Assembly: GCA_016794345.1 (NCBI GenBank)
Contig: JAEUKE010000200.1
Location: forward strand, 99,037 to 163,036
Source of the DNA: Myxococcales bacterium
Lineage (GTDB): Bacteria > Myxococcota_A > Polyangia > Polyangiales > Polyangiaceae
DNA: 64,000 nt
Direction of reading: 5' to 3'
Position 1 is the stretch's first letter, and each line of letters begins with the position of its first letter. This document shows positions 1-64,000 of the stretch, piece by piece. The notes under the pieces are model-generated. The model ran no database searches, was not told where the DNA came from, and saw only the letters and a list, made by a program, of their open reading frames with translations. Position numbers and translations under genes: made by a program.

Positions 1-1
1 C

Positions 2-28
2 TGCCTGTCGGACCCCGACTGCCAGTAG
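2..28 (+). CDS. 3' end of an upstream CDS (partial, ...CLSDPDCQ stop)
   Basis: Frame 2 reads tgc ctg tcg gac ccc gac tgc cag tag. Too short to be sure. Confidence 0.2.
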   Translation, partial: CLSDPDCQ

Positions 29-54
29 CTCGGCGCACGAGCGGAGACCTCACC

Positions 55-1443
55 TTGCGCACCTCGATCTTCCTCTTCGTCTCCCTCCTCTCTGGTGCGG
101 CGCTCCTCGCCGGAGCCTGCGGCGACGACGGCTCCTCCGGGACCGGCGGCAAGGGCGGCGAGGCCGAGATCTACTGCGGGGACGGCTTCGCCGACCCCGA
201 TCTCGGCGAAGAGTGCGACGACGGCAACAACGAGGACGACGACGATTGCCGCAACGACTGCACCGAGCCTCGCTGCGGAGACGGCGCCGTCCTCTCGGAC
301 AGCGAGGAGTGTGACGACGGCAACCTCGACGACACGGACGATTGCCTCTCGAACTGCCTCACGGCTTATTGCGGCGACGGGTTCGTCCTCGCCGGCTCGG
401 AGTCGTGCGACGACGGCAACGAAGAGGACGGCGATGCGTGCTCCTCGACCTGCACGCCCGGGGTCGGCTGCGGCAACGGCATCCCCGAGAGCGGCGAAGA
501 GTGCGACGACGGCAACGCGAGCGACGATGACGACTGCACGACCGACTGCACCGTCCCCTACTGCGGCGACGGGTTGCCTCACTCCGGGACCGAGGAGTGC
601 GACGACGGCAACACGAACGACGCGGACGCCTGCCGCAACGACTGCACGCTGGCGGAGATCGTGAACTACGCGTGCCCGGGCACTGCGATGACCGTCTCGC
701 CCGGCAACGACGTCACGCTGGGTGGCAACACGGCCGACTCGGCGGACGGGTACATCGGCTCCTGCGCCGGGGATGGCGCGCCCGAGGTGGTCTACCAGGT
801 CACCGCGGAAGCCGACGGCATCCTCTTGCTCGAGCTCATCGCCGACAGCCCCGACTACGACCCCGTCCTGTACGTGCGCAGCGAGTGCGACGGTCCGGCC
901 AGCGAGGTCGGTTGCGCAGACGCGACCTTCCTCGGAGGCTATGAGTCGCTGCAGGTCCCGGTGAGCAGCGGCTCCACGTATTACGTCTTCGCGGACGGCT
1001 ACGTCGGCTCGAGCGGCTCGTTCCTCCTCGGAGCGTCGCTCCTCGCAGGTGTGCCGGGCGACACCTGCCCCGGCGTCCCCGTCTCGGTCGACGACTACAA
1101 CGACCCGCTCTCCTACTCCGGGGACACCTCGAACGCGCAGGCGGACCTCTCCGGGACCGGGATCTGCGCCTCGGCGAACACCGCCGACGTCGTCTACAAG
1201 GTCACGACGTCGATCACGGGGACGCTCAACGTGGCCCTCGACCCCACGTTCGACGCCTCGCTTTATGCGCGCGTGACCTGCACGAGCCAGGCGAGCGAGC
1301 TCGACTGCGCCGACGTTGGCCTGGCCGGCGACCCCGAGACGATGCAATTGCCCCTCATCGCGGGGGATACCGTCTGGTTCGTGGTCGACGGCTACCAGGG
1401 GGACGCGGGCCCCTACAACATCGAGTTCACGATGATCCAGTGA
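55..1443 (+). CDS. Secreted/lipoprotein with five myxobacterial cysteine-rich repeats plus two C-terminal beta-sandwich-like modules
   Basis: TTG start and signal peptide ending LLAGAC. Five CGDG..EECDDGN..DDC..C repeats. Two paralogous about 110-aa C-terminal modules (VVYQVTAE.. / VVYKVTTS..). Confidence 0.85.
   Translation: MRTSIFLFVSLLSGAALLAGACGDDGSSGTGGKGGEAEIYCGDGFADPDLGEECDDGNNEDDDDCRNDCTEPRCGDGAVLSDSEECDDGNLDDTDDCLSNCLTAYCGDGFVLAGSESCDDGNEEDGDACSSTCTPGVGCGNGIPESGEECDDGNASDDDDCTTDCTVPYCGDGLPHSGTEECDDGNTNDADACRNDCTLAEIVNYACPGTAMTVSPGNDVTLGGNTADSADGYIGSCAGDGAPEVVYQVTAEADGILLLELIADSPDYDPVLYVRSECDGPASEVGCADATFLGGYESLQVPVSSGSTYYVFADGYVGSSGSFLLGASLLAGVPGDTCPGVPVSVDDYNDPLSYSGDTSNAQADLSGTGICASANTADVVYKVTTSITGTLNVALDPTFDASLYARVTCTSQASELDCADVGLAGDPETMQLPLIAGDTVWFVVDGYQGDAGPYNIEFTMIQ
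175..651 (+). repeat. Five tandem coding repeats of about 30-33 codons (CGDG-x6-9-EECDDGN-x5-DxC-x3-C)
   Basis: Counted directly in the translation, aa 41-199 of the 462-aa ORF. Confidence 0.8.
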
Positions 1444-1462
1444 TCGGGCATAACGGCGGCGG

Positions 1463-2269
1463 ATGACAGCCGTCGAAGCCCTCCTCCTCGGGATCCTCGA
1501 GGGGCTGACCGAGTTCCTGCCCGTCTCGTCGACCGGCCACCTCGTGCTTCTCGGGCGCGGGCTCGGCCACGAAGACGCGGCCGCAAAATCGCTCTCGATC
1601 GTGATCCAGCTCGGCGCCGTGGTCGCGGTGATCGTCTACTACCGCGCGCTCCTCGGCGATCTGCTGCGAGGTCTGCTCCGGCGGGACCCGGCCAAGATCC
1701 GCCTCGCCGTCGCGCTCGGGGTCGCGTTTGTCCCGGCCGCGGCGGTGGGCTTTCTCCTCGGCGGCCGGATCAAGGAGCACCTGCTCAAGCCGCTGCCGGT
1801 CGCCGTGGCCGCCATCCTCGGCGGCATCGTCATGATCATGAGCGAGGTCATCCTGCGCGGCCGCAAGGCGCACGAAGACGAGGGCATCTACGGCGTGCGG
1901 CTGCGGCAAGCGCTCGCCGTCGGCGTGGCGCAGTGTTTTGCGCTCTGGCCCGGCATGTCGCGCTCGATGACGACCATCCTCGGAGGCCAGCTCGTCGGCC
2001 TCAAGACCGCGACCGCTGCGGAGTTCTCGTTTCTGCTCTCGATACCCGTGCTCGGGGCGGCCACGCTCTACGATCTCGTCAAGAGCCGCGACGTCCTCCT
2101 GTCGAGCTCGGACGCCGCGGTGTCGCTGGGGGTCGGCCTTCTCTCCGCGTTCGTCGTGTCGCTCGCCGTCATCGCGGTGTTCCTGCGCTACCTGAAGCGC
2201 ATCGGCCTCATCCCCTTCGGCGTCTACCGATTGATCCTCGGCGTGGTGGTCATCGCCGTCGCCCGATGA
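1463..2269 (+). CDS. uppP: Undecaprenyl-diphosphate phosphatase (BacA/UppP)
   Basis: N-terminus LLGILEGLTEFLPVSSTGHL and a multi-TM 268-aa protein with SRSMTTILGG. Classic UppP motifs. Confidence 0.95.
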   Translation: MTAVEALLLGILEGLTEFLPVSSTGHLVLLGRGLGHEDAAAKSLSIVIQLGAVVAVIVYYRALLGDLLRGLLRRDPAKIRLAVALGVAFVPAAAVGFLLGGRIKEHLLKPLPVAVAAILGGIVMIMSEVILRGRKAHEDEGIYGVRLRQALAVGVAQCFALWPGMSRSMTTILGGQLVGLKTATAAEFSFLLSIPVLGAATLYDLVKSRDVLLSSSDAAVSLGVGLLSAFVVSLAVIAVFLRYLKRIGLIPFGVYRLILGVVVIAVAR

Positions 2270-2332
2270 GCTTGACGGGGGAAGGGCGGGCCTCCTAAAG
2301 CGTAGAGCGCTTCGCCCTGTCAGGAGGTCTCG

Positions 2333-3355
2333 ATGGCTCGTTTCTCCAGCATCCGCACGTTCGCTTTCGTTTCGTTCCTCGGCGCCGCGAGCATCACGAG
2401 CGGCTGGGGCTGCGGCGGCGGCGCGAGCGCCGGGAAGGACGAAGCGCCCCTCGACATGTCCTCGCTCGCGCCGGCTCCCGACGCGACGGTCTTCGTGCAG
2501 GTCACGGCTGGCTCGGCCGAGGCCGAGCCCTTCCTGGCCAACGTGAAGACCCAGCTCACCAGCGCGATGAGCGGCGCCGGCTACAAGCTTGTGGAGTCGG
2601 CGGAGGCCAAGCCGGACATCCTCGCGAAGGTCACCGTGAACGCGACGCAGGAGCAATCGTTCTTCCAGGTCCAGGTCAACGGGCAGGTGCAGGCGAGCTA
2701 CAGCGTCAAGATCGCGGCCTCGTTCGTCTCCGCGGCCGAGGCCGCGGTCATCGATCAGGCGACCAGTGACTTCAGCGGCAAAGACGGTGCGGTGGAGCAG
2801 AAGGCGATCGACAAGCTCCTCGTCCACCTGAGCAAGTCCGGCAAGCTCACCGCGTGGGCGCACGCGGCCCGCTCGAAGGTCGAGGGCGCCGAGGCGGACC
2901 TCTGGAAGGCTGCCAACGCGGACGGCTGCAAGGCCGGCAAGACGGCGACCGCCTGCGACGGCGTGAAGGCGTACCTGGAGAAGTATCCGTCGGGCAAACA
3001 CGCGGCGGACGGCCGGCAGGCCATGCAAGACGGCGAGGTCGCCATGAAGGCTGCGCAGGAAGAGGACATGTGGAAGGCCGCGGCCGTCGACCAGTGCAAG
3101 AAGCCGACGAAGTCCTACGACTGCAAGGGCGTGGAGGACTACCTCGCGAAGTATCCGACGGGCGGGCACGCGGCCGAAGCGAAGGACGCGATGAAGGCCT
3201 CGGAGAAGGCGCGCGAGGGCCTCAAGAAGGTCGAGGATGCGAAGAAGAAGGCGGCGTCGCGCGAGGACTGCATCAAGGAGTGCCGTCGCGCGTACGAGAC
3301 GTACGCCGCGTTCGAGATCCTCGTGAACCGCTGCGTCCAGACCGAGTGCCAGTGA
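2333..3355 (+). CDS. Secreted lipoprotein of unknown function with an internal 56-aa duplicated Cys-pair module
   Basis: AGGAGG 6 nt upstream of the ATG. Signal peptide with GWGC lipobox. Repeat WKAA..D.CK......C.GV..YL.KYP.G.HAA....AM occurs twice. Confidence 0.75.
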   Translation: MARFSSIRTFAFVSFLGAASITSGWGCGGGASAGKDEAPLDMSSLAPAPDATVFVQVTAGSAEAEPFLANVKTQLTSAMSGAGYKLVESAEAKPDILAKVTVNATQEQSFFQVQVNGQVQASYSVKIAASFVSAAEAAVIDQATSDFSGKDGAVEQKAIDKLLVHLSKSGKLTAWAHAARSKVEGAEADLWKAANADGCKAGKTATACDGVKAYLEKYPSGKHAADGRQAMQDGEVAMKAAQEEDMWKAAAVDQCKKPTKSYDCKGVEDYLAKYPTGGHAAEAKDAMKASEKAREGLKKVEDAKKKAASREDCIKECRRAYETYAAFEILVNRCVQTECQ

Positions 3356-3378
3356 GCGCCGGGCTCGATTGAGCGCGC

Positions 3379-3909
3379 TCAGGGCCGGACGGGCGGTCCG
3401 AGCTTTCCCCTCGGATCGCGTCGCCGGGCCCACTCCGCCATCGCGATCCCCGCCGCGACCGTGACGGGGAACGAGTGGTTGATGCCGTACATCGGGATGG
3501 CGGCGATCTCCTCACAGGCGTCGAGGATCTCGTCCGGCACACCGTCGTCCTCGCTGCCAAACACGAGGACCGCGTCGTCGGCGAGCCGAGCCTCCCAGAG
3601 CGAGACGTTCGCGCGGTCGCGCTCGATCCCGACGAGCGGCCGGCCCTCCGCCCTCTTCAGGAAGTCCGGGATCGTCGCGCACTCGACGATGGTCTCGTAT
3701 TTCTGCATGCCCATCGCCGCGCGCTCGTAGAACGGCTCGACGCCGACCAGGAAGATCTCGCGGACGAGGAACGAGTGGGCCGCGCGGATGATCGCGCCCA
3801 CGTTGAACGGGTTCTTGGCCCGGATCACGGCGATGCTCATCGGGACACGCAGCGCGTCGAGCTCCTCGCGGATCTGCGACGTCGTGTACCCGAACGGCGG
3901 GATCTTCAC
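3379..3909 (-). CDS. SpoU/TrmH-family RNA 2'-O-methyltransferase
   Basis: NPFNVGAIIRAAHSF, VLVFGSEDDGVP and IPMYGINHSFPVTVAAGIAM are the three SPOUT motifs. Confidence 0.9.
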   Translation of the reverse strand: MKIPPFGYTTSQIREELDALRVPMSIAVIRAKNPFNVGAIIRAAHSFLVREIFLVGVEPFYERAAMGMQKYETIVECATIPDFLKRAEGRPLVGIERDRANVSLWEARLADDAVLVFGSEDDGVPDEILDACEEIAAIPMYGINHSFPVTVAAGIAMAEWARRRDPRGKLGPPVRP

Positions 3910-3914
3910 CGGCC

Positions 3915-4724
3915 CTACTCCGGCGTGACCGGCAGCGACGCGTAGTCGGACAGGAGCGGGTAGATGGGGCCCTCCTTCACGGTGAGCTCGAGCGTCGTCC
4001 CGTCCTTGTGGCGCACCGTCATGGGGACACCCTGCGTCGGGATGGCGCTCAAGGTGCTGCGCACCTCGTCCACCGTCTGGGCCTCGATCGGCTTGCCCTC
4101 CAAGATGATGATTTCGTCACCTTGCTGGAGCCCGGCGCGCGTCGCGGGGCTCGCGTCCACCACGCGCGTCACGCGCGCGCCCCCGCGGCGGAGCTCGTAC
4201 CAGAAGCCCGCGCCCCAGATCGCCTTGGCCGGCTGGATCGAGATGGTGACGCCGCTCTCGCCCGACAGCTCGAGATCGATCTCGGCGCCGAGCTGCTCCG
4301 CCTCGAGGCGAAACTCCTTCTTGCCGATGATCCCGTCCGCGAGCGGGTTGTTGTTCCAGAGCTGGACCTCGACCTTGTCGCCGAGCTGGATCTTGTAGTT
4401 GCCGCCGGGAGTCGTGTCCCACACCGGCTCGAGCGTGTCGGACGCCGACTTCGTCTTGAAGAGCTCGACGTCGTTCACGATCACGCGGACGTACGGGTCG
4501 GGCAAGCTACCGAACGCTTGGTCCCAGGTCCGACCATCCCGCGCGCGCGGCGGGATCCGACCTTTGACGACGCGCACGAAGTGGCGATCGTCCGGCGGCG
4601 GCGGGTCGAGCGTACCGAGGGCGGGCGCCTTCTCGAAGCGGGTGGACAGCTCAGGGAAGACGGCCGCACATGCGCACATGAACGCAGCGCAGGCCGCCGC
4701 GATGGCAACTCTCGTGATGGACAC
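3915..4724 (-). CDS. Lipoprotein with C2-like domain followed by a PDZ domain
   Basis: Signal peptide with FMCAC. C2-like LPDPYVRVIVNDVELFKTKSASDTLEPVWD...IIGKKEF. PDZ-like ATRAGLQQGDEIIILEGKPIE. Stop lies 5 nt from the methyltransferase start. Confidence 0.8.
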   Translation of the reverse strand: MSITRVAIAAACAAFMCACAAVFPELSTRFEKAPALGTLDPPPPDDRHFVRVVKGRIPPRARDGRTWDQAFGSLPDPYVRVIVNDVELFKTKSASDTLEPVWDTTPGGNYKIQLGDKVEVQLWNNNPLADGIIGKKEFRLEAEQLGAEIDLELSGESGVTISIQPAKAIWGAGFWYELRRGGARVTRVVDASPATRAGLQQGDEIIILEGKPIEAQTVDEVRSTLSAIPTQGVPMTVRHKDGTTLELTVKEGPIYPLLSDYASLPVTPE

Positions 4725-4836
4725 CTGCTGGCGAGCTTACCAGACTCACGGGGCGGATGGCGGGACCGCACGAGGGTGGCGGAGTCGACAAACATCGCGC
4801 ACACTACAGTCGGCGTAGCGATCGGAGACTTCTCGA

Positions 4837-5709
4837 ATGGCCAGGCTCGTAGGCTTCATTGGAAACCGACCCGACTTGGGCGCCCGCGCGCTCGCGATGG
4901 ACGAGCAGGCGCTGCTCGTGAGGGTCCCCGAAGGTGCATCGTCCGTCGCCGCGTCGAGCGGGGAAGAGGCGGGCAGCGTCAGCTGGGGTATCGGCTTCTA
5001 CCAGGGCGGGGAGATCCTGCTCAAGCGGCGGCCCTTCGACGAGCGCCGCTCGCTCAGCCTCGGCGAGATCATCCGAGACGTGAAGGCCGAGGTCCTGGTC
5101 GGCCACGTTCGCACGGCGACCGTGGGCGCGCTGCGGACGGAGAACACACACCCCTTCCGCTACCGGCAGTGGCTCTTCGCGCAGACCGGCACCGTCCCCG
5201 CGTTCGCGGGGCTCCGCTCGCGCATGTTGGACTCCATGCCGCAGTTCCTCGCCCGCGACGTCCGCGGCGACACCGACGCGGAGATCGTCTTTCACCTCTT
5301 CCTCTCGTTCCTGCACGACGCGAGCGCGCTCGACCGCGCGGAGGTCTCACCCAACACCGCGCGCGACGCGATCCGGTCCACGCTCTCGCTGGTCGACGGC
5401 CTCTGCGCCGAGGAGGGAGAGGGCCCGACAAGGCTCAACATCGTCCTCGCCTGCGGCGACTACGTCCTCGGCGTGCGGACCAGCAACAAGATGGGCTACC
5501 AGGTCGTGGCCGGCCGCGCGGCGCTCGAGCGGATCTTCGGCGGGGAGAGCCTCTCGCGGACGAAGATCCCGCACCTCGCGACGGCCAGGCTGTCGATCTG
5601 CGCCTCCGACTTCGACGACGACCGGCTCCCGCAAGGGTGGACCGCGGTGCCAGAGCGCTCGACCGTCACGCTGTCCCACGGCGACGAGCCCCAAGTTGCG
5701 CCGCTCTAG
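4837..5709 (+). CDS. Class II (Ntn) glutamine amidotransferase-like protein, YafJ type, lacking the N-terminal Cys
   Basis: GHVRTATVGALRTENTHPFRYRQWLFAQTG is typical of GATase_4. Codon 2 is GCC (Ala), and an in-frame stop lies 21 nt upstream. Confidence 0.8.
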   Translation: MARLVGFIGNRPDLGARALAMDEQALLVRVPEGASSVAASSGEEAGSVSWGIGFYQGGEILLKRRPFDERRSLSLGEIIRDVKAEVLVGHVRTATVGALRTENTHPFRYRQWLFAQTGTVPAFAGLRSRMLDSMPQFLARDVRGDTDAEIVFHLFLSFLHDASALDRAEVSPNTARDAIRSTLSLVDGLCAEEGEGPTRLNIVLACGDYVLGVRTSNKMGYQVVAGRAALERIFGGESLSRTKIPHLATARLSICASDFDDDRLPQGWTAVPERSTVTLSHGDEPQVAPL

Positions 5710-6376
5710 CTTTCGCGCGGGAGCCGTGCTCGGCCGGGGCCTCGCGATCGCGATGTCGGTCGGGTGCGCCGCGTCGCCGCCAGCGGTCCCCGCCGACGAC
5801 AAGCGGCACCCCGACGGGATCGCGGTCGACCCGCTGGAGACCCCACCATCCGCGACGGACTCGGCCGAAGCTTCGAGCGGCGTCGTCTCGCTCCGGACGC
5901 CGCTGGGCGTCGACGCCGCACGCGCGACGGTCCGCGCGTTCTTCGAGGCGGTCGGGAGCGAAGACGGTGAGGCCCTCATGAAGGTGCTCTCGCTCGACGC
6001 CGTATGGGTAAACCCGATGAGCCGCGCTCGCGAGCCCGCCTACAGCATCTTCTCGCGTCGGTTCGGGCGCCTCGACTACGGTGCCCTGGCTGGCGTGACG
6101 TTCTGGGGTGACGAGCACGTGCTCGAAGGACAGGACGCGGCGCGCGCCTGGGCCGAGCTCGTCCCGCTCGCCTCGTCTCCTTCCGGGGGCGGGCCCATGC
6201 CGCCTGCGCCGCTGGACGCGCTCGAGCCGGGCGATGTCTTCGTCCGGGCGCCGATCAACGTGGGCAAAGGTGGCGCCGGCGCCCTGTTCGGCGCCGAGAT
6301 GGCGCTCGTGCTTCGCCGGGACGGCGATCACTACGTCATCCGCCGCCTCGCGGAGGATTTCGTCCTGCAGCCCTGA
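5696..6376 (+). CDS. Lipoprotein, NTF2/SnoaL-like (tentative)
   Basis: TTG start overlapping the previous stop. Signal peptide with SVGC. ARATVRAFFEAVGSEDGEAL resembles an NTF2-like N-terminal helix. Confidence 0.6.
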   Translation: MRRSSFRAGAVLGRGLAIAMSVGCAASPPAVPADDKRHPDGIAVDPLETPPSATDSAEASSGVVSLRTPLGVDAARATVRAFFEAVGSEDGEALMKVLSLDAVWVNPMSRAREPAYSIFSRRFGRLDYGALAGVTFWGDEHVLEGQDAARAWAELVPLASSPSGGGPMPPAPLDALEPGDVFVRAPINVGKGGAGALFGAEMALVLRRDGDHYVIRRLAEDFVLQP

Positions 6377-6470
6377 GCTCCTCCTCTGGAGCGGAACGCT
6401 CCCTGCTTCCTCTCGTGGGGAGGAGAATTGTTTTCCCCCGCCCCCGCCTCACGGTAAAGGAGACTGTCGC

Positions 6471-7388
6471 ATGAGCCGCCTCAAAGTCGCGTTCGTCGGT
6501 TCGGGGGGCGGCGCGCGCGGGCTCGCTCACCTGGGCGTCCTGAAGGCTTGCGAAGAGACGGGCATCGTCCCGACCATCTTCGTGGGCGCGAGCTCCGGGG
6601 CGCTGGTCTCCGCATCCTACGGTCAAGACGTGCCGCTCGATGTCCTCCTCGACGGCTACCGCCTGCCCTGGCGTCGGCGCCACCACGGGCCGCGCCTGCA
6701 CGCCGGCACGTTCCTCGGTGCGCCGCGCCCGCGGGACTTCCTCGACCCCGGCTACCTCCTCTCGGGTGTCTTCTCGCTCGACAAGCTCGAGCGCCACCTC
6801 GAGCGCTTCTTGCCGGTGAACGATTTCCGGCAGCTCCACAACAGCGTCTTCGTCACCGCGGTCGACGTCGACAGCGGCGAGCGCGTCGTGTTCGGCCCCG
6901 GCTACCGCGAGGACGTGCCCATCAGCCGCGCGGTCGCCGCGAGCTGCGCCGTCCCCGGCCTGTTCCGTCCCGTGAAGATCGGCGACCGCTACTTCCTCGA
7001 CGGGGAGGTCGTCCGCACCCTCTCGGCGGACGTCGCCGTCGCCGCCGGCGCAAACGTCGTCATCATCTCGAACGTGTACCGGCCCGAGCAGCGGCGCGCG
7101 CCCGAGCGAGCGATCGCTCGGCGCGGCGCGCTCGCGGTCATGCGTCAGTCCTTGTCCATCACGCTGATGGAGAAGGAGAAGCGCGGGGTGGATCTCCTGT
7201 CGCGGACGTACCCGAAGGTCGTCTTCCTCGACATCGCCCCCGACATCGGGTCGTTCGGGTACCTCAACCGGTACGCGAGCCGGTCGCTCGTCCTACGCGG
7301 TTATCGCACCGCGCTCCGGGTCCTGACGGAGGCGAAGGAGCGCGGCGTGTTCTCGAGCGTCCTCGCGCCGGATACGCGCCTGAACTGA
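6471..7388 (+). CDS. Patatin-like phospholipase
   Basis: [18 protein letters not shown] oxyanion motif, GASSG nucleophile elbow and DGE catalytic Asp motif. The longer ORF from 6108 was rejected. Confidence 0.9.
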
Positions 7389-7446
7389 CCCGGGAGCCAC
7401 CCAGCAAGCGTGCCACACGCGTGCGGACCCATGGTATGGGCACCGC

Positions 7447-8847
<1,401 letters not shown>

Positions 8848-8919
8848 CAGGTGCTGAGAGTGCCGCTCTCTCACTCCCCTCTCCTTCGGTGAGGTGGGAG
8901 TCGTCGGCCCGCCTGCCGG

Positions 8920-9411
8920 TCACATGCCGGCGACGATCTTGTACTCGCCCTCGCCGCTCTCGACGAGCTCGAGCCGGTTGTCCTCCACCTTGCGCTTCCA
9001 CGCCTCGCCCGCCGTGGTCGGGATCTTGTAGCTCGCGCTGTAGGTGTAATCGATGAAGATGCGGTCGTTCTCTTTCAGGACGCGCCGGTAGCGGATCTCG
9101 TGGCGGATCGCGAGGGCGTCGAGGAACGCGGTGCCCGTGTCCTCCGCGGTGGAGCCGGTCAGGAAGTCCTTGAACTGCGCGTAGTCCATGTCGTCCGACG
9201 CGTCGGCGTTCCCGCCGTCCTCGTAGTAGTCGGGCGACACGAGCTTGAGGAGCGCGGGCACGTCCCGGCGCTCGACCGCCTTTCGGTACTGCTCGCAGAA
9301 GGTGATGAGCTTCCGGTTCTCTTCGGTGTCCTCCACATCCGTGTTGGGGATGTAGTGCTCCGAGCAAGCAGCGACGAAGAGACAGAGAGAGAGCGCGCGT
9401 GCGGGGGACAT
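8920..9411 (-). CDS. Lipoprotein, NTF2-like/DUF4440-like (tentative)
   Basis: ATG at 9411 gives MSPARALSLCLFVAAC, a signal peptide plus lipobox. KLITFCEQYRKAVERRDVPALLKLVSPDY is NTF2-like. Confidence 0.65.
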   Translation of the reverse strand: MSPARALSLCLFVAACSEHYIPNTDVEDTEENRKLITFCEQYRKAVERRDVPALLKLVSPDYYEDGGNADASDDMDYAQFKDFLTGSTAEDTGTAFLDALAIRHEIRYRRVLKENDRIFIDYTYSASYKIPTTAGEAWKRKVEDNRLELVESGEGEYKIVAGM

Positions 9412-9504
9412 GGGCCTGGAGTCGAGAACCCTCATACCGGCTCGACGATTCCCCACGCTAGGAGCGCGCCGAGCGCTCCGCAAGCTTTGTGCGTTGACAA
9501 ATTG

Positions 9505-11361
9505 TCATGCCTTTTTGTCGGTCAAACGGGCGAGCTCTCGAGCGAGCGCGAGGTGCCCGAACCCGCCGCCGGGCGCGTCGATGTCGATGGCGCAGAGGGC
9601 CCCGGCCGGGTCGGCCTCGACCAGCGCCGCGGCGGCGCCGGTCCCCACGTCCGCCGCGTCGGGGAAACACCGCGTGAGCACGTCGGTCGAGGCGGGCCCG
9701 AGCAGGTCCATCGAGCACGCGACCATTCGTTCGGCGGCGCCGGCGGCGACGATCTCCGCCGCCAGGGCCAGCGCGTCGAGCCCACCCCCGGGGCCGCTGG
9801 CGGTCGCGGCGCTCGGCCCGGTCAGCTCGAAGAGGATCGCGATCTGTCCCGGCATGAGGTTGGGCGAGGTGGGCGGGAACAGCCGCGGCTCCGCCGCGGC
9901 CGGCCCTCTGGCGAGGATCCTCGAATAGAACCGCTCGTTGATGTCGATCGTGGCAAGCGAGTGGCCCAGGACGATGCCCCCGCCCTGGATGCGCTCCTTC
10001 CCCAGCGCCGCCACCGCCGTCGCCGCGAGGAGCGACAGGTCGTCGATCCGCCGGATCTTGTCGGCCTCGATCCCGGTCGCGGCCGCGACGACGGCTGCAT
10101 CCGCTTGCCTCACGGACTCGAGGGCCTTGAGGTAAACGCGCCTGCTCGTCCGCGGCCCGAGGCGTCCCTTCCGCGCAGGGCTCTCGAGCACGAGCGCCGC
10201 GTTCATCCCGCCGAAGGCGGCCGACAGCTTGAGCGCCGCCCCCGATTCGAACGGCTGAGAGATCTCAAGAAGACGCGCCGGGGCGTCGGGATCGATCTCT
10301 CCCTCGCCGGCCGCGGCCGGCGCGACGCCGCGCTCCACCGCGAGCCCGGCGGCGAGCGACTCGATGATGCCGGCCGCGCCGAGCGTGTGGCCGACCTGGG
10401 CCTTCATCGGGTGCACGACCGGCGCGCGATCGTCGAGCGCCGCGCGGATGGCGCGCGACTCCATCGCGTCGTTGTAGGGCGTCGCCGTCGCGTGCGCGCT
10501 CACGAGCCCCACGTCGTCGAGGTCGACCGCGCTGTCCGCGAGGGCGGCCTTGGCCGCGCGAGCGAGCCCGCCGCCCGTCCGATCGGGCGCCGTGATGTGC
10601 ACCGCGTCCGTCGAGGCGCCGAAGCCGCTCACGAAGAACCGCGCCGGCTTACCGCGCTCCTCCCCTTCCCGCACGAGGGCCACGAGCGCAGCGCCTTCCC
10701 CGAGGGCCATGCCGTCGCGGCCGAGGCGAAAGGGAGAGGCGGGCTTCGAGGCCGTCGCGCGCAGCGACTCGAAGCCCGCCGCCACGAAAGGCCCGAGCGC
10801 GTCGTAGCCGCCGGCGATCACGACATCAACCGCTTCGCGGCGGAGCCACAAGAGGCCGACGCCGAGCGCCCACGTGCTCGCGGCGCACGCGTTGACGATC
10901 TGGAGCGACCGGACGATCTGCATGCCGCTCCGCGCGAGCGCGGCGCGCGCGGAGACGAACGGCGCGAAGTAGGTCGACGCCCCGGCCAGCGCCGCGCTCG
11001 GCTCCTCCGCCCGCTGCCGCGCCGCGAAGTAGCGCTCGGCGCTGCGCATGCCGCCGCTCGAGGTGCCGACGACGAGCCCCACGCGCGCCCGCCCTTCGAG
11101 GACGCCGGTGCCTGCGAGATCGGTCAAGAGCCCGCTCACGGCGACGGAGAGCAGCGCGTCCGCGCGGTCATCCGCAGGGGCGAGGTGGTCGTCCGAGACG
11201 CGAGCGCAGAACGGCCGAATGAACCCGTCCGCCTCCATCGTCTCGTCGCGCTCGATGGCGACCGGCGCCGGCACCCCGACGCGTGTCAGATCGATCGCCT
11301 CCTCCCCTTCCCCGAGCGGAGAGACGGCGCCGAAGGCGATGACCGACGCGCGCGCGCTCAT
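9505..11361 (-). CDS. Beta-ketoacyl-ACP synthase with fused C-terminal CLF-like (Cys-less) half
   Basis: KS triad context IVNACAAS, AVHITAP, SAHATATPYND, KAQVGHTLGAAG. C-terminal half has NLMPGQIAILFELTGPSAATASGPGGG with no Cys. ATGA overlap with the upstream gene. Confidence 0.9.
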   Translation of the reverse strand: MSARASVIAFGAVSPLGEGEEAIDLTRVGVPAPVAIERDETMEADGFIRPFCARVSDDHLAPADDRADALLSVAVSGLLTDLAGTGVLEGRARVGLVVGTSSGGMRSAERYFAARQRAEEPSAALAGASTYFAPFVSARAALARSGMQIVRSLQIVNACAASTWALGVGLLWLRREAVDVVIAGGYDALGPFVAAGFESLRATASKPASPFRLGRDGMALGEGAALVALVREGEERGKPARFFVSGFGASTDAVHITAPDRTGGGLARAAKAALADSAVDLDDVGLVSAHATATPYNDAMESRAIRAALDDRAPVVHPMKAQVGHTLGAAGIIESLAAGLAVERGVAPAAAGEGEIDPDAPARLLEISQPFESGAALKLSAAFGGMNAALVLESPARKGRLGPRTSRRVYLKALESVRQADAAVVAAATGIEADKIRRIDDLSLLAATAVAALGKERIQGGGIVLGHSLATIDINERFYSRILARGPAAAEPRLFPPTSPNLMPGQIAILFELTGPSAATASGPGGGLDALALAAEIVAAGAAERMVACSMDLLGPASTDVLTRCFPDAADVGTGAAAALVEADPAGALCAIDIDAPGGGFGHLALARELARLTDKKA

Positions 11362-12074
11362 CCGCCCTCCTTCGGCTCATCGAAGGCCTTCGCGCTCGCC
11401 CCGTCCCGACGGGACTCACACACGGCCACGACCGAGAGGCTCGTCGACTTCTGGCGGTAGCGGACGGTCGCGCAACCGAGGCCGGTCGCCTCCAGCCACT
11501 CTTCGTCCACCACGCCGCGCTCGTCGGACCACCAACGGCGGTGAGCCAGGACGTTTCCGTCATCTTTGAGCGTGGCGGTGGTCACGCGGCCGCCGTCGTC
11601 GAGCAGCACCTCGAGATCGCCGCCGACTCGCCGCGCCGCGAGGAGCCGCCCCCCGAGGGGGCGAAGCATCCACCAGCGGAGGAAGTCGACAGGCAAGCCG
11701 CGTCTCTCCTCCATGGGTGTGCCGGCGTCTCCGACGATCGTGCGGTCGATGGCGGGGACGGCGAAGCGAAACCTCTCGCCCCGCGACCAGAGATCCATGG
11801 CGGTCGTCCCACCTGGCCCGAGCAGGATCATGCGCAGCGAGTCGGGCGCACGAACGGCGACCGCGCCTCGTGCGCTGATGCCGGCCGGGATGTAGGGCGC
11901 CTCGATGGTGAGCGAGATCTTCTCGGTGCGCTCCGCCGGGATGTCGCGTGTGAGCGACGCGAGCCGCGCGCGCGCCTCGACGAACGCGGCAGGGTCGAGC
12001 GCGGGCGGCCCCGCCTTCTCGACCGCACACCCGGCGAGCGCGAAGGAGAGAAGAGCCGCCGCCAGGGTCTTCAT
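11358..12074 (-). CDS. Exported lipoprotein, possibly a LolA/LolB-fold lipid carrier (tentative)
   Basis: MKTLAAALLSFALAGC signal peptide plus lipobox. ATGA overlaps at both ends. The fold assignment rests on pattern memory and operon context only. Confidence 0.7.
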   Translation of the reverse strand: MKTLAAALLSFALAGCAVEKAGPPALDPAAFVEARARLASLTRDIPAERTEKISLTIEAPYIPAGISARGAVAVRAPDSLRMILLGPGGTTAMDLWSRGERFRFAVPAIDRTIVGDAGTPMEERRGLPVDFLRWWMLRPLGGRLLAARRVGGDLEVLLDDGGRVTTATLKDDGNVLAHRRWWSDERGVVDEEWLEATGLGCATVRYRQKSTSLSVVAVCESRRDGASAKAFDEPKEGG

Positions 12075-14251
12075 CTCGCCTCGTCGATGGCCTCGAGCAC
12101 GAACGCGTAGGATCGGTCCGGCGCCTCGCCCAACACGAGGACGGAGCTCGCTCCCCCCTGCGCGACCAGGCTCGCTGCAGCAGCGAGGGCGACCCCGCCG
12201 AGGCCGACGTGGTCGCCCGCGATGGACGCGGTCGTGAGCCGCTCGACCTGGGCCCACGGGGAGCCCTCGAGCAACGCGGCTGGGTTGGTTGCCGGCTCCG
12301 CCACGATCTTCGAGCCCGGTCCGGGTCTGGGCGCACCGGCCGCCGCCTCCTTGCCGCGCACCGAGCGCCAGAACCGAACACGCGCGAGCGGCTTGCGGCC
12401 GCGCTCCGCCGCGCTCGACGCGCGCTCGAGCAGCAGCGCGGAGGCGCCCTCCGAGTGAGACGAGAGGGTGCGCACGCCGAGGAGCGGGGCCAGCACCTTC
12501 TCCGCGAGCTGGCTCACCTCTTCCACGCTCCCCACGACCGCCGATTCACATACGCCGCCGGCGATGAGCTCGAGCCCCGTGGCGGTCGCGCTCTCGGCGG
12601 TCGTGCTCAGATCGGGCGTCGCGAGCGCCGGCCCACGCAGACCCCAGTAGATCGCGGCGTGGCTCACCGGGGACGACGGCACGAGGTTCGGGAAGTCGGC
12701 CGGGCTGGCGAGCGCGGCGCCTTTGTCGATCACGCGCTTCATGAAGCGCATCGAGCCGTCCACGTTGCCGAACGCGGTCCCGCTTATCGCGGCCATCGCC
12801 TCGCGCGACACCGGCGCCCCAGCCACGTCCGCGTCGCGGATCGCGGCGCCGATGACCGCTGCGCTGAGCCGCCCAGCGCGGTCCATTCGACGGGCCTTGC
12901 CCGCGTCGAGCCACGCCGTCGGATCCGTCGGCTCGGCCGGCGCGTCGGCGTCGCCGCGTGTCGGAGCGAGGAGCGAGGCGATCTCGGGCGCGCCCTCGAA
13001 GAGGCGCCCGCGCGCCACGACCGCGACCCCGGACACGACGATGTCCGCTGGGGCGAGCGGCTCGCGCGTGAGGCGGTCCGCCGGGCGCAAGACGACCGCG
13101 CCGCCCGTACCGCCGAAGCCGAACGAGCTCGAGAGGACCGTCATGGGCCGATCCATCTGGCGCGCCTCGAGCACGTGATCGACGTCACACGCCGGATCGG
13201 GGACGGTGAGGCCGACGGTCGGCGGCAAGCGCCGCGTCTCGACGACCTTGGAGGCGATGACGGCCTCGATGGCCCCGGCCGCGCCGAGCGTGTGGCCGAT
13301 CTGGCCCTTGCTCGACGAGACGGGCACACGCACCGGTCCGAAACACGCGCGGATCGCCGCGGCCTCCGACGAGTCGTTCAGGGGCGTCGCCGTCCCGTGG
13401 GCGTTCACGTAGCCGACGTCGCTCGGGGCGAGGTTTGCCACCGACAGCGAGCGCGCCAAGATGGCGCGCGCCGCGCCGCCGGACGGCTCGGGGTTCGTGA
13501 TGTGGTGGGCCTCACCGCCGAGGGCGTACCCCACGAGCTCCGCGACAGCGACCTTCCCGCGTGCCCTCGCCAGATCAGCACGCTCGAGGACGAGGAACGC
13601 CGCTCCCTCACCCAACGTGAGGCCCGCGCGTGTCTTGTCGAAGGGCCTGCACGGGGAAGGGTCGAGGACCGCCAGAGAGCCGAACCCGCTGTAGGTCAGC
13701 CGGCAGAGCGCGTCCGCCCCGCCCGCGAGCACGACGTCCGCCCGGCCCTCGCGGATCCAGGAGGCGCCGAGCGCCAGGGCCGCGGCGCCGCTCGTGCACG
13801 CGCAGCACACCGTGCGGGTGAGGAGGAACCGACCGAGCACCTCCTGGAGGCGGTCCGCCGTGGACGAGAGCGGATGCGTTCGAAGGCGGACCTGGACCGA
13901 CTCCGAGAGATCGGCGTCCGCCAGCTGGGTCAAGAGCTCCTCCGTCTCGAACATGCCGGCCGTGGTGCCGCCGACCACGAGCGCGACCCGATCCGTCTCG
14001 GCGAGGCCGGCGTCCGCGAGCGCCTCGCGCGCGGCCTGCACGGCCATCGCGTCGGTGCGGGCGGCCACTCCGCTCTCCGTCAGCCCGACCACCTCGGCCG
14101 CGAACCGCGACCGCGCCCCAGGCAGCTGGAACAGCGACAGCTCCCGGATCCCGCGCTCACCCGCGTAGAGCCGCGCCATCGACGAGGGGACGTCACCGCC
14201 GAGCGGCGTCACCATCCCGCAGCCGGTGATCCAGACCGCGACGTCGCTCAA
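12071..14251 (-). CDS. Beta-ketoacyl-ACP synthase with fused C-terminal CLF-like (Cys-less) half
   Basis: TVCCACTSG, EAHHITNP, NAHGTATPLND, KGQIGHTLGAAG. C-terminal half has NLVPSSPVSHAAIYWGLRGPALATPDLSTTAES. Proposed TTG start at 14251 overlaps the ACP stop (TTGA). Start is uncertain. Confidence 0.88.
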   Translation of the reverse strand: MSDVAVWITGCGMVTPLGGDVPSSMARLYAGERGIRELSLFQLPGARSRFAAEVVGLTESGVAARTDAMAVQAAREALADAGLAETDRVALVVGGTTAGMFETEELLTQLADADLSESVQVRLRTHPLSSTADRLQEVLGRFLLTRTVCCACTSGAAALALGASWIREGRADVVLAGGADALCRLTYSGFGSLAVLDPSPCRPFDKTRAGLTLGEGAAFLVLERADLARARGKVAVAELVGYALGGEAHHITNPEPSGGAARAILARSLSVANLAPSDVGYVNAHGTATPLNDSSEAAAIRACFGPVRVPVSSSKGQIGHTLGAAGAIEAVIASKVVETRRLPPTVGLTVPDPACDVDHVLEARQMDRPMTVLSSSFGFGGTGGAVVLRPADRLTREPLAPADIVVSGVAVVARGRLFEGAPEIASLLAPTRGDADAPAEPTDPTAWLDAGKARRMDRAGRLSAAVIGAAIRDADVAGAPVSREAMAAISGTAFGNVDGSMRFMKRVIDKGAALASPADFPNLVPSSPVSHAAIYWGLRGPALATPDLSTTAESATATGLELIAGGVCESAVVGSVEEVSQLAEKVLAPLLGVRTLSSHSEGASALLLERASSAAERGRKPLARVRFWRSVRGKEAAAGAPRPGPGSKIVAEPATNPAALLEGSPWAQVERLTTASIAGDHVGLGGVALAAAASLVAQGGASSVLVLGEAPDRSYAFVLEAIDEAR

Positions 14252-14520
14252 CCTGCCCCCGACCCCTTCTCTTTCGCGATGTGCGCGACGAGAGCGTCGA
14301 CCGACGCGAAGATGCTCCGCGCCTCCTGCCCTTCGGGGACCTTCACCCCGAAGTGCTCCTCCACGCACATGGCGAGCTGCAGGGCATCGAGCGAGTCGAG
14401 GCCGAGCCCTTCGCCGAAGAGGGGCGCGGCGTCATCGATGTCCTCGGGCTTCTTACCCACGAGGTTGAGCTCCTTGATCATGAGCTCTTTGAGCGATGTG
14501 CGGATCTCGTTCGCGTTCAT
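14248..14520 (-). CDS. Acyl carrier protein
   Basis: 90 aa with GLGLDSLDALQL, which contains the phosphopantetheine-attachment Ser. Confidence 0.92.
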   Translation of the reverse strand: MNANEIRTSLKELMIKELNLVGKKPEDIDDAAPLFGEGLGLDSLDALQLAMCVEEHFGVKVPEGQEARSIFASVDALVAHIAKEKGSGAG

Positions 14521-14639
14521 GCGCGCTCCTGCGCCGCCGGGCGCGAGTTTGACGAAAGCCCGATCACGCCGCTTCTACCACCTGCGGTTTCGGTTGTCTT
14601 CAGGCACGAAATCAACGCGCTTGGGGCTATCCTCGGTCC

Positions 14640-15431
14640 ATGGCCCTCGTCGACTACGAGACTTCATCTGGCGTCGCCCTCCTCACGCTCAACGACCCTC
14701 CGTTCAATGGGTACACGTACGAGATGATGAAGGACCTCGACGCGGCGATCCTCGAAGCGAGGTTCGACACGGACGTGGAGGTCATCGTGATCACCGGGCA
14801 CGGAGACAAGTTCTTCTGCTCCGGCGCGAACATCAACATGCTCAAAGAGGCGGACGAGCGGTTCAAATACTACTTCTGCCTCCACGCGAACGAGACCCTG
14901 CTCCGGCTCGAGCACACGCCCAAGCTCTGCATCGCCGCGATCCACGGGCACTGCGTCGGCGGCGGCCTCGAGATCGCCCTGGCCTGCGATCTGCGCGTCG
15001 CGCGGAAGGGCGCGGGCAAGATGGGCTTGCCGGAGGTCGCGCTCGGCGTGCTCCCCGGCACGGGTGGGACGCAGCGGCTGGCCCGGCTCGTCGGGCGCTC
15101 GAAGGCGCTGCAGCTGATGGTGGAGGGCTCCACCTTCGATTTCGAGCAGGGCCATTCCATTGGTCTTGTTCACGAGGTCTGGGAGACCGCCACGGCGGAT
15201 CAATTCAAGAGCCGCGCCATGGAGTACGCGCACCGCTTCACCAAGCCAGGAAAGGCGAGCCTGGCGGTGGGCGCGATCAAGCGCGCCGTCGCGACCGGCC
15301 TCGAGGTAGGCCTCGAGCAAGGCCTCGCGCTCGAACGTGAGCTCCAGGCGGAGCTCTTCGCCTCGGGCGACGCGAAGGAAGGGCTCGCCGCCTACACCGA
15401 CAAGCGCAAGCCGAGGTTCTCCGGACGCTGA
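14640..15431 (+). CDS. Enoyl-CoA hydratase/isomerase (crotonase) family
   Basis: FCSGANI, GHCVGGGLEIALACDLRVA, GVLPGTGGTQRL. Confidence 0.93.
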   Translation: MALVDYETSSGVALLTLNDPPFNGYTYEMMKDLDAAILEARFDTDVEVIVITGHGDKFFCSGANINMLKEADERFKYYFCLHANETLLRLEHTPKLCIAAIHGHCVGGGLEIALACDLRVARKGAGKMGLPEVALGVLPGTGGTQRLARLVGRSKALQLMVEGSTFDFEQGHSIGLVHEVWETATADQFKSRAMEYAHRFTKPGKASLAVGAIKRAVATGLEVGLEQGLALERELQAELFASGDAKEGLAAYTDKRKPRFSGR

Positions 15432-15526
15432 CGCCCGCCTCCGCACATCCCCGGCATCGAGATCCGGCAGCGGCGCACTCGCGGCAGGGGCTTTTCTCCG
15501 CGCCGGAGTTGGAGCAAGCTCACGTC

Positions 15527-15922
15527 ATGGAAGGCGAGAAGCGGTACGAGTCGTTCGAGGAGTTCTGGCCGTTTTACGTCCGCGAGCACTCGAACAAATG
15601 GACGCGGCGGTTCCATTTCGTCGGCACGACCGCGGCGGTCTCCCTCCTCGGGACCGCGCTCATCAAGCGCCGGCCGGCGCTCATCCCGCTCGCGCTCGTC
15701 GCGGGGTACGGGCCCGCGTGGTTCAGCCATTTCTTCATCGAGAAGAACCGCCCGGCGACGTTCAAATACCCGCTCTGGTCCTTGCTCGCGGACTTCAAGA
15801 TGTGGGGCAAGATGGCGCGCGGCAAGATGGACCGCGAGGTCGCGCGCGCCACGGCGCCCGCCCGCGAGGCGGCCGCCCCGTCGAACGGCGTCTCACACCA
15901 TCACGACGCGCCGGCCGCCTGA
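15527..15922 (+). CDS. DUF962 (Mpo1-like) membrane protein
   Basis: YESFEEFWPFYVREHSNKWTRRFHFVGT is the family N-terminus. ATG at 15527 has GGAG upstream. A TTG at 15509 is also possible. Confidence 0.85.
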   Translation: MEGEKRYESFEEFWPFYVREHSNKWTRRFHFVGTTAAVSLLGTALIKRRPALIPLALVAGYGPAWFSHFFIEKNRPATFKYPLWSLLADFKMWGKMARGKMDREVARATAPAREAAAPSNGVSHHHDAPAA

Positions 15923-16614
15923 TCGCCCGACCGAATCATCACCGTCTCGAAGGCGACCCCACTCGCGATCTTCGAGACGGTGGCGCGCAGCTCCACCTCG
16001 GGGCTCACCTGTCGCAGCGCGAGGCCACCGCTCGCCAGTCGCTGGAACCCTGCGGACGTGAGCCCCCCGAGCTCCGCGAGATCGAGGCCGCTCAGCTCCT
16101 CGCGCTCCGTGACGACCGCGATCCGCGCGAGATCCTCGAGGTCCATCGCGTGCTCGCGCACCGCCGAGCCGCCCGCGCCCTCGCCGATCCGGCCGCGCAG
16201 CTTCCGGTACACCTCGGAGAACGTGAACGGGCAGCTGCGCGGCGCCGCCACCTTCGCGTCCACTCGAACGGTGTCGAGCTCGAACCCCTGCGGCAGCCGC
16301 GTCGTGGCGCGCCAGACGCGCACCACCGTGCGGTCGCGCTCGTAGACGTCGCGCCCCTCCTTCGCCTCGAACTCCAGGTGACGGAAGGCCTTCCCGAGCC
16401 GCTCGCCGAAGCTCGCCCGGAGCGAGCCCAGCCCCCCGCCGTCCTCGGATTGGGCGAAGTCCACCGTCATCGTGCGCAGCCCGCGGCCGTCGACGAAGAC
16501 GTCCCAGCGATCCTCGAGCCGAACGAGGAGCGCGTCATCCGGAGAGAGCGGCGCGATCACGCGCGCGAGCTCCGGCAAGAGATGTTTCATCGTCGCTTCG
16601 CTCTGCTCATCCAT
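15901..16614 (-). CDS. Hypothetical protein
   Basis: Non-repetitive composition with balanced D/E/K/F/W, unlike the junk frames. No motif recognised. Alternative ATG at 16590. Confidence 0.55.
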   Translation of the reverse strand: MDEQSEATMKHLLPELARVIAPLSPDDALLVRLEDRWDVFVDGRGLRTMTVDFAQSEDGGGLGSLRASFGERLGKAFRHLEFEAKEGRDVYERDRTVVRVWRATTRLPQGFELDTVRVDAKVAAPRSCPFTFSEVYRKLRGRIGEGAGGSAVREHAMDLEDLARIAVVTEREELSGLDLAELGGLTSAGFQRLASGGLALRQVSPEVELRATVSKIASGVAFETVMIRSGDQAAGAS

Positions 16615-16958
16615 GGGCGCGCCGGATGATAGCTCGCGCGGTCACCGCCGCGAGGCCGACGGCGCGCCCGGCTGAGGTCGGCGTCCGGGCGCGAGCTCGA
16701 GGGGCTGGGCAGCCTCTCGCGGTCCGGAGACTGGGCTCGCCCGAGGGGCGCTGCGGAGCCCGCCTTCGATCACGGCCGGCGGAAGCAGCGGGAGCGCCTC
16801 GAGCAGCGCCACCGGGGCGAGGAAGCGGCGGAGGCAGGCGTCGGTCTCGTGAGCTCGACATGGGCGCTCGCCGAGCAAGCGGCGCGCCCGAGGGCGACCG
16901 CGTGGATCGGAAGGGCTCGCGCGGGCACAGCGGGGCGTTTTCAACGGGTGCCCATTTG

Positions 16959-16974
16959 GGGCACCGCGCTCGCG
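16959..16974 (+). promoter_or_regulatory. Candidate sigma-54 promoter (GGGCAC-N5-TCGC) overlapping a 7-bp-stem palindrome
   Basis: GG at 16960-61 and GC at 16972-73 have the canonical 12-nt offset. Two mismatches to TGGCAC-N5-TTGC. Lies 75 nt upstream of the 17048 start. Confidence 0.3.
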
Positions 16975-17047
16975 GCGCTCGCGCGCTCGCGACGTGGCGA
17001 GCGGACCTTCCGAGAATCGCCTCCGACAAGTAGGCTGAGCATCTCCG

Positions 17048-17800
17048 GTGCGCTCTCCGCTCGTCGTCGTCGCTCTCGCCCTGAGCCTGAACGTGATCCC
17101 CACGCGCGTCGCGCTCGCGGGACCGTCGGACGAGGCGAAGGCGGGCCAGCTCTTCGACAAAGCCGAGGCGGAGTACCAGGCCGGCCACTTCCGTGAGGCG
17201 ATCGATCTCCTGCTCGAGGCGCAGCGGCTCGCGCCGGACGCGGTCCTCCATTACAACCTGGCCCGCGCCTACGAAGGGCTCGGGGAGCTCGACCCTGCGC
17301 TCGCCTCGTACCGCGCCTACCTGGAGGCGGACCCGAAGACGAAGGACCGCGGCGCCGTGGAGGCGCGAATCAAGACGCTCGAGCAGCTCAAGGCCGATCG
17401 CTCGGCGCCCAAGCCAGCGCCGCCGGGGCCTCCCGCGGACAGGCCCCCTCCCCCACCCGCAGAGCCGGACAGCGCGAGCCCGGTGCCGTGGGTCATCGCC
17501 GGGATCGGTGCGCTCGGCCTCGGTGCGGCGGGCGTGCTCGGCGGGCTCTCGCTCTCGAAGAGCAACGAAGCCGAGGAGCCTGCCACGAGCGGAGAGGACG
17601 CCGCCCGCCTCACGGACGAGGCGCAGACCTTCGCCACCGGGGCCAACGTGACGTTCGGCGTGGCGGGCGCGATCCTCGCGGCCGGCCTCGTCTGGGGCAT
17701 CGTGGACGTCGCCACGCTCGGCTCCGATCCGGACAGCCCGACCGCGTCCCTTCGAGTCGAGCTCTGGGGCCCGGGCGCCCGCATCACGTCCCGGTTCTGA
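17048..17800 (+). CDS. Secreted TPR-like protein with Pro-rich linker and a C-terminal TM segment
   Basis: GTG start and signal peptide. AEYQAGHFREAIDLL..YNLARAYEGLGELDPALASYRAYL is a TPR pair. PKPAPPGPPADRPPPPP linker followed by a hydrophobic helix. Confidence 0.75.
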   Translation: MRSPLVVVALALSLNVIPTRVALAGPSDEAKAGQLFDKAEAEYQAGHFREAIDLLLEAQRLAPDAVLHYNLARAYEGLGELDPALASYRAYLEADPKTKDRGAVEARIKTLEQLKADRSAPKPAPPGPPADRPPPPPAEPDSASPVPWVIAGIGALGLGAAGVLGGLSLSKSNEAEEPATSGEDAARLTDEAQTFATGANVTFGVAGAILAAGLVWGIVDVATLGSDPDSPTASLRVELWGPGARITSRF

Positions 17801-17807
17801 GCCCGGA

Positions 17808-19241
17808 TCAGCCGCGCCGCTTGCCCGTGCGCAGGATCTGGAAATACCGCCGCGCGATGCCGGACGCCTCCGCCGCTTTGGCGACATTTCCGTCATGCTC
17901 TGCCAGGACCGCGGCGATGTAGCGCGCCTCGAAGCTCTCGATGACCCGGAGTCGCGCGAGGGGGAGCGGGAGCTTCTGCGCGATGACCGTCTCGACGATG
18001 TCGCCGCCGCGCTCCGAGACGCGCGCGACCTCGCCTCCCTCGTCTTCACCCCGGACCCCATCGCCGAGCTCTCCGAGCGCGATCCAGCGCGCGACTGCGT
18101 TTCGCAGCTGCCGCACGTTCCCCGGCCACGACGCGCGCTCCCACGTGGCGAGCAGATCCGCCGGCGGACCCGGCGGCGCGCCGCCCAGCTCGCGCCAGAA
18201 ATGCCGCGCGAGCACGGCGACGTCCCCTTTTCGCTTTCGGAGCGGGGGAAGCTCGACGCGCCCTACCGCGAGCCGATGGTAGAGGTCGTCCCGGAATCGG
18301 CCCTCTTGCACCGCGCGGTCGAGATCGCGCCGGGTGGCGGCGAGGAGGCGCACGTCGATCTGGATCGGCTCGGCGCCGCCCACGCGCCGCACCTCGCGAC
18401 GCTCGATGGCTCGCAAGAGCTTGGGCTGGAGCGAGAGGTCGAGATCGCCGATCTCGTCGATGAGGAGCGTCCCTCCGGAGGCCTGCTCGAAGAAGCCCTT
18501 CCGCGTCGCCGTCGCGCCGGTGAACGCGCCGCGCTCGTGTCCGAAGAGCTCCGCCTCCATCAAGCTGGCCGGGACGGCGGTGCAGTCGAACACCACGAAC
18601 GGCCCGGCGGCGCGCGCGCTCGCGTCGTGGATCGACTCGGCCAGCACCTCTTTCCCGGTTCCGGTCTCCCCCTCGATGACGACGGGCACGTCGGAGGCGG
18701 CGAGCTTGCGGAACAGCGGATAGAGCCGCGACAGCTCCCGGCTGGCGCCCACCACCTTGCAGAAGCCTTCTTCGACGGCCGGCGTCGCCGGAAGAGCGGA
18801 CGCGCTGCGCGAGAGCCGGAGCGTGGTCGCGCCCAGACGGATCGACTCGTCCCCTCGGAGGTAGGCGCACGCGATCGAGACCCCGTCGACGAAGGTCCCG
18901 TTCGTCGAGTCGAGGTCCGTCAAGACGAGGCGGCTCTCGCTCGCCTCGATCGAGAGATGGCGGCGCGAGACGTGACGATCGGTCAGCCGCAGGTCACACG
19001 ACGGGCTCTGCCCGACGAGCACGGGGCCGGCCTGCCCCGGCTGCAGCTCGAGCGCTGCCCCGCGGTCCGGGCCCTCGGCGACCGACAACCTCCAGCCGGC
19101 CGGACGCTCTTCGGGGCGCCTCGACGGCTGTATCGCGGTGGCGCCGCCTTCGAGATCCGCGAGGTCGTGCTCGTCCACGCACGAGACTCTACCACTGCCC
19201 GGGCGGGCCCCGAGATCAGTTGAATTTTCTGTACCGTCCAC
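17808..19241 (-). CDS. FHA-domain sigma-54-dependent transcriptional activator (bEBP)
   Basis: FHA: GQSPSCDLRLTDRHVSRRHLSI...TDLDSTNGTFVDG. AAA+: VVIEGETGTGKE, GAFTGA, LLIDEIGD. C-terminal HTH NVAKAAEASGIARRYF. GTG at 19241, with an alternative GTG at 19178. Confidence 0.9.
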   Translation of the reverse strand: MDGTENSTDLGARPGSGRVSCVDEHDLADLEGGATAIQPSRRPEERPAGWRLSVAEGPDRGAALELQPGQAGPVLVGQSPSCDLRLTDRHVSRRHLSIEASESRLVLTDLDSTNGTFVDGVSIACAYLRGDESIRLGATTLRLSRSASALPATPAVEEGFCKVVGASRELSRLYPLFRKLAASDVPVVIEGETGTGKEVLAESIHDASARAAGPFVVFDCTAVPASLMEAELFGHERGAFTGATATRKGFFEQASGGTLLIDEIGDLDLSLQPKLLRAIERREVRRVGGAEPIQIDVRLLAATRRDLDRAVQEGRFRDDLYHRLAVGRVELPPLRKRKGDVAVLARHFWRELGGAPPGPPADLLATWERASWPGNVRQLRNAVARWIALGELGDGVRGEDEGGEVARVSERGGDIVETVIAQKLPLPLARLRVIESFEARYIAAVLAEHDGNVAKAAEASGIARRYFQILRTGKRRG

Positions 19242-20781
19242 CCGAGGCGCTCGAGGCGGGCGGCGCCGTGGGGCGGGCTGGGGGCCGCCCGCGGAGGGCG
19301 GGCTTGAGCGAGAGCGCGAGGCGCTGATCGACGTCCGGCGTGACGCGCTCCGAGAGAGGCTCGTACCCCTCGAGCCGGAGCTCGAGCGCGACGGGCTCCG
19401 CGCCGCGGTCCAGCGCGAGCTTCTGCGGCGTCGGGCCTCGATCGGTCTCGCCGACCCAGACGTGCGCGCCGGGCGGGCTCGTCGTGATCTCGATGACCAC
19501 CGAAGCGGGTGTGGCCGGGGTGACGCTGGGCTCCGCCGGCGCCGGCGAAGCGGGCGCGAACGCGCTCGGCTCCGGCGAGGTCCCGCCCGCCTCCGGCCGC
19601 GCCCGCAGCCCGCCTATCGCAAAGGCCGACGCGGCGAGCAGCGCCGCGGCCGCGCCGACATAAAGCGGGGCCCGCCTCGACCACTTGGGGGGAGCGCCCG
19701 GTGCGGCCGCGCCCGCGGCGGCCGGCGTCGGCTCGGGGCGCGTCGCGACGGTCGCGACGACGGGCGGCTCGACCTGCAGATCGACCTCGGGGGGCGGCAG
19801 GACCGCCGGGGCGCCGCCGCTCCGCAGCTCCCGGATCATGACGGTTTTGTTTTCCAAGCGATCGGCGAAGAGCGCGCGCATCCGCTCGGCGAGGAGCTCG
19901 TCGTGGACGCCCACGTTTGGGGTCGTCCGCAGGAAGGCCACGAGCTCCCGCCGCATCTCGTCCGCCGTGGCGAACCGCTTGTCTACGTCGCGCTCGAGCG
20001 CGCGCAGGCAGATGGCCTCGAGCTGCGCGGGGTAGTCCGGGTCGATCGAGCGCGGCGCCGGGATCGGGTCCTCGCAGACGGCGCGGAGCGAGGCGACCTC
20101 GTTGCCGCGCCGGAAGAGCCGCTTGCCGACGGAGAGCTCGTAGAGGAGCACGCCGAGCGCGAAGACGTCGCTCCGCCTGTCGAGCGGCTCTGCCCGGCAC
20201 TGCTCGGGCGACATGTACTCGACCTTGCCCTTCAGCTCTCCGGTCCGCGTGCGCGTGGCCCGATCGATCGCCTTGGCGATGCCGAAGTCGAGGACCTTCA
20301 CGCGCCCCGTGTAGGTGATCATGATGTTCTGCGGCGAGACGTCCCGGTGCACGATCTGCTGCGGCCGCCCCTCCGTGTCGACAAGCTCGTGCGCTGCGTG
20401 TAGGCCCGAGCAGGCCTGGGCGACGATGAACACGGCGAGCTCGACGCCGATCTGCATCTTGTCGACCCAGTGGCGCCGCATGAAGCCCCCGAGGCTCTCG
20501 CCTTCGACGAGCTCCATCGCCAGGTAGAGCTCGTCGCCGTCACGGCCGAGCTCGATGACCTGCACCACGTTCGGATGATCGATCTTGGCGACGATGCGCG
20601 CTTCGTCGAGGAACATGTCCACGAACGCCGCCTCGCGCGCCAGGTGCGGCAAGATGCGCTTGAGCACCACGACGCGCTCGAAGCCGCTCGGCCCCATGAG
20701 CCGGCCGAGGTGCACCTCGGCCATGCCCCCCGTCGCGAGCAAGCCGATGACCTCGTAGCGTCCCAGCCGGGTGGGGCTCAC
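19216..20781 (-). CDS. Ser/Thr protein kinase with TM segment and periplasmic PEGA domain
   Basis: GGMAEVHLG, VLKRI, HRDVSPQNIMI, DFGIAKA, SPEQ. The C-terminus has a TM helix and the PEGA-like VIEITTSPPGAHVWVGETDRGPTP. GTG at 20781 overlaps the upstream stop (GTGA). Confidence 0.92.
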   Translation of the reverse strand: MSPTRLGRYEVIGLLATGGMAEVHLGRLMGPSGFERVVVLKRILPHLAREAAFVDMFLDEARIVAKIDHPNVVQVIELGRDGDELYLAMELVEGESLGGFMRRHWVDKMQIGVELAVFIVAQACSGLHAAHELVDTEGRPQQIVHRDVSPQNIMITYTGRVKVLDFGIAKAIDRATRTRTGELKGKVEYMSPEQCRAEPLDRRSDVFALGVLLYELSVGKRLFRRGNEVASLRAVCEDPIPAPRSIDPDYPAQLEAICLRALERDVDKRFATADEMRRELVAFLRTTPNVGVHDELLAERMRALFADRLENKTVMIRELRSGGAPAVLPPPEVDLQVEPPVVATVATRPEPTPAAAGAAAPGAPPKWSRRAPLYVGAAAALLAASAFAIGGLRARPEAGGTSPEPSAFAPASPAPAEPSVTPATPASVVIEITTSPPGAHVWVGETDRGPTPQKLALDRGAEPVALELRLEGYEPLSERVTPDVDQRLALSLKPALRGRPPARPTAPPASSASGGRYRKFN

Positions 20782-21752
20782 GGACCGCTGCAGCAACGAA
20801 AACCCCAGTCGTGCGAGGCGGCGCTGCGATCCGGGCGCCGCTCGAAGTTGGACGAGCACCTCGCGAAGTCGCGATCGGGGGTGCTGTCGTCCGCCCAGAA
20901 CGCGCCCCCGCGGAGCAGGCAGTTGTCCCCGGCCGGATCACCGGTGAGGTCACACGCGTCTTCCCACTCCTCGACGTTGCCCACCATGTCGAAGATGCCC
21001 GCGTAGCCGCCCTCACAGTCGGCGAACCAGCCCGAGCCCACGAGATCCGCTCCGTTGCCGGAGGTGTTGCACGAGCTGGGCTCCACCGTGTCGCCGTAGG
21101 GAAAGGCGAGCGTCCCGCCGGCGCTGCAGGCCGCGTACCACTCGCTCTGCGCCGGGTCGTTGACGTCGGCCTCGTCGAGCGAGCTGCCACCCCCGCGACG
21201 ACCGCAGAGGTGTTTGCCAGCCCACGCGCAATAGGCGGCGGCGTCACACCAATCCACGCACGACATCGGGAACGCGGCCTTGGAAAAGTCGAAGGGAGAG
21301 AGGCAACCGGCTGCGTCGTCGACCAGTGGCTCGAACGACACGTTCCACTGACACCAGGCGACCTGGGAGGCTGGGTCGACGGCGTCGGCGAGGAAGACGG
21401 CGTAGTCGCCGCGCGTGACCTCGAGCGCGTCGATTCCGAACCCGCCCGCGTCGACGACAGGCACCATGGGACAAGCGCTGCACCCCGGCGAGCCGCAGAG
21501 GCCCTGGCAAGGACCGGCGCCCGTGGTCGAGGTCGTCGCCGTGCTCCCCCCGCCGAAGCCACCGGTCCCCGCGACCGCGTCGCTACGGGTACACGTCTGC
21601 GTTCCCCCGTCGCAGGTGTAGCCATCCGGGCAAGGACACGGTCGGCCCTCGATGTCCACCTCGGGGACGACGCACCCTACGAAGAGCAGGCCTGCCAGAC
21701 CGAAGAACCGCACGTCCTGCCGAGCGTACCAGGAAGCGTCGCCATCTGACAT
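20778..21752 (-). CDS. Formylglycine-generating-enzyme (SUMF1/DUF323) family lipoprotein
   Basis: VDWCDAAAYCAWAGKHLC, EWYAAC, YPYGD, GNVEEWEDAC, LRGGAF, GFRCC. N-terminal FVGC lipobox. Start is ambiguous (21752-21788). Confidence 0.85.
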   Translation of the reverse strand: MSDGDASWYARQDVRFFGLAGLLFVGCVVPEVDIEGRPCPCPDGYTCDGGTQTCTRSDAVAGTGGFGGGSTATTSTTGAGPCQGLCGSPGCSACPMVPVVDAGGFGIDALEVTRGDYAVFLADAVDPASQVAWCQWNVSFEPLVDDAAGCLSPFDFSKAAFPMSCVDWCDAAAYCAWAGKHLCGRRGGGSSLDEADVNDPAQSEWYAACSAGGTLAFPYGDTVEPSSCNTSGNGADLVGSGWFADCEGGYAGIFDMVGNVEEWEDACDLTGDPAGDNCLLRGGAFWADDSTPDRDFARCSSNFERRPDRSAASHDWGFRCCSGP

Positions 21753-21753
21753 C

Positions 21754-22557
21754 ATGCACCGCGTGCAAGACGACGCGCGCATCATCATCTTTCGGAGCCG
21801 GCTGCGTGCGGGAGTCGATGCCGTCTACGCGGAGCGCGCCGACGCGATGCTCAAGATCGCCGAGTCGATGCCGGGCTTCGTCTCGTCGGCCGACTTCGTC
21901 TCGGACGACGGCGAGCGCCTCGCGCTGATGGAGTTCGACTCGCCGGAGCACCTCCGGAAATGGCGCGTGCACGACCAGCACCGGGCGACCCAGGCCGAGG
22001 GGCGGGCCGCATGGTACGACGCGTACACCCTCCAGGTCTGCGCGGTGCTGCGCGAGTCGACGTTCGATCGACGCAAGGACGCGGCCGAGCTGCCGCCAGT
22101 GAACAAGGGCCCGCTGCCCACGGTGACCGCCGAGGGCGGCTGCGCTTGCGGAGCCTTGCGCTACCGCGTGATGGGGCCGGTCGTCGCCTCCACGTTGTGC
22201 CATTGCGCGGACTGCCGCCGCGCGTGCGGCGCGACGCCGGTCGGCTGGCTCACGCTGGCCCGCTCCGGCTTCACCTGGCTGGCCGGCACCCCGAAGCGCC
22301 GCGCCTCGTCGCCCCCCGTCGTCCGGGACTTCTGCGGAGATTGCGGCGCCCAGCTCGTGTACGTCTCCGAGGAGGAGCCCGAGTACATCGACGTCACGCT
22401 CGGCTCCCTCGACGACCCCGATCTCGTGCCGCCGCGGGCCCACATCTGGACGTCCTCCAAGGCGGCCTGGCTCCACCTTCGCGACGAGCTCTGGCGGTTC
22501 CCGAGAGGCCTGCGCGACGGCAAGGCCGAGCGATACAGCGAGGGTCGGTTGCCTTGA
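21754..22557 (+). CDS. Fusion of ABM (antibiotic-biosynthesis-monooxygenase-like) and GFA/CENP-V zinc domain
   Basis: N-terminus IIIFRSRL..MPGFVSSADFVSDDGERLALMEFDSPEHLRKW resembles a ferredoxin-like ABM. C-terminus CACGALRY..CHCADCRRACG..FCGDCGAQL matches the GFA Cys pattern. Confidence 0.8.
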   Translation: MHRVQDDARIIIFRSRLRAGVDAVYAERADAMLKIAESMPGFVSSADFVSDDGERLALMEFDSPEHLRKWRVHDQHRATQAEGRAAWYDAYTLQVCAVLRESTFDRRKDAAELPPVNKGPLPTVTAEGGCACGALRYRVMGPVVASTLCHCADCRRACGATPVGWLTLARSGFTWLAGTPKRRASSPPVVRDFCGDCGAQLVYVSEEEPEYIDVTLGSLDDPDLVPPRAHIWTSSKAAWLHLRDELWRFPRGLRDGKAERYSEGRLP

Positions 22558-22606
22558 CCGACCCTCGCCATTGACGATCGAGCGGCGGGTGCAGAGGGGG
22601 GGGCTT

Positions 22607-22656
22607 GTTTGCCGCGGAAAGGGCTCTCACCCAAGGGAGCCCTTGGAGCGGCAAAC
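22607..22656. terminator. Compound hairpin between convergent genes (9-bp stem, 3x3 internal loop, 8-bp stem, 10-nt loop)
   Basis: GTTTGCCGC-GGA-AAGGGCTC-tcacccaagg-GAGCCCTT-GGA-GCGGCAAAC, read directly. There is no U-tract, so the terminator role is inferred from position only. Confidence 0.4.
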
Positions 22657-22704
22657 TCGATCACGGCAACCGAACACCGCTGTAGCCGCGCGCGCGAGCA
22701 CCGC

Positions 22705-24174
22705 TCAGGTCAGGTTCGGGAGCGGCCCCTGGTGGACGACGTGGTTGCTCCCGAAATGGGTGTCGGTACCGCCGAAGGCCTGGAGCATCGACGTGAAGAG
22801 GTTGTGGGTGGACTCGTTCGTCGCGTATTCGAGCGTGTCCGGGTTCTGCGCCGCAAACGTGTTGTAGTCGATGTGGCGCCCGGTCTTGAAATAGTGGCCC
22901 GCGCTCCCGGCCAGGAGGACCAGCGCGCCGGCCGACACGTGGCTGGCGGGCTCGCTGAACTCGCTCGTCCAGAACATCAGGCTGTTGTCGAGCATGGTGC
23001 TCCCGCCTTCCATGAAGGCGGGATCGTCGAGGCCCTCGGCGATCTGCTGGAACAGGCTCATTCGCCAGCGACGGTTGTCGAGCATCTCGGCGACCCACGG
23101 CTGCGCGAGGTCCGGGTAGGCGCCGGTCGGGCCGACGTCACGCGCGTAGTGCCCGAGCGAATGGCCGATGCCGAACCCCGAATCGACCTGGAGGCCGGCC
23201 GCGGTCCACGGCGTGAGGATGTCGGCGATCTCGAGGTTGGCGACGTTCGTCAGCCCACAACGGAGCGCGGCCAGGATGATCTTCGCGTGGAGCGGCCCGA
23301 CGATGTCCCCGGACGCCGACCCGTCGGCGGAGATGCCCGTCGGTGGCTCGCACAGGACCGGCGCCGCGAGCAGCTCCTTGTGGAGGTCGTTCAGGTGATC
23401 GAGGTGAGCGTCGATCTTGTGGATGTCCGACTGGCTCACGACGCCGCGGAACTGGCTGTAGCTGTCCATGACGCCTTCGACCACGAGGCGGCGCTTGAGC
23501 TTCAGGTGCTCGTAGGCCGGGTCGGGCTGGTCTGGGTTCACACCTTCGAAGATGGTGTTGAACGCGGCGACGGGGCTCTCCTCCCCATACACGCGCTGGT
23601 TGGCGCCCGCGTAATACGGAGACCCGTATTGGTGGCCGGTCACGGTGAGGTGGATGCGCTTGAACTTCACCGGGTACTTCTCGGCGAGCCGCTCGGCGAG
23701 CACGTGGTCGATCGACGGGCCGAGCGACTCCGACTCTCCCTCGTCCGCCGCCGTCGCGGCGTCCGCCGCGGTGAGCGCGGTGACGTTCGAGATACCGTGC
23801 CCGCCGCTGCCGTATTGGGCTTGCTGCCCGGCGGCCATGTTGTCCACCCCGCGCAGGACGAGCAGCTTCGACTTCACCGCCTCGAGGTCCTGCATGATCG
23901 GCCCGAGGACGAGATCCTCCCCGGGGTCGGCCGGACGCCAGTAGTCGGTGGCGAGATACTCGGAGTTGCCGTCGTGGAACCCGGAGTGGCTCTGACTGGT
24001 GAGCGTCCCGCCGTGCTCGAACACGGTGATGAACCGTCGAGCGCTCTCTCCGGCGGACCACGCCTTGCCATGCGTGAGCTCGAGCAGCGGCAGACCGAGC
24101 AGCGCGCCGCCCGCCCGGCGGAGGAACGCGCGACGCCGGGAGTTCTTCAGCGCTTTGACAAGCTCGCGGCTCAT
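22705..24174 (-). CDS. DUF1552-family protein with Tat-like signal
   Basis: MSRELVKALKNSRRRAFLRRAGGALLG is a twin-Arg leader. Its partnership with the upstream DUF1592-type gene is typical. ATGA overlap at 24171-24174. Confidence 0.85.
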   Translation of the reverse strand: MSRELVKALKNSRRRAFLRRAGGALLGLPLLELTHGKAWSAGESARRFITVFEHGGTLTSQSHSGFHDGNSEYLATDYWRPADPGEDLVLGPIMQDLEAVKSKLLVLRGVDNMAAGQQAQYGSGGHGISNVTALTAADAATAADEGESESLGPSIDHVLAERLAEKYPVKFKRIHLTVTGHQYGSPYYAGANQRVYGEESPVAAFNTIFEGVNPDQPDPAYEHLKLKRRLVVEGVMDSYSQFRGVVSQSDIHKIDAHLDHLNDLHKELLAAPVLCEPPTGISADGSASGDIVGPLHAKIILAALRCGLTNVANLEIADILTPWTAAGLQVDSGFGIGHSLGHYARDVGPTGAYPDLAQPWVAEMLDNRRWRMSLFQQIAEGLDDPAFMEGGSTMLDNSLMFWTSEFSEPASHVSAGALVLLAGSAGHYFKTGRHIDYNTFAAQNPDTLEYATNESTHNLFTSMLQAFGGTDTHFGSNHVVHQGPLPNLT

Positions 24175-25847
24175 TGTCCGACCTCCGACACGTTGATGTA
24201 ACGGAACGCATCGCTCGCGATGATCGCGAGCACCAAGTCGCGCATGCTGCCTCCGTCGGCGAACTGCGTCTGGATCGTCTCGAGCGAGCAGGTGTCGAGG
24301 GCTCCGAGGGCCTCGCCGATCGCCTCCCGGTACCAGCGATCCGCGAAACACGCGCGCACCCTCTCGCTGGAAGAGAGCCGCTGCGAGAGCTCCACCGCGC
24401 CCACGACCGGCCCGTCGACGTCGCCGGTGGTGGCGATGGTGCCGCTGTTGTCGACCGGCAAGCCGGTCGTCACCTCCTCGGTCTGCCACTTGCCGATCGA
24501 GTCGTAGGTCTCGAACGTGAAGCCGACGGGGTTGATGATGTTGTGGCAGGACGCGCACTGGGGATCCGTGGTGGTCCGGAGCGTTACCTCCTCGCGCACG
24601 GTGAGCTGCTTGCCGTCGACGACGCCCCCCTCCACCTTGACGTTGTTGGCGTTCGCCGGCGGCTCACCGAGCTCGCTGCACAACATCTCCTCGACCACCC
24701 AGACCCCGCGACGGATGGGCGCGGTCACCTTCGCCGTCGACAGGACCGTCAGGAACGCGGCCCTGGTCAGGATGCCGGCGCGCTGGGCGGGGTCGAGCTC
24801 GACCCACTGCCAGGTCGACTCGTCGGTCGGGCCGGGCACGCCGTAGAGCGCCGCGAGCGGGCCGTTCACGTAGGCGCGGTTGGAGGTCAGGAGATCCGCG
24901 AGCGAGCCGTTGTCCTCGAAGAACACGCGCCGCACGAACGCCTCGGTCTCGGCGCGCATGGCGGCGCGCAGCGCCGGATCGAACTCGGGGTAGAGCGCCG
25001 CGTCCTTGTCGGCCTCCTCGAGCGCGTGGTGGAGGATCCCGCCGTCGAGCTGAAGCCAGTGCGACACGAACCGCTGCACGGCTCGCTCGGCGCGCGGGTC
25101 GTCGAGCAAGCGCGCGGCCTGGGTCGCGAGCCCGTCGGCCTCGTCGAGCTCACCGCTCTCCGCGGACGCGAAGAGCGCGTCGTCGGGCATCGTGTTCCAC
25201 AGGAGGTACGAGAGGCGCGACGCGACCTCGTAGCTCTTGAGCTTCCGCGTCGTCTCCGAGGCGTCGCCTTCGCCGGCCTCGAACAGGTAGACGAAGGCGG
25301 GGTCCTGCAGGACGACCTGGAAGAGCATCTCCATCGACTCCTGGAAGGTCATCCCGGCGCCGCGCGCGTTCGCGTACACAGCCTTGAGGCTCACGCGCTC
25401 GGCGTCGGTCACGGGTCTTCGGAACGCGCGGGTCACGAAGCCGGAGAGGAAGTCGTCGACACAGACGTCGCCGGCGTCGGAGGCGATGTCACAAGGGAAG
25501 ACCGGCTTGGTCCACGAGCCGCTCCGGGAGATCGCGCGCTCCGCGCCGTCACGCAGGGCGCGCACCTCGCTCTCCGTGATGATCTCGCCCCCTTCCCCGA
25601 GGTCGCCGGTGAACCCCTCGTCGCCGAGGAGCTCGCGCATCGTGTTTTCGTATTGCTCCGGGCTCAACCGGCGCAGCGGGCGCGCGGCGCCGTGGATGCC
25701 GACCTCCTCACACGACTGCGGGCCGGTCCCCGGGCCGTCTTCGTCCGAAGCGCCCCCACCGATGTCGCCGATGCAGCCGACCGAGGTCACCGCTGCCAGG
25801 GCTACCACCGAGGCCAACCGGAGCGCGTCGAAGCGTCGCGTCGTCAT
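24171..25847 (-). CDS. DUF1592/DUF1588/DUF1595-type lipoprotein with CxxCH motif
   Basis: Signal peptide with SVGC. PQCASCHNIINPVGFTFE (CxxCH) lies in the DUF1588-like C-terminal part. ATG at 25847, with 25865 also possible. Confidence 0.85.
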   Translation of the reverse strand: MTTRRFDALRLASVVALAAVTSVGCIGDIGGGASDEDGPGTGPQSCEEVGIHGAARPLRRLSPEQYENTMRELLGDEGFTGDLGEGGEIITESEVRALRDGAERAISRSGSWTKPVFPCDIASDAGDVCVDDFLSGFVTRAFRRPVTDAERVSLKAVYANARGAGMTFQESMEMLFQVVLQDPAFVYLFEAGEGDASETTRKLKSYEVASRLSYLLWNTMPDDALFASAESGELDEADGLATQAARLLDDPRAERAVQRFVSHWLQLDGGILHHALEEADKDAALYPEFDPALRAAMRAETEAFVRRVFFEDNGSLADLLTSNRAYVNGPLAALYGVPGPTDESTWQWVELDPAQRAGILTRAAFLTVLSTAKVTAPIRRGVWVVEEMLCSELGEPPANANNVKVEGGVVDGKQLTVREEVTLRTTTDPQCASCHNIINPVGFTFETYDSIGKWQTEEVTTGLPVDNSGTIATTGDVDGPVVGAVELSQRLSSSERVRACFADRWYREAIGEALGALDTCSLETIQTQFADGGSMRDLVLAIIASDAFRYINVSEVGQ

Positions 25848-25953
25848 GGCGCGCACGCCTTGCACCCCTTGTGCCAGCCGGAGACGGCCTCTATCTCCGC
25901 ACGAATCCGCCCTGGGAGCAGCGGGGGGTGATCAGGTTGATCCGACCCGAGGA

Positions 25954-27411
25954 TCAGCTTGATCGAGGGGGGGCCGCCTCGCGCAGCTCGGCGCCGACCG
26001 AGAGCACCGCGTCGACGAGCGCTTCCACGTCCTTCTCGCGCGTCCGGTGGTTGAAGACCGCGGCGCGCAGCGCGAGCGCGCCGCCCACCGTGGTCGTCGA
26101 CGGCGCGGCGAGACCGCGCTCGTGGAGCGTGATGGCGACGCGCCGGTTGAGCTCGTCGCCGTCTTCACCCTGCGCCGGACGAACGCGGAAGCAGACGATG
26201 TTGAGCTCGACCGGCGCCAGGAGCTCGAGCGCCGGCTCGGCGCCGATCCGCGCCGCCAGGTGACGGGCGAGCGCGCAGGTCCGGTCGATCGCCGCGCCCA
26301 ACCGATCCGCCCCCAGCGACTTGAAGGCCAGCCAGACCTTGAGCGCCTTGAAGCCACGCGACAGGTCCAGGCAGAGATCGGTGGGCCACGTCTCGCCCGC
26401 CGCGATGCCTCGCGCCTCGCGCCTCAGGTACGCGGCCGGGCTCGCGAACGCGGCCTTGTGAGCGACACCGTCGCGCACGAGCAGGAAGCCCGCTTCGTAT
26501 TGGAGCTGCGTCCATTTGTGGAAGTCGAACGCGATCGAGTCCACGGACGAGAGCGCGCGTAGGCGCGGCGCGAGCGCCGGCGAGAGCATGCCCATCGCGG
26601 CGTAGGCCGCGTCGGCGTGGAGCCAGAGCCGCTCGCGCGCCGCGAGCGCGCCGAGCGCCTCGAGATCGTCGACGGCGCCCGTGTCGACCGAGCCGACCGT
26701 CGCAGCGACGAAAAACGGCTCGAGGCCGGCGGCGCGATCCTCGGCGATCGTGCGCTCGAGCGCAGCGACGTCCAGGCGTCCGCGCGTGTCCGTCCGGATC
26801 CGCCGGAGCGCGCCCTCGCCCAGGCCGGCCGCGTCGAACGCCCGGGGGACGCAGCCATGGACCGCCGACGATGCGTAGCCACGAAGCGCGAGCCCGCGTG
26901 ATCCCAGCCCGCTTTGCCTCACCGCGAGCCCGGCCGCGGCGCGCGACGCGATGAGGACCGCGAGGAGGTTCGCCTGGGAGGTGCCCGTCACGAAGACGCC
27001 CGAGGCGCCCTCGGGAAACCCGAAGAGCTCGCGCATCCAGCCCACCACCTCGGCCTCCACCGCGACCGCCGCGTGGTCCCGACCACCGCAGTTCGCGTCG
27101 AGCCCCGCCTCGAGGATCGCCGCGAGCACGCCGACGCCGAGGCCCCCGCCTTGCACCCAGCCGAAGAAACGCGGGTGCGTGTTGCCGCTGTGGTAGGGGA
27201 CGACGAGCTCGCGTGCGTCGTCGAGGGCGCGTGCGAGGTCCGTGCCGTGCCGAGGCAACGTGGTTCGCAGTCGCGCGCGAGCCTCCGGAGGCATGGCGCG
27301 CCAGACGGGCCCCTCCGCGAGACCGGCGAGGTGATCGACCATCTCGTCGACCAGGCGGTGGCCTTCTGCGCGGATGGTCTCCCAATCGTCGAGGTCTCGG
27401 CTGTCGGTCAT
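25954..27411 (-). CDS. Group II PLP-dependent (aromatic amino acid/DOPA-type) decarboxylase
   Basis: YHSGNTHPRFFGWVQGG, GTSQANL, SIAFDFHKW (PLP lysine context). Confidence 0.93.
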   Translation of the reverse strand: MTDSRDLDDWETIRAEGHRLVDEMVDHLAGLAEGPVWRAMPPEARARLRTTLPRHGTDLARALDDARELVVPYHSGNTHPRFFGWVQGGGLGVGVLAAILEAGLDANCGGRDHAAVAVEAEVVGWMRELFGFPEGASGVFVTGTSQANLLAVLIASRAAAGLAVRQSGLGSRGLALRGYASSAVHGCVPRAFDAAGLGEGALRRIRTDTRGRLDVAALERTIAEDRAAGLEPFFVAATVGSVDTGAVDDLEALGALAARERLWLHADAAYAAMGMLSPALAPRLRALSSVDSIAFDFHKWTQLQYEAGFLLVRDGVAHKAAFASPAAYLRREARGIAAGETWPTDLCLDLSRGFKALKVWLAFKSLGADRLGAAIDRTCALARHLAARIGAEPALELLAPVELNIVCFRVRPAQGEDGDELNRRVAITLHERGLAAPSTTTVGGALALRAAVFNHRTREKDVEALVDAVLSVGAELREAAPPRSS

Positions 27412-27450
27412 GCGGGCACGTCTCCGCCGGGAGGCTTGCCACGCATCCGC

Positions 27451-28563
27451 TCACCCGGAAAGGCGATCGCTCTCGCCCGTGCCTCGCCGGTCGAAGGTCA
27501 TCGTGGTGGAGCGGTACGGCCTCGCGATCTTCGTGCTCTCGACGAAGCCCAGGCGCTCGTAGAACCGCACCGCGTCGCGTGTCCCGAGATGAACGAGGCG
27601 CGCGCGCCGGATCGCCGGATGGTCGAGGAGCAGGCGCATCAGCGCCGTGCCGGCGCCGGACCCGCGCCAGCCAGGCGCCACGATGACGTCGTACACCCAG
27701 GCGTGTTTCACGCCGTCCGATATCGCCCGCGCGCTCGCGACCACCTCGCCGGCGGCGTCGCGCAGGACGACAAACGCCTGAGAGCCGATCTGCGCCTCGG
27801 TCAGCGCTCGCTCGTCGAACCGATCGTTCCAGTAGGTGCCCGCAAGCAGCCGCGCCGATGCGGCCGCGTCCTCTGGCGACGGAGCCAGGCAGAACCGACT
27901 CCCGCGGGGGCCCGCGAGGAGAGGAGGCGGAGGGTCCTCGGCGCTCGCCGCGAGGATCGCCTCGATCGCGCGACAGTCCCCCGGCTCACCCCGACGGAAC
28001 AGGGCCTCGACGATCTTCGCTCGCTCGGCGGGGCGCTTGTGCTGGCAGAGCTTGGCCTTGCCGTCGACCCGATCGAGCGACAGACGCCCCACGAAGAGCC
28101 CCGCGATCGCCTTCTGGTAGAGCGGCGAGCCTGCCGCGAGCGGCGCGTATCCGCCCTCCGGCTGCAGCTTCTCCATCAGCCTTCGGAGCGCGCTCGCCTT
28201 GCGCTCGGGGTCGGTGACCTCCTCGATCACCCCGTGTGCTTGCGCGCTGCGGTAGAGCGTGGTGGCGGGACACGCGCGCTCCGGATCGGTGAAGTAGCTC
28301 GGGATCTGGGCGACCACCTCCACGGCGGTGACGACGGCCGGCCGGCCCACGACCTCGAGCTTCTCTCCGACCGGAGCCGCGTGGAAGAAGAGGGCGCCCT
28401 CGTCGACGACGGCGTGGAGCGTCTTGAGGACCGGCGCCCCGCCGGGCGTCGTGGACGCGAGGTGGACGTGGTGGGCGGCCGCGAAGAGGGCGACCGCTTC
28501 TTCGGTCGGCCTTCGAAAGACGGGGCGTCGCATGCCGAGGAGCTTGCCGCCCATCTGGTCCAC
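27451..28563 (-). CDS. Fusion of pyridoxamine-5'-phosphate-oxidase-like (FMN split-barrel) domain and GNAT N-acetyltransferase
   Basis: N-terminus AAHHVHLASTTPGGAPVLKTLHAVVDEGALFFHAAPVGEK. C-terminus VIVAPGWRGSGAGTALMRLLL...AVRFYERLGF (GNAT motif A). Alternative ATG at 28533. Confidence 0.85.
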   Translation of the reverse strand: MDQMGGKLLGMRRPVFRRPTEEAVALFAAAHHVHLASTTPGGAPVLKTLHAVVDEGALFFHAAPVGEKLEVVGRPAVVTAVEVVAQIPSYFTDPERACPATTLYRSAQAHGVIEEVTDPERKASALRRLMEKLQPEGGYAPLAAGSPLYQKAIAGLFVGRLSLDRVDGKAKLCQHKRPAERAKIVEALFRRGEPGDCRAIEAILAASAEDPPPPLLAGPRGSRFCLAPSPEDAAASARLLAGTYWNDRFDERALTEAQIGSQAFVVLRDAAGEVVASARAISDGVKHAWVYDVIVAPGWRGSGAGTALMRLLLDHPAIRRARLVHLGTRDAVRFYERLGFVESTKIARPYRSTTMTFDRRGTGESDRLSG

Positions 28564-28601
28564 CAGAAAGATCCAGTTTGAATCATCTCACTAGACCAGT
28601 T
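28563..28601. promoter_or_regulatory. Three CCAG(T/A) half-sites in the AT-richer divergent promoter region (candidate MocR operator)
   Basis: CCAGAA at 28563, CCAGTT at 28573 and CCAGTT at 28596, with spacings of 10 and 23 bp. Function is inferred only. Confidence 0.25.
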
Positions 28602-28618
28602 GTGCTACCTGTTCCCTC

Positions 28619-30064
28619 GTGGACCGCTGGACGCTCGCGCTCGACCCGGGGGACGAGCCGATGTTCCTCCGCATCGCCCGATCCATCGCGCGGGACATCG
28701 GACGCGGTCGGCTCAAGCCAGGAGCGCCGCTTCCAGGCTCGAGGACGTTCGCCGAGACGCTCGGGGTCCACCGCAACACGGTGCTCGCGGCCTACCGGGA
28801 GCTCGAAGCCGAGGGCTACACGGAGTCGCTGCCCGCTCGCCAGACGCGGGTCCGAGCGGACCTCCCACCGCGCCCGCCGCGACGCACGTCGGGCGGCCCT
28901 TCACCCGACCCGGATCGCGTCGGGTTCTCGCTCACGCCCGTCCCGGTCGACGTCGTCGCGTCGCCGCCGCCCGCCGGCAGCATCGCGTTGCTCGGCGGAT
29001 TGCCGGACCTCCGCGAGCTGCCCACGAAGGCGCTCGCCCGTGCCTACCGGCGCGCCGCGAACAGGCGCGGCGCGCCGCTCTTCGGCTACGGAGACCCACG
29101 TGGAGAGGAGGCGCTCCGGCGCGCGCTGGCCTCGGTCCTCGCGAGCGCGAGGGGGCTCTCGATCGATCACGAGGACATCCTGGTCACGCGCGGGAGCCAG
29201 ATGGCGCTCTTTCTGGCGGCGCGCGCGCTCCTCTCCCCGGGCGACGTCGTCCTCGTCGAAGCGCTCGGTTACCGCCCCGCGTGGGAGGCGCTCCGCGCGG
29301 CGGGCGCCGTCCTCGAGCCCGTCCCGGTCGACCGCGGCGGCATCTCCGTCGCCGCGGTCCGCGCCCGGTGCGAGCGCGGAGGCGTTCGCGCGGTCTACGT
29401 CACCCCCCACCACCAGTACCCGACCACCGTCCTCCTCTCCTCCGCCCGGCGCCTCGAGCTCCTCGGGATCGCGAAGGAGCATCGGATCGCCGTGCTGGAG
29501 GACGACTACGATCACGAGTTCCACTACGACGGGCGGCCCGTCTTGCCGCTCAAGAGCGCGGACCAGGCGGGCTCGGTCGTGTATTTCGGCACGCTCTCGA
29601 AGATCCTGGCGCCCGCGCTCCGCCTCGGCTTCTTGATCGGACCGCGTCCCCTCCTCGCTCGCGCGACGGCACACCGGGCGATCGTCGACAGGCAAGGCGA
29701 CCGGGTGCTCGAGCACGCGCTCGCCGACTTCATCGAGGAGGGCTCGCTGCTGCGTCACGCGCGGCGCATGCGGCGCCTCTACCAGGTCCGGCGCGGCGCC
29801 CTCGTCTCGGCGCTGGAGGCCCACCTGGCATCGCGTGTCGTCTTCACGCTCCCGGTGGGCGGCATGGCCGTCTGGGCGGAGCTGCCCGGCATCGACGTCG
29901 ACGACTGGGCCGCGCGCTGCGAGCAGCGCGGCGTGGTCTTCCAAACAGCCAGGCGCTTCACCTTCGACGGCAAGAAGCGGCCCTTCGTGCGGCTCGGCTT
30001 CGCGGGCGAGACCGAGGCGCGGATCCACCGCGCGGTGGAGCTCATGGCAAGGGCGCTGCGCTGA
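28619..30064 (+). CDS. MocR/GabR/PdxR-type GntR-family regulator with aminotransferase-like PLP domain
   Basis: wHTH: LPGSRTFAETLGVHRNTVLAAYRELEAEGY. Fold-type I domain with FGTLSKILAPALRLGF (PLP Lys). Confidence 0.92.
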   Translation: MDRWTLALDPGDEPMFLRIARSIARDIGRGRLKPGAPLPGSRTFAETLGVHRNTVLAAYRELEAEGYTESLPARQTRVRADLPPRPPRRTSGGPSPDPDRVGFSLTPVPVDVVASPPPAGSIALLGGLPDLRELPTKALARAYRRAANRRGAPLFGYGDPRGEEALRRALASVLASARGLSIDHEDILVTRGSQMALFLAARALLSPGDVVLVEALGYRPAWEALRAAGAVLEPVPVDRGGISVAAVRARCERGGVRAVYVTPHHQYPTTVLLSSARRLELLGIAKEHRIAVLEDDYDHEFHYDGRPVLPLKSADQAGSVVYFGTLSKILAPALRLGFLIGPRPLLARATAHRAIVDRQGDRVLEHALADFIEEGSLLRHARRMRRLYQVRRGALVSALEAHLASRVVFTLPVGGMAVWAELPGIDVDDWAARCEQRGVVFQTARRFTFDGKKRPFVRLGFAGETEARIHRAVELMARALR

Positions 30065-30075
30065 CGCGTGGCCCG

Positions 30076-31470
30076 TCAGCGCTTCATGCTCGCGGCGTAG
30101 TAGTCGAGGATGCTGCTCTTGCAGAGCGTCGAGAAGAACGACGAGAAGCTCAGCCACACGGCGAGGCCGTTCATGTCCTCGAAGATCATCGGCATGAACG
30201 TGGGCGGCTTGACGATGCCGTCGCTGACGTGCCGGAACAGGACGGGGACGTCTTCGTGGGCCACCTTGCCCACGAACAAAAACGGGATGAGCTCCGCCCG
30301 ATCGTGCTGAATGGCCGCGAGCATGAAGGCCTGGTTGAGCACGATGCCCGCGCAATAACAGGCGTCCTTCGTGAAGGGCGCGCCGCCCTCCATCAAGCCG
30401 CCACGGAAGATGCGCATCGTGTTCTGGAAGCACTCGTCTTCTTCGTAGCCCTCCGTCCGGTACCACTCGAAGACGTCGAGGAAGCTCGCGCCGTCCTCCG
30501 CCTTGTCGACCGCGAGCACGCGGTCGTTCAGCTTCTTCGCGCGGCGGGGCGTGCTTCGAAACGTGAGGATCTCCACCAGGGCCGCCAAGCCCTCTTGCAC
30601 CGCGGCGGTGCGCGGCGGGCCCTTCGCGAGCCAACGCGCGACCGGCTGCTCGGCGCCGTTGAGGCTCGTGGCCAGGTGGACCCAGCCCTCGTGCGCCTCG
30701 AGGATGTCGAGATCGCTCCGGGAGAAGGTGGCACCGGAGCGGATCTTCACGTAGTCGCTCCCCGCCGCCGCGTCGGCGACGAGCGTGTCGTCTACCTGCA
30801 CGCGCACGGCGGTCTCGCCGAAAAATCGACCCAGCCGCTCGTTGAGGACGAGCGCGGCGGTCTGTGCGTCGATGTCGCGCCGCTGCGGCTCACCGAGGCG
30901 CTCACACGCGATGCTCGTCAGCTGCTCGTACAGCGAGAGGGCCATGCTGCGGACCGTGGTCTTGCCATCCGGCAACACGTCCTTCGCGGACCCGTAGAGG
31001 CGCCTGGACTGATCGTAGAAGCGCTTCGTGCCGCGCGACTCGAGCATGACGACGACGCGCTGGAAGTCCTCCACCGAGTCCTTGAGGATTCGTGCGAGCT
31101 CGTCCTTCTGTCCGAGCTCCTTGTCGATGTCCTTCGCCAGCTCGACCAGCTCCGCCTTCTTCGCCTCGGGGTCGAAGCCGAGGTCGGCGTCGTACTCGAT
31201 CGACGGAAGCTCGCGGGCGCGCGACTTCAGGAACGACTCCTCCGCCGCCTGCGGCCACCTGAGCGCGTTCAGGATCCGGATGGGGCGCTGGGCGTCGAGC
31301 AGGCGCTGCGCGAGCCGGGCGAGCACCTCCTTGTAGGAGCGCCACGGGCCGGGCTTCTCCTCCGCCTCGGCTCGCTTGGCCGGCTGAACCAGCGTGGGCC
31401 GAGCGGGGGCCTCGTCGTTCGGGGTGCCGTCTTCCGTCTTTTCACGGGCGGCGTCGGCGCGGGGCGGCAT
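30076..31470 (-). CDS. DUF1704 / QEGLA-motif protein (MATCAP-like putative metallocarboxypeptidase)
   Basis: AAVQEGLAALVE motif and an upstream HEGWVH (HExxxH). Confidence 0.88.
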   Translation of the reverse strand: MPPRADAAREKTEDGTPNDEAPARPTLVQPAKRAEAEEKPGPWRSYKEVLARLAQRLLDAQRPIRILNALRWPQAAEESFLKSRARELPSIEYDADLGFDPEAKKAELVELAKDIDKELGQKDELARILKDSVEDFQRVVVMLESRGTKRFYDQSRRLYGSAKDVLPDGKTTVRSMALSLYEQLTSIACERLGEPQRRDIDAQTAALVLNERLGRFFGETAVRVQVDDTLVADAAAGSDYVKIRSGATFSRSDLDILEAHEGWVHLATSLNGAEQPVARWLAKGPPRTAAVQEGLAALVEILTFRSTPRRAKKLNDRVLAVDKAEDGASFLDVFEWYRTEGYEEDECFQNTMRIFRGGLMEGGAPFTKDACYCAGIVLNQAFMLAAIQHDRAELIPFLFVGKVAHEDVPVLFRHVSDGIVKPPTFMPMIFEDMNGLAVWLSFSSFFSTLCKSSILDYYAASMKR

Positions 31471-31539
31471 GGGTCTTTGGTATCACAATCTCCCGAGCTT
31501 GCTTGGACCCGGTCTTAGCGGTACGAGCCTCTTTCTCAA

Positions 31540-33957
<2,418 letters not shown>

Positions 33958-33974
<17 letters not shown>

Positions 33975-34354
33975 GCCCGCGGCCTGGCGCCGGGCCACGA
34001 GGCAACGTGAAGTGGAAGCTCGTCAGGCCGGGACGGCCCTCGACCCAGATCCGTCCGCCGTGTGCCTCCACGATCTGGCGGGCGATGTAGAGCCCGAGGC
34101 CGAGCCCCGGGGAACCGGGGAACCAACCCACCGAGGGTCGCCTCCACCGCGGCGGTCGCGAGGTGCTCGTCGGCGACACCGAGCGATCGCTCCTCCCACC
34201 TGCGGCCGATCTCCCGGAGCGCCGGCGTGACGACATCCTCGAAGAGGTAACAGGCGCCGCGACGCTCGAAGATCTCGACACCGAACCGCAACACTTCGTG
34301 TCGGGTCCCCGCCGTGAGCAAATCCACGAGGAGCAGATCTTCGGTCTTGCCCAT
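33958..34354 (-). pseudogene. Gene remnant: cobalamin-binding-domain helical cap (B12-binding_2-like) frame-shifted onto the last ~45 codons of a histidine-kinase ATPase domain
   Basis: The frame from ATG 34354 reads [39 protein letters not shown] different frame continues [29 protein letters not shown] to the stop at 33958. HisKA, N-box, G1 and the Rossmann part are all absent. Confidence 0.45.
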
Positions 34355-34412
34355 AGGTGTTCCCCCGAGTGGAGCTGCAATGCGCAGACCCGAGCAGCCC
34401 CTCCCCGCGGAG

Positions 34413-34442
34413 GCTCCGCACCTGCGGCTGTTGCTCCGCACC
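34413..34442 (+). promoter_or_regulatory. Two copies of GCTCCGCACC spaced exactly 20 bp (candidate activator-binding sites)
   Basis: Copies at 34413-34422 and 34433-34442, lying 32-61 bp upstream of the -24 element. Confidence 0.3.
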
Positions 34443-34473
34443 CGAGTCTAGCTGGTTTCCTCGGGTTTGGGAG

Positions 34474-34489
34474 TGGCACCCCGCTTGCT
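34474..34489 (+). promoter_or_regulatory. Sigma-54 promoter, perfect -24/-12 consensus
   Basis: TGGCAC CCCGC TTGCT read directly. Lies 53 nt upstream of the ATG at 34542, which has AAGGAGG 6 nt before it. Confidence 0.7.
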
Positions 34490-34541
34490 CTACCGCTCAC
34501 CGTGGCCGGCCGACACAGCCGGTCCTTCAAGGAGGCATGAC

Positions 34542-35021
34542 ATGGTTGCTCGTTCGTTCGTCACGTCGGTTCTCGCGGCTCTGCTCCTCGGCTCGGTCCC
34601 TGCTGTGGCCATCGCCAGCGGCTCCGAGAGCGCGGGCGACGAGAGCGCCGTCGCCCAAGCGAAGGAAGGCGCCAAGGGCAAGAGCAAGGGCAAAGACGCC
34701 GAGAAACACTTCCCGATGAAGTCCGACGAGTTCTCGCGCCGCATCGAGAACCGCATCGCGAAGATGCGCGAGAGGGTCGCGGCGATGCTCGAGAAGCGCA
34801 AGGTCAGCGAAGCGGAGCGCACGGCCGCGCTGAAGCGCTTCGACGAGGGCGCGGGCCGCGTCCGTGGGGCCGCGACCGAGGCGGGGAAGGACGGCACCGT
34901 CACGCTCGACGAGGCGAAGCATGTCCGCGAGATCGCGAAGGACGAGCGCAAGGCGATGAGGAAAGAGGTCGCCGAGCACCGCAAGGACAAGAAGGGCAAC
35001 AAGAAGGGCAAGAAGGCCTGA
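34542..35021 (+). CDS. Small secreted Lys/Glu-rich helical protein (159 aa)
   Basis: Strong RBS and signal peptide [27 protein letters not shown]. The mature part is charged and helical with a [10 protein letters not shown] tail. Confidence 0.8.
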
Positions 35022-35084
35022 GCCGCCCTCGGCCACACACACCGCGCCCCCTTCCACGAGCTGGAGAGGGGGCGCGTCTTCTCG

Positions 35085-37490
35085 TCAGGGGCAGGTCACG
35101 CCATTTGGTGCGCCGGGGCTCGGAGCCGTGGTCGCCACGAACTTCGCGCCGAGCCGGCGCCCGGAGCCGCAGCGCTTCAAGGTCCGCGCGATCGTCGACT
35201 CGTTGACCTGAACCCCGTCGAGAGCGAGCGCGAGGAGCCCGGCGTCGTCTGCGTCGTTCGTGTCGTAGACGAGCGCGTCGATGAGCCCGCTCTGCGAGAC
35301 GCCACCGCCGCTCGCGAAGAGACCTTGGTAGATCGCCACGGCGTCCGCGCCGTTCTGGAGCAGGTTGTTCGCGAACGTCTTCTGGGGGGCGGGAACGACG
35401 CCGGGGTTGCCGATCAGCGCGAGCCCGCTGCCGTCCGAGACCACGCCGGACAGATCGATCACCTGGTACGCGGCGTCGTTCGTGCCGTTGAAGAAGACCA
35501 ACGAGTACCCCGCGAGCGACACGTTGGGCACGCCGGTGGAGAGCTCGATGAACTCGAGCGTGTCGGTGCCCGTCTGGTCGGAGTCGAGCTCGTTCACGGC
35601 GAGGTCGATCACGGTGAGCGAATAGGGCGCGGCCGTGCCGAGCGGGGTGGTGACGAGCAGGCTCTGCGACCCGGTCGGCGTGCCGTTCGTGATGCTCGGG
35701 ATCGTCAGGGTCGTCGCGGAGTCGACCGTGAAGGCTTGTTCGACGCCGCCGATGGTCACGCTGCTCGCCCCCGTGAGCCCCGCGCCGGTGACGACGAGCT
35801 TGGCGCCGCGTGACGCGACCCCGAGGTCGACCGCCGTGGTGCTCGGGCACGTGAGCTGGCAGACCGAGGCCACCTCGCCCACGCAGATCGAGTCCCAAGC
35901 CGTCGAGCAGCAGTAGGAGTCGACGGCGCAGACCTGCGCGGCGCACGGATCACACACCGCCGCGTTGAGCTTCGCGCCTTGCTGGCAGAGCGGATGGGCG
36001 CAGACGGGGTTGGGGACGAAGCTGAGCGTCCCGGGCGACCACACGCCCACGGTCGTCCCGCCGTCGGTCACCTCGGCGTAGACCCAATAGGTTCCCTCGC
36101 CGACGTACGAGGTGTTGACGACGTGGAAGCCCTCCTCGCCGGGCGTGAAGCGCGACGTCTCCAGGAAGACCTGCTGGCCGTCGAGGGTCGGCTGCTTGTT
36201 CAGCCAGAGGCTGACCCAGGTGGAGTCGCCCTCGGGATCGCTCACCGTCCAGGTCGCGTTGAACGTCTCGAGCGCGTGCACCACGTCCGTGTTGCCCGGC
36301 CCGGGGGCCGTGAACGTGAGGACCGGCGCCTGGTTGGCGGGCGGGTCGATAAAGAGCTGGTACGCCGGGTTCGTGGCGCCGCCCTTGCCGCGGACGACCG
36401 CGTAGTAGAACCCCTGCGGGCGCCCCTCGAGGGAGATCTGCTCCTGGTCGCCAGTGCCCTCCGACGAGGCGACGAGCGCGCCACTCGCGTCCCGGAGCTC
36501 GAGATCGAGGTCGCCCTCCGCCGCCTGGTGCGTGAGCCGGACGAGGTCCGCGGCCGCGCCCGTGTCGTTGGCGTAGAAGCGGTACCAGTCCACGTCGTTT
36601 GCGTCGTGGATGTTCACGCCGGTGATGGTGCGGGTCGGGTCGACCGGGCCGAGGTTCGGGCTGTTGAGGCCGCCGAGCGCCTGACCATCGGTCTCCGAAA
36701 CGGAATCGTCAGGCTCGTACGCGTCCTGCCCCAGCGGGGGCGCGCCGATCGTGACCTTGATGCGCGTGGCGTTGTTCGTCTCGTCGCTCTCGAGCACCTT
36801 GTCGAGCGGGTCGACGACCGACTCCAGCCAGTAGACGCCGTCGGGCACGCCGGTGATGTCGATGCTCTGCCCGTCGAGGCCGGCGCCGTAGGTGTCGACC
36901 CAGCCGACCGAGAGGCCCTGGATCGAAGAGCCGCAGCTGTGGAACTCCCCGTCGGGGTCGAAGTTGGGGAGCGAGCTCGAGTGGATGCCGAGATCGAGGA
37001 TGCAGAAGCTCGTCTTCGCGCCCTCGGCCACGATATCGCCCACCCCGTCACCCGGGAGGATCTGGCGGATGCGGTAGCTCGCCCAGCCGTCGAAGTGCAC
37101 GTGGCTGTGCGACGGGTGGTAGGTGAAGCTGCCGGCCACGCGATCCTCATACTCGCCGCCAGCGTTGAAGATGCGCTGCATGACGGTCTGCGTGCCGTCC
37201 GGGTTCGCGGGCGAGACGCCGTAGAGGTAGAGCTTGCCCGCGCCGACGTTGGCGGTGCCGTTCGAGAGCCGCAACAGCGTGCGTCCCGGCACGGAGACGA
37301 CGTCGAGGTAGTTCGTGTGGAGGTCCGACTCGCGAACGACGATGTCCGGAAGGAGCGCTCCTTCGAGCGCGGAGGGCTGGTCCTCCGCCCCTTCCGATTC
37401 GTCACCCGGAGCGCCCGGCGCACAACCGACGGCCACAAGGGACAGGGCAACGAGCGCCGTCCCGCGAGAAGAAAGCCCTTTTTTCATCAC
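35085..37490 (-). CDS. Secreted multidomain protein with lysyl-oxidase (LOX) catalytic domain, PPC-like, IPT/TIG-like and lamin-tail-like domains
   Basis: YHPSHSHVHFDGW (Cu His cluster), AEGAKTSFCILD (LTQ Lys), QGLSVGWVDTYGAGLDGQSIDITGVPDGVYWLESVVDP..ESDETNN (LTQ Tyr region). These align by eye with animal LOX. Confidence 0.9.
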   Translation of the reverse strand: MMKKGLSSRGTALVALSLVAVGCAPGAPGDESEGAEDQPSALEGALLPDIVVRESDLHTNYLDVVSVPGRTLLRLSNGTANVGAGKLYLYGVSPANPDGTQTVMQRIFNAGGEYEDRVAGSFTYHPSHSHVHFDGWASYRIRQILPGDGVGDIVAEGAKTSFCILDLGIHSSSLPNFDPDGEFHSCGSSIQGLSVGWVDTYGAGLDGQSIDITGVPDGVYWLESVVDPLDKVLESDETNNATRIKVTIGAPPLGQDAYEPDDSVSETDGQALGGLNSPNLGPVDPTRTITGVNIHDANDVDWYRFYANDTGAAADLVRLTHQAAEGDLDLELRDASGALVASSEGTGDQEQISLEGRPQGFYYAVVRGKGGATNPAYQLFIDPPANQAPVLTFTAPGPGNTDVVHALETFNATWTVSDPEGDSTWVSLWLNKQPTLDGQQVFLETSRFTPGEEGFHVVNTSYVGEGTYWVYAEVTDGGTTVGVWSPGTLSFVPNPVCAHPLCQQGAKLNAAVCDPCAAQVCAVDSYCCSTAWDSICVGEVASVCQLTCPSTTAVDLGVASRGAKLVVTGAGLTGASSVTIGGVEQAFTVDSATTLTIPSITNGTPTGSQSLLVTTPLGTAAPYSLTVIDLAVNELDSDQTGTDTLEFIELSTGVPNVSLAGYSLVFFNGTNDAAYQVIDLSGVVSDGSGLALIGNPGVVPAPQKTFANNLLQNGADAVAIYQGLFASGGGVSQSGLIDALVYDTNDADDAGLLALALDGVQVNESTIARTLKRCGSGRRLGAKFVATTAPSPGAPNGVTCP

Positions 37491-37563
37491 GAGATACCTC
37501 GGCCCTTGAGCCCAGGCATCTACGCAAAGCCCCTACCTTTTCTTCCTCCGCCCGACAGCGCCC

Positions 37564-39348
37564 TCAGCGCGGCACGGGGGGCACGACGACCGTGTTGATG
37601 GTGGAGGCGTTTCCGCCCGCCGGGTAGCTGTACGACGAGCAGCTCGACAGGCCCCACACCTGGAGCCCGAACGGCGCCGTGCTGCTCGCCACCTGCGGGC
37701 CGTTCGTGCAAGCGCCGTTGGGGACGCTCTCGCGGATGAGATCGACTGTCGTGATCTCGTATTCGCCGGCGCTGCCGATCGGCTGCCACCCCGTCACCGT
37801 GCCGTAGCACTCGAGGTTCACGTCGGCGAAGGTCCCGTTCGTCTTGGCCCGAACGAAGACCAGGTTCGTCGTCGGGTAGGTGGGATCGGAGAAGAAGACG
37901 TATTTCGCGAGCCACTGCGCGGGAGGCAACATGTTCACGAAATCCTCGTCGCCCGCGCAGCCGGCGCCTGGCATGACCTGCCCCAAATAGAACGGGTGGT
38001 CCTTGTCCTGGCTCGTCACCTTGAACGAGGTCGACGCCTCGAACTGTACGCTCTGGCCGAGGCTCAGCGTCGCGGGCGCGCTCGGGACCGGCGGGTCGAA
38101 CGTGAGCGTCGTGCCGTCCGTCACGCCGACGATGCGGTACGGGATGCTCTCCGCGCCACCGATGCGCGAAGCGAACGCCATCCCGATGTATTGATCCGAG
38201 AGCGCCGAGATGGCGGGGATCTGCTGGTGCCCCGAGTCACACCCGCCCCCGGACGACGTCGCCGAGGAGTAACACTGGTAGCCGTCGCCGCCGGTGAAGG
38301 CGATCGGCTTGTCGCTCTGGATGATCGAGCCGGTCATCTCGGGCCCGCGCCACTGGACGTATTGGCCCTTCTGGAGCGTCAGCGTTCCCTGAACGTTGGG
38401 GTTCAGCGCAGGCACGCTGCCGCCACCGGGGAGCGAGACGCTCGGGAGGATCTGCACGGTGGTCGCGTCCTCCGAGGCGACGATCTGTCCCCAGGACGGA
38501 CCGGACGAGGCCGGCGGCAAGACGGCGACATAGTTGGTTCCCCAAGCAGTCGTCGGCTGTACGAGCTCCGCGCTCGGCAGATACGAGAGCGCGCCACCGT
38601 ACGGCAGGATGTCGTACATCGTGCCGGGCGCGTCCGTCTGGATGTGCCACGCGGTCCCGAGCCCGGTTCCGATCACCGCGGTGCCGCCGCCGGTGCGAAC
38701 CGCCGGTTGTATCGGGCACGTGAGCGGGCCGCCGTTCACGCTCGACGGATCGTCGGAGAGGAAGAGGACCGCGACCTCGCCCGGCGGAAGCCCGGTCGCA
38801 GGCACGGCGGGCCAGCTGCCCACGTTGGGATCGGACTGCGCGATGCGGCCGAACGTCGTCGCGTCGTAGCTGACGCCGCCACGCGAGACGTCGATGACGA
38901 GATCTTTGTCCCAGTTGTTCGTGACGAAAGCGGCGAAACAGGGCGGCGTGATACCCGTGTAGAAGTCGGGCGTGGCGATGAGCCAGTCGCAGCCGATGCT
39001 GCCCTTGGACGCGGCCGCGGCGTCGCAAGCGGGGACACACATCCCGGCTGCGCATCCTTGATCGGGCGGGCACGTGGTGAGGATGTTGCCGTTTGCGTCG
39101 ACCACGCTCTTCAGATCGGGGCTGCACCCGACCTCGTTTCCGGGACCGCCACCTTGGCCGAAACCACCGCCCTGCCCGAAGCCGCCTCCGGTGTTCTGGC
39201 TGCCCGTGCTCTTCGTTCCGGTCGAGTCGCTGCCGCCTCCGCCGCCGGAGCCCTCGTTGGTGCCTGCCGAGCAGCCGAGCGCGACGACGCCGCCCAGGAG
39301 GAACAGAACGGAGGAAGGACCGAGGGAGAAGGAAGGGCGCTGCAACAT
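37564..39348 (-). CDS. Secreted lipoprotein with Gly-rich linker, function unknown
   Basis: Signal peptide with LGCS, then GGGGGSDSTG..GGGFGQGGGFGQGGG linker. 73 nt upstream of the LOX gene on the same strand. Confidence 0.8.
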   Translation of the reverse strand: MLQRPSFSLGPSSVLFLLGGVVALGCSAGTNEGSGGGGGSDSTGTKSTGSQNTGGGFGQGGGFGQGGGPGNEVGCSPDLKSVVDANGNILTTCPPDQGCAAGMCVPACDAAAASKGSIGCDWLIATPDFYTGITPPCFAAFVTNNWDKDLVIDVSRGGVSYDATTFGRIAQSDPNVGSWPAVPATGLPPGEVAVLFLSDDPSSVNGGPLTCPIQPAVRTGGGTAVIGTGLGTAWHIQTDAPGTMYDILPYGGALSYLPSAELVQPTTAWGTNYVAVLPPASSGPSWGQIVASEDATTVQILPSVSLPGGGSVPALNPNVQGTLTLQKGQYVQWRGPEMTGSIIQSDKPIAFTGGDGYQCYSSATSSGGGCDSGHQQIPAISALSDQYIGMAFASRIGGAESIPYRIVGVTDGTTLTFDPPVPSAPATLSLGQSVQFEASTSFKVTSQDKDHPFYLGQVMPGAGCAGDEDFVNMLPPAQWLAKYVFFSDPTYPTTNLVFVRAKTNGTFADVNLECYGTVTGWQPIGSAGEYEITTVDLIRESVPNGACTNGPQVASSTAPFGLQVWGLSSCSSYSYPAGGNASTINTVVVPPVPR

Positions 39349-39413
39349 GGTGCGAGGCTACCAAACCACGGTGAGAGGCGCGAGCCTGCCTTGCCGCTCG
39401 GACGCCGGTCTGA

Positions 39414-40634
39414 TTGCCTTCTCCAGTGTCGCCCGAAGCAGCGTATCGACGTCGCCTGCTCGTCTTCCTGAGCGTCGCGTCGTTCTTCGAGGGCTACGAT
39501 TTCCTCGCGCTCTCCCAGCTCCTGCCCACGCTGCGCGATCACTTCGAGCTGTCGAAGGTCGCCGGAGGGGCGCTCGTGACCGTCGTGAACGTGGGCACCA
39601 TGATCGCGTATTGGCTGGTGCGCCGTGCGGACACGTGGGGGCGCAAGCGCGCGCTCGCCGTCACCATCGCCGGCTACACGGTGGCGTCGCTCGCGTCGGG
39701 GCTCGCCCCGAACATCTGGACCTTCGCCATCGCGCAGCTCCTCGGCCGGATCTTCCTCATCGCGGAGTGGGCGATCTCGCTCGTCATCGCCGCGGAGGAG
39801 CTCCCCGCGGCGGAGCGGGGGCACGCGATGGGGATCATCCAGGCGTGCTCGAGCCTCGGCGCGATCGTGTGCGCGGGGCTCGTGCCCGTCTTGCTCCGGC
39901 TGCCGACGGGTTGGCGCACGGTCTACTTCGTCGGCGCCGTCCCGCTCCTTCTCGTCGCGTTCGCGCGCCGAGGCATGCAGGAGACGAAGCGGTTCCAGTC
40001 ACGAGCGGGGGCGCAGCGCGCGAGCTTCTTCTCCATCCTGCGCGGACCACACGCGGGGCGGGTCGCCCTGGTCGCAACGGTGTGGGCGCTCTCCTACGTC
40101 TGCACGCAGACCGCGGTCACGTTCTGGAAGGACTTCGCGTTGCACGAGCGCAACCTGACGGAGTCGGAGGCCGGGCTCTCCATCTCGGTCGCCGCCGTCG
40201 GGGCGCTGCCGCTCGTCTTCCTCGCCGGCAAGATGCTCGACCTCTGGGGACGCAGGCTGGGCGCCGTGATCATCTTCGTGGCCACCTCGCTCGGGACGTC
40301 CGCGGCCTACCTGGCGGCGGGCAAGGTCTCGCTCACGGCGGCCCTCACGGTCGCCATCTTCGGCACCACGGCCATCTTGACCGTCCTCAACGCCTACAAC
40401 GCGGAGCTGTTCCCCACCGAGCTCCGCGCGGACGCGTTCGCCTGGGCGAACAACCTGCTCGGCCGCGTCGGCTATGTCCTGGCGCCCGTCGCGGTGGGGT
40501 GGCTCGCCGAGCAGAGCTCGTGGAGCGTCGCGGTGAGCGCGACCGCGGTCTTCCCGATGATCGCGCTCGGCATCATCCTGGCCCGCTTCCCGGAGACGCG
40601 CGGCAAGGAGCTCGAGGAAACGGCAGTGACCTGA
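39414..40634 (+). CDS. MFS transporter
   Basis: About 12 hydrophobic segments. ADTWGRKRAL loop 2-3 motif and a second-half LDLWGRR. TTG at 39414 or GTG at 39426. Confidence 0.9.
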   Translation: MPSPVSPEAAYRRRLLVFLSVASFFEGYDFLALSQLLPTLRDHFELSKVAGGALVTVVNVGTMIAYWLVRRADTWGRKRALAVTIAGYTVASLASGLAPNIWTFAIAQLLGRIFLIAEWAISLVIAAEELPAAERGHAMGIIQACSSLGAIVCAGLVPVLLRLPTGWRTVYFVGAVPLLLVAFARRGMQETKRFQSRAGAQRASFFSILRGPHAGRVALVATVWALSYVCTQTAVTFWKDFALHERNLTESEAGLSISVAAVGALPLVFLAGKMLDLWGRRLGAVIIFVATSLGTSAAYLAAGKVSLTAALTVAIFGTTAILTVLNAYNAELFPTELRADAFAWANNLLGRVGYVLAPVAVGWLAEQSSWSVAVSATAVFPMIALGIILARFPETRGKELEETAVT

Positions 40635-40691
40635 GCGGCAACGCGGCTCCCCGGGAGCCATCGCCGGACCGCCGTGCTAACGCGCAGGGCC

Positions 40692-41201
40692 ATGAACGGC
40701 CTGAGCCCGATCATGATCGTCCTCGCCGCGTGTGCGCTGGCCTGCGAAGACCCTTCTGCCTCACCGCCCGCGCCGAGCACGTCGAGCCAGCCGCAAGCTG
40801 CCTCCGCCACCGGCGCCAAGCTGGACAAACAGACGCTGTGCCGTGAGCTGATCGCCGTGGTGAACCGCACGGTGGAGGAGTCGCACAAGATCACCGGGAC
40901 GCTGTCGGGCGACGGAACGAAGGAGCTCGAGGCCCTCGCGGCCTCGGCGGCCCGAGCCAAGGTCGAGGTGGAGAAGCTCGCCGGTGATGACTCGACCGTG
41001 ATGGCCGCGCGAGACGGCTACCTTCGGATGCTCGCCACCACGGTCCAGTCCGCGCGCGAGACGGTCCGCGCCGCGCGCGAGAAGGACTTCGAGGCGATGG
41101 AGAAGGCAAGCGATGCGCTGACGAAGGCGGTCGCCTCCGAAGAGGCCGTGGTGGGGCGAATCAACGCGGCCTGCGGAGTAGGAGCAGTACCTACCCCTTG
41201 A
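40692..41201 (+). CDS. Lipoprotein, helical, unknown function
   Basis: MNGLSPIMIVLAACALAC signal peptide plus lipobox. Confidence 0.7.
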   Translation: MNGLSPIMIVLAACALACEDPSASPPAPSTSSQPQAASATGAKLDKQTLCRELIAVVNRTVEESHKITGTLSGDGTKELEALAASAARAKVEVEKLAGDDSTVMAARDGYLRMLATTVQSARETVRAAREKDFEAMEKASDALTKAVASEEAVVGRINAACGVGAVPTP

Positions 41202-41275
41202 TTCGACGAAGCGTTCAGGTGGGTTCGCCAGGCCCGACTTAGGGTTCGCGCAAGACGTGCCGTTTCACGGGTGCC

Positions 41276-41830
41276 ATGAAGGGCATCGTGTTCAACCTCT
41301 TCGAGCGGTTCGTCGACGAGAAGCTCGGCCCCGAAGCCTTCGAGGCCATCGTCGACGCCACGGACCTCGTGACCAAGGAGCCCTTCGTGGGACCCGGCAA
41401 CTACCCTGACGCGGACCTCTTCGCGCTTGTCACGACGACCTGCCGGCTCCACCGGATCACGCTCGTCGACGCGCTCCGGGCGTTCGGCCGATTCGCGTTC
41501 GATCATCTCGCGAAGACGGTCCCTGATCTCGTCTCCTGCCACGCCCACCCCAAGCCGTTTCTGATGTCGCTCGGGTCGATCATCCACGTGGAGGTGAAGA
41601 AGCTGTATCCGAGCGCGAGACCTCCCGAGATCGTGTCCATCGACCTCGGCCCAGGCAAGATGCGACTCGTCTACGCGTCGCCCCGATGCCTGGGCGAGCT
41701 CGCCTACGGCTTGCTCGAAGGCGTGCGTGACCACTTCGGGGCTCCCTTCACCATCGACGTCGCCGAGAGGACGACGGACCGGCGCTGGACCTTGGAGCTC
41801 GCGTTTGCGGCGGAGCAAGACGCGGCGTGA
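41276..41830 (+). CDS. H-NOX (heme nitric oxide/oxygen binding) sensor protein
   Basis: MKGIVFNLFE N-terminus. His104 in IIHVEV, Pro112, and Y133-x-S135-x-R137 (VYASPR) heme-propionate motif. Confidence 0.88.
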   Translation: MKGIVFNLFERFVDEKLGPEAFEAIVDATDLVTKEPFVGPGNYPDADLFALVTTTCRLHRITLVDALRAFGRFAFDHLAKTVPDLVSCHAHPKPFLMSLGSIIHVEVKKLYPSARPPEIVSIDLGPGKMRLVYASPRCLGELAYGLLEGVRDHFGAPFTIDVAERTTDRRWTLELAFAAEQDAA

Positions 41831-43125
41831 GCACGCTGGAGAAGAAGCTCGCGCGCGCCGAGGCGCGGATCACCATCCTCGAGCGGATGATCGAGGAGAA
41901 GAGCCGCGAGGTCTACGTCGCGCACATCGAGGTGGAGCGGAAGAATAACTGGCTGAGCCACCTCCTGAAGACCATTCCGAGCGGACTCTGGGTGTTCGAG
42001 CGGGGCGGCATGCCCGAGCTCGTGAACGACACCGCACGCAACCTGCTCGGGTTGAGCGAGGAGGAGGCGAGCAAGGTCGGCTTCCGGGACACGTTCCCCG
42101 ATGTCGACTTCGAGCGCCTGCTGGGAGTGGACTCGACCGAAAGGGTCGAGACCGCGTTACGACGCCAAGACGGCACGACCCTGCCCATCCTGCTCGTCAC
42201 CTCGGTCTTCAACGCGGGCGCCGGCAGAGCGAAGAAGCTCGTCTGCCTCGGCGTCGACCGAACGGCCCAGAAGCAGCTCGAAGATCGCCTTCGTCTGGCA
42301 CAGAAGCTCGAAGCGGTCGGCCAGCTGGCTGCCGGCGTGGCCCACGAGGTCAACACGCCGATGCAGTTCATCGGCGACGGCGTCCGCTTCCTGAAGGAGT
42401 GTCTGACCGATCTCGGCAGCGCGCTCGAGGGTCACGGCGAGCTCTTCACCGAGCTCCGCCAGCGCGGGTGCCTGACCGCCGACGACGAAGAGAAGATCGC
42501 GTCGATCGAGGAGACCTCGGACGTGGCGTTCGTGCTCGTGGAGGGGCCGGCGGCGGTCGACCGCACGCTCCGAGGGGTGACACGCGTCGCGGAGATCGTG
42601 CGCGCCTTGAAGGCCTTCGCGCATCCGGTCGACGGCGCCTACACGTCCACGGACGTGAACGCCGCGATCGCGGACGCGGTCATCGTGGCGCGAGGTGAGT
42701 ACAAACACTGCGCGGAGGTCATGCTCGACTTCGGCGACGTCCCGCCCATCGTCTGCGACGCCGGGGCCTTGAACCAGGTGCTCCTGAACCTGATCGTCAA
42801 CGCGACACACGCCATCGAGGAGGGCAAAGCCGGCGCGATGGGGATGATCACGATCCGGACTCGACAAGAACGAGACTTCGTCTGCATCAGCGTCTCGGAC
42901 GACGGCTGCGGGATCCCCGAGGCCGTCAGGCCCCGCCTCTTCGAGCCCTTCTTCACGACGAAGCCGGTCGGAAAGGGAACGGGCCAGGGCCTCGCGCTGG
43001 TCCACACCATCGTGGAGAAACAGCACGGCGGTCAGATCTCCTTCGACAGCCAGGTAGGCGTCGGGACCACGTTCCACATTCGGTTTCCGCTGAAGCGAGC
43101 TCAAACCCGCGAGCGCGCGGCGTGA
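41827..43125 (+). CDS. Sensor histidine kinase (H-NOX associated)
   Basis: GTGA overlap with the H-NOX stop. H-box [16 protein letters not shown]1 and G2 boxes [27 protein letters not shown]. Confidence 0.92.
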
Positions 43126-44243
43126 GCTGGGGCGCTCCGCCCGCCGGCCGACCGTGGCGCGCGCTGTTCGTCGATGACGAGGCCGAGGTGCTGTCCGCGC
43201 TCGCCGCGCGCTCGCGCAAGCACCGCCGAGACTGGTCAATCACCACGGCGGTGGGCGGTCCCGCCGGGCTCTCGGCGCTCGCAGGCCCGGAGCCCTACGA
43301 CCTCGTCGTCACCGATCTGTCCATGCCGAGGGTCAGCGGCGTCGAGGTCCTCGCCGAGGCTCGGAAGGTCCAACCCCGCGCCGTGCGCTTCGTGCTCTCG
43401 GGTCGCTCCGATCAGAAGATGGCGAGCCAGGCGAGCCTGGCTCACCAGATCTTCGGGAAGCCGTCGGAGCTGGAGGAGATCCTGAGACGGGCGAGCCTCG
43501 CGCTGGCGGTCGGGGCGCGGCTGCAGAGCGGCGAGGTCGAGCGCGTCACGTCGGGCGAGGGTATCCCGAAGTCGCCGAAGGTTTTCGCGGCTCTCCATAC
43601 GGCGCTTCGTTCGGAGAGCTACGAGCCGCGGATGGCGGCGAGGATCGTCGAGCAGGACATCAACTTGACCGGGAGGGTCCTCCGGATCGCGAGCGCGAGC
43701 CCGCTCGGGCCACGCCGGAGCGTAACGAGCGTTCGAGCAGCCCTCGTCGCGCTCGGCCGCGACGCCGTCGAGCAGCTGGTCTTGCTGGAGGAGACGCTCT
43801 CGGCTTCAGGCCCGGGCGCAACGTCGGAGATGCGCGACCACGCGCTCGCCGTCGCCAGGATCGGAATGCGGCTCGAGCCGGGGCTCGACGGCGTCTTCAC
43901 GGCCGGCGTGCTCCACGACGTCGGGCGCCTGCTCCAGGCGGAGCCCGACGCGCCGGGCGGCAGGCACCCGGAGCTGGGCGCCTACCTCGCGGCGCTCTGG
44001 GGTTTCCCGCCGCCGGTCGTGGAGGCCGTCATGTTCCACCACGACCCACCTCCCAACCCACCCCTGCTCGCCGGTACCCTGTGGGCCGCCGAGCGGATCG
44101 CCGAGGCCGGGCGACGGGGGCTCGACGGCGCCGAATCCCTGGTCGGCGCCGAAGCCGCCGCGCGATGGCACGAGGCGGCCTTGAGTTTGGCCGGGAGTGA
44201 GCCGCAGAGCGTAGCGAGGCCCCGACAGGGCGCGACCGCTTGA
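43122..44243 (+). CDS. Response regulator receiver + HDOD domain protein
   Basis: GTGA overlap. REC: LFVDDE...VVTDLSMP...K. HDOD: DINLTGRVLRIASASPLG...AALVALG...GVLHDVGRLL. Confidence 0.88.
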   Translation: MSWGAPPAGRPWRALFVDDEAEVLSALAARSRKHRRDWSITTAVGGPAGLSALAGPEPYDLVVTDLSMPRVSGVEVLAEARKVQPRAVRFVLSGRSDQKMASQASLAHQIFGKPSELEEILRRASLALAVGARLQSGEVERVTSGEGIPKSPKVFAALHTALRSESYEPRMAARIVEQDINLTGRVLRIASASPLGPRRSVTSVRAALVALGRDAVEQLVLLEETLSASGPGATSEMRDHALAVARIGMRLEPGLDGVFTAGVLHDVGRLLQAEPDAPGGRHPELGAYLAALWGFPPPVVEAVMFHHDPPPNPPLLAGTLWAAERIAEAGRRGLDGAESLVGAEAAARWHEAALSLAGSEPQSVARPRQGATA

Positions 44244-44256
44244 TTGAGGTTCTCGA

Positions 44257-44676
44257 ATGAAGAAGACTGCGCGCGTCCTGTTCGTCGACGACGATCCCGA
44301 CCTCCTGGCCGCCATGAAGCTGGGGCTCAGGAAGTCGCCGTTCGAGATCTTCACGGCGTCTTCGGCGGACGAAGCGGCGGCGCTGTTGCGCGTCGAGCCC
44401 ATCGACGTGGTGGTGTCGGACGAGCGCATGCCCGAGGTGGCAGGCAGCCGGTTCCTGGGGTTCGTGCGCCGCAACTTCCCCAACACCGTCCGGATCGCCC
44501 TCACCGGGCAGGCCTCGCTCGAGGCCGTGAAGCGCGCGGTGAACGAAGGCGGCATCAGCCGCCTCCTGATGAAGCCCTGCAGCGCGGCCGAGGTGGCCGC
44601 GGCCATCGACGAGTGCCTCGTCGAACGCCGCCAGGCCGTCAACGCCATCCTCCGACCGCGGGTCGACGGGCCGTGA
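44257..44676 (+). CDS. Stand-alone response regulator receiver
   Basis: VLFVDDDPD, VVVSDERMPEVAG, LMKP. Confidence 0.9.
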   Translation: MKKTARVLFVDDDPDLLAAMKLGLRKSPFEIFTASSADEAAALLRVEPIDVVVSDERMPEVAGSRFLGFVRRNFPNTVRIALTGQASLEAVKRAVNEGGISRLLMKPCSAAEVAAAIDECLVERRQAVNAILRPRVDGP

Positions 44677-45815
44677 CGACGCGCGCGAGAGAGCCCACCG
44701 TCCTGCTCGTCGACGACGACATGGACGTCACGCGGACGCTCGCGCTGTCTCTCCGTCGTGAGCCGATCCGTGTGCTCACCTCCAACCACGCTCGCGCAGC
44801 GCTCGCGATGCTCGAGTCGGACGAGATCGACGTCGTCGTGTCCGACGAGAACATGCCGGAGATGAACGGCTCCGAGCTCCTCGCGCGCATCCGGGTCGAC
44901 CACCCCGACGTGGTCCGCGTGCTCCTCACCGGCGGGAACGACATGCGGAGCGCCGCGAGCGCCGTGAACGACGGAGGCGTATTCCGCTTCCTGCTCAAGC
45001 CCTGCAAGCCGTCTCTTCTGCTCTCGACGCTGAACGAAGCGATCGCGTTCCGCAACTCGCTCCCGATCGACAAGGCCCGCCTCGGGCGCGAGCTCGACGA
45101 GGCGCTCGCCCAGCTGTGGCTCGCCCACCAGCCCATCTTCGGGCGGGACGGGCAGATCGAAGGCAACGAGCTGCTGCTCCGGAGCAGCGCGCCCTCGTTC
45201 CGCGGCCCGGAGTGGATGCTGAACGCGGCCGCAACGCTTGAGCGAAGCCCGCTCCTCGAGCGCGCCATCGGCGCAGAGGTCGCACGCATGGCCGAGAACC
45301 TCCACACAGGCATGATCTTCGTGAACGTCGATCCCGCCGCGCTCTCTCGCGAAGCGCTGTTCGATCCGTTTGCGCACGTCGCGCACCGGATCGTGCTGGA
45401 GATCACCGAGCGCGACGCCGTCGGCGACAAAGATCACGTGACCACACGGATCGAACAGCTTCGAACACGCGGCTTTCGCATCGCCGTGGACGATCTCGGC
45501 TCCGGCTACGCTGGGCTCAACGCCGTGGTCGATCTCTCCCCGGACATCATCAAGCTCGACATGCAGCTCGTGCGCGGCGTCGACACGTCGTTCGTGAAGC
45601 AGCGCCTGGTCGCGTCGATCTGCTCCGCCGCCAAGGACCTGGGCATCCTCGTGGTGGCCGAGGGGATCGAGCGCGAGGAAGAGCAACGCGCCGTGCTCGC
45701 CGCGGGCGTCGACTTCCTCCAGGGGTATCACCTGGGGCGCCCGAGCATGTCTCCGCTCCGCGCGCCCCTGTTCGAGCCCGTTTCCGAGCCTGTCCCGGCC
45801 AGCCCGGCTCAGTAG
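44673..45815 (+). CDS. Response regulator receiver + EAL c-di-GMP phosphodiesterase
   Basis: GTGA overlap. REC: LLVDDDMD, VVVSDENMPEMNG, LLKP. EAL domain: LEITE, DDLGSGYAGL, IKLD, VAEGIE, QGYHLGRP. Confidence 0.9.
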   Translation: MTTRAREPTVLLVDDDMDVTRTLALSLRREPIRVLTSNHARAALAMLESDEIDVVVSDENMPEMNGSELLARIRVDHPDVVRVLLTGGNDMRSAASAVNDGGVFRFLLKPCKPSLLLSTLNEAIAFRNSLPIDKARLGRELDEALAQLWLAHQPIFGRDGQIEGNELLLRSSAPSFRGPEWMLNAAATLERSPLLERAIGAEVARMAENLHTGMIFVNVDPAALSREALFDPFAHVAHRIVLEITERDAVGDKDHVTTRIEQLRTRGFRIAVDDLGSGYAGLNAVVDLSPDIIKLDMQLVRGVDTSFVKQRLVASICSAAKDLGILVVAEGIEREEEQRAVLAAGVDFLQGYHLGRPSMSPLRAPLFEPVSEPVPASPAQ

Positions 45816-47266
45816 AAGCGGTACCCGAGGCCGACGGGCAACATCACCGCGCCGCCACCGGTCGGAGACCAGACACCCGTCGGCCACGCGCTGAAGAGGA
45901 GCGCGCCCGACGAGGCGTCGTTCGTGGGGTTGTCGACGAGCACGACCGAGAGCTCGATCGAGCCGCCGACCTCGAACCCGCCGAACGCTCCCGCCGTCTT
46001 GTCGCCGGTGTTGAAGCCGCCGGCGAGATCGCGCACCGGAATGTCGACCTCGGTCTCGTCCGCGTTGTCGGGGCGGTTGCCCTCCGGGACCGAGCCCTTG
46101 CCGCCGTTGACCGTCGACTCCACCTGGGTGGTGCCCACGAGGATCGTGAAGCCCATCCAGAGCGGGCTTGCAGCCTCGAACGAGATCGACGGGCCCCCGA
46201 GGAACTGGAAGCCCAGCGGATAGGTGCCGGTGAACATGCCGCGACCGCCGAACTGAACCACGTCGGTGATGGCGTAGCCCACGAACACCTGACCGCCGTA
46301 GAGGAGCGCCATCTGCGGCTTGAACGTCGCATCGCAGTCCCCGGCACCGGGCACCGCTTGGGTGTTGCCACACGACGCGAGGAACTCGCTGCCGCCGGCC
46401 CCTTTGTAGAGGTATTGCGTGCCGTTGATGTCCGAGAGCGGGGCCTCGGTGATGAGCGAGAGGTGTCCGCCGACGAGCACGCCGATGTCGACAACGACCC
46501 GGCCGGACTCGTGAACGGAGGGGCCCGAAGGCTGGGCGGGCCCGGCCCCTTTCTGGGAGCCCGAGTCCTCCTTGTCGTCGTCCTTCTTGTCGTCGTCTTT
46601 GTTGTCTTCCGCAGCCGGAGGCTGGGAGGTCACGGGCGTGGGGAAAGAAGGAGGGCCGCCGCCGGCCTTGAGGGCGGGCACCGTGACCGCCTTCTTCATG
46701 CCCGGCTTGAGGTCGAAGGTGGTCTCCCAGGTCTCCTTGCCGGGCGCGGTGACCATCACCTTCACGTTGCCCACGTCAGCCGGGAAGCCCTTGCCCCACT
46801 CGGACTTCGGCATGAGCACCAGGGTCTTGAGGCTGGTGGCAAGACCAACTCGGACCTCCATGCCGTCCACCTCGGAGGTCTTCGGGACGGTGACCGTGAC
46901 GCGCGGCACCTTGGCGAAGAGCGCGTTCTTCTTCACCCGTGCGGTGGTGACACGGTCGTTGCGTTTCTCCTCGATCGCGACCTTCTCGGCCTGCTCGAAG
47001 AGGAAATAAGCGGTGCCGATGCGGCCCTCTTTCTCGCGGCAGAGCGCGAGGTCGAGGAGCGTTCCGCCGCGCGGGTCGAGCACCTGGCTCTCCTCGAGCT
47101 TGTCGCACGCCTCCGACACTTTGCCTTGGGCCATCAGGTCCTCGGCCTCACGTGAGAGGACCGCGGCTTTTGCTTTGTTGTCGTCAGCTAGCGCTGGAGC
47201 GCTGACGAGCAGGAAAGAGGAGGCAAGGAGTGCTGCGGTGGGAAGGAGGATTCGGTTCTTCGCCAT
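45809..47266 (-). CDS. Secreted protein with TPR-like N-terminus, Asp/Lys-rich linker and putative C-terminal beta-barrel
   Basis: ATG at 47266 gives signal peptide MAKNRILLPTAALLASSFLLVSAPALA. DNKDDDKKDDDKED linker. Gly/aromatic-rich C-terminus ending GLGYRFY. Confidence 0.75.
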   Translation of the reverse strand: MAKNRILLPTAALLASSFLLVSAPALADDNKAKAAVLSREAEDLMAQGKVSEACDKLEESQVLDPRGGTLLDLALCREKEGRIGTAYFLFEQAEKVAIEEKRNDRVTTARVKKNALFAKVPRVTVTVPKTSEVDGMEVRVGLATSLKTLVLMPKSEWGKGFPADVGNVKVMVTAPGKETWETTFDLKPGMKKAVTVPALKAGGGPPSFPTPVTSQPPAAEDNKDDDKKDDDKEDSGSQKGAGPAQPSGPSVHESGRVVVDIGVLVGGHLSLITEAPLSDINGTQYLYKGAGGSEFLASCGNTQAVPGAGDCDATFKPQMALLYGGQVFVGYAITDVVQFGGRGMFTGTYPLGFQFLGGPSISFEAASPLWMGFTILVGTTQVESTVNGGKGSVPEGNRPDNADETEVDIPVRDLAGGFNTGDKTAGAFGGFEVGGSIELSVVLVDNPTNDASSGALLFSAWPTGVWSPTGGGAVMLPVGLGYRFY

Positions 47267-47416
47267 TGTTCTCTCGGAAGGACCCCCGAGCAGTCCCGCC
47301 CAAGCTAACGAAAACCGAACGCCCTGGGCAACCTCCGATCCCGAGTCGGCTGATCGCATGTGCGCGCTTATCCGACCACCCCCGCCTCGGACCGGGAGTG
47401 GTAGCGTCGGCGCCCG

Positions 47417-49720
47417 ATGGGTCGCTTCGCCGCTTCCGCGCTCGTTTGCCTCGTCGCGTGCTCGCCTCCCCCTGGGCTGCGGACCGAAGGACCTCGCCTG
47501 CCGACGTGGACCCCGGTCCCCGGCGAGACGCCCGGGGCGGCCAGCATCCTCCCGGAGGACGCGAGCCCCATCACCTTCGAGCGCATGGCGAAGTTCCCCG
47601 AGCCCGGCTGGCAAGCGCCTCGACGGCTCGAGGCCTCCCCCGACGGCGCCCTCGTGACCTACCTCATGAGCGAGCGAGGCGACGACGAGATGGCGCTCTG
47701 GGCGGTCTCGCTCGCGACGGGCGAGCGCAAGGTCCTCGTCCGCTCGGACGACCTCGCCGACGCGCCGAAGAAAGATCCCTCGCTCGCCGAGGAGCTCCGC
47801 GCCGAGCGGCAGCGGCGGCGGACCAAAGGCATCTCCGAATACGCCTGGGCCCACAACGCGCCCGTCCTCGTGATCCCGAACGGCGGCGACGTCTTCGTCC
47901 GCGACACGAAGGGTGCCCTGACCCAGCTCACCGCGACGGAGGCGCCCGAGATCGACCCGAAGCCCTGCGCCGACGGCTCGAAGGTGGCCTTCGTTCGCGA
48001 CAGCGAGCTCTTCGTCGTCGACGTCGCGACGAAGAAGGAGACGCAGCTCACGCAGGGCGCGCCCGAAGGCGTCACGCGCGGCCAATCCGACTTCAACGCG
48101 CAAGAGGAGTTCGAGGAGCCGAGCGGCTTCTTCTGGTCGCCCGACTGCAAGAAGGTCGTCTACCTCGAGGTGGACGAGCGGAAGGTGGCCGAGGTCCCGG
48201 TGCTCGGCTACCGCGGCGGAGAGCCTTCCTTGATGATGCAGCGCTACCCACGCGCCGGCGCGTCCAACCCGGCCACGGCGCTCCACGTCGTCGACGTGAC
48301 CTCGAAGAAGGACACGACTGTCATTCTTCCGAAGGAGATCGCCGACCAGGCTCCGTACCTCGGACGCTTCGAGATGGCCGAGGGCTGGCTCGCGTTCTGG
48401 GCCGTGGCTCGGTCGCAGCGCGAGGCCTCGCTCCTCCGCGTCCGACTGGCGGACAAACCCCAGGCGAGCGTCCTCTTCACGGTGAAGGCGACGCCGTCGC
48501 GCCCGAACGCCTGGGTCGAGATGCCGGCCTTTGCCTGCGGCGCGCGGGCGAGCGACTGTTATTTCACCGCCGAGCGCGAGGGCCACGACCACCTCGATCG
48601 GATCGATCTGGCCACGAACGCGCGCGTCGAGATCACGCGCGGCGATTGGGACGTGACCAGCATCGCGGGCGTGGACCAGGAGGGGCGCGCCTACTTCCTC
48701 TCGACCATGGCGGAGCCCCTCGGCCGCACGCTCTTCCGGACCGGAGAAAAGGGGACGCTCGACAGGCTCACCGCTGAGCGCGGGGTGCACGACGTCGTCG
48801 TCTCGCCGACGAGGGGCCTCGTCGCCGACGTCCACAGCGCGCTCGACCGGCCTCCGTCCGCGGTGGTCTTCGGGGACGGCGACAAACGCGTCGAGATCCC
48901 CATCCCCAGGGACGCGGACTGGGATCAGCTCCGGCTGCGGACGCCCGAGCTCGTCTCGATCGACGCCCAGGGCGGCGTGCCGAAGCTCTTCGGCGCGGTC
49001 CTTCCTCCCCGCCAGCTCACGCCGGGCCAGCGCTACCCGCTCGTCGTGATGGTCTACGGAGGGCCTGGCGCGCAGACGGTGCTCGACCGCTGGTCGCCGC
49101 GCCTCCCGTGGCAGCACCTGGCCGACCGCGGCTTCTTCGTGATGCAGTTCGATAACCGCGGAAGCGCGGGGCGCGGACCTGCGTTCGCCGGGCCCATCGC
49201 CAACGATCTCGGGACCGTGGAGCTCGCCGACCAGCTCCGGGCGCTCGACTTCGTCACCACGCGCTACCCCATCGACGACAAACGCGTCGGCATCTACGGC
49301 CACAGCTACGGCGGGACGATGGCGGCGCTCGCCATGCTGAAGGCGCCAGGACGCTACAAATCCGCGATCGCGGCGTCCCCCGTGACCGACTGGCGCCTCT
49401 ACGACTCGGGCTACACCGAACGCTACATGCGGTCTCCGAGCGACAACCCCGGCGGCTACGCGGCCACCGACCTCGAGTCGCTCGCGCCGAACCTCGCCGG
49501 GGAGCTGCTCGTCATCCACGCCCTGATGGATGAAAACGTGCATTTTCAGCACAGCGCCGAGCTCGTGGACGCGCTGGTCAGGGCCAACAAGCCCTTCGAG
49601 ATGTTCGTGTTTCCCGGTGAAAGGCACGGCTACAGGAGCCCGCCTGCGCGACGGTATGCCATGAGCCTGACGACGCGGTTTCTGGTCCGGACGCTTGGCA
49701 ACCCGACCCCTTCCGGCTAG
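47417..49720 (+). CDS. Dipeptidyl-peptidase IV-type S9 serine peptidase (lipoprotein)
   Basis: LVACS lipobox. DPP-IV N-terminal propeller-like region. GHSYGG, DENVHF, GERHGY catalytic triad contexts. Confidence 0.95.
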   Translation: MGRFAASALVCLVACSPPPGLRTEGPRLPTWTPVPGETPGAASILPEDASPITFERMAKFPEPGWQAPRRLEASPDGALVTYLMSERGDDEMALWAVSLATGERKVLVRSDDLADAPKKDPSLAEELRAERQRRRTKGISEYAWAHNAPVLVIPNGGDVFVRDTKGALTQLTATEAPEIDPKPCADGSKVAFVRDSELFVVDVATKKETQLTQGAPEGVTRGQSDFNAQEEFEEPSGFFWSPDCKKVVYLEVDERKVAEVPVLGYRGGEPSLMMQRYPRAGASNPATALHVVDVTSKKDTTVILPKEIADQAPYLGRFEMAEGWLAFWAVARSQREASLLRVRLADKPQASVLFTVKATPSRPNAWVEMPAFACGARASDCYFTAEREGHDHLDRIDLATNARVEITRGDWDVTSIAGVDQEGRAYFLSTMAEPLGRTLFRTGEKGTLDRLTAERGVHDVVVSPTRGLVADVHSALDRPPSAVVFGDGDKRVEIPIPRDADWDQLRLRTPELVSIDAQGGVPKLFGAVLPPRQLTPGQRYPLVVMVYGGPGAQTVLDRWSPRLPWQHLADRGFFVMQFDNRGSAGRGPAFAGPIANDLGTVELADQLRALDFVTTRYPIDDKRVGIYGHSYGGTMAALAMLKAPGRYKSAIAASPVTDWRLYDSGYTERYMRSPSDNPGGYAATDLESLAPNLAGELLVIHALMDENVHFQHSAELVDALVRANKPFEMFVFPGERHGYRSPPARRYAMSLTTRFLVRTLGNPTPSG

Positions 49721-49734
49721 GACGACGGCGGCCC

Positions 49735-50433
49735 ATGGAAGTCGTCCGGAAGTTCATCGACGTCGTTCGTCACCTCGACAAGTACCTCGACTGGATCACG
49801 CAGCAGTACGGGGTGTGGACGTACGCCATCCTCGCCGTCATCATCTTCGCGGAGACGGGCCTGGTCGTGACGCCGTTCCTCCCCGGCGACTCGCTGCTCT
49901 TCGCCTGCGGCGCCATCTCCGTGCGCGACGGCTCGGGCCTCAACCCGGTGCTGCTCGGGGCGATCCTCATCGCCTGCGCGATCGCCGGCGACACGGTGAA
50001 CTACCACGTCGGCAAGGCGATCGGCCCGCGCGTGATGAAGAGCGAGACGTCGCGGTGGCTCAACAAGAAGCACCTCGAGAAGACGCACAAGTTCTTCGAA
50101 AAATACGGCGGCAAGACCATCATCCTCGCGCGCTTCGTCCCCATCGTCCGCACCTTCGCGCCGTTCGTCGCGGGCGCCGGCGCCATGAACTACCGGAAGT
50201 TCATCGCCTTCAACGTCGTCGGCGCCGTGGCCTGGGTCGTCAGCATGATGGGCGCGGGCATCGTGTTCGGTCAGATGGAGATCGTGAAGAAGAACTTCGA
50301 GCTCGTCGTCATCGGCATCGTGCTCCTCAGCGTCATGCCGATGGTGGTCGAAGCCTGGAAGGCGCGACAGGAAGCGAAGGCCGAGGCGAAGGCAGCGGCC
50401 GCCGTGGCGCCGAGCAGCACCCAGCAGCCCTGA
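49735..50433 (+). CDS. DedA-family membrane protein
   Basis: FAETGLVVTPFLPGDSLLF and GKTIILARFVPIVRTFAPFVAGAG. Confidence 0.93.
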   Translation: MEVVRKFIDVVRHLDKYLDWITQQYGVWTYAILAVIIFAETGLVVTPFLPGDSLLFACGAISVRDGSGLNPVLLGAILIACAIAGDTVNYHVGKAIGPRVMKSETSRWLNKKHLEKTHKFFEKYGGKTIILARFVPIVRTFAPFVAGAGAMNYRKFIAFNVVGAVAWVVSMMGAGIVFGQMEIVKKNFELVVIGIVLLSVMPMVVEAWKARQEAKAEAKAAAAVAPSSTQQP

Positions 50434-50518
50434 GCTCGGTGACCGAGGGGACCGCTCGCTGACGCAGCGTCACCCCAGGCTTCTTGCCTCGAGGCCGTTT
50501 TGCTAGCCTCGGGGCTCC

Positions 50519-52000
50519 ATGCAGATCGAGCTGATTGCACCGGCGAGCGAGGACTCCGCATTTCTGCCGCGGCTGGGCCTCGGTGTTCTGGCGTCCCTCA
50601 CGCCCGACGAGGACGAGATCATCTACACGGACGACCTCGTCAAGCCGTTCGATCTCGACAAGGACGTAAAGGACGTCGACCTCGTCGGCATCAGCGTGGA
50701 CTCGAAGACCGCGCGACGCAGCTACGACATCGCCGCGCGGTACCGCGCTCGCGGCGTGAAGGTCGTCATGGGCGGCATCCACCCGACCGCCTGCCCGGAC
50801 GAGGCCATCGAGCACTGCGACGCGGTGGTCGTGGGCGAAGCGGAGGACGCGTGGCCGCGCCTCCTCGCGGACTTCAAGCGGGGCGCGCTCCAGCCGTTCT
50901 ACCGGCCCGAGTTCCCGAACCTCGCGGGCCGCCCCTTCCCGCGCCGCGATCTGTTCACCTCCAAGAAATACATCCCCTTCCAGGTGGTGCAGTCCATGCG
51001 GGGCTGCCCCTACCCCTGCGAGTTCTGCAGCGTGTCGACCGCCAACGGTCCGACCTTCCGCTTCCGCCCCGCAGACGAGGTGATCGCCGAGCTCAAGCTG
51101 CTCGGCAAGCTCATCATGTTCGCTGACGACAACGTCATGGTTCATCGTCAGTACTCCAAAGAGCTCTTCACGAAGATGATACCGCTGAAGAAGCACTGGA
51201 TCGGCCAGTGCTCGCTCGCGGCGGTGAAGCGGCTCGAGAACATCAAGCTCATGGCCGAGAGCGGCTGCAAGGCGCTTTTCATCGGGTTCGAGAGCGTGGA
51301 CGAAGAGACGGTGAAGTTCACCGGCAAGCGCCAGAACAAGCCTTCGCAATACAAAGAGACGATGGAGATGCTGCACGAGCACGGCATCGCCACGTGGGGC
51401 TCGTTCGTCTTCGGCTTCGACACCGACGACAAAGAGGTGTTCGACCGCACGGTCGACTTCGGGGTCGAGATGAAGCTCACGATGGCGCTCTACGCCATCC
51501 TCACGCCGTACCCGGGGACGCAGCTCTACCGGCGCCTCCTCGCCGAGGGCCGCCTGACGGACCCGAAATGGTGGCTCCGCCACGATCACGACGCGGGCTC
51601 GCCGTATTACATCCCAACCAAGATGACGCGCGAGGAGCTGCGCGAGGGCTGGGTCCGCGCGTGGACGCGTTTCTATTCGTACGAGAACATCTGGAAGCGC
51701 TACACCGTCCGCCGCCCGAAGGACGGCACGCCCGGCTCGAGCTGGCTCCAGGCGCTCGGCTTCTGGCCGCTGAACTTCTTCCAGCACCAGCTCGCCCACC
51801 GAAAGATCGCGGGGGGCATGCAGCGCTTCCGCGTCGGCGTGGAGTACGGGGACGCGGCGCCGATGGGCTCGCTCGCCGGCCACGGCGTGCCCGCCCCGTT
51901 TGCGCCCACCGCAACCGGCTTCCCCGGTATCCAGAACCCGATCGCGCCGGTCTTCACGCGAACCAAAGACGGCCGAAAGGTGCTTCAGGTCGTCGGCTGA
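50519..52000 (+). CDS. B12-binding-domain radical SAM protein (DUF4070-type C-terminus)
   Basis: N-terminal Rossmann region with GGIHPT. RGCPYPCEFCSV is a CxxxCxxC motif. Confidence 0.93.
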   Translation: MQIELIAPASEDSAFLPRLGLGVLASLTPDEDEIIYTDDLVKPFDLDKDVKDVDLVGISVDSKTARRSYDIAARYRARGVKVVMGGIHPTACPDEAIEHCDAVVVGEAEDAWPRLLADFKRGALQPFYRPEFPNLAGRPFPRRDLFTSKKYIPFQVVQSMRGCPYPCEFCSVSTANGPTFRFRPADEVIAELKLLGKLIMFADDNVMVHRQYSKELFTKMIPLKKHWIGQCSLAAVKRLENIKLMAESGCKALFIGFESVDEETVKFTGKRQNKPSQYKETMEMLHEHGIATWGSFVFGFDTDDKEVFDRTVDFGVEMKLTMALYAILTPYPGTQLYRRLLAEGRLTDPKWWLRHDHDAGSPYYIPTKMTREELREGWVRAWTRFYSYENIWKRYTVRRPKDGTPGSSWLQALGFWPLNFFQHQLAHRKIAGGMQRFRVGVEYGDAAPMGSLAGHGVPAPFAPTATGFPGIQNPIAPVFTRTKDGRKVLQVVG

Positions 52001-52706
52001 GAGCGCTTGGCGCGCGGGCGCCGGACGGGCTTTCGGGGTCGAAGAGCTTCTCCCACCGCGACTGGTAGACGTTGCGCTCCGCGTGGTCCGCGGGCACGAC
52101 CTCGTGTGCGAATCGCTGCCCCTCCACCTCCACACACGCGAGCAGCCCCGCATCGATGAGCTCGACGTACCGCGCCAGGAAGCCGGCGATGCCGTCGCCG
52201 ATCAAGGTGACGTCGCACTCGGTCACGAAGGCGAGGAGCTGCCCTTCGAAACCGCGCTCGGCGGGGAACATGTCCATGACGATGTTGTCGCTATCCCAGT
52301 AGTCGTTGCCTGCGATGGGGAGCCAGCGCGGGTGGTAGACGAGCTGGAAGTACCTCGCGGCCTTGGGCTCTGGCACGACGGGTCTCGAAGGCTCGTAGAA
52401 CCCCTGCTGGAATCGCCATGTCGCGACGCACTCCGCGAGCGCGTGCAGACGACCGCCCGAAGGGAGCCACGACACGCGCTCCGTTCGCTGTCCGTCGTGC
52501 GCCAGGAGGAGCGCGCGATGATCGGCCGGCAACGCAAAGCCCAGCGCGGCCTCTGCCGAGGCGATCGTGCTCGGCTCCGCCGCCGGCCCACCTCGCGGCT
52601 CCCGGGCTCGACCTGCCCGTGCCGCTGTTCTACCGTGCTCACCGACGATGCCGGCCTTGCCCGAGGACGCACGCGCCCTGCACCGCCCCGCCCCCGCCGA
52701 CCCCAC
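51954..52706 (-). CDS. SMI1/KNR4 (SUKH) family protein
   Basis: IASAEAALGFALPADHRALLLAHDG is the family N-terminal motif. Start is unresolved (GTG 52706, ATG 52790 or 52802). 3' end overlaps the radical SAM gene by 47 nt. Confidence 0.55.
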   Translation of the reverse strand: MGSAGAGRCRARASSGKAGIVGEHGRTAARAGRAREPRGGPAAEPSTIASAEAALGFALPADHRALLLAHDGQRTERVSWLPSGGRLHALAECVATWRFQQGFYEPSRPVVPEPKAARYFQLVYHPRWLPIAGNDYWDSDNIVMDMFPAERGFEGQLLAFVTECDVTLIGDGIAGFLARYVELIDAGLLACVEVEGQRFAHEVVPADHAERNVYQSRWEKLFDPESPSGARAPSALSRRPEAPFGRLWFA

Positions 52707-54495
52707 CTTGGTGAAGCGGCGCTTCGTGCGCGGCCGGCGGTCGCCACGCGGCGTCGTGTGGTTCGGGTTCCGCTCTTTCTGGGGCCACATGCGGCATTTC
52801 ATCGCGTCCGCGGTGGCGACAGAGGACGTCGACTCGCGGGACTGGATGACGCCGGACGATCCGGAGGCGCTCGCCGAGCGCGTCGCGCGCGTGCTCGGCG
52901 CGGAGATCCCCCCGAGCTGGGACGGGACGGTGGTGGGAGCGCTCGGGCGCGATCTGTGGATCGACTACGCCGCCGACACGGGAGATGACGTCTCTGTCAG
53001 CCGGGCGGTCGCGCGTCTGGTGACCGACCGATACGAGCTGCCCGACCCGGACCGAGAGGGCGCCTTCCTGGAGGCGCCGCGCGGCGACGTGCTCGTGTTC
53101 GGTGGGGACACGGCGTACCCGGTCGCGACCGCGCAGGAGATCTCGAATCGCGTCCTCGTGCCCTTCAACGAGGCGCTCGCGGAGCGAGAAGACGGCAGGC
53201 GGCGCGTGCTCCTGGGCGTCCCCGGCAACCATGACTGGTACGACGGCCTGGACGGCTTCGCCCGCCTCTTCCGGCTCCGGCCCGACGGCGACGACGTCGA
53301 CGAGCGGCCGAGCATCGTCGGGATACCATTTCGTCAGCTCGAGCACGCAGCGGACTGGGCGCGCGAGCTCGTGATGGGCGGCAAGATGCAGAAGCCCGAC
53401 GCGCTCGTGCTCTCGGGCTACGAGCCGGTGCAGAGCGCCAGCTACTTCGTGCTCCCCCTGACGCCCACGATCCCGGTCTTCGCGCTCGACCGGCAGCTTC
53501 GCACGATCGACCACCGGCAGGCGCGGTTCCATCGTAGATGGCTCGACGCCAGTGCGGGGGCTGCGCCCTGGCTGCTCCTCCCGGACCCGGTCTACGCGTT
53601 CGGAGCGCCGAGCCCGACGGGCGCGGGGATGGTGCGCGATCTCGAGCTGCGCCTCGGCGCACACGACTGCTTCTTCCTGTCCGGCGACATCCACCACTAC
53701 GAACGCATCGAGGCGCCGGGGCTCTTGCACGTGGTCGCGGGCGGAGGAGGTGCCTTCTTGCACCCGGCCCCGATGGTGGGGGAGCGCCGCGCGGCGCGCG
53801 CGCGTTTCCCGAGCGTCGCGCAGAGCCGAGCGCTTCTGTGGGGCGTACCGCTGAAGCTTGCGCTCGGTCGCTCCGGCTTCATTCCTCACGCGGCGCTCGC
53901 GGTGCTCTACGCCCTCTCGATCGTGGTCGGGCTGACGATGCCGCGCGGCATCGGCCCGCCGCTCGTGGCACCGCTCTTGACCTTCCTGCTCTCGACCGCC
54001 GTGCTGAGCCTGATCGGCGGTCTGCGGAGGCGGCCGCGGCCGGTCGTGGCGCTGGCGTCGGTCTTCGCGCTCCTGCTGACGGCGCTGCCGATCCCGGCCT
54101 CGATGGGGCTGCGCGCCCTCCGCGGTCTGCTCGCAGGCGGGGCGCCGACGGGAGTGATCGTGGCCGGGCTCCTGACGACCATGGTGATGGTGGGCGTGGG
54201 CCTGGTGGGCGCGTACCTGGCGCTCCTGACGCGCTTCGGCCTCGAGGAGACGCAGGCCTTCACGACGCTCGACCACCCCGGCTTCAAACACTTCGTTCGG
54301 CTGCGCGTGCGAGCGGACGGACGCGGCGTCGACGGGTGGTGCATCGGGATGGTCGATCCGTTGCGGAAGGGCGAGCAGCCCGTGCTCGTCGATCGGTTCA
54401 CGTGGCGGCCGGCCGCGCGCGGAGGAGCGCGACCGGCCCCCGACCGCGGCCGCGAGCATGGCGCCCCCGATTCCGCCGAACACGACGGCCCCTAG
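52648..54495 (+). CDS. Calcineurin-like metallophosphoesterase with C-terminal multi-TM region
   Basis: IDYAADTGDD, FGGDTAYP, GNHDWYDG, SGDIHHYER, GGGGAFLHP, then about 5 hydrophobic helices. High GC3 supports coding from at least 52648. Start is uncertain. Confidence 0.8.
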   Translation: MPALPEDARALHRPAPADPTLVKRRFVRGRRSPRGVVWFGFRSFWGHMRHFIASAVATEDVDSRDWMTPDDPEALAERVARVLGAEIPPSWDGTVVGALGRDLWIDYAADTGDDVSVSRAVARLVTDRYELPDPDREGAFLEAPRGDVLVFGGDTAYPVATAQEISNRVLVPFNEALAEREDGRRRVLLGVPGNHDWYDGLDGFARLFRLRPDGDDVDERPSIVGIPFRQLEHAADWARELVMGGKMQKPDALVLSGYEPVQSASYFVLPLTPTIPVFALDRQLRTIDHRQARFHRRWLDASAGAAPWLLLPDPVYAFGAPSPTGAGMVRDLELRLGAHDCFFLSGDIHHYERIEAPGLLHVVAGGGGAFLHPAPMVGERRAARARFPSVAQSRALLWGVPLKLALGRSGFIPHAALAVLYALSIVVGLTMPRGIGPPLVAPLLTFLLSTAVLSLIGGLRRRPRPVVALASVFALLLTALPIPASMGLRALRGLLAGGAPTGVIVAGLLTTMVMVGVGLVGAYLALLTRFGLEETQAFTTLDHPGFKHFVRLRVRADGRGVDGWCIGMVDPLRKGEQPVLVDRFTWRPAARGGARPAPDRGREHGAPDSAEHDGP

Positions 54496-54579
54496 CTGGG
54501 TCCGCGGGATCGTAGAGCACGCGGGTGCTCGAGCCGACGCGCTTCCGTCCGCGCACGGCGCCGACTACCGTCGCGACGA

Positions 54580-55716
54580 ATGCACGCCTTTCCTCCGCGC
54601 GCCCGCCTGCCCCTGCCCTCCTCCCTGGTCCTCGCCGTCGCGCTGATCGCACCCGCTTGCGGCGAGACCGCCCCGACTTCTTCGACCTCCTCCGCCGCCA
54701 CTTCCGCCGCAGCCCGCTCGAGCGCGAGCGCGAGCGCGAGCGCGTCGAGCTCGACGTCCGCGGCGGTGGCTCGCCCGCCGGCCGGATCGGTCCCGGCCGA
54801 GCTCCGCGCCAAGCTCGACGCCGGCGCGTCGTGCAAGTGGAACGAAGAGGGCTTGATGCAGGCGTGCGCGGCCGACGAGCCGCTGAAGAGCTACGTCGAG
54901 TCGAACCGCTCGCCGGCGACGCTCGAAGGGTGTTTGTCGGCGGTGAGCGACGAGGCGCCGGCAATTCGAGTCATGGCGGCGGCGTGCCTGTACGACTACT
55001 ACTTCGGAATCAGCGATCTGGACGCCAAGCCCACCGCCGGGAAGGTGTTCGAGGTGGTCCTGCCGGCGATCGAACGAGAGACGTCGCCGGGCGTACGCGC
55101 CGCCCTGGGCACCGCGATCTGGCAACGCGACGCGGCCTCGGTCGGGAAGACCGACGCGGTGATCTCGACGCTGCAGAAGCTCGACCCCGCCAAAGACGGT
55201 CGCGCGATGTCGTTTCTGGTGGCGAGCCTCTACCATTTCGGGATGACCGAGGAGCCGCCCAAGGGTGTGCTCGACCTGGCGGCCGGCTACGCCGCGTCGC
55301 CGAGCGCTTCCTTGCGGCAGGACGCCTACGCCCTCATGGGGTACGCCCCCACACGCGCCGAGGTGTTCTGTCCGCTCCTGCGCAGAGCCGTCGAGCAAGA
55401 CGCCGAAAAATGGACCGACGCGCTCTCCGCGCTGAACGGGCTAGGCAAGGCCTGTGAAAAGGAGGCGGAGGCGGTCCATGCCGCGATCCTCGGGCGACTC
55501 GAGCGCGCCGCCGATCCTGCGCACCAGTCGGCCGACGAGATCTCGAGCTGGGGGGAGCTCCGCTCCTACGTGGGCTCGGACCTGAGGACGCCCGCGCAAC
55601 GCGACGCGGTCGCGAAGGCCGCCGACAAGATCGCCAAGGGCACGAAGACCTCGGCGTCACACAAGAAATACGCGACGAGCCTCGCTGACGACGCTCGCGG
55701 AAAGAAGGCGAAGTAA
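54580..55716 (+). CDS. Lipoprotein, helical-repeat (HEAT-like), unknown function
   Basis: Signal peptide with IAPAC, then a Ser/Ala-rich linker and an all-helical composition. Confidence 0.7.
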   Translation: MHAFPPRARLPLPSSLVLAVALIAPACGETAPTSSTSSAATSAAARSSASASASASSSTSAAVARPPAGSVPAELRAKLDAGASCKWNEEGLMQACAADEPLKSYVESNRSPATLEGCLSAVSDEAPAIRVMAAACLYDYYFGISDLDAKPTAGKVFEVVLPAIERETSPGVRAALGTAIWQRDAASVGKTDAVISTLQKLDPAKDGRAMSFLVASLYHFGMTEEPPKGVLDLAAGYAASPSASLRQDAYALMGYAPTRAEVFCPLLRRAVEQDAEKWTDALSALNGLGKACEKEAEAVHAAILGRLERAADPAHQSADEISSWGELRSYVGSDLRTPAQRDAVAKAADKIAKGTKTSASHKKYATSLADDARGKKAK

Positions 55717-55763
55717 CCGAGCCGCGCCCCCCGCGCGGCTCGATCTGCCTCACCGCGGCCGCT

Positions 55764-57770
55764 TCACTGCGGCGGCGGCTCGCTGCAGAAGCCGTTGATG
55801 CAGGAGGCCGTCATGTCGCAGCAGTCCGAGTCCTCCACGCAAGCGTTGCCCGTCTGCGAGCACCCGTTCGGGTCGGGGTTCTCGCAGATGCCGTTGTCGC
55901 AGTTCTGGTTGCAGCACTGCGAGCCGGTCTCACAAGCTTCGCCTTCTTGCTTGCAGGGCTCGAGGGCCCAGAAGCCGCGCATGTTCCAGGTTGCGATATC
56001 CTGACCGGGAACGCGGAAGGCCGGGTGGCTCGGGTCCTGACCGGGCTGCGGGTTCTGATCGATCGCCGCGACCCAGAGCTGCTTCGTGTTGCCCGCGGAG
56101 TCGGTGAGCCGGTTGCCGTACGTGCGGCGCGACGTGAAGACGACCCACGCGTAGCCGCCCGCGTTCAGCGGCGCGAACGTGGGCTCGTAGTCGATGTTCC
56201 GATCGCGATCGCCCGCCGCAAACGGGTAGTCGTCGCCGTTCGCCTGACGGAGGCGGACCTCGACGCCGGGCTGCTCCGAGCTGGCGAGGTAGAGGGAGCC
56301 GGGGCCGGTGCGGGTGTCGAGCGAGCCGGGGTACGAGCCGCGGTGGTAGACGATCCATTTCGCGTCTGGCGACACGCTGGGGAAGGCGATGCAGTTGAGG
56401 GCCGGGTCCCCGCCGGCGTCCACAAGCGACGTGGGGCTCGAGGCCATCTTCGTCACCGGATCCCATGCGTAGACGCCGAGCCCGTGCGTCGCGTGATCGA
56501 CGTAGGCGATCCGCGAGCCGTCCGGCGCGAACGCGGGCATGTCGAGGAAGACGCCGTCGAGCCCGAGGCCGGTGAGCTTCGCGCCCGTCTGCGCGTCCCA
56601 CATGCCGTCGCTCCCGCCAGGAGGGCCGGGCAGCGCCGCGTTGTTCTCGATGAGCGTCGAGCCGTCGGGCGAGATGGCCGGCATGGCCCAGTTGCGGACG
56701 GGCTTGCCCACGCTCGTCGTCGACATGACGGGAGCGTTATTGAGCAGATCGAAGGTGGAGGTGCTCACGTCTCCCCCGAGGATGAGCGTCGAGCCGTTTG
56801 CGGACACCGAGTGGCACGTGCTGCACGCATCGGTCACGCCCGCGGCGGCGAGGAAGTCCTCGGGGGCGCCCGCGCCGGGGTTGATGCGCATCACGCGGCC
56901 GATGTTGTTGGCCCAGTAATAGACCGTGCCGCGGAGGCTGCCGTTGGCGATCGTCCAGTCGTGATCGATGACCGTCGTCGCGGCGGTCGCTCCGCTCGGC
57001 AAGCGGTTCACCTTGAAGTCCACCGTCCCGCCGTTTCCGCTCTCCGTGAGGGGTGTCCACACCGCCGGGTCGAGCTGGTGGCGCGCCGGCGGGTCCGCGA
57101 CGGCGAACACGTCGAGCTCCGTGAAGGGGCCCTGCAGGTGGACCCAATATTTGTCGCCTGCGCCGCCGCCGTTCCACATCAGCTCCGGCGCGAGGATGCC
57201 CTTGGGGAAGACGGTTCCGTCATACGGGTAGGCCCAAACGACCGAGGCGTCCTGTCCGCCGGTCGGGTTCTTCAAGAGATCGATCTCGGCCTGGGAGAGG
57301 CCGCCCGGGTTGAGCGTCTTCTTGATGTTGACGGTGACCTGCGCCGTGGCGGTCGTGCCGTTGTATTGGGCCGACAGGGTGACGAGCCCGCCGACGTTCC
57401 CCGACGCCGAGACGATGCCCGTGCCGTCCACTCCCGCAACGCTGGACAGGTCGACGACCCAACCGCCAGGCTGGACCTCCTGGCCGTTGTAGGTTGCGTT
57501 GAAGTCCACCGGGGACGCGACGCCGTCGATGACGTCGATCGTCGCGCTCGGCGGCACGATCTGGAGCTGCCCGGTGTTCCCACCTTGGTTGCAGGTGAAA
57601 CCACAGTCACCGCCGCCCGCGCCGCCGCTGCCGCTCGCGTTCGCCCCGGCTCCGCTGCCATCCGATCCAGTCGTCGCCTCCCCTCCCCCGCAGCCTTGGG
57701 TTAACGGGAACGCTGCAGCCAGGGCGAGCGTGGTGAACAGGATCGTGCCGGCGCGTCGCGCGTTCTGCAT
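55764..57770 (-). CDS. Secreted TolB-like beta-propeller protein with CxxCH motif and C-terminal Cys-rich knot modules
   Basis: ATG at 57770 gives a signal peptide with TQGC. PD40-like ISPDGSTLI, FAPDGSRIAYV, VSPDAKWIVY. CSTCHS. Tail CETGSQCCNQNCDNGIC..CVEDSDCCDMTASCINGFC. Confidence 0.85.
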   Translation of the reverse strand: MQNARRAGTILFTTLALAAAFPLTQGCGGGEATTGSDGSGAGANASGSGGAGGGDCGFTCNQGGNTGQLQIVPPSATIDVIDGVASPVDFNATYNGQEVQPGGWVVDLSSVAGVDGTGIVSASGNVGGLVTLSAQYNGTTATAQVTVNIKKTLNPGGLSQAEIDLLKNPTGGQDASVVWAYPYDGTVFPKGILAPELMWNGGGAGDKYWVHLQGPFTELDVFAVADPPARHQLDPAVWTPLTESGNGGTVDFKVNRLPSGATAATTVIDHDWTIANGSLRGTVYYWANNIGRVMRINPGAGAPEDFLAAAGVTDACSTCHSVSANGSTLILGGDVSTSTFDLLNNAPVMSTTSVGKPVRNWAMPAISPDGSTLIENNAALPGPPGGSDGMWDAQTGAKLTGLGLDGVFLDMPAFAPDGSRIAYVDHATHGLGVYAWDPVTKMASSPTSLVDAGGDPALNCIAFPSVSPDAKWIVYHRGSYPGSLDTRTGPGSLYLASSEQPGVEVRLRQANGDDYPFAAGDRDRNIDYEPTFAPLNAGGYAWVVFTSRRTYGNRLTDSAGNTKQLWVAAIDQNPQPGQDPSHPAFRVPGQDIATWNMRGFWALEPCKQEGEACETGSQCCNQNCDNGICENPDPNGCSQTGNACVEDSDCCDMTASCINGFCSEPPPQ

Positions 57771-57840
57771 GGGGGCCTCCAGGGCGGCTCTCGCGCGGGG
57801 CGCGAGAGCGAGGAAGAGGGTCCCAGTATATCCCTCGCGG

Positions 57841-59547
57841 TCACTTCCGAGAAGCCGCGACGGCCGAGCGCACGATCGATGGAGGCAAGGCATCGATCCG
57901 CGCGCGTCGTAGCGCCGACTCGATCTTGTCACGCGAAGCGACGGCGGGCCCGCGGCTGGTCAGACCCATCTGCTCCGGCCTGCTCGCGACGAAGCTACGG
58001 TTCCGGATGTAGGTGGAGTCACCGCCGGGCGTGGACGGGATGAAGGTCAGGTCGAGCTGCGTCCCTTCGATGAAGACGACGAAGATCTCGCTCGAGACAG
58101 GCACGAGGATGGGATCGACGTCGTAGCCCGCCGCGTCCAGCGCCGGCATGGAGACGTGGAGGTCGCCGCCCTCCTCCGTGATGATGACATCCCCGATATT
58201 GTAGGGGTCCGAGTAGGTCCCCACGTGGCGGCCGAACGTCGCAGGGTCGATCTCGTACTCGGGTGCCGCCGTCGGCGCCGGCAGGTCGACGAGGGTCTCC
58301 AGCGCGACGTCCACGCTGTGGGAGAAGTCGGTTCCGAAGGCGCTGCTCGTGATCACGATGGCGAACTCCTGATCCGGCAGGATGGTGAGCGAGTTGGTGA
58401 ACGAGAGCGTGTTGCCGCCGTGCTCCCAGACGCGCACCGGATACCAGGTCTCGTCGTTCGTCAGGTAGCCGCGCCAGACCATCATCCCGTAGCCGTAGTG
58501 GAGGTTGCCGCCCAAGAAGCCGGTGTCGACCTGCTCGCTCGTGATCTCGGAGCGCAGCGCCTCGCCGAGGACTGCGTCGTCACCTTCGATGAGGAACTTC
58601 GACCACGTCGCCATCTGGCTCGGCGTCGTCCACGCGAGCCCCGCGGGTCGCACCCAGGCGGAGTCTCCCATCTGGCCCATGGAGACCTCGCCTGGGGTGT
58701 TGTCTCCCACCCCGACGAGGCCATACGAGAGCGCGTAGTCGCCGTCCGCCTCGACCTCCGACTTGCGGAGGAAGGTGCGGTCCATGCCGAGCGGAACGAA
58801 GATGTCCTCCCGCATGATGTCGGGCCACGCGCGCGTGTCGAGCTCCTCCGTGATCAGGCCCGCCACCGAGAAGTTCGGGTTCGAGTAGTTCCAGAACACC
58901 CCGGGTGGGTTCATCAAGTAGATGCTCTCGGCGAAGTCGCCGTACGTGAAGGACGCGAGCCGCGCATCGTCGCTCAGCTGGTTCCACTCCGTGTAGTCGT
59001 AGAAGCCGCCCTGGTGGCTGATGAGGTGGCGCACGAGGATCTGGTCGTCCCACGTCGGGTCGAGCGCGAAGTCGAGCATCGGCAGGAGCGACTCGAGATC
59101 GTCGTCGAGGGAGAGTGATCCCGACTCGACCTTCTGCAGGACGGCCGCGGCGGTCATCTGCTTGGTGGTCGACCCGATCTGCATCAGGGTGTGAGGCGTC
59201 AGCGGCTGTGTCCCTGCCTGGTCCTTGGAGCCGAAGGCCTGCGCGAAGGTGATCTCTCCCTTCTCGAGCACGGCGACGGAGACGCCGAACGCGCCGCTCT
59301 CCGCGAGGTCTTCCTCGAGCGCCGCGACGAGCGGATCGAACCGCGCGTCCCACCCGCCCGTGCCGGAGGTCGTCGTCGAGCCGCCCGCCCCCGAGGCGCC
59401 CTCCCCGTTTGCGCCGCCGGCGCCCGAGCCGGCGCCGCCCCCGCCGCTCGCGGTCTCGTCGTCGTCACAAGCGACGACGCAGGTGGAGATCAGCGCAGTG
59501 AAGAGCAAAGGAACGAGCGCGGAGTCGATTCGAACGGGGGTCTTCAT
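57841..59547 (-). CDS. Serine hydrolase, beta-lactamase/PBP (class C-like) family lipoprotein
   Basis: ATG at 59547 gives a signal peptide with VVAC. IGSTTKQMTAAAV is an SxxK motif. Confidence 0.9.
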   Translation of the reverse strand: MKTPVRIDSALVPLLFTALISTCVVACDDDETASGGGGAGSGAGGANGEGASGAGGSTTTSGTGGWDARFDPLVAALEEDLAESGAFGVSVAVLEKGEITFAQAFGSKDQAGTQPLTPHTLMQIGSTTKQMTAAAVLQKVESGSLSLDDDLESLLPMLDFALDPTWDDQILVRHLISHQGGFYDYTEWNQLSDDARLASFTYGDFAESIYLMNPPGVFWNYSNPNFSVAGLITEELDTRAWPDIMREDIFVPLGMDRTFLRKSEVEADGDYALSYGLVGVGDNTPGEVSMGQMGDSAWVRPAGLAWTTPSQMATWSKFLIEGDDAVLGEALRSEITSEQVDTGFLGGNLHYGYGMMVWRGYLTNDETWYPVRVWEHGGNTLSFTNSLTILPDQEFAIVITSSAFGTDFSHSVDVALETLVDLPAPTAAPEYEIDPATFGRHVGTYSDPYNIGDVIITEEGGDLHVSMPALDAAGYDVDPILVPVSSEIFVVFIEGTQLDLTFIPSTPGGDSTYIRNRSFVASRPEQMGLTSRGPAVASRDKIESALRRARIDALPPSIVRSAVAASRK

Positions 59548-59720
59548 GCGCGGCCTTTCGCAGACGTGCCTGCTCTTCTTTCGAACACTTGCCTGAAACG
59601 ACCGCGGAGCATCCGGCTTTTCGGGGATCGGCGATATCAAACTTCCTTCGATGCGCCGCTTGCACCCGCGCGAGGGTCCGCGTGAAGCCAACCTGTCTGG
59701 TATGCTCGCGCCTCGTCCCG

Positions 59721-60608
59721 ATGCCGTTCGTCGGTCGAACATTTGCACCGCGCGAGCTCGTCGGATGCCTGAAGAACCGGTCATGGCTGCACCCGCAGGT
59801 GCGGCTGTCGCGGATCACCCTGCGGGAGTTCGTCTGGAACCCGCTCCCAGGCCACCTTCCGGTCCAGCCCGCCGACGATCGCGTCTACGTGCACGTTGTC
59901 GTCCGCGGCCGCGCCCACCTGCTCCGCACGGGTGAGGTGCTCGAGGCCGGAGACGCGGTGATCGCGCGATCGTTCCGCGCGACGCTCGAGTCGGAGGCGC
60001 TCGCGATCGTCGGCGATCACGACGCGCTCGCCTTGCGCCTCGACGAAAGGCTCCTCGCGCCTCCGCCAGGGGCTCACGCCACGCTCGCCCTCCCGGTGCA
60101 GACGATTCGCGACCTCCACGACAGGTTCGGCGCGGCGCGCGCCGATCACGAGGCCGCGCAGGTCTGCGACGATCTCGTTGCGACCCTCCGCGCTGCCGGC
60201 GTGTCCTGCGAGTTGCCGGAGCGCGGACGGATGAGCACCGCTCGGGAAGGCGACGCGGCCCTGGCCGCGGGGCTGACCCGCGCCATGACGGTCGAGTCCA
60301 TGCGGCCCGGCTTCGACGACCTCCGCGCGGAGGGGCTCACGATGACCGATCGCCACCTGCGCCGTCGCGTCGGCGACTTCTTCCGCCGATTCGGGATGCC
60401 ATTCGGACGATGGCTGGAGATGCGCCAGTCCTTCTGCCTCACGACCGCCGCGCTGGCGATGTCCGCTCCACGAGCGCGCACCGACACGGTCGCGCGGGCG
60501 AGCGGGTTCGCGTCGCCGACGAGCCTCTGCCATGCGCTGCAGCGGACAGGGCTTGCGTCCCCGCAGGCGCTGGCTGCCGGAGCGCGGGAGCTCCGGCGCA
60601 ACCTCTGA
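59721..60608 (+). CDS. AraC-family transcriptional regulator
   Basis: C-terminal HTH pair ...VARASGFASPTSLCHALQRTGLASP. The start (ATG 59721) is uncertain. Confidence 0.8.
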   Translation: MPFVGRTFAPRELVGCLKNRSWLHPQVRLSRITLREFVWNPLPGHLPVQPADDRVYVHVVVRGRAHLLRTGEVLEAGDAVIARSFRATLESEALAIVGDHDALALRLDERLLAPPPGAHATLALPVQTIRDLHDRFGAARADHEAAQVCDDLVATLRAAGVSCELPERGRMSTAREGDAALAAGLTRAMTVESMRPGFDDLRAEGLTMTDRHLRRRVGDFFRRFGMPFGRWLEMRQSFCLTTAALAMSAPRARTDTVARASGFASPTSLCHALQRTGLASPQALAAGARELRRNL

Positions 60609-60676
60609 TGCCTCACGACGGACGCGCGCCCCAAACACCGAATCGGCACGTTTCGTCTTTGGTGTAGGCTCGATGC

Positions 60677-61807
60677 GTGAGAATCACGCTTGCGGTCGCC
60701 ATCCTCCCGGCGCTCGGCCTTCTCTTTCTCTTCAAGAAGTGGGACGAGAAGCGGCCCGAGCCTCCCGGGATGATCCGCAACGCGGTCATCTTCGGCGCGC
60801 TCTCCTGCATCCCGGCCGCGATCATCGAGCTCGTCCTGATGGCCGTGCTCGGCGAGGCGGTGGTGAACGCGCAGGGCGGGCTGGTCAACGGCGTCGTCGT
60901 CGCAGCCATGACGGAGGAGGCGCTCAAGCTCTCGGTCGTGATGCTGTTCTTCTACAGGCGCCAGGAGTTCAACGAGACGATGGACGGCATCCTCTACACG
61001 GCGGCCGCCAGCCTCGGCTTCGCCCTGCTCGAGAACGTCCTCTACGCCGGCGGCAACCTGGTGGTGGGCCTCGCCCGAGCGATCAGCGCCGTCCCCCTCC
61101 ACGCGACGGCGTCGGGCCTGATGGGGTACTTCGTCGGCGTCGCGAAGATGCGCGGCGGCGCCTTCTCGCGGATCTCGCTCGGCTACTTCGTGGCGGTGCT
61201 CATCCACGGCGTCTACGACTGGGCCGTCTTCAGCGGAGGCCGCTTCGGGTTCGGCACGGCCGAGCCGCTCCTCGGCTTCGCGCTCGCTGTCGGAATCGTC
61301 ATCGTCGCCGCGATCGCGCTCCGGGTGGCCGTGAAGCGCGCCCTCGCGGCGGACGACGAGGCGCTCGGCCATCACGCGCGACCGGTCGCCGTGGTGGTCC
61401 CGCAGGTCTGGCCGCAGGCCCAACCTCACGCTGTCTACGGCTACGGCGCGCCGGCTCCCTACGGAATGCATCAACCCTACGCGGGTCACGTCCCGGCGCC
61501 TCAGGCACAACACGGCGGGTGGCATCAGCCCGTCCCGCACCAATACGCGCACGCGCAGCCCCACGCGCACGCCCACGCGCCGCACGCGCAGCCGCATCAG
61601 CAGAATCCGCCGTATGCGCCGCCCCAGCAGGCCGGCGGGGCATACGCGCAGCAGCCCGCGCCGTACGCGCAACAGCAGCCCGCGCCGCCCGTGCAACAGC
61701 AGCCCTATCCCCAGCAAGGCCACGCCCAGCCGGCGCCGCAGCCGCCGGCGCAGCCTCAGCCCGGGTGGGGTCGTCCGCCGCAGGGCTGGAACGGTCAGGG
61801 CGGCTGA
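60677..61807 (+). CDS. PrsW-family intramembrane metalloprotease with 143-aa Gln/Pro/His-rich tail
   Basis: MTEEALKL, GFALLENVLY, HATASGLMGY, IHGVYD in TM helices. GTG start. Confidence 0.88.
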   Translation: MRITLAVAILPALGLLFLFKKWDEKRPEPPGMIRNAVIFGALSCIPAAIIELVLMAVLGEAVVNAQGGLVNGVVVAAMTEEALKLSVVMLFFYRRQEFNETMDGILYTAAASLGFALLENVLYAGGNLVVGLARAISAVPLHATASGLMGYFVGVAKMRGGAFSRISLGYFVAVLIHGVYDWAVFSGGRFGFGTAEPLLGFALAVGIVIVAAIALRVAVKRALAADDEALGHHARPVAVVVPQVWPQAQPHAVYGYGAPAPYGMHQPYAGHVPAPQAQHGGWHQPVPHQYAHAQPHAHAHAPHAQPHQQNPPYAPPQQAGGAYAQQPAPYAQQQPAPPVQQQPYPQQGHAQPAPQPPAQPQPGWGRPPQGWNGQGG

Positions 61808-63031
61808 TCAGGCCGGCGGGCGCGAGCCAAGGATGAGCACGTTCGAGAACGGCGTCTTCCCCCACGCCGGCTCGACTCGCGTCTCCAGCCCCTCCGACTC
61901 GAGCACCGCCGCGATTTCGCGAGACGGTCGGAACTTCACGCGCTCGCCTCGGTTGAACCGGAGCGCCGTGAACACCTTCTCCTCGAGGAGGGTCGCAAAG
62001 CTCCGCCAGCCGCGCTCCGTGTCGGCCTCGCGCACGACGAGCCGGCCCCCGGGACGGACTGCGCGCGCTGCGCGCCGCAAGATCGCGTCTTGCTCCTCGA
62101 TTGTGAAGTAGTGGACGAGGTCGATCAGCAACACCGTGTCGGCCTCTTCGAGGGGCGTCGTGCGGGCGTCGCCCTGCGCGAGCTCGACTCGCAGCGCCGG
62201 GTCGCGTTTGGCTGCCTTCTGCCCTTCGACGATCTTCGCCTCGTCCCAATCGAACCCGCGGGCGCCGTGCGCGCGTCCGAGCTCCGCGAGGAGGATGGGC
62301 AGCTGTCCTCTCCCCGTCCCGATGTCCAACACCTCGCCGAGCGCGCCGGGGCCGTCTCCCGCCACGTCGGCGATGAGTCGGGCGACCGGATCGAGCACGA
62401 GCTTGATGCGAACGTAGTGGAAGTGCGTCTGCGCCGAGGCGGCGCGATCGCTCGGGTCCGCGTAACGACGCGCCACCCGCTCCGCGGCGACGACCCACGG
62501 CGGCGCGCTGGGCGGCAACGCATAGACGGGCCGCGACCCAGGCCCGACGAGGCGCCGCTTCGTGAGCGTCAGCACCCAGGCCGAGAGACCGAGCGTGACG
62601 GCCGCGCCCAGACCGACGACCGGCGAGCCCACGACGAGGTACCGCGGAAACGAGGCGAGCGCGTTCGCCATGTCGAGGCGGGATTCCATGTCGGGCAAAC
62701 GTCCGTCGAGGATCAGTGCGCCGACCTGGACCTGACCGGCGAAGAGAAACGGGGCGAAGAACGGGTTCGAGATGTTCGCGGCGACGTACGCGAGCGCCCC
62801 ATCGAGGCGCAGCCGCAGACTCAGAACGAGGACGATGGGCAGGTGCAGTCCGAAGATCGGGAGGCATCCGATGAACGCTCCCATCGCGACGGAAGCGGCG
62901 ACGCGGCCCGCGGAAAGCTCACCGCCACGCAGGTCACACCACACCCTCCGCAGCTCTTCTTTCCAGAAGGAAAAGGGCTTGCCGCTGGGCGGGGGCGCGA
63001 CCGAGGCAGGTTCGACCGTCTTGGACACCAA
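61808..63031 (-). CDS. Fusion of DUF2062 membrane domain and class I SAM-dependent methyltransferase
   Basis: N-terminus GAFIGCLPIFGLHLPIVLVLSL..ISNPFFAPFLF. C-terminus VLDIGTGRGQL (motif I) and LLIDLVHY. TTG or GTG start. Confidence 0.85.
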   Translation of the reverse strand: MVSKTVEPASVAPPPSGKPFSFWKEELRRVWCDLRGGELSAGRVAASVAMGAFIGCLPIFGLHLPIVLVLSLRLRLDGALAYVAANISNPFFAPFLFAGQVQVGALILDGRLPDMESRLDMANALASFPRYLVVGSPVVGLGAAVTLGLSAWVLTLTKRRLVGPGSRPVYALPPSAPPWVVAAERVARRYADPSDRAASAQTHFHYVRIKLVLDPVARLIADVAGDGPGALGEVLDIGTGRGQLPILLAELGRAHGARGFDWDEAKIVEGQKAAKRDPALRVELAQGDARTTPLEEADTVLLIDLVHYFTIEEQDAILRRAARAVRPGGRLVVREADTERGWRSFATLLEEKVFTALRFNRGERVKFRPSREIAAVLESEGLETRVEPAWGKTPFSNVLILGSRPPA

Positions 63032-63102
63032 GCGGCCCTCACCCTAGTCCCACATCGGCGCCACCGCGAGCCCTCTTGCGAAACGCGCTCGACTCTCGAA
63101 GA

Positions 63103-63552
63103 ATGTTCGACATGGAAGCACGACGGGCGAATCTGCTCCTGTTGGCCGTCACGCTTCCCATCGTGACGACCATCACGGGTTGTGTGGGCGGCCAGGTTCG
63201 CGCCGGCATCGGCAGCTACGAGGCCGGCAACTACAACCGGACGGCGCTCCACTGCGACGAGATGGCGGACGAAGAGGACGACATGAACGACAAGGCGCAC
63301 GTGCGCTACCTCGTCTATTGCGGCCTCACCAAGTACCGCCTCGGTCACCGCGCCGAAGCCCAGCGGATGCTCGCGCTCGGCAGCGAGGAGTACACGCAGG
63401 GCAGCTCGCGTTGGCTGAAGCCGGCGATCGTGGACGAGATGATGAAGGCCCTCGACGATCTCGAAGGCCGCACCCCGCCCGTACCGCAATCCGAGACCTC
63501 GCCCGTCGTGTCCGGCGGTCTCGACGAAGCGGTCGGGCCCGAGCCGCTCTGA
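63103..63552 (+). CDS. Lipoprotein, TPR-like single repeat, unknown function
   Basis: MFDMEARRANLLLLAVTLPIVTTITGC signal peptide plus lipobox. Alternative starts at 63076 and 63112. Confidence 0.65.
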   Translation: MFDMEARRANLLLLAVTLPIVTTITGCVGGQVRAGIGSYEAGNYNRTALHCDEMADEEDDMNDKAHVRYLVYCGLTKYRLGHRAEAQRMLALGSEEYTQGSSRWLKPAIVDEMMKALDDLEGRTPPVPQSETSPVVSGGLDEAVGPEPL

Positions 63553-63628
63553 GCCGTCGCCTCCTCCGCGCGACACGCAAGCCGCGTTGGGGCTTGCAGG
63601 CCGCTGACTATCGAGCGAGCGTCGCGTC

Positions 63629-64000
63629 GTGCGCTCGCTTCATCGGTGGGTTTCCTTGCTCCTCCTCGCCCTCGGCGCGTGCTCGGACGACGCCGGCAGC
63701 GGCGCGGGCGGTGACGCGGGCACGGGGGGTGCCGGTGCCTCCGCTTCGGGCGGAGGCGGATCGACCGCGAGCACGACCGCGATCGCGACCGGAAGCGGAG
63801 GCGAAGGCGGCGCGGGCGGCTCGATCCCGATGGGCCCGCCCTGCGTCGCAAACGGGTACGACGGCGTCTGCGTCGAGACCAGCGACTGTGTGCTCCCGGG
63901 CTGGGCGCCGATCCCGGGCTTCTGTGATGGTCCGGCGGAGGTGCAGTGTTGCGTGGAGCTGCCCGAGGGCACGTGTGATCCCTCCGCGCATCCGCTACCC
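63629..64000 (+). CDS. Lipoprotein with Gly/Ser linker and Cys-rich module (5' partial, runs off the window)
   Basis: My own translation gives GTG VRSLHRWVSLLLLALGAC, then a G/S/A linker, then CVANGYDGVCVETSDCVLPGWAPIPGFCDGPAEVQCC. No stop before 64000. Not in the supplied ORF track. Confidence 0.6.
   Translation, partial: MRSLHRWVSLLLLALGACSDDAGSGAGGDAGTGGAGASASGGGGSTASTTAIATGSGGEGGAGGSIPMGPPCVANGYDGVCVETSDCVLPGWAPIPGFCDGPAEVQCCVELPEGTCDPSAHPLP

Follow-up and report, generated by a model that had tools for sequence, protein, structure and literature searches.

A candidate cell-envelope lipid cassette of Polyangiales with two fused ketosynthases, a dedicated acyl carrier protein and exported lipoproteins

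Described systems of related composition

The aryl-polyene (APE) system, known from E. coli CFT073, A. baumannii and Xenorhabdus, consists of the acyl carrier protein (ACP) ApeE, the ketosynthase (KS) ApeO with its half-size chain-length factor (CLF) ApeC, a further KS, ApeR, and the Lol-like proteins ApeL and ApeN. ApeC is made up of one thiolase half and is the precedent for a half-size CLF (PMC8358021); ApeO and ApeC are separate subunits, and ApeR has no CLF. In the APE cluster of E. coli, the KS gene apeO has the LolB-like gene apeN immediately upstream, and it has been proposed that ApeL and ApeN carry lipid to the outer membrane (PMC8253772).

In the PUFA synthase PfaC (PDB 6riw), one polypeptide carries an active KS and, after it, an inactive CLF, which pair up within the chain as a pseudo-dimer. 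The CLF there is full-size and belongs to a megasynthase of many domains, AT and DH among them, whose partners are PfaA, PfaB and PfaD. In anammox bacteria, the KS/CLF-like heterodimer of the ladderane cluster, namely the FabF-derived amxFabF2 and its triad-less FabF-like partner amxFabFmut, has its own ACP and primes itself by malonyl-ACP decarboxylation for membrane-lipid synthesis, which is not an antibiotic pathway (bioRxiv 10.64898/2026.05.19.726425). These two partners are separate and full-length, and their large cluster includes radical SAM enzymes and no Lol-like lipoproteins.

A dedicated ACP together with two elongating KSs is also found in the mycobacterial fabD-acpM-kasA-kasB operon and the rhizobial acpXL-fabF1XL/fabF2XL locus, which extend FAS-derived chains to special envelope lipids, while most of the reductive enzymes are encoded elsewhere, as is the case for M. 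tuberculosis. At ~410 aa, the KSs of both loci (KasA/KasB and the fabF1XL/fabF2XL products) are of the ordinary homodimer type and carry no fused CLF half, and no lipoprotein genes are interleaved.

Gene layout and encoded proteins of the cassette

The cassette was found in a window of 64,000 nucleotides, which is the whole stretch of DNA analysed here. Its genes are read on the minus strand from 14520 to 9505 in the order ACP (14248..14520, 90 aa, GLGLDSLDALQL), KS1 (12071..14251, 726 aa from a TTG start), a lipoprotein with the lipobox LAGC (11358..12074, 238 aa, MKTLAAALLSFALAGC) and KS2 (9505..11361, 618 aa), after which follows a small lipoprotein with the lipobox VAAC (8920..9435, minus strand, 171 aa from the first ATG). 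The ORF check reproduced the coordinates and lengths that the first-pass annotation had given for the four ORFs, and the coding-strand junctions read TTGA for ACP/KS1, ATGA for KS1/lipoprotein and ATGA for lipoprotein/KS2. That is to say, the start–stop overlap claimed for every junction is real in the window; among the related loci, the 4-nt overlap is kept in 50/54 for KS1/lipoprotein and in 49/54 for lipoprotein/KS2, but the ACP/KS1 overlap, which depends on the TTG start of KS1, is present in only 3/54 and is not conserved. In an NCBI record, KS1 is given as a 714-aa product, by which a conserved N-terminal strand is cut into. The cassette ORFs, with a GC3 of 0.83–0.92 and full-length orthologues in dozens of genomes, are real genes and not chance ORFs. 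The gap to the small lipoprotein, put at 93 nt before, is 70 or 93 nt according to the choice of Met. On the opposite strand, a crotonase of the enoyl-CoA hydratase/isomerase family (14640..15431, plus strand; PF00378, E 6.9e-51) starts 119 nt upstream, just as had been described.

The ACP matches PF00550 (E 4.5e-10) in Pfam and passes the NCBIfam model PRK09184 with 75.5 bits against a cutoff of 70. Its best sequence match in the PDB is 9LS6, the ApeE of the A. baumannii APE cluster (E 1.3e-12, the next match being at 7e-7), with which it has in common the F-G-x-G-x-G-x-D-S spacing ahead of the phosphopantetheine Ser, and its orthologues are 59–86% identical. Judged by these sequence features, the dedicated ACP is of the ApeE type and not of the AcpP type. 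It also differs from the carrier of the mycobacterial operon, scoring only 18.7 bits on the NCBIfam AcpM model.

Both KSs carry ketoacyl-synt and Ketoacyl-synt_C matches in their N-terminal ~390 aa (Pfam). The ketosynthase part of KS1 comprises aa 1–~395, with the triad and Lys at Cys152/His250/His285/Lys315, and is followed by a trimmed CLF-like thiolase domain of about 320 aa (aa ~400–726); in KS2, the corresponding parts are aa 1–~400, with Cys159/His255/His290/Lys320, and a CLF-like domain of about 210 aa (aa ~405–618), equal to one thiolase half. All of the Cys and His motifs quoted in the first-pass annotation are present, CCACTSG, EAHHITNP and NAHGTATP in KS1 and NACAAS, AVHITAP and SAHATATP in KS2, and so are the motifs GPALATPDLSTTAES and GPSAATASGPGGG in the C-terminal halves of the two proteins. 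The triad and Lys are invariant across 40 KS1 sequences, as is much of the C-half, and in 27/27 KS2 orthologues, which bears out the intact N-terminal KS of both. More than 120 full-length KS1 homologues of 700–770 aa were found, from Polyangia wherever they are named. Between KS1 and KS2, the identity is 31% over 461 aa.

The C-terminal halves are thiolase-like, as had been claimed: each has a second match to the ketoacyl-synt N-domain (PF00109, E 1.7e-7 and 6.4e-7), and the family profiles of the KS1 and KS2 C-halves reach FabFs of the PDB at E 1.9e-26 and 5.6e-16, respectively, the latter covering FabF residues ~70–200. The two C-halves are homologous to each other (hhalign, 98.6%), and 17/25 KS2 C-halves also match PF13723 Ketoacyl-synt_2 (best E 3.3e-7), while the ApeC chains in the PDB were reached by neither C-half profile. 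The lack of a catalytic triad in these halves likewise stands. When the KS1 C-half is aligned globally, as a profile, with the N-half of the same protein, the Cys position is Ser or a gap, both His motifs lack their His and the Lys is missing too, and in KS2 the Cys-equivalent column varies among P/L/R/V/F across the orthologues. In PDB 9s5h, chain B is the best sequence match of the KS1 N-half, and both C-halves have chain C among their best matches; these chains are probably the anammox amxFabF2/amxFabFmut complex.

The AlphaFold model of KS1 (pLDDT 89.3, pTM 0.93) has the KS-CLF didomain of PfaC, 6riw, as its top Foldseek match, over the whole query and 890 alignment columns (TMq 0.80), at a sequence identity of only 16%. 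The prediction is thus that the C-halves pack against the KS of their own chain in a KS:CLF pseudo-dimer in the manner of PfaC, in agreement with the arrangement that the first-pass annotation had proposed to test with such a model. The fused KS-CLF does occur twice in the cassette, but the cis fusion as such has a precedent in PfaC. It is the fold and the missing triad that suggest a CLF role for the C-halves, and the many invariant polar residues in the C-half of KS1 could mean a function other than that of a CLF. The best NCBIfam model is FabF for KS1 and PRK09185 for KS2; the cutoff of the FabF equivalog TIGR03150 (493.75 bits) is missed by KS1 (324.5) and KS2 (192.9), and that of PRK09185 (407) is missed by both (290 and 230). 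The KS domains are about equidistant from FabF and from the KSs of APE and other polyketide systems, and they therefore give no pointer to the product class.

The lipoprotein between the two KS genes, whose lipobox Cys is invariant in 36/36 homologues, is predicted to have an open beta-barrel fold of the LolA/LolB type. Its structure model (pLDDT 90.3) gave 47 Foldseek matches at E <= 1e-3, nearly all of them LolA, LolB or LolA-superfamily proteins, the best with prob 1.0 and E 2.5e-7, and the TM values of 0.45–0.57 are moderate. No sequence match was obtained in Pfam, NCBIfam or the PDB, profiles included: none of the 36 family members matched Pfam at E <= 1 (PF03548, PF03550, DUF3261 and DUF4292 among the models not matched), and the family profile found none of the PDB sequences at E <= 10. 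The family has 411 members, every one named 'hypothetical', and is found in Polyangiales only. Therefore, of the LolA-like carrier proposed earlier, the LolA/LolB fold is retained in the model, but sequence-level membership in any Lol family is not. With its invariant lipobox Cys, the protein resembles LolB in being a lipoprotein; it differs from LolA/LolB proteins in having no detectable sequence kinship with them, in the position of its gene between two ketosynthase genes with overlapping stops and starts, and in having been found in one order only.

The small lipoprotein has a lipobox Cys followed by YIPNTDVED in 25/25 orthologues, with a mean column identity of 65%. Weak, sub-cutoff Pfam matches to SnoaL_2 (19/25) and SnoaL_3 (14/25), and the names 'nuclear transport factor 2 family' or 'ketosteroid isomerase-like' in some source records, suggest that it is probably NTF2/SnoaL-like. 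In most loci its gene is the next one after KS2, and in a variant without KS2 it is found downstream of KS1.

Distribution and comparison with the described systems

The cassette is chromosomal and syntenic, and is found solely in Polyangiales, at 61 species-level loci that include Sorangium, Chondromyces, Polyangium, Minicystis and Byssovorax; its neighbourhood of MoxR, patatin, AsnRS and PDZ genes is kept from Sorangium to uncultured Polyangiaceae. The neighbourhood conservation looked for after the first annotation is thus present. In deep-branching relatives (L055, L056 and L060), the lipoprotein and KS2 survive as an isolated two-gene unit. At locus L065, KS1 adjoins KS2 with no lipoprotein between them, and another lineage has ACP, KS1 and the small protein without the LolA/LolB-fold lipoprotein or KS2, so the parts of the cassette are separable. 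The crotonase is adjacent and divergent in roughly 45/61 loci (69–89% identity) and ~8 kb off in L065; it matches just generic enoyl-CoA hydratase NCBIfam models, all below cutoff, and is a possible partner of the cassette.

In the scan of the window genes, which covered 1 to ~60 kb, and in the relatives' flanks up to 10 kb, no AT, KR, DH or ER was found, so that the absence of AT, KR, DH, ER and TE noted for the operon extends to its surroundings. The same scan and flanks showed no thioesterase, acyltransferase or inner-membrane exporter, and therefore nothing that would account for how a product leaves the ACP or crosses the inner membrane. A literature search found no characterised cluster or paper on this cassette, in line with the first-pass view that it does not belong to a characterised cluster with a known product.

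Compared with the APE system, the cassette has in common an ApeE-type ACP, two ketosynthases, a KS2 C-half reduced, like ApeC, to about one thiolase half, and a LolB-like gene directly upstream of a KS gene, with the outer membrane as the presumed destination. However, its CLFs are fused in cis, one to each KS, whereas ApeO-ApeC are separate subunits and ApeR goes without, and the C-half profiles do not extend to the ApeC chains of the PDB. ApeH ligase, KR (ApeQ) and DH (ApeI/ApeP) are missing from the window from 1 to ~60 kb and from the Pfam-marked flanks of So ce56 and other relatives, and the cassette is also without ApeK thioesterase, ApeD LPLAT, ApeJ glycosyltransferase and ApeM RND pump. 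Its lipoprotein matches neither DUF3261 (ApeN) nor the LolA/LolB Pfam models, its KSs stay below the APE-associated NCBIfam cutoff, and it belongs to the conserved core genome of a single order, in contrast to the patchy distribution of APE.

With PfaC, the cassette has in common the order of active KS and inactive CLF in one polypeptide, the pseudo-dimer being a prediction here. Unlike PfaC, its didomains are stand-alone, trimmed (726 and 618 aa), duplicated and served by a discrete ACP; KS1 and KS2 end after the CLF half, and no Pfa-type genes were found near the cassette in the window scan and the So ce56 flanks. With the anammox pair, it has in common a dedicated ACP and the pairing of a KS with a FabF-like partner that lacks the triad.

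Proposed product and its alternatives

Judged from sequences and structure models, the cassette most likely makes and delivers a cell-envelope lipid. It is read here, with middling confidence, as a minimal type II (discrete-enzyme) lipid-building module specific to Polyangiales, whose parts are related to those of APE-type systems; an envelope lipid or a polyene, the product named in the first-pass annotation, is what we infer. In such a module, malonyl units would be put on the ACP by housekeeping FabD, and the chain would start either from an acyl group supplied by FAS or from acetyl that a KS produces by decarboxylating malonyl, for which the anammox pair is a precedent. KS1 and then KS2 would extend the acyl chain on the dedicated ACP, and the unequal CLF halves (about 320 aa vs about 210 aa) may set different chain-length windows. 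The beta-carbon would be processed by FabG/FabZ(/FabI) of fatty-acid synthesis, with the adjacent crotonase as a possible contributor. Once complete, the lipid would be moved to an anchor and then passed to the LolB-like and NTF2-like lipoproteins, which would place it in the outer membrane. The chain may be saturated (very-long-chain type) or polyenic (pigment type), and the sequence is compatible with both. The two conserved overlaps around the lipoprotein gene and the lipoprotein–KS2 pair of the deep-branching relatives also favour the module, and the M. tuberculosis operon is a precedent for so stripped-down a gene set; the separable parts, the enzymes and exporter that were not found, and the moderate TM values of a lipoprotein with no sequence link to the Lol families speak against it.

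A special case of this module with a defined product class would be a reduced aryl-polyene/flexirubin-like pigment pathway, in which the two KS-CLF enzymes, aided by FabG and a dehydratase (FabZ or crotonase) but without enoyl reductase, build a conjugated polyene on the ApeE-like ACP, and the Lol-like proteins put the pigment lipid in the outer membrane. The ACP above the PRK09184 cutoff, the half-size ApeC-like CLF of KS2 with its PF13723 matches, PRK09185 as the top NCBIfam model for KS2 and the LolB-like gene adjoining a KS gene (cf. apeN-apeO) all agree with it, and antiSMASH 'arylpolyene' regions have been reported in the Minicystis rosea genome, not mapped to this locus (PMC8436480). 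It is nevertheless rather unlikely: the window and the relatives' flanks contain no aryl-starter ligase (ApeH), a dedicated KR/DH pair, thioesterase, acyltransferase, glycosyltransferase and RND exporter are all lacking, both KSs are under the PRK09185 cutoff (290 and 230 vs 407 bits), the C-half profiles miss the ApeC chains in the PDB, and housekeeping FabI, given access, would reduce the chain. The same lack of reductive enzymes makes KS, CLF and ACP formally a 'minimal PKS', and an aromatic type II PKS could form an unreduced poly-beta-ketone for cyclisation by the SnoaL-like protein, given the weak SnoaL-family matches downstream and the actinorhodin KS and CLF among the PDB matches. This reading is very improbable. 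The Gln that replaces Cys in aromatic CLFs is absent (Ser or variable in KS1, P/L/R/V/F in KS2), the CLF parts, of about 320 and 210 aa, are both shortened, and there are no aromatase/cyclase or tailoring genes; the SnoaL-like protein carries a lipoprotein signal and lipobox in 25/25 orthologues and would therefore be exported, so that it could not act on a cytoplasmic ACP-bound chain, and core-genome conservation is atypical of such clusters.

The adjacency itself may also be partly incidental, with the KS fusions as lineage-specific housekeeping enzymes of fatty-acid elongation and the LolB-fold lipoprotein as the receptor that Polyangiales use for outer-membrane lipoproteins in general, with no connection to what the KSs make. 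The cassette is indeed syntenic and inherited vertically like a housekeeping locus, FabF is the best NCBIfam model for KS1, L065 lacks the intervening lipoprotein, and LolB has, to our knowledge, no recognisable sequence homologue in many non-gamma/beta-proteobacteria. But the 4-nt overlaps on both sides of the lipoprotein gene in ~50/54 loci, the lipoprotein and KS2 that stay paired when apart from ACP and KS1, the ACP of ApeE rather than AcpP type, the KS scores far under the FabF equivalog cutoff (324 and 193 vs 494 bits) and a lipoprotein family found in Polyangiales only make it distinctly unlikely.

To return to the lipid-building module, the chromosomal neighbourhood shared from Sorangium to uncultured Polyangiaceae fits vertical inheritance of the cassette, as would be expected of a cell component common to the whole lineage and less so of a mobile cluster for a secondary metabolite.

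Gene order and translational junctions

On the minus strand of the window, whose G+C content is about 70%, four genes follow one another from 14520 to 9505: an acyl carrier protein (ACP) of 90 aa (14520-14248; GLGLDSLDALQL), the two-part ketosynthase KS1 of 726 aa read from a TTG (14251-12071), a lipoprotein of 238 aa with a signal peptide and the lipobox LAGC (12074-11358), and a second two-part ketosynthase, KS2, of 618 aa (11361-9505). A fifth gene, located after KS2 on the same strand (9435-8920), encodes a small lipoprotein with its own signal peptide and the lipobox LFVAAC, and a crotonase gene detected by the Pfam scan is divergent from the cassette at 119 nt from the ACP start. ORF and Pfam scans agree with the first-pass annotation on the four genes and on the divergent crotonase, and all the motifs that it quoted were found in the sequence. 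The strong GC3 bias typical of real genes is present in all four ORFs between 14520 and 9505, which together with their conservation rules out chance ORFs.

On the coding strand, the junctions ACP/KS1, KS1/lipoprotein and lipoprotein/KS2 read TTGA, ATGA and ATGA, and AAGGAGG lies immediately 5′ of the KS2 start. The description of every junction as a start-stop overlap is correct for the window, but among relatives it is conserved at only two of the three. Across 54 loci, counted by a heuristic that takes the start codon closest to the upstream stop, the KS1/lipoprotein junction offers a 4-nt stop/start overlap in 50 and the lipoprotein/KS2 junction in 49, but the ACP/KS1 junction in only 3, and in Sorangium there is a 25-nt gap at this last position. 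Despite the start-codon heuristic, the preservation of the frame relation across lineages with many indels speaks for selection on coupling. By this comparison of junctions, translation of KS1 is predicted to be tightly linked to that of the lipoprotein and KS2, and it may also be coupled stoichiometrically. A promoter and terminator scan of 8700-14800 found none.

A public NCBI record of the KS1 product (P0001, 714 aa) begins at an internal ATG and thereby loses the first 12 residues (window 14215-14251, minus strand), some of which belong to the conserved N-terminal strand 'VWITGCGMVTPLG'. The TTG start at 14251, giving 726 aa, fits the homologues of about 715-735 aa better than the ATG start giving 714 aa, and the KS1 start has likely been mis-called in at least this one public record. 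Exact-sequence look-ups returned nothing for KS1 (726 aa) or P0001, and only a 4.3-kb Logan contig for KS2.

Ketosynthases, ACP and lipoproteins of the cassette

In both KS1 and KS2, the Pfam domains ketoacyl-synt and Ketoacyl-synt_C lie within the first ~390 residues. Cys152, His250, His285 and Lys315 of KS1 are invariant among 40 homologues, and the corresponding Cys159, His255, His290 and Lys320 of KS2 are invariant in 27/27 orthologues, including the deep-branching ones. The two enzymes score well under the FabF equivalog cutoff, so that they are not members of this family, and also under the PRK09185 cutoff (NCBIfam); they are not ordinary FabFs.

The first-pass annotation had proposed that each ketosynthase carries a second, thiolase-like half that lacks the catalytic Cys. 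As single sequences, the C-halves match the KS N-domain of Pfam again (E 1.7e-7 for KS1 and 6.4e-7 for KS2), and as family profiles they match FabFs in the PDB with E 1.9e-26 and 5.6e-16, respectively, as well as the CLF-type partner chains of heterodimers (9s5h_C, 6kxd_B, 6smo_C and 1tqy_B), where CLF denotes the chain-length factor. When the KS1 C-half is aligned globally, as a profile, with its own N-half, the catalytic Cys position is occupied by Ser or a gap, neither of the His motifs has its His, the Lys is missing, and only the structural GH helix is kept; among the C-halves of KS2 orthologues, the column equivalent to the Cys holds P/L/R/V/F. The triad is thus missing from the C-halves. 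Polar residues that are invariant in the KS1 C-half include D547, E553, E577, E601, R617 and W666 (KS1 numbering). The C-halves are also homologues of one another (hhalign, 98.6% probability), and the 31% identity between KS1 and KS2 spans the KS and reaches into the second half, which indicates that the fusion is older than their duplication. The KS1 C-half of ~320 aa comprises, according to the secondary structure of the KS1 model, the first thiolase half and a trimmed second half, and the KS2 C-half of ~210 aa comprises the first thiolase half only. PF13723 (Ketoacyl-synt_2), which we take to be the ApeC-type family, is matched by 17/25 KS2 C-halves with a best E of 3.3e-7. Among solved structures, chain B of PDB 9s5h is the best sequence relative of the KS1 N-half, and chain C is among the best for both C-halves. 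Chains B and C are probably the FabF2/FabFmut heterodimer of the anammox ladderane cluster (bioRxiv 10.64898/2026.05.19.726425), a preprint whose text names no PDB entry.

The AlphaFold model of KS1, built with 40 homologues as input, has a mean pLDDT of 89.3 and a pTM of 0.93. In the PDB it is matched best by 6riw, in which a single chain of the PUFA synthase PfaC forms a KS-CLF didomain, with a query-normalised TM of 0.80 over the full length, and the subunits of FabF homodimers span just half of the model with a TM of 0.50. The full-length match to 6riw supports a predicted intramolecular KS:CLF pseudo-dimer in KS1, as had been anticipated. The structural interpretation in the first-pass annotation held in every test that could be run; the cis fusion of KS and CLF is real, but it is not unprecedented, since PfaC (6riw) has it as well.

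The ACP clears the curated cutoff of NCBIfam PRK09184. Its closest solved relative is ApeE, the initiation ACP of aryl-polyene (APE) synthesis (E 1.3e-12; ordinary AcpPs about 1e-6), and an F-G-x-G-x-G-x-D-S loop is common to both. For the 238-aa lipoprotein, searches of Pfam, NCBIfam and PDB sequences gave no match, even with a 36-member profile, so that its proposed LolA/LolB-like character finds no counterpart in sequence families. At the level of the fold it is borne out: the model has a pLDDT of 90.3, and its Foldseek matches are almost exclusively LolA, LolB and LolA-superfamily proteins (probability 1.0, E down to 2.5e-7, TM 0.45-0.57). Since the lipobox Cys is invariant in the family, the protein would resemble LolB in lipid anchoring. 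The small lipoprotein is very well conserved (mean column identity 65%) and gives consistent but sub-threshold matches to SnoaL_2, SnoaL_3 and DUF4440; it is labelled 'NTF2 family' in a number of source records, and its profile against the PDB returned only noise. The crotonase is a generic enoyl-CoA hydratase in all models and its linkage varies among loci, so it was rejected as a proven member of the cassette, although it might have a role in the pathway.

Distribution and genomic surroundings

More than 120 full-length homologues of KS1 (700-770 aa) were found, and the named ones come from Sorangium, Chondromyces, Polyangium, Minicystis, Byssovorax and uncultured Polyangiaceae. Searched at representative level, the KS1 C-half matched 267 clusters at E <= 1e-10, many of which are proteins of ~700-760 aa matched at residues ~400-730, the named ones again being from Polyangiaceae. 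The lipoprotein family has 411 members, every one named 'hypothetical', and in the source records the cassette proteins are called just 'beta-ketoacyl-ACP synthase family protein' or 'hypothetical protein'. A scan with the lipoprotein profile, using one genome per GTDB species, recovered 61 loci labelled Polyangiaceae, Polyangiales or unclassified Myxococcales/Deltaproteobacteria; the sole exception, a MAG labelled Bifidobacteriaceae, is presumably mis-binned. The searches with KS1 and with the lipoprotein yielded no Myxococcus homologue.

The order ACP-KS1-lipoprotein-KS2 is found in ~50 of these 61 loci, most of which also contain the small lipoprotein; the divergent crotonase is present in ~45 and a nearby patatin gene in ~35. 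In Sorangium cellulosum So ce56 (locus L002; AM746676, 8.31-8.33 Mb) the block has the same neighbours as in the window, namely MoxR, MATCAP, patatin, GATase, AsnRS and PDZ proteins, which indicates vertical inheritance in the core chromosome. Variant loci also exist: three contain only a lipoprotein-like gene and KS2 (L055, L056 and L060), another type contains only ACP-KS1-small protein, and L065 has ACP-KS1-KS2-small protein without the lipoprotein, which shows that the cassette is built of separable units. In the deep-branching relatives L060 (7596-8753) and L055 (7491-8753), the LolB-fold domain is located within a longer protein of 385-420 aa and is directly followed by a KS2-type fusion of 569-575 aa; neither an ACP nor a KS1 gene lies within 8 kb, and the fusion of L060 is followed by an FGE-sulfatase-domain protein.

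Several other genes of the surroundings were recorded. The patatin-like phospholipase (window 6108-7388, plus strand; counterpart in L002 at 15804-16718) has 65-85% identity across Polyangiaceae, lies within a few kb of the cassette where it is linked, and its gene frequently converges on that of the small lipoprotein; a partnership in lipid handling is possible, as is mere synteny. A MATCAP-family protein (PF08014, E 4e-126; 30076-31482, minus strand), MATCAP being the microtubule-associated tyrosine carboxypeptidase, is divergent from a MoxR-type AAA_3 ATPase (31519-32553, plus strand), and in So ce56 this pair adjoins the KS cassette. The distance from the crotonase to the pair is ~15 kb in the window, whereas that from the crotonase to MATCAP is ~1 kb in So ce56. 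The ~15-kb stretch contains an FHA-domain sigma-54 activator, a PEGA-domain Ser/Thr kinase, an FGE-sulfatase-domain protein and two minus-strand ORFs with coding-type GC3 and no Pfam or NCBIfam match (15901-16614 and 16607-18061), the former with a relative in a single related locus (L005). In addition, a large lysyl-oxidase-domain protein (PF01186; 35085-37532, minus strand) adjoins an IgGFc_binding protein (PF17517, E 1.5e-79; 37564-39357, minus strand), both domains being better known from animals. One protein (24171-25931, minus strand) combines DUF1592, DUF1588, DUF1595 and DUF1585 ('PSD'), a combination typical of Planctomycetes-type proteins, and a B12-binding radical SAM protein with DUF4070 is encoded at 50507-52000 (plus strand).

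Relation to known systems and possible function

The cassette would operate in the manner of a KS-CLF/ACP type II system. With APE systems it has in common the ACP type, a Lol-like neighbour and possibly the half-size CLF, but it is not a member of the APE cluster family, since it lacks the starter ligase, KR, DHs, TE, acyltransferases and RND pump, and its ketosynthases score under the family cutoff. Among 30 further ORFs spread across most of the 64-kb window, none was identified by Pfam as an acyltransferase, ketoreductase, dehydratase, enoyl reductase, thioesterase or acyl-activating enzyme. An aromatic type II (minimal) PKS can be rejected, because there is no Gln CLF, the CLFs are truncated and the sole cyclase-like protein is exported. 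Although the cis fusion is common to the cassette and PfaC, the cassette enzymes are stand-alone didomains without Pfa partners, and they are not fragments of a PfaC-type megasynthase, as each protein stops behind its CLF half and is encoded at full length in complete genomes. Reduced operons of one ACP and two KSs are also known from the acpM-kasA-kasB locus of mycobacteria and the acpXL locus of rhizobia. In the literature on myxobacterial KS-CLF fusions, stand-alone KS-CLF didomains and Sorangium arylpolyene, no paper treating the cassette was found. It has been reported that antiSMASH 'arylpolyene' regions are present in Minicystis rosea (PMC8436480), and these calls might include the cassette locus.

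The product may be an envelope lipid or a polyene; the KS domains are roughly equidistant from FabF, ApeO, Iga11 and the actinorhodin KS and hence do not decide between a saturated and a polyenic chain. In the proposed pathway, FabD would make malonyl-ACP, and the starter would be either an acyl group derived from FAS or acetyl from KS-catalysed decarboxylation, a reaction by which the anammox FabF2/FabFmut KS/CLF-like heterodimer makes acetyl (bioRxiv 10.64898/2026.05.19.726425). KS1 and KS2 would then act in succession, each with its own chain-length window, and the β-carbon would be processed by borrowed FabG/FabZ(/FabI) or by the crotonase. Once transferred to its anchor and exported, the lipid would depend for its carriage or insertion on the lipoproteins with the LolB fold and the NTF2-like character. 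In the APE cluster of E. coli, apeN, which is LolB-like, lies immediately 5′ of the KS gene apeO, and ApeL/ApeN have been proposed to bring lipid to the outer membrane (PMC8253772); by analogy, this parallel supports a possible role of the cassette lipoproteins in lipid carriage. It is conceivable, if rather improbable, that the Polyangiales cassette makes and delivers a lineage-specific outer-membrane lipid by an undescribed route, in which two self-contained single-chain KS-CLFs would build the chain on a private ACP, and the LolB-fold lipoprotein, co-translated with the synthases, and the NTF2-like lipoprotein would serve as a dedicated periplasmic carrier/inserter for free lipid rather than for lipoproteins.

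The cassette is conserved across the order among the recovered loci, yet unannotated, and both families merit profile models of their own. As a compact stand-alone KS-CLF pseudo-dimer in two sizes, it would offer a tractable model for chain-length setting by the CLF. Polyangiales such as Sorangium and Chondromyces have been intensively mined for natural products and have an unusual envelope, So ce56 being called LPS-lacking by the title of a 2011 paper of Keck et al. (cited in PMC11324152). For these bacteria the cassette represents an experimentally tractable putative lipid module, and since two presumed lipid-building enzymes are here linked genetically with a carrier of the Lol fold, it could make the route of non-LPS lipids to the outer membrane testable.
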